A stretch of 45,545 nt of DNA from Candidatus Onthoplasma faecigallinarum. Its GTDB lineage: Bacteria; Bacillota; Clostridia; Christensenellales; UBA1242. Within the stretch, counting starts at the first letter, position 1; every line of letters starts with the position of its first letter. Shown here one piece after another: positions 1-45,545 of the stretch. The notes beneath the pieces were generated by a model. It searched no databases, was not told the origin of the DNA, and saw only the letters and a list, made by a program, of their open reading frames with translations. The stretch lies in NCBI GenBank assembly GCA_018715225.1, contig DVMB01000044.1, forward strand, positions 1 to 45,545. The letters are read 5' to 3'. Position numbers and translations under genes: made by a program.

Positions 1-767
1 TTGTCCGTGTAATTCCCGATATTTGTAAATTGCAATGTATCAAAATTAAAATAGAAAACATTATACCAGCAATTAATAATAATCCCATTCTCAACGACAC
101 TTGATACAACTCTAGGATTAGATGACATGTATGAGTCGTAAGAACAGGCGAAAACATTATCGTTATAACATAATATAAACCCTGAAAATCCTGTATTATA
201 TAAGATTTTAGTATTGTCATCAACAGTTGCAACCTGTGGCTGAACTAACTGCTGTAAACGGTAATTGTCATCAATTTTTGTTACCTGTAATGTCTTTTCA
301 CTAAAAACATAAATGCCTGGAGCCCCATAATTGTACGTGAAAATGACGTTTGAACCATAATTTGTCTTTACTTTTAAATATAAATTATCGACATCATGTT
401 CTACCTTAATGGCTGTGTTATTACTAAAGTCCAAATAATAAAAATATTTTTTTGTATTATCTCGAATGAACAATAGCACATTCCCTGATTCTGTTTCTTG
501 GGTTGTCACACCTTTTGAAAAATCATCGTCAATGTTAAATGTGTTAACAATGCCCGCCATGCTATTGGTCAACTCCTGCTCCAAATTTTCTATCTTATCT
601 TTATCTGCTTGCGAATTTGCTATGGTATTACCAATCAAATCTGTACTACCATATGATACGTTTAATTTTCCTTGATCACTTGGAATAGTAGCCAACAACG
701 CTACCGCCCCTGCCGATAATGCTAAAGTTCCCAATGCTGTAAATATTATTGCTTTTGCTTTTCCCAT
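1..767 (-). CDS. hypothetical membrane-anchored protein (partial; C-terminus runs off the window)
   Basis: Missing from the ORF track because it is open to the window edge. ATG at 767 (minus) is preceded by AGGAGG (rc of 773-778). N-terminus MGKAKAIIFTALGTLALSAGAVALLATIP is a single hydrophobic segment. It starts 10 nt after the stop of the upstream gene. Confidence 0.6.
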   Translation of the reverse strand, partial: MGKAKAIIFTALGTLALSAGAVALLATIPSDQGKLNVSYGSTDLIGNTIANSQADKDKIENLEQELTNSMAGIVNTFNIDDDFSKGVTTQETESGNVLLFIRDNTKKYFYYLDFSNNTAIKVEHDVDNLYLKVKTNYGSNVIFTYNYGAPGIYVFSEKTLQVTKIDDNYRLQQLVQPQVATVDDNTKILYNTGFSGFILCYNDNVFACSYDSYMSSNPRVVSSVVENGIIINCWYNVFYFNFDTLQFTNIGNYTD

Positions 768-776
768 AATTTCCTC

Positions 777-2183
777 CTAATCTGTTATCACATATAAATT
801 TTGATTTCCATATATTTCAAATGTGTAGTTAGTATTATACATACTACCCATGCCATAACTTATTTTAAAATCTCCTGGATTAAAGATATAGCTTCCGTCT
901 TCATTCAAAGTTAAATAACAACTACCTTGAGAGTCGCCTGTATTTCCTTGAACGTTTGAAATTGTTATTTCAGTTCCAAAATTATTTGGATTTAATTCTA
1001 CCGCTTGGCTCTTTCCGTCAGAGCCTACAAAGGTACTATTCCAAATATTTATGTATATAGTAGATTTTGATAGGTCGACAACATAGCCGTTATTTTTAAA
1101 AAATTTTAATAAATTTGTATTAGTACTCGAACCTTCATCAACAATACTTATTGCTCGTGATATATATACTGATTCTAGTCGACCAAATAAGGCATAAAAT
1201 TCTATATCGGCTTCAATTTGCATTGTTGAAACATCTACTATGCTTTCTTTATCTAAAGACCAGCCTAAAAAGTTATAGCCTTCTCGTGTCGGTTCTTCAG
1301 GCTCGTTGGCATAATGACCTGATGATATAAATTTAGTGTCAACAACATCATTTTTAACCAGGAAATTGACTTCGAACGGATTGGCGTCGTATACAGCAGA
1401 TATTATTGTGTCCTGTTCCCCAAAACTGAAAATATTATTACTTATGCTTCCGTCTCCATTGATGATCTCCCAATTTAAAAACGGTTTATTGTCATAATCG
1501 TCAGGTGTAGCCAGTGTATAAGTTTCGCCCTTAACACCAGTTATAACAATATCCTGGGTATTGTTATTTAACTTTATGGTTAGACTTGAAGTACTTTCTT
1601 CAACTGTTCCTAAAACACCACCTATGTCGTATTTTGATTTCGCTAGTGTTATCGTAAAATTGTTTAAACTACAATATTTTTTAAAATAGGGCAATGCTTC
1701 TTTGTCCATGCTTACATTTAGCATGCTTGCTTCTGTGTACATGGCAAAATTAATAGATATTTCGGCTTCACAAATAATGGACTCATCTACATCATAGAAT
1801 GATTTTGTCATCGTTGCAGATATAGTCCCTGCTCTTTGTGATATATTTCCTATCAATTCTTCGTTGACATAAATGACATATTTGTTTTGATTGGCATTAA
1901 AATCTACACTGTCAAATTGATATGTATATGTTGCTTGTTCATCTTCTACGCCAAATGATACATCATTGATATTTTGTGAGAACAAGACATCTTCTTCTGT
2001 CAAATACTCTTTTAGTTCATAAGGTACGTAATCATAGACTTTAATATTTCCAAGCGTATAACTTTCTGGCTTAATATAATTAATATAATAAGCAAAGCAA
2101 AAGCCGAACGCTACGATGATAATTAAGCTAAAAATTACGATCCAAAGTGAAAACTGTTTATCACTATCATATCCTGCTCTCAT
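777..2183 (-). CDS. membrane-anchored protein with Listeria-Bacteroides-type (Flg_new-like) repeats
   Basis: 468-aa ORF with N-terminal TM (LWIVIFSLIIIVAFGFCFAYYI). Two GYxFxGW-type repeat signatures (KPFLNWEII and REGYNFLGWSLD...FYALF). Start overlaps the upstream stop by 4 nt (ATGA). Confidence 0.6.
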   Translation of the reverse strand: MRAGYDSDKQFSLWIVIFSLIIIVAFGFCFAYYINYIKPESYTLGNIKVYDYVPYELKEYLTEEDVLFSQNINDVSFGVEDEQATYTYQFDSVDFNANQNKYVIYVNEELIGNISQRAGTISATMTKSFYDVDESIICEAEISINFAMYTEASMLNVSMDKEALPYFKKYCSLNNFTITLAKSKYDIGGVLGTVEESTSSLTIKLNNNTQDIVITGVKGETYTLATPDDYDNKPFLNWEIINGDGSISNNIFSFGEQDTIISAVYDANPFEVNFLVKNDVVDTKFISSGHYANEPEEPTREGYNFLGWSLDKESIVDVSTMQIEADIEFYALFGRLESVYISRAISIVDEGSSTNTNLLKFFKNNGYVVDLSKSTIYINIWNSTFVGSDGKSQAVELNPNNFGTEITISNVQGNTGDSQGSCYLTLNEDGSYIFNPGDFKISYGMGSMYNTNYTFEIYGNQNLYVITD

Positions 2184-3382
2184 GCTAACCCTCCTGTCAA
2201 TGTTGGTATTGTATCTCTAACATTTAAAATTTTGAAATCTTGCTGTTCTGTCGATGTAATTATAAAGCTTTCAAACGGTCCAACAAAATAAGTCATATCG
2301 ATACCCACTACATCATAATTTAAGTTGTCTAAATTGATATAGACAGAAACATTTTTGTTTAAAAATTCGTACATCAGTGCAGAATCGATTGTCAAATAAT
2401 AACCGTCATAATACGAACTCTCTAATCTGGATAACATACTTTCAGTAATAATATAACTGTTATCGTCTGTCCAGTAGTCTTCAGCATTTGTGCCGTCATC
2501 ATATGCCCAGGTTGTCGAATTTGCTATTTGGTGGAACATGCTATCACTGGCTTTAGTCGCTCCGTCTTTGTGATATGTTATCTTTATCTGCATATAATTT
2601 TTTAAGTCTGTTACATCTGGCAATTCGACATACTGACGCCCGTTATACTCGAGCAAATAATAGTAATCTGCACAGTCTAGATAGTTGATGTAATACACTG
2701 AATTATTTTCTCTGGCACTATCTCTTAATGCTGATTGGATAATGTAGTCAGCCATTGAGTACCAACTATATTTGCTGGTTATTGTTTCATATTTAGGGTT
2801 ACCAAATATCAAATTGACAGTGCTCCAGACGTCAGTTTTTAGATATGTTGTTGAATGTTCTTTTAGATTGATACTGTAATATGTGTCTTCGATGTTGATA
2901 TATAGTGTATCATTGACTTTGTCTAATTCTAATGCATATGAGCTTTCGCCTAAATCGTCTGTATTGTACAGGTATGATTCGCCTATGAAGACAGTGTTGT
3001 TCATGACACTATATCTGGCAATGCCTGTAACATCAGTTGTGGTTTTATAGTCAATCCCACGTTCTCGAACTTCATAATCACCTATAATTTGAATGCCAAA
3101 GCCCTTTATACCATTGCCTTCACTGTCTGTATACGAGTTCCATTGCACTTCGTATAGTTTTTCGCCATTGTTATTATCATTGCTCCATATCTCAACCTCG
3201 CATATTGGAATCTCTCCAGTTGAAGCATTAATTGTGGTCGCATAGCTGACCCCCAATGTCTCTGGTCTTCTAGTTGTGATCATGATGTATGACAAACACC
3301 CTATGATAAGCAGTGAAAGTATTGACAATCCTAGCATTACCCAGAATGTTATTTTTTGTGATTTGTTTAAATATTCTAACAT
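2180..3382 (-). CDS. hypothetical protein with N-terminal transmembrane anchor
   Basis: 400-aa ORF with TM FWVMLGLSILSLLIIGCLSYIMI. AGGAGG lies 8 nt upstream (rc of 3391-3396). No family recognised. Confidence 0.6.
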   Translation of the reverse strand: MLEYLNKSQKITFWVMLGLSILSLLIIGCLSYIMITTRRPETLGVSYATTINASTGEIPICEVEIWSNDNNNGEKLYEVQWNSYTDSEGNGIKGFGIQIIGDYEVRERGIDYKTTTDVTGIARYSVMNNTVFIGESYLYNTDDLGESSYALELDKVNDTLYINIEDTYYSINLKEHSTTYLKTDVWSTVNLIFGNPKYETITSKYSWYSMADYIIQSALRDSARENNSVYYINYLDCADYYYLLEYNGRQYVELPDVTDLKNYMQIKITYHKDGATKASDSMFHQIANSTTWAYDDGTNAEDYWTDDNSYIITESMLSRLESSYYDGYYLTIDSALMYEFLNKNVSVYINLDNLNYDVVGIDMTYFVGPFESFIITSTEQQDFKILNVRDTIPTLTGGLA

Positions 3383-3386
3383 TTGC

Positions 3387-3563
3387 TTATCCTCCTATCC
3401 CGAAAAAATTTAAAAATTTGCCCACCGTTTTCATTGCATTTCCTGTCCAAATTGAAAACGAGCCTAAACTATCTAACAGCCATGTACCCGAGCAAATTGT
3501 CACAATTACAATAACTAATAATATTATGGTAATAGCTAAAGATAATTTTTTAAAAAATCCCAT
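3387..3563 (-). CDS. small membrane protein (58 aa)
   Basis: Below the ORF-track cutoff. Translation is MGFFKKLSLAITIILLVIVIVTICSGTWLLDSLGSFSIWTGNAMKTVGKFLNFFGIGG. AGGAGGG lies upstream of the ATG and the ORF fills the gap between two operon genes. Confidence 0.5.
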   Translation of the reverse strand: MGFFKKLSLAITIILLVIVIVTICSGTWLLDSLGSFSIWTGNAMKTVGKFLNFFGIGG

Positions 3564-3580
3564 ACTTCCCTCCTTTTAAC

Positions 3581-4594
3581 TCAACATGAATTTACCCCTA
3601 ATTCTTTTTTATACTTCAGGAACCGTTGCTCTCGCTCGATTCTTTGTTGAGTCTTGAAAACGATATTTGACAACAACTTTGACTCTGGGGTATAAACGTT
3701 CCAGGGGAATCCCTTTCGTACCAACTCATCTGTCTTTTTCCAGGATGTTTTTTTACCTGCCTGCATAATGGCACCCATAATATATGGCGACCTGGTTTTG
3801 ATGTCCACTTTAGTCGTTACTTGAGCGACTATCGATTGGAACTCGCTGTCGGTAATGTTGAGATAAATGTCATTAAGAAGTGATTTGGTGTACTTTTTGC
3901 CGTCAAATATAAACCCACGTTCAGTCTCTGCTTCGTTATAGGCTTCAATCATATTATCGACGACTTCCAAAGCGGAGTTATAAAAATTGCCACTGTCATA
4001 GTAATCAAAATATTCCTTGAACAGCGTATTCGTATAATCTCTTCTATCATTGCCAGAGAACTCACGCACACGTGTAGGTGTACCTGCTCGTTGATAGGTT
4101 CTAAATTTGTTAGTGTTATCATCTTCAAAAGCAGTCTCACGTGCGTGCGTATTTTTATTAATATTAATATTTTTATATTTATAACTAACTAGAACTAGAT
4201 TAATTAAGTTAACTAGTATATTAAGTATAGGGTTGTTGTCTGTGTTATTTTGGACAGATTTGTCTTGATTTTTGACAAATTTGTCAAAAACTGACGCTAA
4301 AATATCCTGATTAGCGTAATCTTCATTTTTTAAATCATCTTTATTGACAACAAAGATTGCTTTTTTGATATTTTTAAAATTTATCAAAGCGATCAAGTTT
4401 GCATTGATAAGTTCCTTTTTATATCTCTCCAAAGTTCGATTGGATACGTTATTTAATTGACTTGAAAAATACATGTCGTCTTTTTGGCATACTCCGTCTT
4501 CAGCGGACTGCAAAATAAGACCGTACATCATCTTTGCACTGTCGCTAATATTTAATTTAGATACATGATCTGGTATGAACAAAAACCCCTCCAC
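3581..4594 (-). CDS. replication initiator-like protein (RepA_N-type N-terminus, DnaD/DnaB_2-like C-terminal region)
   Basis: N-terminus FLFIPDHVSKLNISDSAKMMYGLIL...SNRTLERYKKELINANLI fits the RepA_N pattern (F..IP..L...LS..AK.LY..L ... KEL...LI). C-terminal SPYIMGAIMQAGKK resembles a DnaD-type YI..IL motif. GTG start sits directly after the upstream TAG. The central part is AT-rich and repeat-rich. Confidence 0.55.
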   Translation of the reverse strand: MEGFLFIPDHVSKLNISDSAKMMYGLILQSAEDGVCQKDDMYFSSQLNNVSNRTLERYKKELINANLIALINFKNIKKAIFVVNKDDLKNEDYANQDILASVFDKFVKNQDKSVQNNTDNNPILNILVNLINLVLVSYKYKNININKNTHARETAFEDDNTNKFRTYQRAGTPTRVREFSGNDRRDYTNTLFKEYFDYYDSGNFYNSALEVVDNMIEAYNEAETERGFIFDGKKYTKSLLNDIYLNITDSEFQSIVAQVTTKVDIKTRSPYIMGAIMQAGKKTSWKKTDELVRKGFPWNVYTPESKLLSNIVFKTQQRIEREQRFLKYKKELGVNSC

Positions 4595-4915
4595 CTAATT
4601 TGCTTTTTGTAATTTTTTATAAACATTTGGAGTAACCCAATGTTGAGGCTGATATTTTATCAATGGGAAAAATCCTATTCGTTTGGCTCGAAGAGTCTTC
4701 ATTCTACGGCGAAAAATTATTTCATCATCAAAAAACTCATGTGCCTCACTTGAATTGATTTGGTACTTAAATTCAAATCCCTTTTTCTCAATGTCTTTAA
4801 ATGCTTGCCAAAAGTTAGCTAAACGACATTGATAAGCCTCATCATTTCGAGTCTCTCGAGTACCAATATCAAACTCTAATTTTTCATCGACATTGTAATT
4901 TAATATGTATTTCAT
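4595..4915 (-). CDS. hypothetical protein (106 aa), first gene of the leftward operon
   Basis: Start trimmed to MKYILNYNV at 4915, which has a GGGGGA Shine-Dalgarno. The longer track ORF (to 4960) would run into the structured leader. Confidence 0.55.
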   Translation of the reverse strand: MKYILNYNVDEKLEFDIGTRETRNDEAYQCRLANFWQAFKDIEKKGFEFKYQINSSEAHEFFDDEIIFRRRMKTLRAKRIGFFPLIKYQPQHWVTPNVYKKLQKAN

Positions 4916-4941
4916 CGTTCCCCCTTTTCCCCTTTTAAAAT

Positions 4942-4983
4942 ATGACCCTAGGATTTGCACCCAATTAGACTAAACTCGGTCAT
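4942..4983 (-). ncRNA. candidate tRNA-like minihelix, module A (outer stem + T-arm-like hairpin)
   Basis: Minus strand reads atgacc-gagtttagtctaa-ttggg-tgcaaat-cctag-ggtcat. It has a 6-bp outer stem and a 5-bp inner stem (3 WC + 2 GU) with a 7-nt loop TGCAAAT (canonical T-loop is TTCAAAT). It contains the 22-nt direct repeat 4951..4972. Confidence 0.4.
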
Positions 4984-5062
4984 CATAGAGTGGGCAGAAA
5001 TAGCCCACTTTACCTGTGCACAGGGGTCATGCACAAAAAAGCATTTAGGTGTTTTAACCATT

Positions 5063-5105
5063 GTAGGCATTGGGATTTGCACCCAATTAGACTATCTCTG
5101 CCTAC
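5063..5105 (-). ncRNA. candidate tRNA-like minihelix, module B (acceptor-like stem + T-arm-like hairpin)
   Basis: Minus strand reads gtaggca-gagatagtctaa-ttggg-tgcaaat-cccaa-tgcctac. It has a perfect 7-bp outer stem and a perfect 5-bp inner stem with the 7-nt loop TGCAAAT. The outer stem sequence differs from module A but stays complementary. It contains the 22-nt direct repeat 5073..5094. Confidence 0.45.
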
Positions 5106-5200
5106 ATAAACCAGCAAACGCTGGCGGACTGACAGTCTAAAACGTACGGTCAATCCTTTTTAAAAGTTAACCTTTTTGTTTGTCGAACAGAAGGTTATGT

Positions 5201-5220
5201 AATTCATTTTTAAATGAATT
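5201..5220. promoter_or_regulatory. candidate operator palindrome
   Basis: aattcattt-tt-aaatgaatt has 9-bp perfect inverted arms. It lies immediately downstream of the predicted leftward -10, at or near the TSS, in the divergent control region next to the XRE gene. Confidence 0.45.
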
Positions 5221-5226
5221 ATCATA

Positions 5227-5256
5227 ATTTTAATCTCAAAATGGGAATAAAGTCAA
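5227..5256 (-). promoter_or_regulatory. candidate sigma-A promoter of the leftward operon
   Basis: Minus strand has TTGACT, an 18-nt spacer, then TAAAAT. It would give a ~300-nt leader before the ATG at 4915. Confidence 0.45.
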
Positions 5257-5324
5257 CCGTTTTAACCCCTTTTTGATAAATTTATTAAAAAAATATTCAT
5301 TTTTGGGGAAAATTTTAAATAATG

Positions 5325-5333
5325 TGGTATCAT
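5325..5333 (+). promoter_or_regulatory. candidate extended -10 promoter of the XRE gene
   Basis: TGgTATCAT (TGn + TATCAT) lies ~28 nt upstream of the ATG at 5361. The -35 is poor. Confidence 0.35.
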
Positions 5334-5360
5334 ATCGTTGTCGAACAGGAGGTTTTTTAT

Positions 5361-5672
5361 ATGAAAATTAAAGAATTAAGAACAAAAATGAAATTGTCTC
5401 AAAATGAAATTGCTAAAAAATTAGAGATACCACAAACAACATTTTATAATTATGAAACTGAACGAAATGATCCAAGTATCAAAACATTAATTAAAATGGC
5501 AGATTTTTTTAATGTAAGTATTGATGAGCTCGTAGGTCGAGATACTGATATGTTAAATTTAAAATTTTTAGATGATGACCAAAGCTTGATAATCAAATCT
5601 GTGCTTCGCATGAACAAAGAACAACTCACTTATACTAAAAAATTCGTTCAATCAATGATGACTGACATGTAG
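5361..5672 (+). CDS. XRE-family helix-turn-helix transcriptional regulator (cI-like repressor candidate)
   Basis: MKIKELRTKMKLSQNEIAKKLEIPQTTFYNYETERNDPSIKTLIKMADFFNVSIDELVG is a classic HTH_3/XRE signature. AGGAGG lies 7 nt upstream. The start was trimmed from the track ORF (5322). Confidence 0.85.
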   Translation: MKIKELRTKMKLSQNEIAKKLEIPQTTFYNYETERNDPSIKTLIKMADFFNVSIDELVGRDTDMLNLKFLDDDQSLIIKSVLRMNKEQLTYTKKFVQSMMTDM

Positions 5673-5938
5673 GCGGTGTCGATGAGCGTAATTAATGAAG
5701 TCTTAAGGATAATTGACAACCAATTAGAAAATGAAAAAAAACACACTATGTCATCAACTCGATCATCGAGCAGTTGACAAAGTGTGATGTAGATATCAAA
5801 TCGAATATAGCGTCTTTGTTAGGCAAAAGATGTCGTTTTGAGATGATGAGAAGACCAGACAAGGATAAAGATGTCATAATCGTTCAAGAAATAAATGAAA
5901 AGGAAGTTCCTCAAATGTTATTACAGGAGGAACTAGAA

Positions 5939-6997
5939 ATGAAATATCAAGGAATCACAATTCATAAAAATAAAACTTGCGACACATGGTACACCCGTTA
6001 CCGTGTCGGCGGAAAACAATATTATATCTCTGCAAGGACTCAAAAAGAGTGCCTGGAAAAATTAAAAAAAGCACTATATAATAAAAAACGTGATTATTTT
6101 ATGTCTCAAAAAGAAGAGACGCACAACAAATCGATAACGCTTTTAGATTGGTATCAAAAATGGCTAGAACTTTATAAAATTGGGAAAGTTAAAGAAACCA
6201 CGATAAAAGATTATGAAAAAACTCTAAAATTAATTCACGCCAACATCTTGAATAAAAGGGTTAGAGATATTAAAATAATTGAAGTGTTAGAAAATTTAAA
6301 CAATATTAAAGCGGAACGGCAAAGACAAAAAGCTTATGAATTTTTATACATGATATTTGAAAAAGCTAGAATCAATGATTATGTAGAAAAAAATATTATG
6401 GCAAATATTGATAAGCCAAAGCATAAGAAAAAGAATAGTCAACCGCTAACTAAAGAAGTGGAGCAAAGATTGATAGAAGCTTGCGACAAAGTGTTACATG
6501 GCGACTATTTGTTAGTATGCTTATATCAAGGATTGAGAAAAGGCGAATGTCTAGCAATTACAACAGACGATGTTAATTTTGAAAACAATACTATATCTAT
6601 CAATAAAAGTATCAATGACAGAAATCAATTTGACACTACTAAAAATGAGCAGAGTAATAGAATTATACCTATGTTCGATAGGACAAAACAAATTCTATTA
6701 AGATATAAAGATAAGCAAGGAAGAATCTTTAATTTTGGAAGCAAAATATTACAAAAAGCATTGAGAGAGATAAATACTCGAATTGCCTATCATTTAAAAA
6801 TTAAAGATTTGCGTAGTACCTTTATAACCAGGTGTCAAGAAATGAACATACCAGAGTTTATCATTCAATCATGGGTAGGACATACGATTGGTAGCAAAGT
6901 TACAAAATCTGTTTACACCAAATATAACGCACAAGACAACACTAAATATATAAATATATTTAACAATACAGAATTCTACTCAAATTCTACTCACTAA
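5939..6997 (+). CDS. tyrosine recombinase / phage-type integrase
   Basis: Has an N-terminal SAM-like region (WYQKWLELYK) and a catalytic-domain pattern (GLRKGECLAIT, HTIG, final Y in SVYTKY). It sits 73 nt from the 3' end of tRNA-Glu. ATG at 5939 follows AGGAGG; the track ORF started at an upstream TTG. Confidence 0.85.
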   Translation: MKYQGITIHKNKTCDTWYTRYRVGGKQYYISARTQKECLEKLKKALYNKKRDYFMSQKEETHNKSITLLDWYQKWLELYKIGKVKETTIKDYEKTLKLIHANILNKRVRDIKIIEVLENLNNIKAERQRQKAYEFLYMIFEKARINDYVEKNIMANIDKPKHKKKNSQPLTKEVEQRLIEACDKVLHGDYLLVCLYQGLRKGECLAITTDDVNFENNTISINKSINDRNQFDTTKNEQSNRIIPMFDRTKQILLRYKDKQGRIFNFGSKILQKALREINTRIAYHLKIKDLRSTFITRCQEMNIPEFIIQSWVGHTIGSKVTKSVYTKYNAQDNTKYINIFNNTEFYSNSTH

Positions 6998-7070
6998 AAA
7001 AAATGACCTGCCTCTCATCACTACATGTAGACAAGTCATTCAAGATAAAAACACTATATATAGTATTTTT

Positions 7071-7145
7071 TGGTAGTCCCAAGGGGAATCGAACCCCTGA
7101 TACCACCGTGAAAGGGTGGTGTCTTAACCGCTTGACCATGGGACC
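7071..7145 (-). tRNA. tRNA-Glu (anticodon UUC)
   Basis: rc reads GGTCCCATGGTCAAGCGGTTAAGACACCACCCTTTCACGGTGGTATCAGGGGTTCGATTCCCCTTGGGACTACCA. It folds as a cloverleaf, the anticodon loop CTTTCAC is colinear with E. coli tRNA-Glu, and CCA is encoded. Confidence 0.9.
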
Positions 7146-7211
7146 AGAAGAGAAGTTTGTTTTATTATTTTACTCTTTTAGGAAGGAAGAAGCTAAGTAA
7201 AATAATAAAAC

Positions 7212-7287
7212 TGGTGGCGGTGGGTAGAATCGAACTACCGATCTATCGGGTATGAACCGATTGCTTTAACCGCTGAGCCACACCGCC
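7212..7287 (-). tRNA. tRNA with CAU anticodon (elongator Met or lysidine-modified Ile2)
   Basis: rc reads GGCGGTGTGGCTCAGCGGTTAAAGCAATCGGTTCATACCCGATAGATCGGTAGTTCGATTCTACCCACCGCCACCA. G1-C72 and the lack of a GGG/CCC anticodon stem argue against an initiator. Confidence 0.85.
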
Positions 7288-7299
7288 ATAAACAAGTTT

Positions 7300-7328
7300 A
7301 GTATACTGAAATTGCAGTTGATTGTCAA
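7300..7328 (-). promoter_or_regulatory. candidate sigma-A promoter for the tRNA-Met/tRNA-Glu unit
   Basis: Minus strand has TTGACA, a 17-nt spacer, then TATACT, ending ~13 nt before the tRNA-Met 5' end. Confidence 0.55.
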
Positions 7329-7360
7329 GGTTTTTTCTACATTTTTTTATAATTTGTTTA

Positions 7361-7834
7361 TTATTCGTTTTTCTTACTTTGAATAGTTCTTTGTTCTAGG
7401 GTTAGTAGGGCACTCTTCATCTCTAGTCCACCGGCGTATCCAACGAGTTTTTTGTCCGTCCCAATCACTCTATGGCAGGGGACAACTATCCATAATGGGT
7501 TGCTGTGGCAAGCCGACCCTACCGCACGATATGCTTTTGGGCTTCCTACTTTGGCCGCCAATTCTTTGTATGTAGTGGTCTCGCCATATTTTACTTGCAT
7601 TAGGGCGGTGTAGACTTTTTGTTGGAAAGGTGTACCCTGTATTTGAATTGGAAGAGAAAAGGCCTGTCTCTTGCCCGAAAAATATTCTTTCAATTTAGAA
7701 AAGGCAGTGTCGGTGGTCTTTGTATGCGTGTTCACAGAGTCGATTTCATTGGTCAATTTGATTGAAAAAATAAGGTCATGAAAATGACCTATCCTTATAT
7801 AACCAGACTTATATTTATAGTAAGCATATTGCAT
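7361..7834 (-). CDS. ogt: methylated-DNA--protein-cysteine methyltransferase
   Basis: Active-site PCHRV motif (VVPCHRVIG) and the DNA-binding region TPFQQKVYTALMQVKYGETTTYKELA. The start was trimmed to MQYAYY because the first 10 track codons overlap tRNA-Gly. Confidence 0.85.
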   Translation of the reverse strand: MQYAYYKYKSGYIRIGHFHDLIFSIKLTNEIDSVNTHTKTTDTAFSKLKEYFSGKRQAFSLPIQIQGTPFQQKVYTALMQVKYGETTTYKELAAKVGSPKAYRAVGSACHSNPLWIVVPCHRVIGTDKKLVGYAGGLEMKSALLTLEQRTIQSKKNE

Positions 7835-7836
7835 AT

Positions 7837-7910
7837 TGGAGCGAGTGATGGGAGTCGAACCCACCTCATAGGCTTGGGAAGCCCACGTACTACCGATGTA
7901 CTACACCCGC
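7837..7910 (-). tRNA. tRNA-Gly (anticodon CCC)
   Basis: rc reads GCGGGTGTAGTACATCGGTAGTACGTGGGCTTCCCAAGCCTATGAGGTGGGTTCGACTCCCATCACTCGCTCCA. Anticodon loop is TTCCCAA, the discriminator is U73 as usual for Gly, and CCA is encoded. Confidence 0.85.
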
Positions 7911-7925
7911 ATAAGGCATAATTTT

Positions 7926-7954
7926 ATTATAGCATTTAATTTTGTGTTTGACAA
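7926..7954 (-). promoter_or_regulatory. candidate sigma-A promoter for tRNA-Gly (and ogt)
   Basis: Minus strand has TTGTCA, a 17-nt spacer, then TATAAT, ending ~15 nt before the tRNA-Gly 5' end. Confidence 0.55.
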
Positions 7955-7963
7955 TCTAATTTG

Positions 7964-7990
7964 AAAAAAAGAAGCAAATAAATTTGCCTC
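7964..7990 (-). terminator. rho-independent terminator of the nucleotidyltransferase gene
   Basis: Minus strand has hairpin gaggcaaa-ttta-tttgcttc (one mismatch) followed by a T-run, directly after the stop at 7991. Confidence 0.5.
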
Positions 7991-8794
7991 TTATATTTTT
8001 AATTCCTCATTTAGATTGGCGTACTCTTGCGGGGTGCCGATGTCGCAGAATCTACCCGGTATCTCAAAGGCGTAGGCAGAAGTTTTCTTGATCAAATGCG
8101 ACATAAAATATCCCATGCTGTCCCTTTTCTTTGGGTCATTTTCGTATTTTATCATATATCTATCTATAAGGTTTAGGTCATCTCTATTGATTATATACAT
8201 AGCAAGAGAGACGATGTTTGATCTCAAATTCTCTATGCCAGGTTTTTCGTCCAACGAGACGATCCTATGCAATTCGTCCACATTTAGTATGCCGAAGTTC
8301 TCTGCTATGAATTCTCTATCTTTGTCTGGATGAGTTTTTGATGCTATCATGTTGATTCTAGACTTTGACAAGGAAGTGAGATAGTCATATGTGTCCACAA
8401 ACTCGTTTAGGTCAAATTCAAAATAGTTGTCACTGCCCATGATCAAAATATCATCTGTATATGCCTCAGGTATGCGGTGATTGGCTATCTGTATGGCACG
8501 ATTCGCTCCTGTAGCATTTTCTACACTTGTAGAATTGTCGCTGTACATTGATATTGGGGCGTATGAGTGATATTGCCCGCATACGGATAAAATTTGGTTG
8601 AAATATTTATTGTTCGTAATGATGATGATCTCATCTATACTTTTTATTTGGTTGATTTTGTCCAATAAGTAAACCAATATTGGCATCTTTTTTCCATGTA
8701 CATTGATGTTTAACAAAGTCTTTGGAATCTCGCCGTTGTTTGTTATACTATTCAATCTTTTTGCATATCCTGCCGCTAAAATTACTGCTTTCAT
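7991..8794 (-). CDS. sugar-phosphate nucleotidyltransferase family protein
   Basis: N-terminal MKAVILAAGYAKRL matches the LAAGxGxRL nucleotide-binding signature of NTP_transferase enzymes. 267 aa. Confidence 0.7.
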   Translation of the reverse strand: MKAVILAAGYAKRLNSITNNGEIPKTLLNINVHGKKMPILVYLLDKINQIKSIDEIIIITNNKYFNQILSVCGQYHSYAPISMYSDNSTSVENATGANRAIQIANHRIPEAYTDDILIMGSDNYFEFDLNEFVDTYDYLTSLSKSRINMIASKTHPDKDREFIAENFGILNVDELHRIVSLDEKPGIENLRSNIVSLAMYIINRDDLNLIDRYMIKYENDPKKRDSMGYFMSHLIKKTSAYAFEIPGRFCDIGTPQEYANLNEELKI

Positions 8795-8869
8795 GTCATC
8801 TCCTAGACATAGTATAACATTTGTTAATTATTTTGCAAACGAATTTGTGTGGTTTTTAACCTTTTGTTT

Positions 8870-9457
8870 TTAATATATCAACAAGATCACGAAAGACTTC
8901 AAAATCGTCAAAATTATACAAAACGCTATGCTGACTAAAAGAAGAGCTAGGCTCAAAATCATTATATCTTGGCGACGAAAACAGCTGCTAAAGTAATTGT
9001 GGCAATGCGAATTTTCTACACATAGACATATCAACATCATGAAAAGAAAGATGTTAAAAAATATGTACACTAGCAAAAGTATCAACAAAATTATTGTGTT
9101 AAAAAAACCGTATATCAGCAAAATGCTGGTGAAGATTACCGCCTGACTATATACAAAATAAAGATAGAATATTATGCTGAGCGGTATAAAATATCTTTTA
9201 CAACAACAAGAAAAAATGATTATATAAAAGATAATTATGTTTATAAGCGACCCGAATATTAAAAAGGCAAAACCGCAATCATCTTTTAGAAACTTTATGT
9301 AACTGATGTTGTTTAGGTCTATTACCAACACTCCGCCGTCAAAGTTTATCGCACTGATTACCCCAAGTACAATCATTATTATAGATGATATGATTAATAA
9401 TATAAAAAATCCTTTTCTGGCCCTTATTGAATCAAACACGGAATGAAAAATGTTCAT
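8870..9457 (-). CDS. hypothetical polytopic membrane protein
   Basis: 195 aa, about 5 hydrophobic segments, Cys-rich patches (FSCCCKRYF, CLCVENSHCH). No family recognised. Confidence 0.55.
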   Translation of the reverse strand: MNIFHSVFDSIRARKGFFILLIISSIIMIVLGVISAINFDGGVLVIDLNNISYIKFLKDDCGFAFLIFGSLINIIIFYIIIFSCCCKRYFIPLSIIFYLYFVYSQAVIFTSILLIYGFFNTIILLILLLVYIFFNIFLFMMLICLCVENSHCHNYFSSCFRRQDIMILSLALLLVSIAFCIILTILKSFVILLIY

Positions 9458-9531
9458 AATATACTTTATGATTATTTTGTAAGATTTAGTATTAATTTGT
9501 ATTTTGCCTTAATGCACAATTTTCTATTTTA

Positions 9532-11005
<1,474 letters not shown>

Positions 11006-11013
11006 TTCAAAAA

Positions 11014-11040
11014 GGCTAGACAAAAGAGTCTAGCTTTTTT
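11014..11040 (+). terminator. rho-independent terminator
   Basis: ggctagac-aaaaga-gtctagc followed by TTTTTT, directly after the stop of the collagen-like gene. Confidence 0.7.
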
Positions 11041-11176
11041 ATGCAGTTTTGTGTGGCTAAAATTTTTCAAATCTAAAATTGACAGAATGAATTTTTTAAT
11101 TATTGCAAATTTGTTGGAAAAACAACATAATTGATAAATATTTAATGTTATACTGCTCATATAAAAGGGGATACAT

Positions 11177-13426
11177 ATGAATAAATTCAATTATGAAGCA
11201 TGGAACGGATTCAAAGGTCAAAAATGGAAAGACAACATAGATATCTCTTCGTTTATTGACAGCAATTATACGGAATATACTGGGGATGACAGTTTCCTTG
11301 AGACAAAGTCTATAAAGACTGGCGAAGTTTGGGCAAGGTGTGAAAAATTACTGGCAAAGGAACGAAAAGTAGGTCTATTGGATGTGGAACTCAATAGGAT
11401 ATCTGGCATTAATAACTTCAAGCCAGGATATATTGACAGGAAAAACGAGGTCATTGTGGGGCTACAAACTGACAAACCGCTAAAGAGGATTGTCAATCCT
11501 TTTGGGGGCCTTAGAATGGTGCAGAATGCGCTGAAAGCCTACAATCTCAAGATGAATCCAAGACTAGAGAAAATATTTAGTGATGAAATTAGGAAGACTC
11601 ACAATGACGGCGTGTTTGATGCCTATACGCCAGATATTAGAAAAGCAAGGAGTGCTGGGTTAATCACTGGTTTGCCTGATGCGTATGGTAGGGGAAGAAT
11701 TATTGGAGATTATAGGCGAGTCGCTTTGTATGGTATTGATAGGCTGATAGCAGAAAAAGAAAATGACCTATTGAAACCTCAACTTTTGAAAATAGATAGT
11801 GAGGAAGTGATCCGCTTGCGAGAGGAGATCCATGAGCAAATTCGTGCATTGGATAAAATAAAGCAGATGGCATTTAGTTACGGATACGACATATCTCTAC
11901 CTGCTCGCAACGCACAAGAGGCATTCCAATGGACGTACTTTGCTTATCTTGCTAGCGTCAAAGAGAACAATGGTGCAGCAATGAGCTTAGGTAGAGTATC
12001 CACCTTTTTGGATATATATGTGGAGCGAGACATAAAAAATGGAGTATTGACCGAATATGACGCTCAGGAGTTGGTGGACCAATTTACTATCAAATTGAGA
12101 TTGGTTCGTCATCTGCGTACTCCTGAATATGACGAAGTTTTCGCAGGCGACCCTACCTGGGTTACTGAGAGCATTGGCGGGATGTTGGATGAAAAGAAGA
12201 GTTTGGTTACTAAAAACTCATTTAGATTTTTACATAGTTTGATAAATCTCGACCCTAGTCCAGAACCAAATTTGACAATATTGTGGTCAAATGGACTCCC
12301 TGAAAACTTCAAGAAATATTGTGCCAAAATTTCGATTTTGACCGACAGCATACAATACGAAAGCGATGATGCCATGCGTCCAATATATGGGCATGATTAT
12401 GCCATTGCCTGCTGTGTGTCCGCCATGAAGGTGGGAAAGCAAATGCAATTCTTTGGTGCGAGATGCAATCTAGCAAAATCGCTGTTGTATTCTATAAATG
12501 GTGGCGTGGACGAAAAATCTAACAAATTAGTAGTCGACGGCATTGAGCCAATCAAAGATGAAGTGCTAGATTATGAAAAGGTCAAAAAAGCATATTTCAA
12601 GACCTTAGAGAAAATTGCGAAGACATATGTGGATGCGTTGAACATCATTCATTATATGCATGACAAGTACGCATACGAAGCAGGGCAGATGGCGTTGCAT
12701 GACAGTTTTGTAGAACGCTTGATGGCATTTGGTGTGGCAGGTTTGAGCGTGGCGACAGATTCGCTCTCTGCCATAAAATATGCCAAAGTATATCCTATTC
12801 GAAACGAGAATGGGGTGGCGGTTGATTTCAAAATAGAGGGAGAATTTCCTAAATATGGGAATGATGACGACTCGGTAGACCAGATAGCAGTGGATATTGT
12901 CAAACATTTTATCAAGTGTTTGAGAAAACACAAATTGTATAGGAATGCAATTCATACTTTGTCCGCATTGACTATCACTTCCAACGTGATGTATGGCAAA
13001 AAGACTGGCACCACTCCTGACGGGAGAAAAGCAGGCGAACCTTTTGCTCCAGGGGCAAACCCTATGCACGGCAGAGATTGTTCGGGGGCTTTGGCATCAC
13101 TCAATTCGGTGGCAAAGATACCTTATTGTAACGTCTGCCAAGACGGCATTTCAAACACTTTCTCTATTGTGCCTAACGCTTTGGGTAGGGATGAAAATGA
13201 GCGTATCAAAAATTTGGTTTCAATTTTGGACGGATATTTCAAACAAGGGGCACAACACATCAATGTCAACGTCTTGAATAGAGAAAAACTGATTGATGCA
13301 ATGAACCATCCAGATAAATATCCAACTTTGACAATTCGAGTGTCCGGATATGCGGTCAATTTCAACAAACTATCTCGTGCACATCAAGAGGAAGTCATTG
13401 CACGTACTTTCCATGAAAAAATTTAA
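11177..13426 (+). CDS. pflB: formate C-acetyltransferase (pyruvate formate-lyase)
   Basis: 749 aa with the active-site Cys-Cys (IACCVSAMK) and the C-terminal glycyl-radical motif [11 protein letters not shown]. Confidence 0.95.
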
Positions 13427-13434
13427 TTGAAAAT

Positions 13435-14151
13435 ATGAGTGAAGTTTTAGGTAAAGTTAGTAGTATAGAGACATTAGGTTTGGTCGACGGCCCTGGAGTG
13501 AGGTTTGTCGTTTTCTTGCAAGGCTGCAGGCTGAGGTGTCAGTATTGTCATAACCCAGAGACATGGGACATCTCAGGCAAGGCTGAAAGCATAAGTGCAC
13601 AAGACTTATTTGAAAAGATAAAGAGATACACAAATTATTATGGGGCTGATGGCGGAGTAACCTTTTCGGGCGGAGAGCCATTGTTGCAACCCGAGTTTTT
13701 GTGTGAATGTCTAAAATTATGCAAGAAGCATGGTATCAACACATGCTTAGATACCGCTGGCGTAGGGTTGGGAGATTATGACGAGATCCTAAAATATGTT
13801 GACCTTGTAATATTGGATGTAAAAGCGGTGGACAAAGATGAATATAAGTTCATAACAGGTCAGGATATAAAATATTTTGAAAAGTTTTTGCTCGACTGTA
13901 TTCGCCTGAAAAAGAGATTGTGGATAAGGCAGGTGATTGTACCAAACATCAATGACGATGTCGAGCATGTAGAGAAATTGAACAGATTTGTCGAAAATAT
14001 CCCGAATGTCGAAAAAGTGGAATTGTTGCCATACAAGACACTAGGAGTCCATAAATACAAGGATTTAAATATACCTTACAGACTGGACGGAGTGCAAGAC
14101 ATGAACGAGGAGAAACTAAATTTTCTATCATCAAAATTAAAGAAGAGATAG
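13435..14151 (+). CDS. pflA: pyruvate formate-lyase activating enzyme (radical SAM)
   Basis: CxxxCxxC cluster motif (GCRLRCQYCHNPE), GGVTFSGGEPLLQ, 8 nt downstream of pflB. Confidence 0.95.
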   Translation: MSEVLGKVSSIETLGLVDGPGVRFVVFLQGCRLRCQYCHNPETWDISGKAESISAQDLFEKIKRYTNYYGADGGVTFSGGEPLLQPEFLCECLKLCKKHGINTCLDTAGVGLGDYDEILKYVDLVILDVKAVDKDEYKFITGQDIKYFEKFLLDCIRLKKRLWIRQVIVPNINDDVEHVEKLNRFVENIPNVEKVELLPYKTLGVHKYKDLNIPYRLDGVQDMNEEKLNFLSSKLKKR

Positions 14152-14165
14152 TAGGGTAAAAATAT

Positions 14166-14197
14166 AAAAAATTGAGTGTTTGGCACTCAATTTTTTT
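14166..14197. terminator. bidirectional rho-independent terminator between pflA and spoIVB
   Basis: An A-run, hairpin attgagtg-tttgg-cactcaat, then a T-run, between convergent genes. Confidence 0.7.
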
Positions 14198-14209
14198 GTC
14201 CACTATCTT

Positions 14210-15430
14210 TTAATTGTCTATCATCCAATCAATATATACGCCGTATCCACGTGTAGGGTCATTGATTAGCACGTGAGTGATTGCTCCTATGATTTTGCCA
14301 TTTTGAACAATGGGGCTTCCGCTCATTCCCTGAATGATACCGCCAGTTTTTTCTAGAAGCTCTTTGTCCGTAACTTTTATTGTCATGCTTTTGTCGTCCG
14401 CTTCATTTTGTTTGTTTGCTTTGATGATCTTTATGTCATACGCCTTCACGCCTTCGTTATCTAGTGCACAATATATCTTTGCGTCCCCTAGTTTGACACT
14501 CAATCTTCCGCCAAGAGTGGCCGTCCTATCTGCGTCTATGATGCTCTTGTTTAGGATATTTCCATATACGCCATATTTGCAGTTTGTATCAGCGAGGCCT
14601 ATTGAATCATCGCTTAGGTTGATTGACGAACGAATTTCGCCAGGGTTATTCTTTTCTCCCTTTTTGATGCCTAGAAGTCTACATTTATATATGTTTCCAC
14701 TCTCTACATTAAAGTTAGAACCGAGACTGCTATCTACGATTGGGTGGCCTACTGCACCGAATCTAAAATTAGATTGTTTGATGTAGGTCAATGTGCCAAC
14801 TCCGCTTGCATTGTTCCTAACCCACAAGCCCAACTTGTATTTTTGTGATAATAGGTCGTATACTGGGGTAATTTTTGTGTTGATTTCTTGGTCATTGCGT
14901 TTGATCGTAACGGTCAGTTCCTTGCTCTGAAATTTTGGTAGATTGATTATCCTATCAATATCCTGAATATTGTTGATCTCTATATCTTCAATTTTTAGTA
15001 TCGCATCGCCATCCTGTATCTCGCTCTCTTTGATAGGCTCTTTTGTGCCTTCCTTGGTTACGACTGCATTGCTACCGACACAGATGACTCCCTCACTGAA
15101 CAAATTAAATCCAACAGTCTCTCCACCCACATACACGTCTGTGTCTGTCAAGAGTCGAACGTTGACTTTCTTGATTGTGAAAATGTCGAAGAGTTTTATT
15201 TTTAGGACTGTATCTGTCAGTTCGCCATTTGTCGCTACATTGATATTTTTTGGTAACTCCATGTTTATCAATGGAGAATATTGATTCGAGTCATTGACTT
15301 CCTCTATATCGCTATATGTAACGACCATCTCGTCAGGGAGTTCGTTGATTTGCTTTATCGTAGGCAACAAAAAAGCCGTGCAGACCATTACAAATATAAT
15401 CGCAAATGACACCCAAAATACTTTTTTCAT
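14210..15430 (-). CDS. spoIVB: SpoIVB peptidase (S55 family, sporulation signalling protease)
   Basis: N-terminal TM, a PDZ-like region, and the C-terminal serine-protease signature GGIIQGMSGSPIVQNGKIIGAITHV. The start was trimmed to MKKVFWVSF. Confidence 0.85.
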   Translation of the reverse strand: MKKVFWVSFAIIFVMVCTAFLLPTIKQINELPDEMVVTYSDIEEVNDSNQYSPLINMELPKNINVATNGELTDTVLKIKLFDIFTIKKVNVRLLTDTDVYVGGETVGFNLFSEGVICVGSNAVVTKEGTKEPIKESEIQDGDAILKIEDIEINNIQDIDRIINLPKFQSKELTVTIKRNDQEINTKITPVYDLLSQKYKLGLWVRNNASGVGTLTYIKQSNFRFGAVGHPIVDSSLGSNFNVESGNIYKCRLLGIKKGEKNNPGEIRSSINLSDDSIGLADTNCKYGVYGNILNKSIIDADRTATLGGRLSVKLGDAKIYCALDNEGVKAYDIKIIKANKQNEADDKSMTIKVTDKELLEKTGGIIQGMSGSPIVQNGKIIGAITHVLINDPTRGYGVYIDWMIDN

Positions 15431-15485
15431 TGAAAACTCCTGAGCGTATTTTGTGTTGTTAATTTGAAAAATATTATACAAATCT

Positions 15486-15514
15486 ATTGACAAAAAATAG
15501 AAATAAGTTTAAAA
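15486..15514 (+). promoter_or_regulatory. candidate sigma-A promoter of rpsO
   Basis: TTGACA, a 17-nt spacer, then TAAAAT. Confidence 0.6.
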
Positions 15515-15524
15515 TACACACATA

Positions 15525-15567
15525 CTTTGACAATAGTTGAACGAAGACTCGACGCCGACATTGTCAA
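15525..15567 (+). promoter_or_regulatory. rpsO leader hairpin (candidate S15 autoregulatory structure)
   Basis: A 9-bp stem tttgacaat/attgtcaaa encloses a 25-nt GC-richer loop between the predicted TSS and the RBS. Confidence 0.4.
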
Positions 15568-15589
15568 AAGCGTATTAAAAGGAGAGAGT

Positions 15590-15850
15590 ATGAAAATCAA
15601 TAAGGCTGAAATCATCAAAGAGTTTGGCAAAGATGAAAAAGACACTGGTAGTGTTGAAGTGCAAGTAGCTCTTCTTACTGCAAGGATAAAGAACCTTACC
15701 GAACACTTGAAAGCTAACAAACAGGATAAACATTCCACACGTGGTTTGAACAAAATGGTATCACAGCGTAAAAAATTGTTAGAATACTTGTCTAGACAAG
15801 ACATCAGTAGAGCACGTAGCCTAAAAGCAAAACTTGGCATTCGTGGATAG
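15590..15850 (+). CDS. rpsO: 30S ribosomal protein S15
   Basis: [67 protein letters not shown] is a typical S15. GGAGAG RBS. The track ORF had a spurious 21-aa extension. Confidence 0.95.
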
Positions 15851-15853
15851 ATG

Positions 15854-15877
15854 AAAGCGACTCAGGTCGCTTTTTTT
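15854..15877 (+). terminator. rho-independent terminator of rpsO
   Basis: aaagcgac-tcag-gtcgcttt followed by a T-run. Confidence 0.8.
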
Positions 15878-15919
15878 ATTTGTTTGACAGTTTCAAAAAT
15901 ATTTGATATAAATTTTTAC

Positions 15920-16978
15920 ATGGAAGAGACAAAAAACGAAATAGTTGAATCTGTTCAACCAAAAATAGAAAACAAAATTGTCATTCAAAGGAAGTCGAAT
16001 TTTGAACTTTTGAGAATCATTGCTATGATAATGATTACTTTTTCTAATATTGCCAGTTATGGAGATTATGCGTCCACATTGATGGAATCTGGGCTTTGGT
16101 TCAATAAAATTCTTCACTCGTTGATGACTGTTGGCGGGTATGTGGGTGCAAATTTATATGTGCTGATTTCCGCTTATTTCCTGTGCAAGACAGAGAAGTT
16201 TAATTTGAAGAAACTTTTGAATATTTCATCGATTACAGCGTTGTATTCAATTGGCTTCTTTGTAGTGTTTTCTATTGTGAACAGCGGTAATTTTACTCTT
16301 CAAAACTTTTTAGGGGCGGTTTTACCTATCATTTATCAAACCTATTGGTTTGTAACTGTGTATTTTGTCATGCTATTGGTCTCTCCACTTCTAAATATTA
16401 TTATAAGGAATATAAATGCCAAGCAACATCTTATCATTTGCGGTGTCATGCTGAGTATGTATGTCTTGATCAACGCTCTCACAGGTCATTCTTTTGATAT
16501 GTCTAGAGTTGACTGGTTTATAGCACTCTATTTTTGTGGCTCTTTTATTAGAATCTATGCAGATAAAATCAAGATAAATTATGTTCTCTTTATTCTTATT
16601 ACCATATTGAATTTTATAGTGATGACAGTTGGTGCATTTCTACAGACTGACGGAATGGAAATAAATTCTATCTTGATTGTGTTGTCGTCTTTGTTTATAT
16701 TTTTGATGTTTTCTAAGTTTACATTTACCTCAAAGACAGTAAACTTCATAGCACGCCATACCTTTGGCATGTACTTGTTCCAGGATTATTTCTTGTTCAG
16801 GTCGGTACTATATGTCTCAATATTTAATTTTCCACATTTTGCTACTACGCCGTATTTTATATTGATGATTTTTGCTTGTTTGGTGTTTGTGTTTGTCTGT
16901 GCCCTCGTGATTGAGTCTATAAGGAAATTGTTTGTCTGGATAGGTCGCAACATTGCTCTAAGCATCAAAACTAGATAA
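15920..16978 (+). CDS. acyltransferase-3 family integral membrane protein (O-acyltransferase candidate)
   Basis: ~10 hydrophobic helices with an N-terminal NFELLRIIAMIMI pattern typical of acyltransferase_3. The start was moved downstream of the rpsO terminator, which lies inside the track ORF. Confidence 0.55.
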   Translation: MEETKNEIVESVQPKIENKIVIQRKSNFELLRIIAMIMITFSNIASYGDYASTLMESGLWFNKILHSLMTVGGYVGANLYVLISAYFLCKTEKFNLKKLLNISSITALYSIGFFVVFSIVNSGNFTLQNFLGAVLPIIYQTYWFVTVYFVMLLVSPLLNIIIRNINAKQHLIICGVMLSMYVLINALTGHSFDMSRVDWFIALYFCGSFIRIYADKIKINYVLFILITILNFIVMTVGAFLQTDGMEINSILIVLSSLFIFLMFSKFTFTSKTVNFIARHTFGMYLFQDYFLFRSVLYVSIFNFPHFATTPYFILMIFACLVFVFVCALVIESIRKLFVWIGRNIALSIKTR

Positions 16979-17098
16979 TTTAGGCTAAAAAAGTTTGAAA
17001 ATATGTTTGATAAATATATTTTTATGTGGTATTCTAATTATATAAATATTGGATAATTTACTATTTTATAGTATTTTCAACAATTTAAGGGGTAAATT

Positions 17099-17941
17099 AT
17101 GGAAGAATATAATGTGAATTATTTACATTCTTTTGTAGCACCAAGTGATGACATAAAAAAGATTACGAAAAGCAAAAAAGGCTTTGTCGAATCTTTTGTG
17201 GAGATTTTGGAAAATAATGTTGGAAAAGAGTATTATGAGTTTTTGTATGCAATGTACGAAAATTTCTTTAGTCTAATCAGGGGCAACGCTCGCTATCACG
17301 AGGTAGTCAATGAAAATAATTCATACCTAGATAGTTATAAACTCAAAGTAAACGAGTTAGACGAAATTTTATTGAAATACAACAAGCCCCTAAAATCTAT
17401 CTATGAAGATATGATAGATGTAAATTATCAAGAAAATTTAGATGCAATGTTGGAAGAATTGACCGAAGCAGTAAATTCGGCTTCTCAAATTGTACGTGAG
17501 GCGAACGAGATGATCAAGCCAACCGTTGAATTGGAAGCTGAGATAAAAACCTTGAAAGAGAGTCTAAAAAATTACATAAAAGAGATAAATCAAATTTACA
17601 AAAAATTGTACAACATTGGAGAACTCAAAATATTTAGCAATAGTTGCAAGGAAGAATGTAGAGAGATGTTCTTCCAGTATGCCACAACTGACAAGAATAA
17701 AATTGATGAGAAATTGGACAAGATATTTGAATATTTGTGGAACCAATCTATAAATGAAGCAAACATTTTAAATGCTTGTGCCAACAAGGCTAAGGAAATT
17801 GCTAAGAAACTAAAGACGGGTACGGAAGATATAAGTGAGGCGGATGTCGAACAAGCGAATAGTTGTTTTGCTCAATTGGAACAGTATGGAAGAGAGTTGT
17901 CCATTGTTGCGGATGATGATCTGTTGAAAAACGCCAATTAA
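17099..17941 (+). CDS. hypothetical protein (helical/coiled-coil-rich)
   Basis: 280-aa ORF with an AAGGGG RBS. No motif recognised. Confidence 0.55.
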   Translation: MEEYNVNYLHSFVAPSDDIKKITKSKKGFVESFVEILENNVGKEYYEFLYAMYENFFSLIRGNARYHEVVNENNSYLDSYKLKVNELDEILLKYNKPLKSIYEDMIDVNYQENLDAMLEELTEAVNSASQIVREANEMIKPTVELEAEIKTLKESLKNYIKEINQIYKKLYNIGELKIFSNSCKEECREMFFQYATTDKNKIDEKLDKIFEYLWNQSINEANILNACANKAKEIAKKLKTGTEDISEADVEQANSCFAQLEQYGRELSIVADDDLLKNAN

Positions 17942-18043
17942 TTTTTTACAAATTAGTCAATATTAATTTCAAATTTGTTTTTGAAATTGATATCTTTTTT
18001 TTGCACAATATGGTATAATTTTATAGATACTATAAGGAGATTT

Positions 18044-20131
18044 ATGAAAGAGACAACTTACAAGACAGAAATTGGCGGAAGGGAAGTGGAAGTAAAATTG
18101 GGAAAATATTGCGGGCAAGCCAATGGTCATTGCATCGTGCAATGTGGCGACACTGTAGTCATGGTCAACGCTACTATGTCAAAAGCTCCACGTCCAGGTA
18201 TGGACTTTTTCCCTTTGAGTGTAGATTATGAAGAGAAGATGTATAGCGTGGGGAAAATCCCAGGCGGATACAAAAAGAGAGAAGGTCGCCCAAGTGATCA
18301 GGCGATATTGAGAAGCAGATTGATTGATAGACCAATTAGACCACTTTTCCCAAAAGGGTTTTATAATGATGTAACAATCATAGCTACCCCTCTATCTGTG
18401 GATAACGACATTGCACCAGAACCTTTGGCAATGCTTGGGAGCAGTATAGCACTGTCTATAAGCGATATTCCGTTCGAGGGGCCTACAGGAGCGGTAAAAG
18501 TTGGCTGTGTTGACGGCAAATTTATAGTGAATCCTACTGTAGAGCAGATGGAAAAAAGTAGCATTGACCTTACTGTCAGCGGAACGAAAGAGGCCATTTT
18601 GATGGTGGAATCAGGGGCGAAAGAGGTCAGCGAAGAGTTGATGCTGGACGCTATCATGTTCGCTCATGAGGAGATCAAAAAGCAAGTCGAGTTCCAGGAA
18701 AAAATGGTAAAAGATTTAAAGGTAAAAAAGACAGACAAGATTATATTCGATGAAATTCCAGAGGACTTGGACAAGGCTGTGCGTGAATATGCGGATAAAA
18801 AACTTGATGAGATTTTGACCAACTTTGATAGACATGTTCGTGATGATTTGGAAGACGAGATGACGGCAGATGTTTTGGCTCACTTTGAGCAGGAATATCC
18901 AGAACAAGAAAAAGCTATTGGGCAGATATTGTACAATATGAAGAAAGAAAAGGTCCGTCATAAGATTTTGTACAAAGGTATCCGTCCAGACGGCAGAAAG
19001 ACCAATGAAATACGTCCTATCTGGTGTGAGGTGGGCTTGCTTCCACGTGTGCATGGTTCAGCGGTGTTCACTCGTGGAGAGACACAAGTGTTGACAACTT
19101 GTACACTAGGTATGATCAGCGAAGCTCAAGAGTTGGACGGGCTAGATACTGAGGAATACAAGAGGTATATGCACCAGTACAATATGCCTGGGTATACTAC
19201 AGGGGAGGCAAAACCTTTGCGTAGTCCAGGAAGAAGAGAGATAGGACACGGAGCTTTGGCTGAACGTGCTTTGCTGGCAGTCTTGCCAAGCGAGGAAGAA
19301 TTCCCTTATGCAATTCGTACAGTGAGCGATGTGCTTTCTTCTAACGGCTCTACATCTCAGGCGTCTGTCTGTGGAAGTACTTTGGCTTTGATGGATGCTG
19401 GTGTGCCGATTTCAGCACCAGTTGCAGGCATTGCAATGGGACTTATGAAAGACAAAGATAGCGACAGAGTCGCTGTCCTGACAGATATTCAAGGACTGGA
19501 AGATTTTCTAGGAGACATGGACTTCAAAGTGGCAGGAACGACAAAAGGAATCACAGCAATACAGATGGATATAAAGATCCATGGTATAGATAGAAAGATT
19601 TTATCTACCGCTCTAGAGCAGGCGAGATTGGGTAGACTTGAGATATTGAAGATAATGTCCAAGACGATCAAGGCTCCTAGAAAAGAATTGTCAAAATATG
19701 CACCTAAGATCATCACATTCAAGATAGATCCAGACAAGATTCGTGAAGTGATCGGTACAGGTGGAAAAGTTATCAATCAAATCATTGATAAGACAGGTGT
19801 CAAGATAGACATCAAAGATGAAGGTGATGTATTCGTCTCTTCTACAGATAAAGAGATGATGGAAAAAGCAAAAAGTATGATACTAGCCATTGCCACTGAT
19901 TTTGAATTGAATTGCGAATATGAAGGAGTTGTCAACAAGATTACACCATTTGGTGCGTTTGTAGAAGTCGCTCCAGGAAAAGAAGGGATGATTCATATTT
20001 CAAAACTATCCAAAGAGCATGTTGACAAAGTAGAAGATGTGGTCAAAGTTGGCGACAGAGTGCGTGTCAAGACGATTAAAATTGATGAACGTGGCAGAGT
20101 TGATATGAAATTGATTGAAAAGTTAAATTAA
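18044..20131 (+). CDS. pnp: polyribonucleotide nucleotidyltransferase (PNPase)
   Basis: Two RNase PH domains (DFFPLSVDYEEKMYSVGKIPGG, GRREIGHGALAERAL), KH (REVIGTGGKVIN) and S1 (GVVNKITPFGAFVEV). AAGGAG RBS at MKETTYK. Confidence 0.95.
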   Translation: MKETTYKTEIGGREVEVKLGKYCGQANGHCIVQCGDTVVMVNATMSKAPRPGMDFFPLSVDYEEKMYSVGKIPGGYKKREGRPSDQAILRSRLIDRPIRPLFPKGFYNDVTIIATPLSVDNDIAPEPLAMLGSSIALSISDIPFEGPTGAVKVGCVDGKFIVNPTVEQMEKSSIDLTVSGTKEAILMVESGAKEVSEELMLDAIMFAHEEIKKQVEFQEKMVKDLKVKKTDKIIFDEIPEDLDKAVREYADKKLDEILTNFDRHVRDDLEDEMTADVLAHFEQEYPEQEKAIGQILYNMKKEKVRHKILYKGIRPDGRKTNEIRPIWCEVGLLPRVHGSAVFTRGETQVLTTCTLGMISEAQELDGLDTEEYKRYMHQYNMPGYTTGEAKPLRSPGRREIGHGALAERALLAVLPSEEEFPYAIRTVSDVLSSNGSTSQASVCGSTLALMDAGVPISAPVAGIAMGLMKDKDSDRVAVLTDIQGLEDFLGDMDFKVAGTTKGITAIQMDIKIHGIDRKILSTALEQARLGRLEILKIMSKTIKAPRKELSKYAPKIITFKIDPDKIREVIGTGGKVINQIIDKTGVKIDIKDEGDVFVSSTDKEMMEKAKSMILAIATDFELNCEYEGVVNKITPFGAFVEVAPGKEGMIHISKLSKEHVDKVEDVVKVGDRVRVKTIKIDERGRVDMKLIEKLN

Positions 20132-20163
20132 AAATCAACTTTCACAAAATTTAAAATAAAAGC

Positions 20164-20196
20164 AAAAAAACTCTATCTAGATTGATAGAGTTTTTG
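20164..20196. terminator. bidirectional rho-independent terminator
   Basis: An A-run, aactctatc-tagatt-gatagagtt, then a T-run, between convergent pnp and the 317-aa gene. Confidence 0.75.
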
Positions 20197-20229
20197 TTTG
20201 TGTATAATTTGTCAATAGGTAAGATATTT

Positions 20230-21183
20230 TTATGCTTGGCGCACGTCGTATGAGACAGATGTGTCCAAATATTTTTCTAGCTCTGGGAATTTTGGAAGAT
20301 AATCTTTCACGACTGCTTTTACTTCTTGCTTTGATGAATGGGTAAATATTATCTTAGGATTGAAATCATTGAAAAATCCAGGATAAATGTTGTTCAACAC
20401 TCTAGGGCAACGGCAGATTGCAGACCCTAATGTACCAGGTTTTTCAAAGGCTACTCGTTTAATTTGTTCATATGATAGATATTCCACCACTCCAGGGGCG
20501 TTGGATACTAATTTTACCATCTGCTCAACATTATTGTTTAGCAGAGTTTTCATTTGCTCATTTATATCATTGAATTTTTCTGGATGGTCTCTTAGGACGT
20601 ATAAAATATCGTCAAAATTATTCATAATATTAATATGTTCAGGGAAAAATTTCAAATATTTTTTCTTAAACGTTTCGTTTGAAAGAGCCCCTTCCGCTAT
20701 TAGTCGAACCCTCAATTCAGCTAGTTGCTCTTCAGTGAGTTTGTGCATTGGTAGATAGGGCTTAAAAAAGATTTCAGTAGGGGAGTATAGCAAGAATTCA
20801 GGATAGGCTATGGACAATTCTCTAAACAATTTGTTATATTCTGGATTTAGAGCATGCTTTTGGGTATAGAGAGCATAATGTTCATCGCTCAAACTTTTGA
20901 ATTTTTCTAGCTCTTTGCTGTATTTTTTTATGGCTGTTTTCGCATTTGAAGATTTTGCTTCTGCAAGTAGGTTTTCATATAATTGTTTTGATTGAACACT
21001 GAGGAGATTATTTAGTTCTTCCAATCTGGCAGCCCTTTTTTCTTGGTCCTGTATTGCTTTTGCTTGCCTATTTTTTGTCTCCTCTGTGCGAGATTGCTTT
21101 GTGATCAGTGCTTTGATAATTCTTTTGTTTTCTTCCCTTTTTCTTTTTTTTATTTGTTCATCATAATCATAACTTTGATGCAT
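20230..21183 (-). CDS. hypothetical protein
   Basis: 317-aa ORF with a Lys/Glu-rich helical N-terminal third. No motif recognised. Confidence 0.55.
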   Translation of the reverse strand: MHQSYDYDEQIKKRKREENKRIIKALITKQSRTEETKNRQAKAIQDQEKRAARLEELNNLLSVQSKQLYENLLAEAKSSNAKTAIKKYSKELEKFKSLSDEHYALYTQKHALNPEYNKLFRELSIAYPEFLLYSPTEIFFKPYLPMHKLTEEQLAELRVRLIAEGALSNETFKKKYLKFFPEHINIMNNFDDILYVLRDHPEKFNDINEQMKTLLNNNVEQMVKLVSNAPGVVEYLSYEQIKRVAFEKPGTLGSAICRCPRVLNNIYPGFFNDFNPKIIFTHSSKQEVKAVVKDYLPKFPELEKYLDTSVSYDVRQA

Positions 21184-21558
21184 AAGGTCTCCTTTTTGCG
21201 TTTATTTTAGCATGAGAACTAGTAACTGTCAATTGTGCAATTCAATTTTATTAAATTATTTTGTAATATGGGTTTTATTTGTGTTCCAATTTTTTGTTTT
21301 GTAAGGAGGAATTTTTATAATATTATTAATAATTTATTATGATTATATACCACATTATATTGCGATTTGAATTAAATATAGTTTTTGGCATGAAAGATTT
21401 TTTTAGAAAAGCATTAAAATTTTTGAGCATCGGCTCAATAGCTCATTGTTAGAGGCAGAGTTTTTGGAGACTATGGGTTGGTATAAAAATAATGATTTAA
21501 AAAAAGATAGATTAAAAACATATATCATAGATTTGATTTTCTTTTAATAAGTTATATT

Positions 21559-22248
21559 ATGAAAAAAAGTTTGATCAAAGCCAATATTGTCATCGCTGTC
21601 ATGTTTGTAGCATTGATAGCTATTGCATATAGTAATGCCAATTCGCTTAGCGTACAGGCTGATTCTAGAGTTATCTATGCGGGGGATACGTCAAAGAACA
21701 ATGTATGCTTTATGATAAATGTGTATCAAGGTAACGAGTATGTAAGAGATATTCTTGATATTCTTGATGTATATAATGTCAAGACCACGTTTTTTATAGG
21801 CGGGTCGTGGGCTGTCAACAATATTGATCTGGTAAAAGAGATCTACACTCGTGGGCACGAGTTGGGGAATCACGGCTTTTATCACAAAGATCAGGACACG
21901 TTGGATTTTGATGCCAATGTACAGGAGATTGAACTTTGTCATAAAGTTGTCAGTGAAAATTTGGGAATAGAGATGAAACTTTTTGCACCTCCTAGCGGGG
22001 CATATAATGTGACGGTGGTTGATGCTGCTACGAGTCTTAATTATAAGACAATAATGTGGACAAGAGATACCATTGATTGGCGAGATCAAGATGCTGACTT
22101 GATCTACAAACGTGCGATAAAAGATTTATCTAATGGAGATTTGATTTTGATGCACCCTACAGAAAAGACGGTTCAGGCACTTGTGGATATTTTGTCATAT
22201 ACAATCAATAATGATTTTAATCCTACAACAGTAACAAATTGTTTATAA
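21559..22248 (+). CDS. polysaccharide deacetylase (NodB homology domain; PdaB-like)
   Basis: Signal/anchor N-terminus, TFFIGGSW, GHELGNHGFYH and DTIDWRD motifs typical of NodB-type deacetylases. Confidence 0.8.
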   Translation: MKKSLIKANIVIAVMFVALIAIAYSNANSLSVQADSRVIYAGDTSKNNVCFMINVYQGNEYVRDILDILDVYNVKTTFFIGGSWAVNNIDLVKEIYTRGHELGNHGFYHKDQDTLDFDANVQEIELCHKVVSENLGIEMKLFAPPSGAYNVTVVDAATSLNYKTIMWTRDTIDWRDQDADLIYKRAIKDLSNGDLILMHPTEKTVQALVDILSYTINNDFNPTTVTNCL

Positions 22249-22443
22249 ATATTTTAAAAATTAATAAATTATTATAAAATATTGATTTTTTGGGCAATTT
22301 TTGTATATTTTTATGGATTTTTATATATTTTTTGAATTTTATTTAATTTATTTAATGATTTAAATTTTTAGATAAATTATTCCTTTTTAAAAAATCGTTT
22401 GTGTTTTTTTTCGAATTGATGTATATTATTAAAAAGGATATAT

Positions 22444-25407
22444 ATGGCAATCTATAAATCTTCTTTTAATAAAAAACCAGATAAAAAAGAAAGCGAGAAA
22501 CAAGAGAAAGAAAAGCAAATCGTAGTCAAAGAAAAGAAAGTCAAGGCTAAAAGAAAAGTCAATGCTCCTCTAATTTCTCTCATTGTTTTTTCCGTTATAT
22601 TTTTGATATGTATTTTGCCGTCTAATTTTATTAAAAATTTTATATTGGGTGTGATAGGTCTACTTGTCTATCCTATATGTGTAATCGGCATTTTGGTGTC
22701 GGCTTTGTTCATGAAAAAAAAGAGATTTTCCTTTTCTCCTAACAAGCGATATATTATATATCTATCCATTGCACTATTTATTATATGGTTTATTTTCCAC
22801 TTGATATTGACCTCTAGACTTCCTATGAATGGATATGGCGAATTTTTAAGGGAGACATATTTGGCTAGGACTACAGCGGGTGGTATTTTATTTAGTTTGA
22901 TTTCTTATCCTATTGTAAAACTGCTTACGTTGGTTGGGGCGTATGTGTTCAGTGCAATAGCATTGGCAATAATTGTGGGGCTAATTATTGATTTTATCAA
23001 TACGGAAAGAAATTCTAACAAGGCAGAGAAAAAGTCAAAATTTGATTTTAATTCAATAGAAGATTTTGAACTAGAAGAACCAGAAATTAAGCCAGTCAGC
23101 AAAGAAGAACAGGCAAAGAAGATAGCAAAACGCAGATTGGGACTAGAAAAGGGCGAGACAACTATTCTCTCTAGCAGTATGCCGAATCTGGACATAAATT
23201 CTAGAGAGAGTCAATCAAGGCCTATGTCCAAGAGAGAATATATTTTGACTCCTATTGAGCCTGTCATCCCACCTGAAAATACGGACGATCTGTTCCTAGA
23301 CAATTCGACAGGGTATTTTAATAGCAAAAAGGTCAATAAAAAATCTAACTTCAACGATACTCTTTCATCCAATAATGTGCTAGATTCGGCTACGATTCCG
23401 CAAGCAAATACACGTGAGGAAGAAAAACCAAGTCAAATAGAAGAAATAAAGCCAGTAGAAGATATAAAAATTTTGGACACAGAGAGAGAAACTCGAGAAG
23501 AAGATTCTCATGTAGATACTATCTCTACTGATGTTTATGACGAACAAAATAGCCAGGCAGACAACGAGTATAAGGATATTATATTAGATGATGAAGATGA
23601 GTATCAAGATTATGACTATATGTCCAGCGAAGAGAATGATAGTGGCGAGGAAATAGAGGAAGACGACTTATCTTCTCTTGAAAACTTGGATGAAGCGGAG
23701 GATAATGATCTAGGAGATACAAATATTGCTGAAGAGATAACTCCAGACCTTAATCAAAAAGATTTTGTGGACAATTATTCTAAGCCTAAAGAGGATTTTT
23801 CGCTTGGGTCTACAGTAGAGACAGAGGTGGTGCGTCCTAGTGTAGATTTGTCTAAATTCAATCTACCTAATGTGTCTAAAAAATTGGACGACGAACCTGA
23901 GCAGATGAAGATAGAAGAGCCTAAGGTTAAGCAAGAGATTCCGCCATATGTGACTCCGCCTGTAGAATTGTTGAACTATATTGACAACCCTAGCAGGATC
24001 ACTGATGAAGAATTGCAGGACAACATAGACAGATTGGAGCAAGTATTAGAAGATTTCAAAGTGCCTGCAAAAGTAAATAATGTAAAGGTCGGGCCGGCTG
24101 TAACTCGCTATGAATTGACTATGCCAAGGGGGATTTCTGTCAACAAGATTGCACAAATGGCAGATGATATCGCCATGACCTTGGCGTCAAATGGTGCTAT
24201 CCGTGTGGAAGCCCCAATTCCGGGAAAAAATTCGGTAGGTATAGAAGTGCCTAATGCTCAAGTCAGTGCGGTGAGTCTTCGTGAGTTGATAGACAGCAAT
24301 GAGTTTAGAGTAAGGGGCAATCCATTGTCTTTCGTGCTTGGTAAAGATATCAATGGCGACATCATTTTCTGTAATCTTGACAAAATGCCACACCTTTTGG
24401 TTGCAGGTAGTACGGGTAGCGGTAAATCAGTATGCTTGAATACAATGCTTTTAAGTATGTGTTATAAATCTGGTCCGCAAGATTTGAGATTGATTTTGGT
24501 CGATCCAAAAATGGTGGAATTCTCTACTTATAATGGGTTGCCACATCTGTTGATTCCAGAAGTGATTACGAACAAGGATATGACTATAAATGCACTAGAT
24601 TGGGCGATAAAAGAGATGGAAAGACGATATGCTCTGTTTGCTAAAAATCATGTAGTCAATATCAACGAGTTCAACAAACTAGATGCAGTAAAATCAAAGA
24701 GAGAGGAAAAACTACCTTTCATTGTCATTGTCGTAGACGAGTTGGCAGATTTGATGCTGGAAGCGAAGCGTGAGATCGAAGATAGAATTGCGAAATTGGC
24801 AGCCAAGGCGAGAGCGGCAGGTATCCACTTGGTACTTGCGACTCAAAGACCGTCTGTGGACGTAATCACTGGTACAGTGAAAGCCAATCTTCCTAGCCGA
24901 ATTGCGTTCGCTTTGACCAATTACATGGACAGCAAGACTGTTCTCGACGGTGGCGGTGCTGAAAAATTGTTGGGTAAAGGGGATATGTTGTTCAAACCGC
25001 AAGACAAACCTGAGCCTAGACGTGTACAAGGAGCGTTTGTATCCAATGCAGAAATCAGCAAAGTTGTAGAATTTATCAAAACTCACAATCTTCCAGTCTA
25101 TGATGATGCTACTGGTAACGCTATCAAAAATCCACATCAGGAAAAATCTCATTCACATGAGGGCGGTGCGATGAGAGATCAAGAATTCGATCCTGTATTG
25201 AAAGAAGCATTGCGTATGTTTATACAAACAAAACAAGCTAGTGGCAGCATGATCTCGAGGAGATATTCGGTCGGTTTCAATAGAGCGGGCAGAATCATGG
25301 ATCAAATGGAACGTGCAGGTTTCATAGGTCCGCAGGAGGGCTCAAAACCTAGACAAGTTTTGATAACTATGGAAGAATACAAGGCGATCTTTGGAGACGA
25401 CGAGTAG
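22444..25407 (+). CDS. ftsK: DNA translocase FtsK/SpoIIIE
   Basis: N-terminal TM helices and a long acidic linker. The motor domain has Walker A (GSTGSGKS) and Walker B (IVIVVDELADL). The C-terminal gamma winged helix is SMISRRYSVGFNRAGRIMDQMERAGFIGP. Confidence 0.95.
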   Translation: MAIYKSSFNKKPDKKESEKQEKEKQIVVKEKKVKAKRKVNAPLISLIVFSVIFLICILPSNFIKNFILGVIGLLVYPICVIGILVSALFMKKKRFSFSPNKRYIIYLSIALFIIWFIFHLILTSRLPMNGYGEFLRETYLARTTAGGILFSLISYPIVKLLTLVGAYVFSAIALAIIVGLIIDFINTERNSNKAEKKSKFDFNSIEDFELEEPEIKPVSKEEQAKKIAKRRLGLEKGETTILSSSMPNLDINSRESQSRPMSKREYILTPIEPVIPPENTDDLFLDNSTGYFNSKKVNKKSNFNDTLSSNNVLDSATIPQANTREEEKPSQIEEIKPVEDIKILDTERETREEDSHVDTISTDVYDEQNSQADNEYKDIILDDEDEYQDYDYMSSEENDSGEEIEEDDLSSLENLDEAEDNDLGDTNIAEEITPDLNQKDFVDNYSKPKEDFSLGSTVETEVVRPSVDLSKFNLPNVSKKLDDEPEQMKIEEPKVKQEIPPYVTPPVELLNYIDNPSRITDEELQDNIDRLEQVLEDFKVPAKVNNVKVGPAVTRYELTMPRGISVNKIAQMADDIAMTLASNGAIRVEAPIPGKNSVGIEVPNAQVSAVSLRELIDSNEFRVRGNPLSFVLGKDINGDIIFCNLDKMPHLLVAGSTGSGKSVCLNTMLLSMCYKSGPQDLRLILVDPKMVEFSTYNGLPHLLIPEVITNKDMTINALDWAIKEMERRYALFAKNHVVNINEFNKLDAVKSKREEKLPFIVIVVDELADLMLEAKREIEDRIAKLAAKARAAGIHLVLATQRPSVDVITGTVKANLPSRIAFALTNYMDSKTVLDGGGAEKLLGKGDMLFKPQDKPEPRRVQGAFVSNAEISKVVEFIKTHNLPVYDDATGNAIKNPHQEKSHSHEGGAMRDQEFDPVLKEALRMFIQTKQASGSMISRRYSVGFNRAGRIMDQMERAGFIGPQEGSKPRQVLITMEEYKAIFGDDE

Positions 25408-25459
25408 AGTATAATAATAGGATTGTCAATTTATAAAACACATTTAATGTTAGAAGATA

Positions 25460-25490
25460 AAAAATTGCCAATATGCTTGGCAATTTTTTT
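25460..25490 (+). terminator. rho-independent terminator of ftsK
   Basis: attgcca-atatgct-tggcaat followed by TTTTTT. Confidence 0.75.
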
Positions 25491-25548
25491 GAAACTAAAA
25501 TTGATTAAACGAATACTATTATAAACAAAAATGTTATTTTAAGAAAGG

Positions 25549-25577
25549 TTGACAAAATATTTATAGTTTGATAAAAT
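25549..25577 (+). promoter_or_regulatory. candidate sigma-A promoter upstream of the tRNA-Leu locus
   Basis: TTGACA, a 17-nt spacer, then TAAAAT, ending ~20 nt before the first (partial) tRNA-Leu copy. Confidence 0.6.
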
Positions 25578-25596
25578 AATATAGGCTAAAAAATAA

Positions 25597-25738
25597 GCGA
25601 GTGTGGCGAAATCGGCAGACGCGCACGTTTAAGGGTGAGCGGCGTAAAAAAAGTTGCCACAATTGGCAAGTTTTTAGCCAAGCGAAGGGAGCAACTTGTT
25701 GCGGTCTGGCTCCGACAGGAGTGTGGACACACGCCCCA
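25597..25738 (+). pseudogene. chimeric tRNA-Leu-derived element (5' half of tRNA-Leu fused to unrelated structured sequence)
   Basis: 25597..25635 is identical to the first 39 nt of the intact tRNA-Leu. The element ends in cacacgc-c-cca, which can pair 6/7 with the 5' gcgagtg. There is no canonical T-arm. Confidence 0.5.
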
Positions 25739-25768
25739 ATAAGATTAATAAAATATTTTAGTGAATAA

Positions 25769-25851
25769 GCGAGTGTGGCGAAATCGGCAGACGCGCACGT
25801 TTAAGGGGCGTGTGGGCAACCGTATGGGTTCAAGTCCCATCACTCGCACCA
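25769..25851 (+). tRNA. tRNA-Leu, class II; anticodon AAG by alignment
   Basis: GCGAGTGTGGCGAAATCGGCAGACGCGCACGTTTAAGGGGCGTGTGGGCAACCGTATGGGTTCAAGTCCCATCACTCGCACCA is colinear with E. coli tRNA-Leu(CAG). Anticodon stem is cacgt/gcgtg and the loop TTAAGGG gives A34-A35-G36 with G37. Confidence 0.8.
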
Positions 25852-26060
25852 AATAAATATAGATATAAAGTCCATTTTGAAGTGAACAAAAAAGTTTAAC
25901 AACCTTAGGATTTCACTTCATTTTAATTTTACATGGGAAATATGAAAAATGAAATATCAAACATATTATGAAAAAATATAATTGAACATACCTTTTTTAT
26001 TGACTTAGTAAATTCTTTATTGTAAAATAACATAACAATATAAATTAAATGGAGTAAAAA

Positions 26061-26643
26061 ATGAGAAATATTAAAAATTCAAAAAGATATATAGATTATG
26101 AAGATTTAATAAAATTAGATGATGAACAAAAAATTCTTGTTAGTAGAATTATTATAAATAATAAATTTGCAAAAATGCAATTATTTGTAAATGCACAATT
26201 AAGTGAAAAGTTTGATTTGAGTGAGTTAAAAAAAAATAACCGATATTCATTCAAAACTATGCGATGCTGATGAAAACAAAAAACGCCCCGTTTGGGGTAT
26301 AGAACTTACCGTAAAAGAAATCAAAGAAGTGTTTTCAAAAGAAGATGTAAGTAAATCTCGTACTGATTTTAGTTTACCATTTAATCATAAAGAAAATAAG
26401 CCTAAAAAGAAAAATCCAATGGATTTAAATACCGGCGAAGAATTATATGAATATTTAAAAGATAAAACTGATGAAGAAATTGAAGATTATTTTGTTTCTC
26501 GTGGTGCAGTTGTAGAAGATGATATCATGTTAAATAATGGGTTATCCACTCTTTATCGTATAGAAAAAGAATCAAAGGAGAGACAAGATAATGAAGATGA
26601 CGTATCCTACTTTGATGGGGAATATGATGGTCTTGAAAGATAA
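26061..26643 (+). pseudogene. hypothetical gene split by a frameshift at an A9 homopolymer
   Basis: ORF 26061..26270 and ORF 26329..26643 are in frames 0 and +1. The +1 frame is open from 26230, so a 1-nt length change in the A-run 26228..26236 would fuse them into about 190 aa. Confidence 0.55.
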
Positions 26644-26680
26644 TATTTAAAGTCGTAGATATATTCTACGACTCAGACTG

Positions 26681-26722
26681 AAGACAAATAACTTTTCAAA
26701 AAAAGGTTATTTGTCTTTTTTT
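26681..26722 (+). terminator. rho-independent terminator
   Basis: Perfect 12-bp stem aagacaaataac/gttatttgtctt followed by a T-run. It is preceded by a second hairpin, agtcgtaga-tatat-tctacgact (26651..26673). Confidence 0.7.
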
Positions 26723-27107
26723 ATGCAATTTTTAATGATTTTTGATATATTTTTAAAATATTATTAATAAATATACGAATTCTTGATAAAAGCCCTGTCT
26801 TCTTTCCTGTTTCCCATTTCCAATTTGCTAATTTTTTTAAATTCATGCATGAAAAAGTTAGTAAGACTTGCAAACTTACTTTCTTTCTTCCGCGTAATTG
26901 AGTGTATCTCATTCCATGTCTCTCTTTCGCTTCTGCAAATATTCGTTCTATTGTCTCACTTCTTTTATGATAATATTCTTTCCATGGCTCTGTAAATCTT
27001 ATCTCATTTACTCTATCTATGTATTGTTGCCATAGATGTCTAAATATTGTTTTTTTAGTTTGTGATTTAGAAATACAATTATTGTAATTTGGGCAAACTA
27101 ATGAATA
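26721..27107 (-). pseudogene. IS1182-family (IS5-like) transposase, C-terminal remnant only
   Basis: The open frame encodes ...VCPNYNNCISKSQTKKTIFRHLWQQYIDRVNEIRFTEPWKEYYHKRSETIERIFAEAKERHGMRYTQLRGRKKVSLQVLLTFSCMNLKKLANWKW.... This is the characteristic C-terminus of IS1182-type DDE transposases. No N-terminal or catalytic part is present and no inverted repeats were found. Confidence 0.7.
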
Positions 27108-27132
27108 TTATGGAAAAACACGAAAAGAGATA

Positions 27133-27525
27133 GTGGAAGAAATAAATTCAAGAATGCGGGTAGCATATTCTTTAACACTAAGTCGAAATATATTACCAGC
27201 TGAAAATTATATTTTATATGTGAACGGCAAACCTGTTTGTATTGGTGGCCTTAGATTAAAACTTAACAATTATTGGAAAAGGCATAGTGGAAACATTTGG
27301 TATAAAACAAGACCATCAGAACGTGGGAAAGGTTATGCAACAAAGTTTGTAGAATTATTGTGTGAAAGAGCAAAAGAACTTGGGATGAGAGAAATATTTG
27401 CACAGTGTGATATTAAAAATAAGGGTTCAAATAAGGTTTTAATAAACAATAATTTCACGATATATGAAAATACTTTGTGTAAAGGTTGGGATGATACAAA
27501 TTTTTATAAAAAGACTTTATTTTAA
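27133..27525 (+). CDS. GNAT-family N-acetyltransferase (short, possibly 5'-truncated)
   Basis: Motif A RPSERGKGYATKFVELLCERAKELG. GTG start with no ATG upstream. The frame is open back to 27088, inside the edge of the IS remnant. Confidence 0.55.
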   Translation: MEEINSRMRVAYSLTLSRNILPAENYILYVNGKPVCIGGLRLKLNNYWKRHSGNIWYKTRPSERGKGYATKFVELLCERAKELGMREIFAQCDIKNKGSNKVLINNNFTIYENTLCKGWDDTNFYKKTLF

Positions 27526-27592
27526 CTTTACTCTCAATCGCACATATCCAACGCCAACTTGGACTTGTAATCGGTTCGGATACTTTATCACT

Positions 27593-27623
27593 TGTCGCAC
27601 CACCACGGAGCGACACGATTTTT
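27593..27623 (+). terminator. candidate rho-independent terminator
   Basis: tgtcgc-accaccacgga-gcgaca followed by cgaTTTTT. Confidence 0.45.
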
Positions 27624-27630
27624 GCTCACC

Positions 27631-27666
27631 GCAATTTTGAAAAAATTGCATTAGTGAACTTATAAT
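27631..27666 (+). promoter_or_regulatory. candidate promoter with overlapping perfect palindrome (operator candidate)
   Basis: The 19-nt palindrome gcaatttt-gaa-aaaattgc (27631..27649) overlaps the -35 TTGAAA (27637..27642). An 18-nt spacer leads to TATAAT (27661..27666). Confidence 0.45.
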
Positions 27667-27723
27667 CGGTCGCTCCTCTTTCCACTTCGTACCCTTTGGC
27701 CACTTGCGGGTGCTAGTGGTGGT

Positions 27724-28161
27724 ATGGTTTGGCTTCCTATGTATCTACCCGTTTTGATCGCTGGTTGTCTATTGGGTACATGGTGGGGGCTAGGCGTTGG
27801 AATATTGTCTCCTATCGTCAGTTTTTTGATCACGTCAGCGTGGGGTGCAAGCATGCCAGCATTGAGTCGTCTGCCTTTTATGATTGTAGAGTTGGCAGTA
27901 TTCGCATTGGTTGCGGGCTTGTTCTCTAAAAAAATTATTGAAAATAAATGGGTAGCATTCCCTGCAGTGCTTTTTGCTCAACTGGCTGGACGTTCTGCGT
28001 TCTTGCTGTTGGCAGCTATTTTCCAAAATGTTTCTGGGCTGTCAGTTGGACTTGTTTGGAGCCAAATTCAATCAGGCTTCATTGGGATAATCGCTCAGGC
28101 GGTAATTGTTCCAATCGTCATCATAGGGCTTAGATATCTTTTGAATAAAGAGAAAAAATAA
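27724..28161 (+). CDS. ECF-transporter S-component-like membrane protein (short)
   Basis: 145 aa, four to five TM helices. LPVLIAGCLLGTWWGLGVGILSPIVSFLI resembles the ECF_trnsprt core. The usual first TM helix appears to be missing. Confidence 0.5.
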   Translation: MVWLPMYLPVLIAGCLLGTWWGLGVGILSPIVSFLITSAWGASMPALSRLPFMIVELAVFALVAGLFSKKIIENKWVAFPAVLFAQLAGRSAFLLLAAIFQNVSGLSVGLVWSQIQSGFIGIIAQAVIVPIVIIGLRYLLNKEKK

Positions 28162-28583
28162 TGAAAGACATAACAAAAGCGAAGACAATTTTAGAATCTG
28201 GGAACACTTGTGTTTTGGTAAAAGGCGAGATGAGCTTTACATCAAAACGAAATGGAATTGTCCCTATGGTAAAATTTTTAAATGATGAAATCGATCTTGA
28301 GGGCTTTTCTGTCGCTGACAAGATAGTTGGCAAGGCGGTGGCAATGCTGTTCGTGTTAGCTAAGGTAAAAGAAGTGTATGCGGAAGTGCTGAGTAAAACA
28401 GAAATTAGTGTTTTAGAGGCTAACGGCATATCATATTCGTACAAGATTTTGACCGACAACATCATCAACAGGCAGGGAACGGGACTTTGCCCAATGGAAG
28501 AGACTGTTCAAGATATTTTTGATTGCAAGCAGGCGTATGAAAAGATAAAGGTTAAACTAGCTTCACTCAATATCAGTTTTTAA
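28161..28583 (+). CDS. DUF1893 (TM1506-like) family protein
   Basis: NGIVPMV...ADKIVGKAVAMLFVLAKVKEVYAEVLSK...INRQGTGLCPMEE matches my recollection of the DUF1893 pattern. Its start overlaps the upstream stop (ATAATG). Confidence 0.65.
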   Translation: MKDITKAKTILESGNTCVLVKGEMSFTSKRNGIVPMVKFLNDEIDLEGFSVADKIVGKAVAMLFVLAKVKEVYAEVLSKTEISVLEANGISYSYKILTDNIINRQGTGLCPMEETVQDIFDCKQAYEKIKVKLASLNISF

Positions 28584-28781
28584 ATAACACAATTAATTAC
28601 AATAAAAATAATTAGAGGGGCCTACATTTAGGTTGCTCTAGTTTTTTAGTTAAAGTTTGTTTTTTCTAGATTTTATATAATCGAGAATCTAAAAAAGCTA
28701 ACTATCAAAATAGATATAAGCAATAGTGTCTCAATAAAAAACACTATTGACAAATCTATAATATCATTATAAAATGAGACT

Positions 28782-29465
28782 ATGGAAAAAATGAAATTAA
28801 CTCAATATATTATAAACGAATATCTTGTGCCGAGAGGGCACTATTTTGGCGATAAAATCATCTTTGTTAATTGTTCAAATGAATTTTTGGAATTGGCTAA
28901 AGATGTGGCTCAAAAAGAAAATAAAGTCAAGGCATGTTTTGTAAAAATTGATGAAAAGACAATAAATTTATTTACTGAAATTCAGGCTCTCTTTCATGTC
29001 GATATTCAAAAAACTGTTATGACAAGGACGTTGCTGTCGCTTCTGGTGTTAAGGGAAGTGATGAAAAAATTTCAGTTAAAGGAATTTGGGGGATATGATA
29101 CAATCACTCTAGACGAAGTAAATGACGGAATAAAAAGTTTCCATAAAAAGAATATTGAAAAAATGAAAGTTTGCTATTTCAAGGCGCTTTTGCCGACTGA
29201 CTTAGATTGTATAACGGACAAATTTGGCAAAGGTTCATTTGAATTGAATTTCGTTTTGCCGGACGGAAATGACAATTTGATTCTACAAAAAAATATCAAT
29301 GATTATATTTATTCTCACAATCCATTTTGTGTCAAAGTTTTCACATCAAGAGATGGTCTGCCTGTGTACCTTGCGACAAACAATGAATCCATTGAACCAA
29401 TACATGATTTTAGGATCTTCAACTATGACGACTATGAAAAAATAGAAAAGACAGAAGGTATATAA
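28782..29465 (+). CDS. hypothetical protein
   Basis: 227-aa ORF preceded by TTGACA-17-TAAAAT (about 28748..28776). No motif recognised. Confidence 0.5.
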   Translation: MEKMKLTQYIINEYLVPRGHYFGDKIIFVNCSNEFLELAKDVAQKENKVKACFVKIDEKTINLFTEIQALFHVDIQKTVMTRTLLSLLVLREVMKKFQLKEFGGYDTITLDEVNDGIKSFHKKNIEKMKVCYFKALLPTDLDCITDKFGKGSFELNFVLPDGNDNLILQKNINDYIYSHNPFCVKVFTSRDGLPVYLATNNESIEPIHDFRIFNYDDYEKIEKTEGI

Positions 29466-29530
29466 ATAATTGTTTTGATTGTTTATATTTTTGCCACTGA
29501 CATAGAAGAAAGAGATTTGAGTATATAATT

Positions 29531-29561
29531 AAAAAACTCTATCAATACGATAGGTTTTTTT
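29531..29561. terminator. bidirectional terminator candidate
   Basis: An A-run, the short imperfect hairpin ctctatc-aatac-gatagg, then a T-run, between convergent genes. Confidence 0.4.
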
Positions 29562-29685
29562 ATTTAAAGGGCCTTTTTATGCGTGATGTTTAGTGAAATT
29601 TATAAGGTAATTTATTTGATAGTTAGTTGTTAATGTTCAATTATTTAGTTTTACTCTTTTGTTTGTGCTTTACATATTGTATAAA

Positions 29686-30729
29686 TCATACAACGATTAT
29701 AGTTATGGTTTTAACTATGCTTTCATCTAGGCTATACTTTATTGTCAATGTTACCTCGCCTGTTTCTTTACATACTATTGTAATAAATGGAGCACTGACG
29801 CTCGTTATCTCAACTAAGGTATTATCATCTACTTCCACCGTTATTCCTTGGTAGACATACTCTTCTTCTCGATTCGTTACTTCGTACTGAAGTTTGTAAC
29901 TCCTATCAGGGTCGTAGGATAAATTGACTATACCATTCTGCTCGTCCGCTATCTCTATTGCATATTCGGGTGGTTTCTCCCTTTCTTTTATTGTCAGTTC
30001 ATATATGTATGAATATCTAATATAGTCGTATGTCAAATTTATAGCCAATTCTACTGTGCCGGCAGTTTTTGGAGTAAATGTAGCATTTTCGTATACCAAC
30101 ATTATCTCGTCTTTCGATTCGATCTCTAGTCTAGCGTTTGATGTACTTATTTCAAATAGTTTATCTAGTGTATAAGTCGTATCTAGTTCTAACTCTGTAT
30201 TTAATTGAGTTATCCTGTCGTCAGTAGTGTCTACTATGTGAATTATGATTGTCTCGCTAAGTGTCTCGTCTTCACTCTTAGGGACAGAATACTTTAAATA
30301 ATAATACCCACTACCTTTGCCCACTATCTTGTTGTTAGAAAAGATTATATTATCTATATCACTGCCTGAGCGGGCGGTGAGAGTGTAAGATAGATTTTCA
30401 GTAGCGTCTGCTGGTTGAACGGATATAAATCCATCCAGTAGATACAATTCACAATTTTTACTGATAGTGACTTCTCTAGGGCAGTTTAGAGTGAGAGTCG
30501 AGGCGTACTCCACATCTTCGTCTGGCTCACTGGGGTCAGTAGGTTCGCTGGGTGGTGGATCGGTGTCTTCATCATCGGGCGTGGAGGGGTCAATAGTCGA
30601 ACTAGAGTCTGTGCTGGGCATTGAATTTATATTACTGCTTTCTTCATTCTGTGGATAAAAAATTAAAAATAGCATCAATACAACCATTATTGACACGCAG
30701 TAAAAAGAAAATACCCATTTTTTGTTCAC
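29686..30729 (-). CDS. membrane-anchored extracellular protein with acidic Pro/Ser/Thr-rich linker
   Basis: N-terminal TM (WVFSFYCVSIMVVLMLFLIFY), the linker SSTIDPSTPDDEDTDPPPSEPTDPSEPDED, then ~270 aa of beta-rich sequence. Confidence 0.6.
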   Translation of the reverse strand: MNKKWVFSFYCVSIMVVLMLFLIFYPQNEESSNINSMPSTDSSSTIDPSTPDDEDTDPPPSEPTDPSEPDEDVEYASTLTLNCPREVTISKNCELYLLDGFISVQPADATENLSYTLTARSGSDIDNIIFSNNKIVGKGSGYYYLKYSVPKSEDETLSETIIIHIVDTTDDRITQLNTELELDTTYTLDKLFEISTSNARLEIESKDEIMLVYENATFTPKTAGTVELAINLTYDYIRYSYIYELTIKEREKPPEYAIEIADEQNGIVNLSYDPDRSYKLQYEVTNREEEYVYQGITVEVDDNTLVEITSVSAPFITIVCKETGEVTLTIKYSLDESIVKTITIIVV

Positions 30730-30835
30730 AAAAAAATTTTATATAAATTTCCATATTTTTACAAATATTTTGTCGAATTTGATGGCGTGCACTAGCAATT
30801 TTCGTACAAAAACATAAAAATAATTAGCATTTTTG

Positions 30836-31840
30836 CTAATTATCCTTTTTTATATTGGTGATAATATTTAATTTATGTCTTTCTTTGTTGATATTTGAAA
30901 TATAGCCTTTTACCCTACTGTGCAATTTGTATATGTGATGTGTCGCAACATTTGCTCTGTCGCTGTTCTCTTTGGTTATAGCCATAGCAGACAAGCCGTT
31001 ATCCAGTTTAATTACTGCCCCTACTGGCAAAATTTTGACAACTTCGCCCTCGACTTCATCTCCAATATTTAGGTTATCAAAAAGTATATCCGTTGGGCTC
31101 TTTTGCAACTGTTTTAACCCAACACTTATTTTTGAATAATCTGTGTTGTGGTCCAAAATTTTAAACTCATACTCTGCGTTTTCATTTACTACTTGCTTCA
31201 AACTATCTAGGTGTGTATAACTGGCATCACTGATTGAAAGTTTTGCTCTGTCTCCGTTCTCTAACAATACAATAGCGTATTTGTCCTCCAGTCTTGTGAT
31301 TATACCTTTCAAGACTTGCCCCACTTCTACAGGAACAATTTTATTACAATCTAACAATTTTGTACTGCAAACAATAGATTTTTTTAGATTGTTCAATTCA
31401 ATGACGACTGCATTTATTTCCCTATTTAAAAGATTATCCTTGTTGACAAAGTCTTTTTCCGTACATTGAGAAAAAGGTAAAAATACCCTAAACCCCATAA
31501 AATCGCCAACCAGACCACTGCCATTTATCTCACTCACTTTGAAACTAAATTCGCTGCCAACTTTTAAGGTCTTTAATTTTTCTTTGTCCTCGAGTGCTTT
31601 GTTTACGCCCGAATGAGTAACCACTAGACAGCCCTTGTCGTCAATTTTGCCCGTTACCATAACCAATATAGCATCGCCTATCTTGAACGCTGGATCCAGT
31701 TCTTCTTTTGGAAACACACCCTCTTTTAGTCCGCCTATCGCTACGACAACTTCTTTTTGACCAATCATGACGATTGTGCCTGTGATTATATCTCCCCTGT
31801 TGTATTGAGTCATGCTGATGTCAAAATCTTTCATTTTCAT
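30836..31840 (-). CDS. S1 RNA-binding domain protein (ribosomal protein S1-like, four S1 repeats)
   Basis: Repeated G.I..G.V......gv.V.l pattern (GDIITGTIVMIGQKEVVVAIGG, GSEFSFKVSEINGSGLVGDF, GQVLKGIITRLEDKYAIVLL, GDEVEGEVVKILPVGAVIKL). It lies downstream of plsC, as in many Firmicutes. Confidence 0.75.
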   Translation of the reverse strand: MKMKDFDISMTQYNRGDIITGTIVMIGQKEVVVAIGGLKEGVFPKEELDPAFKIGDAILVMVTGKIDDKGCLVVTHSGVNKALEDKEKLKTLKVGSEFSFKVSEINGSGLVGDFMGFRVFLPFSQCTEKDFVNKDNLLNREINAVVIELNNLKKSIVCSTKLLDCNKIVPVEVGQVLKGIITRLEDKYAIVLLENGDRAKLSISDASYTHLDSLKQVVNENAEYEFKILDHNTDYSKISVGLKQLQKSPTDILFDNLNIGDEVEGEVVKILPVGAVIKLDNGLSAMAITKENSDRANVATHHIYKLHSRVKGYISNINKERHKLNIITNIKKDN

Positions 31841-32433
31841 TATTTTTGTTCTCCTTCTAGCAAATTGTTCATTTTATCAATAATTTCGTTGGCAAATTCA
31901 GTTACATAATTAGCATCTCTTTTCTTGCTTGGATCTGGATAAATCGGTTCGCCTATTAATAATTTCGTCCTTCTAAAAACCTTGATTTTCCTATCAAACA
32001 TCATAGGTAATACCGGCGTATTTGTCCTTATTGAAAACATTGCAACGCCCTCTTTTGCACTGCCATCTTCAATCCTAACTGTAGAGCGTGTTCCCTGTGG
32101 GAATATACAAATGCGTTTTTTCTTGCTTATCAACCTAAAGATCTCTTTCACTGCACGAGTGTCTGCACGAGTCCTATCTACAGGTACTGCCCCCAAACTA
32201 CGCATACAGGCAGAAGAAAATTTATTTTTAAACAACTCCTTTTTCGCCAAGAAAAAATGTTTTTTATTGAAGGTAATATCCATCATGACAGGGTCTAAAT
32301 TAGTAGTATGATTACATGCAACAATAAAATTTTTGTGTTTTAATTGTTTTAAATGTTTCTTGCCCACTTTTTTGATAGGAAAAAGTATCAAGCATGGAAT
32401 CATGATAATAGTAACTAAAATATAATAAAGCAT
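31840..32433 (-). CDS. plsC: 1-acyl-sn-glycerol-3-phosphate acyltransferase
   Basis: HX4D motif (CNHTTNLDP) and FPQGTRS block. 197 aa with an N-terminal TM. Confidence 0.85.
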   Translation of the reverse strand: MLYYILVTIIMIPCLILFPIKKVGKKHLKQLKHKNFIVACNHTTNLDPVMMDITFNKKHFFLAKKELFKNKFSSACMRSLGAVPVDRTRADTRAVKEIFRLISKKKRICIFPQGTRSTVRIEDGSAKEGVAMFSIRTNTPVLPMMFDRKIKVFRRTKLLIGEPIYPDPSKKRDANYVTEFANEIIDKMNNLLEGEQK

Positions 32434-32436
32434 AAA

Positions 32437-33660
32437 TTATCCTTTTAAGTGATTGGCTGCGAGATAGGCTGTAGACCAAGCGATTTGTAAATTGTATCCG
32501 CCAGTGAGAGCGTCGATATCCAGCACTTCGCCAATAAAATATAAATTTTCTACCAACTTGCTTTCGCAAGATTTTGAATTGATTTCTCTTACATCCACTC
32601 CACCAGATGTAATAATACCTACGTCAATATTATCTAATGATTTTATAGAAAAGTCAAATTTTTTTAATAAATTTATTATTTTGTCCCTCTCAAACCTATT
32701 TATATCTGCCATTTTTTTGCTTTCTACCCCGCAACGCATATAAAAATAGTCGACTAATTTATTGGGTAAAAGTGTGTGAAGGTAATTTTTGAAATCTTTT
32801 TTCGCAAATTCTATACATTCTCTTGTGAGTTTAATTTCCAATTGTTCTATCGTCAGTCCTGGTTTTAGATCAATAAATATTTTTGCATTTTTATAATTCA
32901 ATTTATTGATAAGGCTGGATAGACTTAAAACAATTGGTCCTGTCAGTGAATTGTATGTAAACATCATCTCGCCCTGAGAAGAGAATTTTTTACTACCAAT
33001 ATTTATATTCAATGACACATTTTTTAGGCTCAGTCCATTTAATTCCCTTATATCTTCATTCACAAGTATTGGACATAATGCACTTTTGCATTCTACGATT
33101 TTGTGTCCAAAATCTCTTGCTATCTTGTAGCCAAACCCAGTAGATCCAGTCCCTGGATACGAGAGTCCACCTGTAGCAACAATTACACTATCAGTTGTGT
33201 AGATATTATCATACTTATCATATATATTGAAATGTCCGTCTTGTTTAATGACTCGCACCACATCGGTATTTAATCTAACTTCTACTGCATATTTTTTCAT
33301 ACATCGCTCTAAGCACCTAATCACATCGCTAGATTTATCGCTAGACGGGAATACACGATTGCCACGCTCTGTTTTTATATCAAGTCCGTTATCTATAAAA
33401 AATTGCATCACATCTTGAGCGGAAAAAGCGTTTAGAGCCGAATACATAAACTTATTGTTGACAACTATGTTATTCAAATGGTTTTCTATGCTACTATTGT
33501 TCGTTAAGTTGCACCTACCCTTCCCTGTGATGAATAATTTCTTTCCCAACTTCTCGTTATGCTCCAAAACAAGTGTCTTGAGACCTCTTTGTGCCGAAAA
33601 AATGGAAGCCATCATACCTGATGCTCCGCCACCAATAATCACTACATCGTATTTTGCCAT
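32437..33660 (-). CDS. NAD(P)/FAD-dependent oxidoreductase, HI0933/BaiN-like flavoprotein
   Basis: [16 protein letters not shown] dinucleotide fold, [11 protein letters not shown] and C-terminal [26 protein letters not shown]-like motifs typical of the HI0933 family. Confidence 0.85.
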   Translation of the reverse strand: [407 protein letters not shown]

Positions 33661-33821
33661 ACTAATATGGTAACAAATTGTTTTAAATTTTCAAAATAAA
33701 TTTAGCATTTTGCAAAAATATGTACGATCTAATTGCTGCTATGTTTTTCATAATTATAATAGAAATTAATTTTAGCAAATATTTTTGTTAGAATATAAGA
33801 GTTAAATAAATTTAGTTATTA

Positions 33822-33850
33822 TTGACAAAATCGTCTATGTGTGATAAACT
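33822..33850 (+). promoter_or_regulatory. candidate sigma-A promoter of LRR paralogue 1
   Basis: TTGACA, a 17-nt spacer (ending atgtgtga), then TAAACT. Confidence 0.5.
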
Positions 33851-33872
33851 TTTTATTTTAAAAAGAGGTACC

Positions 33873-36806
33873 ATGCTTAACAAATTAAATAATAGACTAA
33901 ATCTAGTCATTGAAGGTAACACATTGACAGATGTTAAGAATAAATCTATCCAAGTTGTCAGTTTACCAAATACTATTAATACAATAAGTACAAAGGCTTT
34001 TTCGCTATGCGAATCTTTGACTGAGGTTTTCATACCAGAATCGGTTAGAGAAATTGATCGCTCTGCCTTTAGATTTTGTTTTTCTCTATCAAGTGTAGTT
34101 ATCCCAGATTCAGTTACAGAAATGGGAGACAGCATTTTTTATGGCTGTCGTTCTCTATCAAATATAAAATTGCCAAATTATATAACAGAAATTCCAAATT
34201 ACACTTTTTATAACTGCTCGTCTTTGATGGATGTAACGATCCCAAATTCTGTAGAGACTATTGGCGATTATGCTTTTGAAAATTGTAGTACTTTGTACAG
34301 TGTTGATTTCCATAGTTCGCTAAGGAAAATAGGTACTAAAGCATTCGCCAACTGCTATTCTTTAAAAGACATCACTCTACCAAATTCTCTTGAGACTATA
34401 GGTAATGAAGCGTTTTTAAACTGCTCCTCTTTAGAGACGGTTATCATACCTAAATCGGTTACGTCCATAGGCTTCAATGCATTTAGAGGTTGTCAGTCTT
34501 TAAAGACCATTATTATACCTAATTCGGTCAAAAAAATTGGCTTCGGAGCGTTCGCTGATTGCCCTTCCCTAACACAGATTATTTTACCTGATTCGCTTAC
34601 GCAAATAGAAGAAAACACTTTTGCCAACTGTCGTTCTTTGGAGTCTGTTTATATACCATCATCAATCGAAGATATCTCCAGTAGAGCGTTTAGAGATTGC
34701 ATAGCTTTGAAAGCAATTATTATCCCTGAATCTATATCTATCATCAATAGAGGCACTTTTGCCGGCTGTAAGTCTTTGACTGAAGTCAAACTACCTGAAG
34801 GCTTAAAATTCATTGATGCGGAAGCTTTCTCTGGATGTTCTAATCTTGCCAATATCAATATGCCAGATTCTGTTCAAAGCATTGGCATGATGGCATTCTA
34901 TGGCTGTCGTGGTCTAAAACATGTAACAATTCCTAATTCAGTTACAGAAATCAGCAACCGACTATTTGGCTATTGTAGAGCCCTACAATCTGTTACCCTG
35001 CCAGACTCAATTACAAGGATTGGTCCTGGAGCCTTTATGGCCTGTTCTGCTCTAAAAAAGATTGTTCTCCCCGCATCTGTTACAGAGATACAAGCCAGTG
35101 CTTTCACTGGGTGTGGTTCTTTGACTAGTATTGAAATTCTATCCCCTAATATTAAAATAGGCGAAGGTGCATTCGCAGGATGTAGATCGTTGACTAGCAT
35201 AAACAACATAAGAATTGAACACTCTAGCGATTCAATTTACTCACTGACCAGATTTCCAAAAGAATGTCTAGCACATGCTAGAATCAAAAAAGTTGGCAAT
35301 GATTTTAATCTAGATATCTCTAGAAACGAATTCGAAACTCCAGATGAGACTAAAAAGACCATTAAAAACCCTTATCTTCTCAACTATTACATGAGATTTT
35401 ATGACGATAAGAAAAAATGGGACTTTTTATCTAAAATTGACACCAACTTTGCAAAATATTTGTATTCTAAGGACATTTCTTTCTTTGATGATAATATACA
35501 AATTGATTATAACAAAATTTTTGATTACAATATAAAAAGTATAAACAATTTACTAAAATCAATCAATGATAGAGCCGCATCTGTCCATGAAAATATTACA
35601 AATGTAAACTTAGAAAATTTCTTCAAATTTTGTGAAAATTTGGGAGTGTTGAACAATACCTGCACCACTGTAAAAACCGTCTCCAAATCGGGTAATAAAA
35701 AAATTCAAGAGATCGACTACGCTCAAAAAACTAGAGAGTTTTTGAAGGACAAAATATTAAGTGGAGTTTTGCCTTTAGCTAGATTCAATGCGATGTTCGA
35801 AAATATGGAATTAAAGGGATTCAAACAAGGATTCACAGACTTTTTCCTAAATAAAAATAATTTCGACGAACTGATGATACATGAAAGACTCTATCCTGGT
35901 TTCATCGCTAAATGCTATAACGAATTTGAAGCCGTGCAAGCCGCCCACACTTCTCAGCGTGGAAGCCAAAGAAAACTAGCCCCTACGGTCGAATTTTTCT
36001 ATAAATATTTCTTAGTAAATAAATTTAATGGCATCACAGAAGAGACAAAAGCAATAGCCGCAACCATTTCCCCTTACTTCTCTTCTCAAGCTGATTTTGA
36101 CAACGCCGTCAACATAGACAACGAAAGAAAGATGAAAAAAATCGCAGACCATATAATAGGCGAAGAGATAAAGGAAGAGACAGTATTTGAAAAAGTGGAT
36201 AGTTTGATCCAACAAACCAAAGAAGTCGCAGTCGACACCACCGCTACCCTAGTAGATCTAGCCAGTAGAAAATTTACGTACGAATTTTTGAGTAAAAGTG
36301 ATCCAGCGAATTTCGTATTGGGGAAATTGTGTAATTGCTGTGCTCACCTCGAGGGTGTTGGAAACGGTATCATGTGTGCCAGCATCGTTCACCCTGATGT
36401 GCAAAACATTGTCATTAGAGACAAACATGACGTTATTGTAGCGAAATCTACATTGTATGTGAACCGAGAAGAAGGTTACGGCGTTTGCAACAATATAGAG
36501 GTAAATACTGATATAAGTGAAGAAGATAAAAAGTTGATATATCAAAAATTTAAAAAAGCGATTGAAACCTTTGCAAACAAATACAATAAAAAATATCCTA
36601 ATAAGCCAATAAGAATAATAACTGTGGGTATGCACTTAAATGATTTAGAAAATGAAATTACACAGCATGATAAACGCTCTCAAGTATTAAAAGCGATAGA
36701 TTATGGCGACTATGCATTCGTAGGCTCAGGATATAGTGGCGACAGCGATAAGGAACAATACACTTTATGGCAAAGCGAGGATGATACAAACAACAATAAC
36801 GTATAG
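33873..36806 (+). CDS. BspA-type leucine-rich-repeat protein with conserved unassigned C-terminal module (paralogue 1, 977 aa)
   Basis: 18 units of the 23-aa repeat IPxSVTxIGxxAFxxCxSLTxIV, then a ~510-aa module shared with the next three genes. The start was trimmed to MLNKLNNRLN (AGAGG RBS). There is no signal peptide. Confidence 0.85.
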   Translation: MLNKLNNRLNLVIEGNTLTDVKNKSIQVVSLPNTINTISTKAFSLCESLTEVFIPESVREIDRSAFRFCFSLSSVVIPDSVTEMGDSIFYGCRSLSNIKLPNYITEIPNYTFYNCSSLMDVTIPNSVETIGDYAFENCSTLYSVDFHSSLRKIGTKAFANCYSLKDITLPNSLETIGNEAFLNCSSLETVIIPKSVTSIGFNAFRGCQSLKTIIIPNSVKKIGFGAFADCPSLTQIILPDSLTQIEENTFANCRSLESVYIPSSIEDISSRAFRDCIALKAIIIPESISIINRGTFAGCKSLTEVKLPEGLKFIDAEAFSGCSNLANINMPDSVQSIGMMAFYGCRGLKHVTIPNSVTEISNRLFGYCRALQSVTLPDSITRIGPGAFMACSALKKIVLPASVTEIQASAFTGCGSLTSIEILSPNIKIGEGAFAGCRSLTSINNIRIEHSSDSIYSLTRFPKECLAHARIKKVGNDFNLDISRNEFETPDETKKTIKNPYLLNYYMRFYDDKKKWDFLSKIDTNFAKYLYSKDISFFDDNIQIDYNKIFDYNIKSINNLLKSINDRAASVHENITNVNLENFFKFCENLGVLNNTCTTVKTVSKSGNKKIQEIDYAQKTREFLKDKILSGVLPLARFNAMFENMELKGFKQGFTDFFLNKNNFDELMIHERLYPGFIAKCYNEFEAVQAAHTSQRGSQRKLAPTVEFFYKYFLVNKFNGITEETKAIAATISPYFSSQADFDNAVNIDNERKMKKIADHIIGEEIKEETVFEKVDSLIQQTKEVAVDTTATLVDLASRKFTYEFLSKSDPANFVLGKLCNCCAHLEGVGNGIMCASIVHPDVQNIVIRDKHDVIVAKSTLYVNREEGYGVCNNIEVNTDISEEDKKLIYQKFKKAIETFANKYNKKYPNKPIRIITVGMHLNDLENEITQHDKRSQVLKAIDYGDYAFVGSGYSGDSDKEQYTLWQSEDDTNNNNV
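33963..35204 (+). repeat. 69-nt-periodic LRR coding repeat array (18 units)
   Basis: Units counted directly in the translation. Confidence 0.8.
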
Positions 36807-36819
36807 CCTGACATCTACT

Positions 36820-36848
36820 TTGACAAATTCATTATGAAATAATATAAT
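36820..36848 (+). promoter_or_regulatory. candidate sigma-A promoter of LRR paralogue 2
   Basis: TTGACA, a 17-nt spacer, then TATAAT. Confidence 0.55.
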
Positions 36849-36874
36849 CGCATAAACTATTAAATGGAGAAAAT

Positions 36875-39454
36875 ATGTTTGAGAGATTAAAAAATAGACT
36901 CAATTTTGTCATTCATGGGTCTACGCTACGAGAAATCCGTAATAGAGAGATAGAAAGCGTCGAGATCCCAAAATCTGTAAAAATAATCGGTCATTCTGCT
37001 TTCATGGGTTGTGAATATTTAACCAGTGTAGAGATTCCTGACACGGTTACCGAAATTGCTGGCTCCGCTTTCATGAATTGCAAGTCTTTAAGAAACATTG
37101 CGATCCCTGAATCTGTAACTAAAATTGACGAATACGCTTTTGCAGCCTCTGGTCTAAGATATATTGATCTACCACGTTCTATTACCGAGATCCATGATGG
37201 AATTTTCTATAACTGTTATAATCTATCCAGCGTTACTATACCAGACGCTATCACTCGTATTGGATCAAAGGCTTTTAGTGGTTGCGAATCTTTGACAGAT
37301 GTTGTTGTACCTACTTCGGTTACCGAGATTGGAGACACTACTTTTAGCGGTTGTAGATCACTAAAGAGTATTGTGATACCTAACTCGGTGAGTATTATTA
37401 AATATAATACTTTTTATGGTTGTGCGAATTTAAGAGACATCGCAATCCCTGACTCAGTTACTGAGATTGAATATAGTGCTTTTTCTGCCTGCAAATCTTT
37501 GACAGATGTTGTGATCCCTGATTCTGTCAAAAAAATTGGGGACTATGCTTTTAGTGAGTGCGAATCTTTGAAAAGTATTGTACTACCTAACTCAATTGAC
37601 AAAATTGATACAGGCACGTTTTATAATTGTCAGTCTCTAACAAGCATTGTTATACCCTCTTCAGTTACAAAAATCAGGTATAAAGCCTTCAATAATTGCT
37701 CATCGTTGACAAGCATTGTGATACCCGATTCGGTTACAGAGATTGAAGACCAAGCGTTTGCTGGCTGTACATCGCTCGAAAATCTCGTCATTCCTGAGAC
37801 TGTAAAGCGTATTGGAGACAAGGCTTTGGATGAATGTTACGCTTTGGATATTACCTTTAATATCGTTAATGATTGTTATTATAATTCTTCTTTGCCAATA
37901 CTCGGCGAGCCATTCACTGCTGTGCTCACAAAAACTGACGACAAATTTACCCTTAGGTTTACGAAAGATAAAGTAACAAATTTAGATAAAAATCAAAAAA
38001 TTATCACCAACCCTTATCTCATTAATTATTATATGCATTTCTTCGATGACAAAAAGACCTTTGACATGTTGAATACGGTCGATAAAGATTATGCAAGATA
38101 TTTGTACACGAAAGATTTTGAAATGCATTGTGATGGTTTACCTGTAGATTACAATGGTATACTTTTCAAAAATATAAAAAGTATCAATAATTTTGTAAAA
38201 GCAATAAAATCTACTGACCCGGGTGCATTTGATACTACTCGTTTAGACAATAAATTTGCCCTATTCAAACTTTGCGAAAACCTTGGCGTACTAAACGACT
38301 TTACCTCCACAGTCGTCTCGACCTCAAAATCAGGAAAAACAAAGACTCAGCAAATCGACTATGCCCAGAAAGCAAGAGAATTTTTAAAGGACAGAATAGC
38401 GGATGGTTCACTACCACTTAGATACTTTAATAGGACCTTTGATAGTATGAAACCTTATGGATTCAAACAAGAGTTTGCAGACTTTTTCCTAAACAAAAAC
38501 AATTTTGAAGAACTAATGGAAGAAGAGCGTCATGAAGATGGATTTATCGCTAGATGTTACAACGAGTTTGAATTAGTTCAATCTACTCACACTTCTCAGC
38601 GAGGAAGCCAACGACAACTTGCCCCTACTGTAGAATATTTCAAACAATATTTTACAAAAAACAAGTTTTCTGGCGTAACTCCTGAAACGCTTAAAATTGC
38701 TACAACCGTATCTCAATATTTCACTAAACAAAAAGATTTCGATAAGGCTGTTGAAATTGATGAAGAACGAAAGAAAAAAAGAATACCAGACAACATCTTG
38801 GGCGATGAAATCATCCAGGAAGAGACCGTATTTGAAAAAGTAGATAGTTTATTGAAAGAAACAAAAAACATCGCTATAGATGCTACCTCTACCCTAGTAG
38901 ATCTAGCCAGTAGAAAATTTACGTACGAATTTTTAAGGAAAAGTGATCCAACAAATTTCGTGTTAGGAAAATTGTGTAGTTGCTGTTCTCACCTAGAAGG
39001 AGCAGGCAACGGAATCATGCATGCAAGTATTGTTCACCCTAATGTGCAAAATATTGTCATACGAGACAAATCGGGAAATATCGTTGCGAAATCTACCCTG
39101 TATGTCAATCGAAAAGAGGGCTATGGAGTATGCAACAATGTTGAGGTCAATATCCATGTCGAAGATGAAGACAAACAATTAATTTATCAAAAATATAAGA
39201 AAGCGATTGAGACCTTTGCAAATAGATACAATAAAAAATATCCAAACAAACCATTAAAAATAATCACTGTAGGCATGCATCTAAATGATTTGAGAAATCA
39301 AATAGAGAGTGAAGATACAAAATCTAAAAAATTATACCATGCCCTAGATTATGGAAAATACGGTTACGATGATTCACATTACAGCGGAGATAGTGGCGAA
39401 TTGCAATATGTTGTGTGGCAAAACACTGATTTGAGTGACGGGCAAACTTTATAG
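36875..39454 (+). CDS. BspA-type LRR protein with conserved unassigned C-terminal module (paralogue 2, 859 aa)
   Basis: 13 LRR units, then the shared C-terminal module. No signal peptide (MFERLKNRLNFVIHG). Confidence 0.85.
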   Translation: MFERLKNRLNFVIHGSTLREIRNREIESVEIPKSVKIIGHSAFMGCEYLTSVEIPDTVTEIAGSAFMNCKSLRNIAIPESVTKIDEYAFAASGLRYIDLPRSITEIHDGIFYNCYNLSSVTIPDAITRIGSKAFSGCESLTDVVVPTSVTEIGDTTFSGCRSLKSIVIPNSVSIIKYNTFYGCANLRDIAIPDSVTEIEYSAFSACKSLTDVVIPDSVKKIGDYAFSECESLKSIVLPNSIDKIDTGTFYNCQSLTSIVIPSSVTKIRYKAFNNCSSLTSIVIPDSVTEIEDQAFAGCTSLENLVIPETVKRIGDKALDECYALDITFNIVNDCYYNSSLPILGEPFTAVLTKTDDKFTLRFTKDKVTNLDKNQKIITNPYLINYYMHFFDDKKTFDMLNTVDKDYARYLYTKDFEMHCDGLPVDYNGILFKNIKSINNFVKAIKSTDPGAFDTTRLDNKFALFKLCENLGVLNDFTSTVVSTSKSGKTKTQQIDYAQKAREFLKDRIADGSLPLRYFNRTFDSMKPYGFKQEFADFFLNKNNFEELMEEERHEDGFIARCYNEFELVQSTHTSQRGSQRQLAPTVEYFKQYFTKNKFSGVTPETLKIATTVSQYFTKQKDFDKAVEIDEERKKKRIPDNILGDEIIQEETVFEKVDSLLKETKNIAIDATSTLVDLASRKFTYEFLRKSDPTNFVLGKLCSCCSHLEGAGNGIMHASIVHPNVQNIVIRDKSGNIVAKSTLYVNRKEGYGVCNNVEVNIHVEDEDKQLIYQKYKKAIETFANRYNKKYPNKPLKIITVGMHLNDLRNQIESEDTKSKKLYHALDYGKYGYDDSHYSGDSGELQYVVWQNTDLSDGQTL
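36965..37858 (+). repeat. LRR coding repeat array (13 units)
   Basis: Units counted in the translation; unit 3 is 22 aa. Confidence 0.8.
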
Positions 39455-39473
39455 GGAAAACAAAAATAAAAAA

Positions 39474-39548
39474 ATGATTTCTAACTAGACATAACGACAT
39501 CTTGGACGAGCAAATCAAAATAAATAAAAACAAGCATCTAGACTTATA
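39474..39548 (+). pseudogene. decayed 5' remnant of the coiled-coil gene found intact at 45404
   Basis: tttctaactagacataacgacatcttggacgagcaaatcaaaataaa aligns with ttttaactagatataacgagatcttagacgagcagatcaaaataaa at 45421 onward. The homologous frame has no start and stops after ~23 codons (FLTRHNDILDEQIKINK...). Confidence 0.6.
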
Positions 39549-39575
39549 GGCTTTTTAACTTAACAAATTAGACTG

Positions 39576-39606
39576 AAAAAGATAGTATATCCGCTATCTT
39601 TTTTGT
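39576..39606 (+). terminator. rho-independent terminator
   Basis: aaaagatag-tatatccg-ctatctttt followed by a T-run. Confidence 0.65.
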
Positions 39607-39694
39607 TTGCTCTTTCGCTATAAATTGTCCATTCTATTCTCTTTTTCCTTTAGTTATGTTACAAAATAAATTGACTTGCAATTTACCCTTAAGA

Positions 39695-39723
39695 TTGACA
39701 ATTTGCCTCATATGTGATAGTAT
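39695..39723 (+). promoter_or_regulatory. candidate sigma-A promoter of LRR paralogue 3
   Basis: TTGACA, a 17-nt spacer (ending atatgtga), then TAGTAT. Confidence 0.5.
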
Positions 39724-39741
39724 ATTTCTATAAGGAGAATT

Positions 39742-42700
39742 ATGGCTGACAACGATAATTTAATAATCATAGGAAATAATCTAGTAGGAGTTCGCAATAT
39801 TAATGTGTCCAAGATAAAAATTCCTGATTATGTTACCAATATTGATGATCATGCGTTTTATGGATGCTATTATCTAGCGGAGGTTGTCATCCCAAAGTCT
39901 GTCACTAGGATTGGGAATCGTGCTTTTTTAGATTGCTCGTCTTTAAGAGAACTAGTTATCCCCGATTCAGTTACCCAAATTGACGAATATGCTTTTTGTA
40001 GATGTGCCTCTCTAAGCAGTGTTGTTTTACCCAATTCAATTACTAGGATCGACGAGGGTCTTTTTAAAGAATGTAGTTTACTTACTCATGTCGTTATACC
40101 TAATTCGGTAGTTAGTATTGAACCTTATGCCTTTGAAGAATGTCTAAATTTAACAAATATAACTATTCCAAATTCGGTTAAAGAGATCGCTACCTCTGCT
40201 TTTCGTGGTTGCTCTTCTCTAGTCAATATCAATATCCCAAATTCAGTTACCACCATTGGCGAAAGAGCTTTTAGCGGGTGCAGGGCTTTGACTAGTATTG
40301 AGATCCCTCAATCAGTTACAGAACTTGGGGAAGAAGTTTTTGCTAGCTGTGTATCTCTAACAGACGTTTCTTTACCCAACTCAATCAAAACAATCAACCA
40401 GTTCACTTTCGCTGGATGTACTTCGCTATATAGAATTGTCATTCCTAGTTCGGTTACAAATATTGAGAAAGGGGGGTTTTCTCGCTGCTGGTCGTTAGAG
40501 GATATTGTCATTCCAAACTCAGTTACTAATATAGGTGAAAGTGCTTTTCAACACTGTGCAACACTAGCTAGCATTGCCCTGCCCAATTCCATAACTAAGA
40601 TTGAAACTAATCTCTTTGAGCATTGCATATCGCTACGTAATGTCGTTATTCCTGATTCCGTTACCAGCATTGGAAGTGGGGCTTTCGGCGGTTGTTCGGC
40701 ATTAACCAATATCGACATTCCAAACTCGGTTACGAAAATTTATACTTTTGCGTTTGAAGAATGCACGGCTTTAACCAGCATTGTCATTCCAGATTCTGTT
40801 ACTGAAATTTACAATTTTGTTTTCCGTAATTGTTCGTCTCTAAATAATGTGGTTTTGCCAAATACGCTTAAAGCCATTGGCTATGGTGCATTTACTAAGT
40901 GCACTGCCCTAACATCAATCGTCATACCTAATTCAGTTACAAGCATTGAAATGGAGACGTTTTACGGCTGTTCGTCACTAACTCATGTGACCATCCCTAA
41001 TTCTATTACTGAGATTAGTGCTTCAACATTCGCTCAATGCACTGCTCTAAAAAACATCATTATTCCAGACTCGGTAGCCATCATTGATGCCAATGCTTTT
41101 TCAAACTGCACATCTTTGACTAATATTACCATTCCGTCGTCAGTTAATGAAATTGGTTTATATGCATTTGGTGGTTGTTCGTCGCTAACAGACGTCGTCA
41201 TCTCTAGTTCAAATACCCATATTTCTTCAAATGCGTTCATAGGTTGTTCATCTCTAAATAATATCAAAATTCATATAGACAACAACAATTATTCAATGGT
41301 CAAAAATTTAGTTGGAGTGTTATCTTTTGATCACGCTAGGCTAACCAAGACCAAAGATGGATTTGACCTTGAGTTGTCAAAAGATGAACTAACTGCTACG
41401 AATAAAGACCAAAGATGTATCGACAATCCATTTTTGCTGAACTATTATATAAAGTTTTTTAATGATGAGAGAAAACTCTCCGCTCTAGATAGAATTGACT
41501 CTGGGTTCTCAAAATACTTTTTTGATAGAGAAATATCAATGAGGTCAGCCGATGAAGAGATTGACCCCAATGCTTTTTCAAAATACAATTTGAAGAGCAT
41601 AAACAATCTATTGAAAGCAATCAAAGGTAATAGCGACCATATATTCAACACAGCACAGGACGAATACGATTTCTTCAAACTTTGCGAGAATTTAGGGGTA
41701 TTGAACGTCTCTCCTACCACAATTAAGACGATTTCAAAATCTGGCAATGAAATAACCCAAACCATTGACTACTCACAGAAAGCAAGGGAATTTTTAAAGG
41801 ACAGAATTTTAGAGGGAACGCTGTCCATTGAACAAATACATGCCATGTTTGACAGCATGAAGATAGACGGGTTCAAGCAAGGTTTTGCGGACTTTTTCTT
41901 GAATAAAAACAATTTCAATGAATTAATGGCTGAGGAACGAAATCAGTCAGGCTTTATTGCCAGATGTTACAATGAGTTTGAAATGGTACAGTTTGCTCAC
42001 ACTTCTCAGCGTGGAAACCAAAGACAACTCGCCCCCACTGTAGAATTTTTCAAAGACTACTTCATATCTAGCAAATTCCAAGGCGTAACTCAAGAGACAA
42101 GGAAAATCGCTGAAGCTATTTCTCCATATTTTTCTCAGCAAAAAGATTTTGGAAACGCTGTCAAAATTGATCAAGAAAGACAAGAAAACGACACTCCTGA
42201 CAACATATTGGGAGATGAAGTGATTCGTGAAGAGGGCGTGTTTGAAAAAGTAGATAGTTTGTTAAAATCAACCAAAGACATCTCTATTGACACCACCGCT
42301 ACCCTAGTCGATTTAGCGAATAGAAAATTTACGTTTGAGTTATTGAATAAAAGTGATCCAATTAATTTCGTACTGGGGAAATTGTGTTCTTGTTGTGCTC
42401 ACCTCGAGGGTGCAGGCAACGGAATCATGCGTGCCAGCATTGTCCACCCTGACGTACAAAACATTGTTATACGAGACAAAACTGGAAAAATTGTTGCAAA
42501 ATCTACGCTCTACGTCAACCGAGAAGAGGGATATGCTGTATGTAACAATGTAGAAGTCAACAGCAATGTAGACGATGAGGACTATAAATTAATTTATCTA
42601 AAATTTAAAAAAGCGGTCAAAACTTTTGCTGAAAAATATAACGCAAAATATCCGGACAAACCATTGAAGATAATCACTGTAGGTATGCATCTAAACGATT

Positions 42701-42861
42701 TGAGCGATGAAATCAAAGAAAGCGATGACCAATCGACAATATTATATCAAGCACTTGATTATGGAAAGTATGCTTACGATGGCTCAAGTTACAGCGGAGA
42801 CAGTAGCCAATCTCAATATATCGTATGGGAAACTGACAAAACTGATGGACAGACTATATAA
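39742..42861 (+). CDS. BspA-type LRR protein with conserved unassigned C-terminal module (paralogue 3, 1039 aa)
   Basis: 21 LRR units, then the shared module. AAGGAG RBS. No signal peptide (MADNDNLIIIG). Confidence 0.85.
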   Translation: MADNDNLIIIGNNLVGVRNINVSKIKIPDYVTNIDDHAFYGCYYLAEVVIPKSVTRIGNRAFLDCSSLRELVIPDSVTQIDEYAFCRCASLSSVVLPNSITRIDEGLFKECSLLTHVVIPNSVVSIEPYAFEECLNLTNITIPNSVKEIATSAFRGCSSLVNINIPNSVTTIGERAFSGCRALTSIEIPQSVTELGEEVFASCVSLTDVSLPNSIKTINQFTFAGCTSLYRIVIPSSVTNIEKGGFSRCWSLEDIVIPNSVTNIGESAFQHCATLASIALPNSITKIETNLFEHCISLRNVVIPDSVTSIGSGAFGGCSALTNIDIPNSVTKIYTFAFEECTALTSIVIPDSVTEIYNFVFRNCSSLNNVVLPNTLKAIGYGAFTKCTALTSIVIPNSVTSIEMETFYGCSSLTHVTIPNSITEISASTFAQCTALKNIIIPDSVAIIDANAFSNCTSLTNITIPSSVNEIGLYAFGGCSSLTDVVISSSNTHISSNAFIGCSSLNNIKIHIDNNNYSMVKNLVGVLSFDHARLTKTKDGFDLELSKDELTATNKDQRCIDNPFLLNYYIKFFNDERKLSALDRIDSGFSKYFFDREISMRSADEEIDPNAFSKYNLKSINNLLKAIKGNSDHIFNTAQDEYDFFKLCENLGVLNVSPTTIKTISKSGNEITQTIDYSQKAREFLKDRILEGTLSIEQIHAMFDSMKIDGFKQGFADFFLNKNNFNELMAEERNQSGFIARCYNEFEMVQFAHTSQRGNQRQLAPTVEFFKDYFISSKFQGVTQETRKIAEAISPYFSQQKDFGNAVKIDQERQENDTPDNILGDEVIREEGVFEKVDSLLKSTKDISIDTTATLVDLANRKFTFELLNKSDPINFVLGKLCSCCAHLEGAGNGIMRASIVHPDVQNIVIRDKTGKIVAKSTLYVNREEGYAVCNNVEVNSNVDDEDYKLIYLKFKKAVKTFAEKYNAKYPDKPLKIITVGMHLNDLSDEIKESDDQSTILYQALDYGKYAYDGSSYSGDSSQSQYIVWETDKTDGQTI
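39820..41268 (+). repeat. LRR coding repeat array (21 units)
   Basis: Units counted in the translation. Confidence 0.8.
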
Positions 42862-43023
42862 AGATAAATAAATTCAATATTTTATATAAATTATGATATT
42901 AAAATCAATTTTAAAATCTCTTCGGCTTTCTACTAAGCAATAAATATAAAATAACTATACTAAATTCTTATAATCACGGAGGGATCATGAATGATTTAGT
43001 TTATTTAGCAATAGTTTATAAAT

Positions 43024-43052
43024 TTGACAGAATTGTACATCTATGTTAAAAT
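43024..43052 (+). promoter_or_regulatory. candidate sigma-A promoter of LRR paralogue 4
   Basis: TTGACA, a 17-nt spacer, then TAAAAT. Confidence 0.55.
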
Positions 43053-43074
43053 TGATTTAGCTAAAGGAGAAAAT

Positions 43075-45393
43075 ATGGCTGATTACGATGATAATCTAAT
43101 CATTGAGGGCACTACCCTAGTTGGTATTAATATTCACAAACCAAAACTGAATGTCGTTATCCCTGATTTTGTTACGTCCATAGCCAATCAAGCCTTTACT
43201 GGTTGTAATATGGTGAATAACATTACTATTCCTAACTCAGTTACAAGTATTGGGGATATGGCTTTTAGGGGTTGCACCTCTCTTACCAACATAGTTATTC
43301 CAGATTCAGTTACCAGCATTGGTTGGGGGGCTTTCAGCGACTGCATCTCGCTAAGAGACATTACCCTTCCTAATTCAATTACCAGCGTTAAAAATTTCAC
43401 TTTCCATATGTGTGGTGCTTTAAAAAACATTGTTATACCCTCCTCAGTTACAGAAATTGGTGCTAATGCTTTTGATGGCTGTACCTCGCTCACTAGTATC
43501 GTCATTCCAGATTCTGTTACTAGCCTTGGTCATTCTGCATTTTATAATTGCTCGTCTCTTAGAGAAATCATTATTCCTAACTCTATTACTGCCATTAGTA
43601 ATCTAACTTTTTGGGGTTGCAATTCTCTCAACAAGGTCGTAATTCCAAACTCTGTTACTACAATTGGAGAGAGCGCATTCTTTGATTGTACTTCACTGAC
43701 TGAGATTGTTATCCCTAGTTCTGTTACAAATATTGCTGATGAAGTATTCCGTTCTTGCGATAACTTAAAAAAAGTTAGATACTATTTACCCAATGGCATT
43801 TATCATAACATTGCAGAAGCATTCAATGTCGGCGGGAATCGATTTTCTCCTGAGATTTCCTATGCTATTCTCACCAAAACCGCAGACGGGTTTATCCTTG
43901 ATATGTCAGCAGATGAACTTGAAGTTACAAATAGGAATCAAAGGAAAGTCAATAATGTTTCTTTAATCAATTATTATATCAAGTTTTTTGATGATGAGAA
44001 GAAACTAGATGCTTTAGATAAAATTGACCCAGAATTTGCTGATCTTATAGATATCAATAATTTAGAAAAAATAAGGAATTGTCATATGCAATATGATGAT
44101 ATTGATTATGATGCAGTTTTCAATTATAACATAAAAAGTTGGAACAATTTGTCAAAAGTTAGCAATCTTGAATGTCAATTCATGTTTAATGTTAGTGATT
44201 TCTTCAAACTTTGCAACAATCTTGGAGTGTTAAATTCTAGTCCAACCGTAGTTAAATCAATCTCAAAATCTGGCAATGAAAAAACTCAACAAATAGACTA
44301 CTCTCAAAAGGCAAGAGAATTTTTAAAAGATAGATTTTTAGACGGATCTTTATCAATTGACAAAATGCATTCCATGTTTGACAGTATGCTTCCGCTTGGA
44401 TTCAAGCAAGAGTTCGCCGACTTCTTCCTAAACAAGAAAATTTTTGAAGAATTGATGGTACAGGAAAGAGCCGAATCTGGCTTTATCGCTAGGTGCTACA
44501 ATGAATTTGAAAAGGTTCAGGCTGCACACACAAGCCAGCGTGGAAGCCAAAGACAACTCGCCCCTACTGTCGAATTCTTCAAACAATACTTTTTAGAAAA
44601 CAAATTTGAAGGAGTGACAAGCGAAACAGAGGCAATCGCTAAAACCATATCTCCGTATTATTCTAAGCAAGAAGATTTTGACAAAGCCGTACAAATTGAT
44701 CAAGAAAGACGAGAAAAAAACATTCCTGACAACATCTTAGGCGAGGAAACCATACAAGAACAGACTGTGTTTGAAAAGGTAGATAGTTTATTGAAAGAGA
44801 CAAAAGAAGTCTCAATAGACACCACCTCTACCCTAGTAGATCTGGCGAATAGAAGATTCACTTACGAATTTTTGAGTAAAAGTGATCCTATTAATTTTGT
44901 ACTTGGGAAATTGTGCAGTTGTTGTGCCCACCTAGAGGGTGCAGGTAACGGAATCATGCGTGCCAGCATTGTTCACCCTGACGTGCAAAACATTGTCATT
45001 CGAGACAAAAATGGAGTAATAGTTGCGAAATCTACTCTATACGTCAACCGAGCAGAAGGTTACGGCGTGTGTAACAATGTCGAGGTGAATAATAATGTCA
45101 GTGATGAAGACGCAGAACTGATATACAAAAAATTCAAGAAAGCAGTTGAGACATTCGCAGAAAAATATAACGTCAAATATCCAGACAAACCATTGAAGAT
45201 AATAACTGTAGGCATGAACCTAAACGACTTATCTTCACAAATCACTAAAAACGATAGACAATCTAATGAATTATATCAAGCATTGAATTATGGTACCTAT
45301 GCTTATAGCGGTTCGGGATACAACGGAGATAGCAAAAATTCGCAATATGTCGTATGGGAAAACACAGATTTGACAGATGGTCAAACTTTATAA
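43075..45393 (+). CDS. BspA-type LRR protein with conserved unassigned C-terminal module (paralogue 4, 772 aa)
   Basis: 9 LRR units, then the shared module. The start was trimmed to MADYDDNLIIEG (AAGGAG RBS). Confidence 0.85.
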   Translation: MADYDDNLIIEGTTLVGINIHKPKLNVVIPDFVTSIANQAFTGCNMVNNITIPNSVTSIGDMAFRGCTSLTNIVIPDSVTSIGWGAFSDCISLRDITLPNSITSVKNFTFHMCGALKNIVIPSSVTEIGANAFDGCTSLTSIVIPDSVTSLGHSAFYNCSSLREIIIPNSITAISNLTFWGCNSLNKVVIPNSVTTIGESAFFDCTSLTEIVIPSSVTNIADEVFRSCDNLKKVRYYLPNGIYHNIAEAFNVGGNRFSPEISYAILTKTADGFILDMSADELEVTNRNQRKVNNVSLINYYIKFFDDEKKLDALDKIDPEFADLIDINNLEKIRNCHMQYDDIDYDAVFNYNIKSWNNLSKVSNLECQFMFNVSDFFKLCNNLGVLNSSPTVVKSISKSGNEKTQQIDYSQKAREFLKDRFLDGSLSIDKMHSMFDSMLPLGFKQEFADFFLNKKIFEELMVQERAESGFIARCYNEFEKVQAAHTSQRGSQRQLAPTVEFFKQYFLENKFEGVTSETEAIAKTISPYYSKQEDFDKAVQIDQERREKNIPDNILGEETIQEQTVFEKVDSLLKETKEVSIDTTSTLVDLANRRFTYEFLSKSDPINFVLGKLCSCCAHLEGAGNGIMRASIVHPDVQNIVIRDKNGVIVAKSTLYVNRAEGYGVCNNVEVNNNVSDEDAELIYKKFKKAVETFAEKYNVKYPDKPLKIITVGMNLNDLSSQITKNDRQSNELYQALNYGTYAYSGSGYNGDSKNSQYVVWENTDLTDGQTL
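43159..43779 (+). repeat. LRR coding repeat array (9 units)
   Basis: Units counted in the translation. Confidence 0.8.
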
Positions 45394-45403
45394 GGGGGAT
45401 AAA

Positions 45404-45545
45404 ATGGAAAAAGTAGACAATTTTTTAACTAGATATAACGAGATCTTAGACGAGCAGATCAAAATAAACAAGATGATCAACAAAGCCGAGCAGACAATTG
45501 AAAAATTAAAAGTGCAATACAAGTCTGCTGACATGAAAGAAAAAG
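45404..45545 (+). CDS. hypothetical coiled-coil-like protein (partial, continues beyond the window)
   Basis: ATG lies 10 nt after the paralogue 4 stop, with a GGGGGA RBS. Translation is MEKVDNFLTRYNEILDEQIKINKMINKAEQTIEKLKVQYKSADMKEK. Confidence 0.55.
   Translation, partial: MEKVDNFLTRYNEILDEQIKINKMINKAEQTIEKLKVQYKSADMKEK

Follow-up and report, generated by a model that had tools for sequence, protein, structure and literature searches.

We report here a conserved 43-46-nt RNA element on the mRNA-sense strand of phage transcripts that mimics the top half of a tRNA. A 6-7-bp acceptor-like stem is stacked on a 5-6-bp T-type stem, and a single strand of 9-13 nt on the 5' side stands in for the D arm, the anticodon arm and the variable loop. 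Two copies, modules B and A, lie in the leader of a prophage operon in the window, by which we mean the whole 45,545-nt stretch of DNA that was analysed, and further covarying copies were found in another prophage and in a family of dsDNA tailed phages. The structure is real and under selection. As for its function, the sequences are consistent with a signal for RNase P, possibly also for RNase Z, that would punctuate phage mRNA, a reading to which we give a probability of roughly 0.45. No described RNA family in Rfam 15 matches the element.

The prophage leader

The mobile element recognised in the first-pass annotation can be described more closely as an integrated filamentous (inovirus-like, Zot-encoding) prophage adjoining tRNA-Glu. 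As that annotation had it, the module-bearing block sits between a leftward promoter-like site and the start codon of ORF1 (Table 1), contains the three further hairpins named there, and is richer in G+C than its surroundings, with 44% over the span of the finding against 31% in ORF1 and 21-28% on the promoter/repressor side. The predicted promoter would start a leftward leader transcript near 5220. The direct repeat TTGTCGAACAG is probably a binding site of the Xre-type repressor (5322-5672) and belongs to the context, outside the RNA module. The 106-aa ORF1 protein was assigned to no known family, and the 3' end of module A lies about 15 nt ahead of the ORF1 ribosome-binding site. On the plus strand, an open reading frame at 4955-5140 overlaps the module region. 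ARAGORN calls four tRNA genes in the window, all of which encode CCA, and none at 4942-5105.

Table 1. Features of the prophage leader and the adjoining genes (coordinates of the window).
Feature	Position	Strand	Remarks
Promoter-like site TTGACT, 18 nt, TAAAAT	5256..5227	-	consensus scan, 10/12 matches
Operator-like direct repeat TTGTCGAACAG (family D2)	5180..5190		second copy at 5338-5348
Hairpin GGATTGAC..GTCAGTCC	5156..5126	-	
Hairpin CCAGC-GTTT-GCTGG	5124..5111	-	stem intact in L130 despite a loop substitution
Linker TTTAT	5110..5106	-	5 nt, between CCAGC hairpin and module B; last base U
Module B outer stem	5105..5099 with 5069..5063	-	7 bp
Module B 5' joining strand GAGATAGTCTAA	5098..5087	-	
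Module B inner stem	5086..5082 with 5074..5070	-	5 bp
Module B T-loop TGCAAAT	5081..5075	-	base 3' of the module is A at 5062
Spacer 12-mer CCTAAATGCTTT	5049..5038	-	conserved
Spacer hairpin TGTGCA-TGACCCCTG-TGCACA	5035..5015	-	
Hairpin GTGGGC-TATTTCT-GCCCAC	5008..4990	-	
Linker TCTAT(G)	4989..4984	-	between GTGGGC hairpin and module A
Module A outer stem	4983..4978 with 4947..4942	-	6 bp
Module A joining strand GAGTTTAGTCTAA	4977..4965	-	
Module A inner stem	4964..4960 with 4952..4948	-	5 bp, two of them G·U
Module A T-loop TGCAAAT	4959..4953	-	base 3' of the module is A at 4941
Ribosome-binding site AAGGGGG	about 4926..4920	-	G-rich; ahead of ORF1
ORF1	ATG 4915, to 4595	-	106 aa; first gene of the phage operon
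Replication-initiator-like gene (rep)	4594..3581	-	next after ORF1

Two other loci were compared with the leader. L130, a metagenome locus, has a different repressor and promoter and becomes nearly identical to the window from just before the TGTTCGACAAACA motif onwards. In the more distant prophage L003, whose Rep protein is 42% identical, the spacer 12-mer CCTAAATGCTTT is matched exactly at 955-966 (about 0.02 matches expected by chance), and it is found in L130 too. L003 has a similar spacer hairpin with the loop ACCCCTG and a different stem, and ahead of its last module the hairpin and linker that precede module A have a counterpart in GGGCG-ATTTC-CGCCC followed by ATTAT. The 305-nt leader of the window folds with z = -4.76, and none of 100 shuffled sequences folds as well. 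Its minimum-free-energy fold places GGCAGAGAUAG, the 5' half of module B, in a helix of about 11 bp with CUAUUUCUGCC of the downstream hairpin; we treat this pairing as unproven because it is not evident in L003. The region does not code for protein: L130 lacks the ATG, and a +1 and a -1 indel, separated by about 19 nt, shift its frame locally; across the L003 modules no open reading frame longer than 50 aa was found on either strand.

Architecture of the modules

Read on the minus strand, module B (5105..5063) is GTAGGCA-GAGATAGTCTAA-TTGGG-TGCAAAT-CCCAA-TGCCTAC and module A (4983..4942) is ATGACC-GAGTTTAGTCTAA-TTGGG-TGCAAAT-CCTAG-GGTCAT, in exact agreement with the first-pass annotation, whose counts of paired bases and acceptor/T-arm geometry also hold. 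All seven pairs of the outer stem of module B are Watson-Crick and its inner stem is complete (5/5); module A pairs at 6/6 outer positions and reaches 5/5 in the inner stem only when two G·U pairs are counted. The 22-nt core TAGTCTAATTGGGTGCAAATCC, noted earlier as identical in both modules, occurs exactly twice in the window, at 4951-4972 and 5073-5094 with a spacing of 122 bp; only about 0.01 chance matches are expected, even with three mismatches allowed. The outer stems of the two modules are unlike in sequence and are paired in both. The minimum-free-energy fold of module B is the proposed structure (z = -3.4), and that of module A keeps the outer stem and pairs the inner part otherwise. 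Folding z-scores of single modules are modest throughout, from -0.5 to -3.4.

Together the two stems come to about 12 bp (7+5 bp for the copies from prophages, with 6+5 in module A, and 6+6 bp for those from tailed phages), and the closing pair of the inner stem is G-C in 12/12 copies. Across both phage lineages the joining strand keeps an invariant A-G dinucleotide and an invariant A. The loops read UGCAAAU, UGCAAUU, UGCAACU or UGCGACU, so that position 2 is G in all 13 copies (UGCRA), compared with U54-U55-C56-R57-A58 in canonical tRNA. TGCAAAT had been taken for a near-canonical T-loop. It is indeed a loop of T type, but to call it a defective tRNA loop would be mistaken: UGCRA-NU matches the standard consensus of T-loops outside tRNA, (YGNRA)NY, within which UGNRA accounts for 88.7% (bioRxiv 10.1101/2022.12.26.521914). 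We infer from the invariant columns that the joining-strand A-G is a candidate intercalation partner between loop positions 4 and 5. A vestigial D arm in the form of a 3-bp mini-hairpin in the joining strand was considered and rejected, being present in some copies only.

The flanks of the modules are conserved as well. The base at -1 is U in 12/13 copies, and the base at +1 is G in all five prophage copies. The 3' tail reads N-CC in seven of the eight tailed-phage copies and N-CCA in four, whereas N-CC follows only one of the five prophage copies and none of these carries a 3' CCA. Among the four host tRNA genes of the window, three have U at -1 and two share with the modules the junction ...UAU|G. 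Conservation of the flanks (U at -1, CC) may be partly inherited rather than selected. Both modules of the window follow a hairpin and a 3-10-nt linker, as do all eight copies from tailed phages and at least two of the three copies modelled in L003. These hairpins are not simply terminators, because several lack a U-run. One module is always found 10-20 nt ahead of a ribosome-binding site.

Covariation and distribution

The first-pass annotation had argued from the two window modules that the outer stems covary under selection. Two copies are insufficient for this, and it is the homologous copies that lift the structure above chance: ten further distinct copies from other phages agree, as does the variant L153. 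L003 contains three further modules (the first modelled copy at 802-844) with the same loop and different, still-pairing stems. A fourth hairpin of L003 (586-622) has the same layout with the loop UCGAA; it was missed by the models, and we rejected it as not being a T-loop copy. In a family of dsDNA tailed phages, retrieved through homology of the downstream protein and not through the RNA, eight sequence variants have the same architecture in the gap that separates the major-capsid gene from the gene after it. These phages have genes for portal, minor capsid and capsid proteins and for a protein of tape-measure size. Each tailed-phage contig examined carries one module (from a full-model scan for three contigs), which does not make a general punctuation system, and L150, a close relative, has none; thus, the module is dispensable.

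Pairing was counted over 12 copies, namely the two window modules and the ten further ones, with L153 left out. Of the 151 pair cells, 96.0% are standard pairs, compared with 29-46% when partners are slid as a control, and changes on both sides are seen at 11 of the 13 pairs. None of 500 shuffles reached the observed value on four of five measures; on the fifth, the number of pairs with changes on both sides, four shuffles did so. The tailed-phage copies on their own are 97.8% paired, with compensatory changes at 7/13 pairs. On the sense strand 96% of cells pair, compared with 86% had the antisense strand been read, and G·U makes up 15/151 cells. Both the G·U pairs and the fact that the modules of dsDNA phages are sense-oriented speak for RNA, and not single-stranded (ss) DNA, as the form in which the module acts.

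Covariance models, as proposed in the first-pass annotation, were built as well. Module B scores 47.3 bits with model R1 and 39 bits with R3, and module A 48.6 and 38.8 bits, both modules being among the training copies of both models. With a model made from tailed-phage copies only, module B was the top match at a modest E of 0.023, and in module A the T-arm alone was found. The set remains small, with 13 variants from two phage lineages.

The earlier statement that no described motif matches the modules agrees with Rfam 15, where at the gathering score only the four tRNAs match in the window, and where none of the four scanned loci from tailed phages has a match that overlaps its module. With E up to 10, the only weak match is the tymovirus tRNA-like element RF00233 (E = 3), to which the module does not belong, at 13.7 bits against a cut-off of 40; the tRNA model RF00005 has no match in 4800-5400, even at E up to 10. 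ARAGORN reports no tRNA in L001-L003. Among 50,697 phage records, BLAST of the leader and tblastn of the Rep and L127 proteins returned nothing, and the L127 intergenic region gave chance 19-22-mers only. The exact 22-mer and the looser pattern TAGTCTANNNNGGTGCAAATCC have no matches in IMG/VR. In species-representative genomes there was a single match, which lies within a coding region of a Dojkabacteria MAG and was judged to be chance. Of eight loci from a metagenome scan, L130 and L127 are true modules; L128 and the one repeated sequence represented by L125, L126, L129, L131 and L132 were rejected for want of an outer stem. An IMG/VR search for two GTGCAAATC loops 60-90 nt apart gave noise, namely pentapeptide-repeat genes, a few real tRNAs and repeats in phage contigs of about 110-120 kb, which we take to be T5-like. 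Later IMG/VR patterns added one true copy, L153, and the unrelated T-loop hairpins L157 and L158. Relatives of Rep form three clusters and those of ORF1 one cluster among 5.8 billion proteins; neither has relatives in IMG/VR.

Proposed function and alternatives

Among the roles suggested at the outset, RNase P/Z processing and tRNA mimicry seem, on the sequences, the best readings that remain. If the modules are processing signals, the joining-strand A-G would dock on the T-loop as the D-loop G18-G19 does in tRNA, its A intercalating and its G pairing with the invariant loop C, so as to form a miniature tRNA elbow. The tRNA-processing machinery of the host would then take the module for a pre-tRNA. 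The cut by RNase P would fall between the conserved U and the first base of the outer stem, and RNase Z might additionally cut after the 3' A in the prophage copies that lack CCA. Such a cut would part the upstream RNA, ending in the hairpin that precedes most modules, from a downstream mRNA whose new 5' end is a stable helix, 10-20 nt short of the ribosome-binding site. For the window this would mean a 5' end of the mature ORF1/rep mRNA near 4984/4983 and the release of an RNA of about 120 nt that comprises module B and the spacer. The outcome would be differential stability and expression of the flanking genes, a phage form of tRNA punctuation. There is precedent in that RNase P cleaves non-tRNA phage and operon RNAs, and that plant mitochondria use tRNA-like structures, the t-elements, for mRNA ends (Forner et al. 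2007, PMC1920247). Also in favour of processing are the tRNA-like dimensions and loop of the modules, the U at -1, the N-CC tails in tailed phages and the placing of most copies behind a hairpin and of one ahead of a ribosome-binding site. Counting against processing are the prophage copies without a 3' CCA, module A, which offers only 6+5 bp and a G/A mismatch, and the last L003 copy, which has only three good inner-stem pairs.

The modules might instead be read uncut, as a cis-regulatory operator or aptamer that recognises a small ligand or a protein of either phage or host, such as the ORF1 product or one that binds tRNA, with binding setting the translation or stability of the downstream gene and tandem copies giving cooperativity. 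We consider this rather unlikely. It would suit the unpaired A-G and A and the loop UGC-A-U, which are invariant in two lineages and look like a typical binding surface, the copy that always lies just 5' of a ribosome-binding site, and the tandem arrangement in prophages; in the Ff phages, translation of gene II is controlled by a protein bound to the leader. However, the proteins encoded downstream are unrelated in the prophage and the tailed phages (no similarity by blastp), making a shared phage-encoded partner unlikely, no conserved alternative pairing hides the ribosome-binding site, and the 12-bp stack, the U at -1 and the N-CC tail are left unexplained. The Shine-Dalgarno/anti-Shine-Dalgarno look of the tailed-phage outer stem, which we rejected, is lost in L134. 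With lower odds again, the module could be excised by RNase P and RNase Z or exonucleases as a free RNA of about 45 nt, its CCA end given or kept, that serves as a decoy or sponge for host factors or immune nucleases reading the acceptor/T half, or that hijacks tRNA-binding enzymes. The module keeps the tRNA parts that are read by RNase P, RNase Z, the CCA-adding enzyme and EF-Tu. N-CCA or N-CC tails are encoded in the tailed-phage copies, two to four copies per prophage leader would raise the dose, and plant t-elements build up as stable RNAs with added C or CA (PMC1920247). The constant place behind a hairpin and beside a ribosome-binding site, however, is easier to square with a role in cis; A76 varies between copies (CCA, CCU, CCG, CUA), the G3:U70 alanine identity pair occurs in 0/5 prophage copies, and no defence or anti-defence genes were seen nearby. 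The fuller version of this proposal, in which phages of uncultured low-G+C Gram-positives make mimics of about 45 nt from acceptor stem, T-arm and a two-base D-loop surrogate, which are excised, CCA-finished and act in trans as decoys, the cut in the mRNA being a by-product, is slightly less probable still. The targets of such decoys might be, for example, tRNA-directed immune nucleases or nucleotidyltransferase toxins.

A processive antiterminator of the put/EAR type, i.e. an RNA in the early transcript that acts on RNA polymerase so that it reads through downstream terminators, would be expected close to the promoter and inside long phage operons, as a structured two-stem RNA with conserved unpaired bases, and in the prophage early leader the modules do answer this description. 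In the tailed phages, however, the module lies downstream and not upstream of the nearest terminator-like hairpin; there is no resemblance to put or EAR and no Rfam match, and the tRNA-like dimensions would go unexplained, and we think such a role very improbable. A replication or transfer structure in ssDNA, also suggested earlier, could act on the packaged strand of the filamentous phage as a minus-strand origin, as a site for priming or as a signal for packaging. The Zot-encoding host element and the noncoding position directly upstream of replication genes, which is where the Ff intergenic region lies, speak for it, and if the packaged strand is mRNA-sense, as it is in Ff, strand asymmetry cannot tell RNA from ssDNA. 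What disfavours it, to the point that we regard it as highly unlikely, is that the architecture is conserved with covariation, in sense orientation, within the late operon of tailed phages, dsDNA viruses that lack an ssDNA stage; in addition, G·T would make up 10% of cells and is poorly tolerated in DNA stems, and the T-loop consensus describes an RNA tertiary motif. That the copies are protein-binding repeats in dsDNA, such as iterons or operators, or that they are remnants, without function, of an attachment site or a tRNA gene, is scarcely credible. Such readings might be drawn from the exact 22-mer at both window copies, 122 bp apart, and from the integration of the prophage beside tRNA genes. 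Yet L003 and the tailed phages keep the pairing while the stem sequences differ, the opposite of what binding sites predict, and the modules lie about 2 kb from the attachment end, have a T-arm unlike that of the adjacent tRNA-Glu (GGGGTTCGATTCCCC) and are called neither by ARAGORN nor by the Rfam tRNA model.

Should RNase P/Z indeed cut the modules, bacterial viruses would punctuate polycistronic mRNAs with miniature tRNA look-alikes, a practice documented so far in organelles and a few eukaryotic long RNAs. A T-loop and an A-G dinucleotide would then make the smallest natural mimic of the tRNA elbow. Synthetic biology in Gram-positives would gain a processing tag that is compact and portable, and studies of how the acceptor/T stack is measured by RNase P, RNase Z and the CCA-adding enzyme would gain a clean substrate from nature. 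The module itself is a covariation-supported family to be added to the RNA motifs of phages; it comes from filamentous and tailed phages, little sampled so far, of uncultured low-G+C Gram-positives.

Relation to known systems

A comparable arrangement is known from eukaryotic nuclei, where in mascRNA/MALAT1 a tRNA-like fold stands 3' of a protective structure and the RNase P cut stabilises the upstream 3' end and frees a small RNA; there the fold is a full, cloverleaf-like one and a triple helix takes the place of the simple upstream hairpin. For the proposed mode of action, the plant mitochondrial t-elements would be the closest match. They are non-decoding tRNA-like folds with a conserved T-arm within mRNA precursors, for which RNase P and RNase Z cuts making mRNA 5' and 3' ends have been proposed and partly shown, and some stem-loops resembling an acceptor stem suffice (Forner et al. 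2007, PMC1920247). However, t-elements are organellar and are non-canonical cloverleaves derived from tRNA genes, whereas the modules belong to phages and have no D or anticodon arm; the T-arm motif is GGTTCRANYCC in the former, which were discovered by means of it, and GGTGCRANTCC in the latter, with G for U at loop position 2. The module may therefore work like a t-element while standing outside that family, and common descent is not implied.

The tymovirus tRNA-like structure, which is a known RNase P substrate, has a T-arm (GGGG-UGCAACU-CCCC) with the same loop as several phage copies. It mimics the acceptor/T region of tRNA at the 3' end of an RNA-virus genome, with a pseudoknotted acceptor arm and an anticodon-like arm, and is aminoacylated, whereas the modules are internal to mRNA. 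The non-tRNA substrates of RNase P, such as the C4 antisense RNA of P1/P7, the M3 RNA of phi80, T4 gene 32 mRNA and operon mRNAs, come from Gram-negative systems and share no common sequence or motif, and none has been described as a leader-repeated T-loop minihelix. In FMN and cobalamin riboswitches the 7-nt T-loop follows (YGNRA)NY, mostly as UGNAA-NU, and takes an intercalating adenosine from a receptor strand (bioRxiv 10.1101/2022.12.26.521914). That receptor is a distant one in a large aptamer, whereas in the module it would be its own 5' joining strand (A-G), with an acceptor-like helix below. Compared with canonical tRNA, the module lacks the D arm, anticodon arm and variable loop and has G for U at position 55. 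It shares the 7-bp acceptor stem, the 5-bp T stem, the 7-nt loop, the G-C closing pair (G53-C61 in tRNA), the R at loop position 4, the A at position 5 and the U before the 5' end. The loop TGCAAAT even turns up in some of the phage tRNAs predicted in IMG/VR.

The modules in their prophage leader

The mobile element is a prophage of the filamentous (inovirus-like) type, roughly 12 kb long and integrated beside a tRNA-Glu gene; it was identified as such by a gene content that includes a Zot (PF05707) assembly ATPase. The prophage runs past the left window edge, and its remainder, which encodes Zot, was seen in two near-identical contigs (L001 and L133). By inferred taxonomy, the host is a low-G+C Gram-positive bacterium, presumably an anaerobic one as it encodes a pyruvate formate-lyase. 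Zot is only 27% identical to that of the nearest deposited phage, and a set of 5.8 billion proteins contains hardly any relatives of Rep and ORF1, with only three clusters for Rep.

Reading the minus strand from 4700 to 5500 and locating the strings by script reproduced both module sequences of the first-pass annotation letter for letter. At 4951-4972 and 5073-5094 the 22-nt core, which it had described as identical, stands as an exact direct repeat, the sole match in the window even with three mismatches (0.01 expected). The block is also richer in G+C than its surroundings, as had been noted (44% versus 21-31% in the neighbouring stretches), and the 305-nt leader folds with z = -4.76.

Features of the prophage leader and its flanks, and modules of the related prophage L003
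Feature	Position	Strand	Description
Module B	5105..5063	minus	GTAGGCA / GAGATAGTCTAA / TTGGG / TGCAAAT / CCCAA / TGCCTAC
Module A	4983..4942	minus	ATGACC / GAGTTTAGTCTAA / TTGGG / TGCAAAT / CCTAG / GGTCAT
Hairpin before module B		minus	CCAGC-GTTT-GCTGG, then linker TTTAT
Hairpin before module A		minus	GTGGGC-TATTTCT-GCCCAC, then linker TCTAT(G)
Sigma-70-like site	5256..5227	minus	
ORF1 start	ATG 4915	minus	
ORF1	left of modules		106 aa, no known family
Rep (replication-initiator-like)	left of modules		337 aa, matches phrog_270, a phage replication-initiator family
Membrane protein, then large membrane proteins	left of modules		58 aa (first protein)
Xre-type repressor	5322-5672		right of modules
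Tyrosine integrase	5774-6997		right of modules
tRNA-Glu	7071-7145		right of modules
L003 modules	802-844, 881-925, 1004-1048		three copies

When the leader is folded to minimum free energy, GGCAGAGAUAG (5087-5103), the 5' half of module B, pairs with CUAUUUCUGCC (4994-5004, minus strand), which lies within the hairpin ahead of module A. By reading of the fold, this comprises about 11 bp with one G·U, and it may represent a possible alternative conformation of the leader; a pairing of this type was not evident in L003.

Copies in a second prophage and in tailed phages

L003, whose Rep is 42% identical, holds three modules in a 530-nt non-coding stretch between a small gene and its ORF1 homologue. 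All three share the loop TGCAAAT and the same type of joining strand, and their stems are quite different but still pair. An exact 12-mer, CCTAAATGCTTT, occupies the spacer between the last two modules of both prophages despite their distant Reps (window 5038-5049, minus strand; L003 955-966; approximately 0.02 expected by chance). At 586-622 of L003, a hairpin with a module-like layout (6-bp outer stem, 10-nt 5' strand, inner hairpin) and the loop UCGAA is possibly a fourth, degenerate copy; it went undetected by the covariance models.

A search pattern of joining strand and T-arm had no match in IMG/VR, and its single match in species-representative genomes was judged to be due to chance. 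In JGI metagenomes it found one module (L127), which has a terminator-like hairpin on one side and, on the other, the ribosome-binding site of a gene for a 116-aa protein. An outer stem is present there (7 bp with one G·U) even though it was absent from the pattern. Further contigs were fetched through homologues of this protein (56-100% identity), with no reference to the RNA. All were tailed-phage morphogenesis operons in the order portal, minor capsid protein, scaffold, major capsid, an intergenic region of about 100 nt, a gene for 112-116 aa, and tail and tape-measure-sized genes, the portal being about 28% identical to Clostridium phage portals. R1, the covariance model of the modules, matched in that intergenic region in every contig except L150, and a pattern scan of IMG/VR added an eighth tailed-phage variant, L153. 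In L150, a close relative, the capsid-gene hairpin is directly followed by the ribosome-binding site (962-1022) and the module is absent, so the module is an optional insert or cassette.

Selection on the structure

The first-pass annotation had proposed that the outer stems differ in sequence yet pair, and that this covariation reflects a selected structure; both points are borne out by the homologous copies in L003 and the tailed phages. When six modules were aligned by hand, 94% of cells were paired and 11 of 12 pairs showed compensatory changes. With 12 distinct copies in an alignment whose stems are free of gaps, 96.0% of 151 cells were standard pairs, and in 11 of 13 pairs both sides changed. 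None of 500 shuffles reached the observed value on four of five measures; on the fifth, the number of pairs with changes at both positions, four shuffles did so. Sliding the 3' partner by 1-3 columns left only 29-46% paired. The tailed-phage copies alone, which were chosen via the protein, were 97.8% paired with compensatory changes in 7 of 13 pairs. For 11 of 13 copies the minimum free energy fold gave the two-stem architecture; z-scores of single modules were modest. A covariance model built from the tailed-phage copies only recovered module B as its top match in 51.5 kb (E = 0.023), but of module A it found the T-arm only. An unfiltered search with the 12-copy model returned no further copies in the window, L001 and three tailed-phage contigs. 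The set is a small one, its 13 variants being all metagenomic and drawn from two phage lineages. We consider it highly probable (about 0.9) that the module is a selected RNA mimic of the top half of tRNA.

Anatomy of the module

G-UGC-A-U-C is invariant in the hairpin; in the joining strand, an A-G dinucleotide and one more A are invariant too. The loop variants (UGCAA-AU, UGCAA-UU, UGCAA-CU and UGCGA-CU) all begin with U-G-C-R-A and end with N-U, fitting the consensus of non-tRNA T-loops, (YGNRA)NY (bioRxiv 10.1101/2022.12.26.521914). They keep the tRNA rules of R57, A58, a variable position 59 and a G53-C61 closing pair. The loop C is invariant in the module, whereas the general T-loop consensus allows any base there. 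We infer that the joining-strand A-G would act as G18-G19 of tRNA, with the A intercalating into the T-loop and the G pairing with the loop C.

Outer and inner stems are 7 and 5 bp in the prophage copies (6 and 5 in module A) and 6 and 6 bp in the tailed phages, and the usual total of 12 bp is that of the stacked acceptor and T stems in tRNA. The flanks look tRNA-like as well: a U precedes the stem in 12 of 13 copies. All five prophage copies start the stem with G and are followed by A. In the tailed phages, the 6-bp outer stem continues as ACCA (three times), ACCU (twice), UCCA, ACCG or GCUA. The window's four host tRNA genes all encode CCA; three of them have U at -1, two of these with the ...UAU|G junction of the modules.

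Upstream of most modules, including the second and third copies of L003, lie a stable hairpin and a 3-10 nt linker that ends in U or C; the first L003 copy (802-844) is a doubtful case. In the tailed phages this hairpin is the one after the capsid stop codon, with a U-run following it in three variants and absent in five. In every case, one of the modules ends 10-20 nt ahead of a ribosome-binding site.

Possible functions

The most economical reading, which we hold tentatively and at slightly under even odds, is a processing signal cut by RNase P, because the features kept are those of tRNA end processing (a putative elbow, the 12-bp stack, U at -1 and, in most tailed-phage copies, C74-C75); the decoding features are absent. 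Cleavage by RNase P would fall at the module's 5' edge; upstream, the RNA would be trimmed as far as its hairpin, and downstream, the mRNA would begin with a helix close to the ribosome-binding site. A 5' structure of this type should give protection from 5'-exonucleases in Gram-positive bacteria. The prophage copies, which lack CCA and continue with A-UUU, could also be RNase Z sites. Precedents exist: known RNase P substrates include the phage C4 and M3 RNAs, the TYMV tRNA-like structure, operon mRNAs and T4 gene 32 mRNA, and plant mitochondrial t-elements are proposed, and in part shown, to make mRNA ends via tRNA-like processing (Forner et al. 2007, PMC1920247).

An uncut regulator bound by a protein or ligand seems rather unlikely, and release of the module as a decoy RNA is improbable. 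An antiterminator directed at RNA polymerase is very improbable. The prophage sense strand could be either mRNA or packaged ssDNA, but a sense-strand structure within the operon of a dsDNA tailed phage can only be RNA, which makes an ssDNA origin or packaging structure a remote prospect. G·U occurs in 15 of the 151 pair cells, so the antisense strand would pair clearly worse (86% versus 96%). DNA repeats or tRNA relics are the least probable explanation. A coding reading was also rejected: L130, a prophage relative, is without the only ATG and two indels shift its frame locally, and no ORF of more than 50 aa crosses the modules of L003.

Relation to known elements

Neither ARAGORN nor Rfam called anything at the modules, their matches in the window being four ordinary tRNAs. 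When E was allowed up to 10, the one related Rfam match was the tymovirus tRNA-like element (13.7 bits), whose T-arm GGGG-UGCAACU-CCCC aligns to module B. The statement that no described motif matches holds for Rfam families, and among the papers that full-text searches turned up none reports a T-loop minihelix of this type from a phage; as a concept, the tRNA-like processing element is already known from organelles and eukaryotic long RNAs.

Apparent tRNA gene 3' ends at four IMG/VR loci (L041, L070, L071, L080) have TGCAAAT as their T-loop, position 55 being G, so the variant loop also occurs in seemingly complete phage tRNAs. T-loop hairpins in two further contigs (L157 995-1030, loop TGCGATT; L158 6124-6160, loop TGCAACT) were rejected as modules, having long simple stems and lacking a 5' joining strand; of the two, one is intergenic and the other falls within a gene. 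Dense intergenic arrays of TGTGCAAATCCGAC, unrelated to the module, occur in IMG/VR contigs of about 110-120 kb that read as T5-like (L007, L008, L015, L027, L034 and others).

Other features of the locus

An operator-like repeat, TTGTCGAACAG, flanks the divergent promoter region (5180-5190 and 5338-5348). The repressor gene and promoter of L130 are wholly different, whilst its leader becomes nearly the same shortly ahead of the operator-like TGTTCGACAAACA motif and stays so from there on, with few substitutions and with its hairpins still paired. Because the leader is the same from TTGTCGAACAG onwards, comparison of the two sequences suggests that immunity modules may be swapped at the TTGTCGAACAG boundary. 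Elsewhere in the window, a gene at 9575-11005 (52% G+C; window 36%) encodes a collagen-like (Scl/Lcl-type) adhesin, and four leucine-rich-repeat adhesin paralogues lie at 33.8-45.4 kb.

Follow-up and report, generated by a model that had tools for sequence, protein, structure and literature searches.

At one end of the window, the whole analysed stretch of 45,545 nucleotides from an uncultured Clostridia bacterium of the chicken gut, consecutive genes join leucine-rich repeats (LRRs) of a type known from adhesins to a large C-terminal module, which raises the question of what such proteins do and where in the cell they do it. An earlier note on this DNA had described four same-strand genes of this build, each with a promoter of its own; the open reading frames were found where it had placed them, with a sigma-70-like site directly 5' of each gene, these sites being consensus matches only. 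The start of a small gene behind them was corrected from 45405 to 45404. The features are as follows.

33822..33850, + strand: sigma-70-like promoter match upstream of gene 1 (TTGACA-17-TAAACT, TG extended); consensus match only
33873..36806, + strand: gene 1, 977 aa; 18 LRR_5 units, then the C-terminal module
~35250-36803, within gene 1: module, with the GNAT-like domain at 36273-36803 and the motif CNCCAH..GxGxG at 36330-36368
36820..36848, + strand: sigma-70-like promoter match upstream of gene 2 (perfect, 12/12); consensus match only
36875..39454, + strand: gene 2, 859 aa; 13 LRR_5 units (36875-37879), then the module (37880-39451)
~37880-38914, within gene 2: helical domain of the module, without fold match; GNAT-like domain at 38918-39451, with CSCCSH..GxGxG at 38975-39013
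39478..39534, + strand: remnant of a decayed small coiled-coil gene after gene 2 (FLTRHNDILDEQIKINKNK), broken by stops
39695..39723, + strand: sigma-70-like promoter match upstream of gene 3; consensus match only
39742..42861, + strand: gene 3, 1039 aa; 21 LRR_5 units, then the module
41275-42858, within gene 3: module, with the GNAT-like domain at 42328-42858 and the CxCCxH..GxGxG motif at 42385-42423
43024..43052, + strand: sigma-70-like promoter match upstream of gene 4 (11/12, TG); consensus match only
43075..45393, + strand: gene 4, 772 aa; 9 LRR_5 units, then the module
43816-45390, within gene 4: module, with the GNAT-like domain at 44857-45390 and the CxCCxH..GxGxG motif at 44914-44952
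45404..45545, + strand: 5' part of a small coiled-coil/helical-hairpin gene (47 codons of a 90-aa K/E-rich product); the window ends inside it

The window ends inside the array, which is therefore incomplete in the window. A near-identical contig, on which the products of genes 2 and 3 are 100% identical to those described here, carries seven LRR-module genes and two copies of the 90-aa coiled-coil gene, so the array is larger than the four genes first counted. Nor does the small gene close it, as had been proposed: on that contig it is followed by three more LRR-module genes and then by its second copy. The footprint of the array is ~20 kb of genome. In the stretches examined, LRR-module arrays adjoin housekeeping genes, not defence islands. 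No invertible or phase-variable promoter elements were found in the four intergenic regions, where only AT-rich chance repeats were seen.

The N-terminal part of all four proteins matched PF13306 (LRR_5) at 221-677 bits (gathering cut-off 27.7), with E-values of 7.8e-136, 5e-106, 3.4e-207 and 3.3e-66 for genes 1-4, respectively. The repeat counts given earlier (18, 13, 21 and 9) proved exact, with a spacing of the anchor motif of 23 aa and a periodicity of 69 nt in the LRR-coding DNA. BspA-type LRR proteins (LRR_5, PF13306) include Tannerella BspA, Treponema LrrA and streptococcal HupY/LrrG. The proteins of the array resemble these in their 9-21 bona fide 23-aa LRR_5 units, here N-terminal, but differ from them in having no signal peptide, lipobox, transmembrane (TM) segment, LPXTG motif or wall-binding domain, and in that the repeats are joined to a 520-aa module without a family in sequence searches.

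This module is colinear over ~520 aa in the four paralogs (~510 aa had been given before), which share 60-68% pairwise identity. The earlier note could not place it in any family, and for sequence libraries this holds: there was no match to the module in Pfam, NCBIfam, PHROGs or PADLOC, and PDB sequence searches with module profiles of 4, 14 and 20 sequences came back empty. Pfam scans of single proteins and of 20 members at E<=10 yielded no GNAT family and no assignment of the module, while PADLOC-DB 2.0 returned a spurious 14-bit HamB match for gene 2 and nothing for the other three proteins. Five of 20 members matched one common region of the DUF6933 profile (PF22016) at 16-21 bits, below the gathering score of 27; these matches cover the segment GFIxRCYNEFExVQ..RGSQRQL, and DUF6933 is itself uncharacterized. 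When homologues were sought with a C-domain profile containing a phage sequence, short fragments of the same family were retrieved and no bridging families. The view that the proteins have no NTPase domain and thus no STAND/NLR layout was also borne out, as Pfam and NCBIfam scans of the full proteins detected no NACHT, NB-ARC or AAA P-loop NTPase of the kind found in such sensors.

Where the module ceases to be unplaceable is in its last ~180 aa, which are predicted to take a GNAT-type fold. In the AF2 model (pLDDT 91.8, pTM 0.86), residues ~1-345 form a helical domain and residues ~345-524 have GNAT topology, with a DSSP order of β-α-α-β-β-β-α-β-α-β that equals the GNAT order. When the whole module was compared to the PDB using Foldseek, all of the best 50 matches listed were GNAT enzymes (Gcn5/PCAF, SpeG, RimL, NatD, PseH), though weak ones (E 5.4e-4 to 1.1e-2, prob 0.99-1.0, target-normalised TM 0.30-0.55). 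The helical part alone matched no known fold (best E 0.65), and the GNAT matches therefore map to residues ~345-524. The model and these weak scores suggest that the last ~180 aa are a divergent GNAT-fold domain packed against the helical domain, and the term 'putative catalytic' in the earlier note, which had set a variable LRR part against a constant putative catalytic part, has thereby gained a structural basis. That layout stands; the analogy to IpaH/NEL drawn with it gained no structural support, since no NEL structure was among the best 50 PDB Foldseek matches of either the whole module or its helical part.

The domain shares with the GNAT superfamily the order of strands and helices, the listed PDB matches and, by secondary-structure position, the placing of conserved residues where GNATs bind substrates. 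It differs from it by the lack of any GNAT HMM match, by the fused ~345-aa helical domain, by a near-invariant CxCCxH..GxGxG insertion in the α1-α2 region, and by the loop after β4. GNAT motif A (Q/R-x-x-G-x-G/A), which binds the CoA pyrophosphate in the β4-α3 loop, is absent from the LRR-fused family, whose consensus after β4 reads NNVEV........K..IY with no conserved Gly. Because this loop is absent, the domain is possibly a pseudoenzyme.

An alignment of 211 members shows that the ~20 polar residues conserved in >=90% of them cluster in the C-domain (K354, D356, N359, K364, C366, C368, C369, H371, Q390, N391, K404, T406, N410, Y415, N419, Y450, N451, N469, D504 and Q509), CxCCxH..GxGxG being its near-invariant motif. 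Judged from secondary-structure position, most of these residues, that motif included, would lie in the canonical GNAT substrate cleft (α1-α2 loop, β4, β5, β6). Between strains, the module is under strong purifying selection (dN/dS 0.04-0.16) and the LRR part under weaker constraint (0.07-0.31), with identities for the four genes of 99.6, 99.6, 98.7 and 93% in the module and 97, 97, 91 and 63% in the LRR part. We tentatively read the genes as encoding cytoplasmic LRR-targeted group-transferases that are modulated by a small partner, a reading we hold as a serious possibility, and the proteins are possibly sensor-effectors.

A cytoplasmic location agrees with what is missing from the proteins, and on this point the earlier description was upheld throughout. 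None of the four has a hydrophobic N-terminus (maximum 19-residue Kyte-Doolittle value <=1.35), and each ATG has an in-frame stop 7-20 codons 5' of it and a ribosome-binding site (RBS) before it. LPXTG-like motifs are absent, and the Pfam matches include no wall-binding or anchor domain. Across the family, 0 of 187 full-length members have a signal-peptide-like N-terminus or TM segment, as judged from hydropathy heuristics, not SignalP. The features of a BspA-like surface adhesin, namely a Sec signal or lipobox together with a surface anchor, are thus lacking in the four proteins. Surface or released adhesin-like proteins could in principle be exported without a Sec signal (by lysis, holin-type release, vesicles or an unknown system), with the module as an anchoring, assembly or export domain. 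We consider this unlikely, even though LRR_5 is the repeat type of BspA adhesins, the family is multi-copy and restricted to host-gut bacteria, its LRR part diverges between strains faster than the module, and tandem LRR paralogs that each have their own promoter resemble internalin islets: beyond the missing signals and anchors, an anchor would not usually have an enzyme fold with ~20 near-invariant polar residues, and the neighbourhoods of the arrays have no holin or secretion genes in common. A spore-coat or exosporium location, considered as an explanation of the missing signal peptides in a host that has SpoIVB and YtfJ, was set aside because the promoter matches are of the vegetative sigma-70 type and the family extends to Bacilli and 'Tenericutes'-like metagenome-assembled genomes (MAGs).

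The small gene, which has its own RBS and starts 10 nt 3' of the gene 4 stop, is not peculiar to this array. A gene for an 80-90-aa helical protein recurs directly 3' of module genes in at least 14 MAGs; 11 of 20 matches lie on the same strand at -19 to +16 nt from the module-gene stop, and three further same-strand ORFs overlap that stop. By its position, the small gene is a recurrent partner that in many genomes is translationally coupled to some of the cassettes. It is kept by two of the seven cassettes in the array and absent from most relatives; the two array copies share 98% identity, against only ~64% for the large genes next to them. This arrangement invites a second alternative, in which a GNAT-type toxin, comparable to tRNA-acetylating toxins, would be paired with the small protein as its immunity protein or antitoxin and the LRR part would serve delivery or activation. 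The downstream, often overlapping or coupled position of the small gene, its greater conservation, the decayed copy after gene 2 and the GNAT-like fold of the C-terminus would all suit such a conflict module, which we nevertheless regard as improbable. Polymorphic toxin systems have a constant N-terminal trafficking domain, a variable C-terminal toxin and a downstream immunity gene; here the polarity is reversed, with a variable N-terminus and a constant C-terminus, no trafficking domain is among the Pfam matches of the four proteins, and the small gene follows some cassettes only. The GNAT toxins known so far are paired with RHH antitoxins encoded upstream, unlike the small gene downstream, and K/E-rich coiled coils would be atypical immunity proteins.

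The remaining candidate was a divergent PcfJ-like protein, as known from conjugative plasmids and Firmicute phages, with a mobile-element function and domesticated in chromosomes. PcfJ-like proteins (PF14284; pCF10, Herelleviridae phages) resemble the module in size, in having a helical N-terminal part and a ~150-aa C-domain, and in a Cys/His motif ahead of three strands, and both visual comparison and a relaxed hhalign run show the PcfJ segments G..L.HCV, IVFIR, TxE and Q.qG.N in an order parallel to GK.CxCC.H, NIVIR, AKSTLY and GYGV.N of the module. Foldseek against BFVD listed several matches annotated as PcfJ-like (E 6e-3 to 6e-2) as well as a 'Bacteriophage sp.' protein of 656 aa (E 5.3e-9 over 538 columns); the PcfJ-like matches are weak, with a TM of 0.14-0.17 when query-normalised and up to 0.39 when target-normalised, and an rmsd of 10-25 A. 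The two differ in that the module has no HMM or profile-profile support as a PcfJ relative: no member matched PF14284 even at E<=10, while pCF10 PcfJ scores 149 bits, and hhalign against pCF10 PcfJ alone, against 19 close homologues and against a diverse set (seven phage proteins with pCF10 PcfJ and five close homologues) gave a probability <=0.3% throughout, the 211-sequence module profile being compared with both the close and the diverse alignment. PcfJ membership was rejected on these grounds, and the mobile-element reading is very improbable.

A phage or plasmid origin is likewise unsupported, as no module relatives were found in IMG/VR, PLSDB plasmids or PHROGs and INPHARED returned three weak cyanophage matches only. 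The hypothetical protein ORF68 of Microcystis phage MaMV-DC (697 aa) aligned to the module with an hhalign probability of 91.8% (E 7e-7, 72 columns). The two have in common a core segment of the form LG..CCxH..GxG ... IIAxS ... N, and ORF68 has LGLG at the position of GNAT motif A; ORF68 differs in its N-terminal region and in having no LRRs, and is itself unannotated.

In the reading we favour, that of intracellular LRR-targeted transferases, the solenoid, variable in repeat number and sequence, would be the binding part and the ~520-aa module the effector part. The LRRs would select an intracellular protein target and bring the module to it; the module may be a group-transferase, probably of the acyl type, or at least a relative of ligand-binding enzymes, and with an array of paralogs a single chemistry would acquire many specificities. 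For the 80-90-aa helical-hairpin protein, the most likely role is binding to the module, which it would modulate or inhibit.

LRRs fused to enzymatic effectors play a central part in eukaryotic immunity and among type III effectors, and to our knowledge cytoplasmic LRR-enzyme fusions are hardly known among Gram-positive commensals. IpaH, SspH and SlrP (LRR + NEL E3 ligase) likewise combine an N-terminal LRR specificity domain with a conserved C-terminal catalytic-type domain that has an essential-looking Cys, and likewise occur as several paralogs in a genome; they differ in that the module resembles NEL neither in structure nor in sequence, and the hosts here are Gram-positive gut commensals with another LRR subtype. 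The stretches examined showed no genes for type III secretion. With the NTPase-less DSR2 (SIR2 + helical-repeat sensor) and the STAND/NLR-like Avs and bNACHT the proteins share a cytoplasmic build of repeat domain and enzyme-like effector, with a repeat part that diversifies faster than the effector, whereas they lack NTPase, SIR2, TIR and nuclease domains, and neither a PADLOC match nor a defence-island context links them to known defence proteins. A role in conflict or immune sensing would be the most plausible one. The more specific proposal, a class of immune receptor without a STAND NTPase in which each cytoplasmic LRR receptor of an array would sense a different phage or foreign protein, seems doubtful. 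Were it true, the LRRs would switch on a common GNAT-derived effector restrained by the small coiled-coil partner, a functional analogue, in small-genome gut Firmicutes, of the LRR receptor gene clusters of plants and animals.

The family to which the module belongs is large, with 1070 clusters at 50% identity. All members found come from MAGs of uncultured gut Bacillota; a genome carries several copies, and nearly all of the members examined have the module fused to LRR_5. Sources name them no more than 'leucine-rich repeat domain-containing protein'. The earlier suggestion of an undescribed system thus stands for an unannotated family and no further; literature on PcfJ-like proteins, DUF6933/PF22016/PF14284, signal-less Firmicute BspA-like proteins and LRR + GNAT defence contained no description of it. 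The family is invisible to every curated domain library searched because all carriers found are uncultured. It would add to the catalogue a domain without PDB structural match and an atypical GNAT branch, and the chemistry of the module, once defined, would give an annotation to thousands of gut-metagenome proteins now named 'leucine-rich repeat domain-containing'. It may also represent a new bacterial strategy in which a recognition domain diversifies while the effector joined to it stays fixed.

The four consecutive genes share an architecture of N-terminal LRR_5 (BspA-type) repeats followed by a conserved C-terminal module:

gene 1, 33873..36806, + strand, ORF of 977 aa with 18 LRR units
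gene 2, 36875..39454, + strand, ORF of 859 aa with 13 LRR units
gene 3, 39742..42861, + strand, ORF of 1039 aa with 21 LRR units
gene 4, 43075..45393, + strand, ORF of 772 aa with 9 LRR units

LRR families were the sole Pfam matches in the four products, all located N-terminally (LRR_5 E-values of 7.8e-136, 5e-106, 3.4e-207 and 3.3e-66 for genes 1–4), and the exact 23-residue spacing of the repeat anchor motif gave the same 18, 13, 21 and 9 units as counted in the earlier note. The C-terminal ~520 aa aligned colinearly with 60–68% pairwise identity among the paralogs, confirming the shared module described there. No N-terminal hydrophobic segment was found in the four products (19-residue Kyte-Doolittle maximum of 1.35), in-frame stop codons lie 7–20 codons 5' of each ATG, which is preceded by a GGAG-type RBS, and the polar C-termini lack LPXTG-like motifs; hydropathy, upstream stops and motif check all agree with the previously noted absence of a signal peptide or LPXTG anchor. 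Sigma-70-type consensus matches, which as pattern matches represent candidate promoters, are found immediately 5' of all four genes, with a perfect TTGACA-17-TATAAT for gene 2.

The gene 2 product (P0001) is recorded on four metagenomic contigs, of which the near-identical L005 (1-18313) encodes gene 2 and gene 3 products 100% identical to those of the window. The window ends at about L005 position 9711, and the array runs on past this point, with gene 4 followed by a 90-aa gene, LRR+module genes of 720 and 928 aa, a second 90-aa gene and an LRR+module gene of 896 aa, and then by pseudouridine synthase, PBP5, YtfJ and ScpB genes. Since L005 carries three more LRR+module genes and a second 90-aa gene, the array comprises seven large and two small genes, instead of four closed by a small coiled-coil gene. 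The first of these small genes (start at 45404, cut by the window end after 47 codons) is followed by further LRR+module genes and is not a terminal marker. Housekeeping genes flank both sides of the array, which is embedded in chromosomal sequence, with genes for PNPase, FtsK, pyruvate formate-lyase and SpoIVB in the remainder of the window; one source attributes a family member to Candidatus Onthoplasma faecigallinarum, a MAG from chicken faeces classified in Christensenellales. An integrated element at the left window end is suggested by a tyrosine integrase gene (5774-6997, + strand) together with the adjoining tRNA-Glu, tRNA-Met and tRNA-Gly genes (7071-7910, - strand) and the unannotated genes and Listeria-Bacteroides-repeat protein at 777-4960. 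The 476-aa product of a gene at 9575-11005, within a locally GC-rich stretch (0.46 vs ~0.35), is a collagen-triple-helix-repeat protein (Pfam Collagen, E 1.7e-45) reminiscent of exosporium proteins of the BclA type; an antisense ORF that overlaps this gene (9529-10668) is probably a repeat artefact.

Searched exhaustively by HMM, 1.84 billion representatives contained 1070 matching clusters at E≤1e-3, 449 of them at E≤1e-30; the 150 best matches were LRR+module proteins or bare modules. When nine proteins (533–1356 aa) were re-scanned with Pfam, seven had LRR domains alone upstream of the module, P0133 gave an additional sub-threshold TMP_N match and P0146 no match whatever. The N-terminal extension has a median length of 346 aa and the module always forms the protein end (median tail 0 aa), and stand-alone modules also occur (e.g. 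P0018, 512 aa). All 59 loci found among GTDB species representatives come from uncultured gut Bacillota MAGs, including Clostridia/Christensenellales, Bacilli, Erysipelotrichaceae and ‘Tenericutes’, with chicken, rabbit, roe deer, mouse and human as hosts. Genomes can hold multiple copies (one roe-deer MAG has eight matched places, and a single 335-kb contig five), and tandem arrays are found at other loci as well. Relatives were found neither in IMG/VR viral contigs nor in PLSDB plasmids, and INPHARED gave just three weak cyanophage matches. As none of 187 full-length, Met-starting members has a signal-peptide-like N-terminus, the missing Sec signal is a trait of the family rather than the result of faulty annotation; the only TM segment among these members is in one chimeric protein. 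The LRR+module proteins are most likely cytoplasmic, and their export as adhesins by an unconventional route, which would accommodate the missing signal, is improbable.

Clustering of neighbours across the fetched module loci yielded one recurrent non-LRR family, of 78–90 aa. Its HMM matched 20 ORFs, distributed over 19 loci and at least 14 different MAGs: eleven lie on the same strand at -19 to +16 nt from the module-gene stop, three further same-strand ORFs overlap this stop by as much as 145 nt, and two convergent entries, both from one contig that was fetched twice, lie 5 nt from the module gene. The encoded proteins, rich in K/E, have two long helical stretches separated by a central Y..(N/D)P.D turn, and gave only insignificant coiled-coil matches against PDB sequences. 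The two 90-aa genes of the array are 98% identical, while the adjacent large genes share only ~64%. Within the 287-bp spacer after gene 2 lies a further, decayed copy, followed downstream by a short hairpin with a T-run (39576-39609):

39478-39534, decayed small-gene remnant, FLTRHNDILDEQIKINKNK, broken by stops

The small helical protein is frequently, though not universally, coupled to the LRR+module genes; such proximity would suit a toxin and immunity pair, an interpretation we find doubtful. Other neighbours in the fetched loci were unconserved, save within one closely related Bacilli group. In a divergent branch (L058-L062, L064-L066 and L069, from Bacilli, ‘Tenericutes’ and Erysipelotrichaceae MAGs) the module gene is flanked upstream by a conserved, divergent ~262-aa unannotated gene and, one gene further downstream, by a convergent one of ~237 aa, which may reflect simple synteny or additional partners.

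Genes 1–4 were compared with those of a second strain (L001). The LRR parts were 97, 97, 91 and 63% identical and the modules 99.6, 99.6, 98.7 and 93%, respectively. With dN/dS (Nei-Gojobori) of 0.04–0.16 for the modules and 0.07–0.31 for the LRR parts, both are functional and under purifying selection, the LRR part being less constrained; there is no gene-wide positive selection in this comparison. Along the array dS varies ~60-fold, from 0.013 (gene 1) to 0.83 (gene 4 LRR), a variation that points to exchange between cassettes by recombination or gene conversion; the array is a mosaic shaped by recombination. ENA scaffold_3442 (L008:10001-11302) encodes a 433-aa product (P0059) in which a ZorA-like membrane N-terminus (Zorya MotA/ExbB-type) precedes the C-terminal ~210 aa of a module that is a gene-2/gene-4 mosaic; a 90-aa gene and then the next LRR gene lie 3' of it. 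Either the scaffold is misjoined, or a real recombination has replaced genes 1–4 in another strain.

The earlier note could not place the module, and sequence searches agree: Pfam gave no family placing it at E≤10, for single proteins or for 20 individually scanned members, nothing was found in NCBIfam, PHROGs or PADLOC, and three different profiles gave no match to PDB sequences. The sole recurrent signal was DUF6933, itself an uncharacterised family, matched sub-threshold in 5 of the 20 members (16–21 bits vs a 27-bit cut-off), always at the conserved GFIxRCYNEFExVQ..RGSQRQL segment. Structure prediction placed part of the module. The 524-aa gene 2 module, modelled with AlphaFold2 from a 74-sequence alignment (mean pLDDT 91.8, pTM 0.86), was compared with the PDB using Foldseek, and all 50 matches listed were GNAT acetyltransferases (Gcn5/PCAF, SpeG, RimL, NatD, PseH), with weak scores (E 5.4e-4 to 1.1e-2, 133–233 columns, target-normalised TM 0.30–0.55). 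Because residues 1-345 modelled separately (pLDDT 91.1) matched nothing in the PDB (best E 0.65), the signal was assigned to residues ~345-524; the last ~180 aa thus show a GNAT-like fold, and the helical N-part is without match among solved structures. The predicted C-domain runs strand, two short helices, loop, helix, three strands, long helix, strand, helix, strand, which is the GNAT order.

Residues conserved in at least 90% of a 211-member alignment are concentrated in this C-domain (K354, D356, N359, K364, C366, C368, C369, H371, G374, G376, Q390, N391, K404, T406, N410, Y415, N419, Y450, N451, G465, N469, D504 and Q509). Judged by position, they belong to the alpha1-alpha2 loop, beta4, the beta5 exit and beta6, from which the GNAT substrate cleft is built, and they presumably cluster in space. 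After beta4, the family alignment lacks the Q/RxxGxG/A pyrophosphate loop canonical for GNATs; the CoA loop is atypical, and the CxCCxH..GxGxG element may bind metal or phosphate. A distant homologue was found in a Microcystis phage:

L007:1567-3657, MaMV-DC ORF68, 697-aa hypothetical protein

This cyanophage protein has the core in common with the module, LG..CCxH..GxG, IIAxS and N in this order (hhalign probability 91.8%, E 7e-7), and is itself without match in Pfam or PHROGs. As its LGLG aligns at the GNAT motif A position, the ancestral domain may have been a more conventional GNAT.

In BFVD, Foldseek ranked a 656-aa ‘Bacteriophage sp.’ protein (E 5.3e-9, 538 columns) first, and several further matches carrying the annotation ‘PcfJ-like’ had low TM-scores throughout. 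PcfJ of pCF10 (PF14284 at residues 287-433, 149 bits) was represented by a close alignment (19 homologues) and a diverse one (including seven phage PcfJ-domain proteins), and neither reached an hhalign probability above 0.3% with the 20- or 211-sequence module profile; a relaxed alignment brings a Cys/His motif and three strands into like order without statistical support. Membership in PcfJ was therefore rejected, and a PcfJ-type mobile-element function is very unlikely. In pCF10 (L006:15874-17984), a gene annotated as ‘Cas9 inhibitor AcrIIA9 family protein’ overlaps that of PcfJ, hinting that PcfJ-domain proteins sit in anti-defence neighbourhoods, which is relevant only if the module proves PcfJ-related.

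The earlier observations were accurate except for array extent and small-gene status, and the interpretation proposed there is supported in part. These multi-paralog proteins combine a variable LRR solenoid with a conserved module containing a predicted GNAT-fold domain with a highly conserved cleft. We propose that the LRR part would select a macromolecular target, that the module would perform or regulate a group-transfer reaction on, or in response to, that target, and that the small protein would bind and modulate the module. A role in conflict or immunity is the most attractive biological reading, given that a repeat sensor is joined to a fixed effector, that the LRR part diverges faster, that paralogs have expanded and that a distant homologue exists in a phage; as a specific reading it is nonetheless unlikely, since the arrays lie outside defence islands and no PADLOC model matched. 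The LRR-plus-effector design is already known in principle; new are the module, with its helical domain lacking a structural match in the PDB and its atypical GNAT, and the helical partner. The protein family as a whole is undescribed, large and gut-specific.
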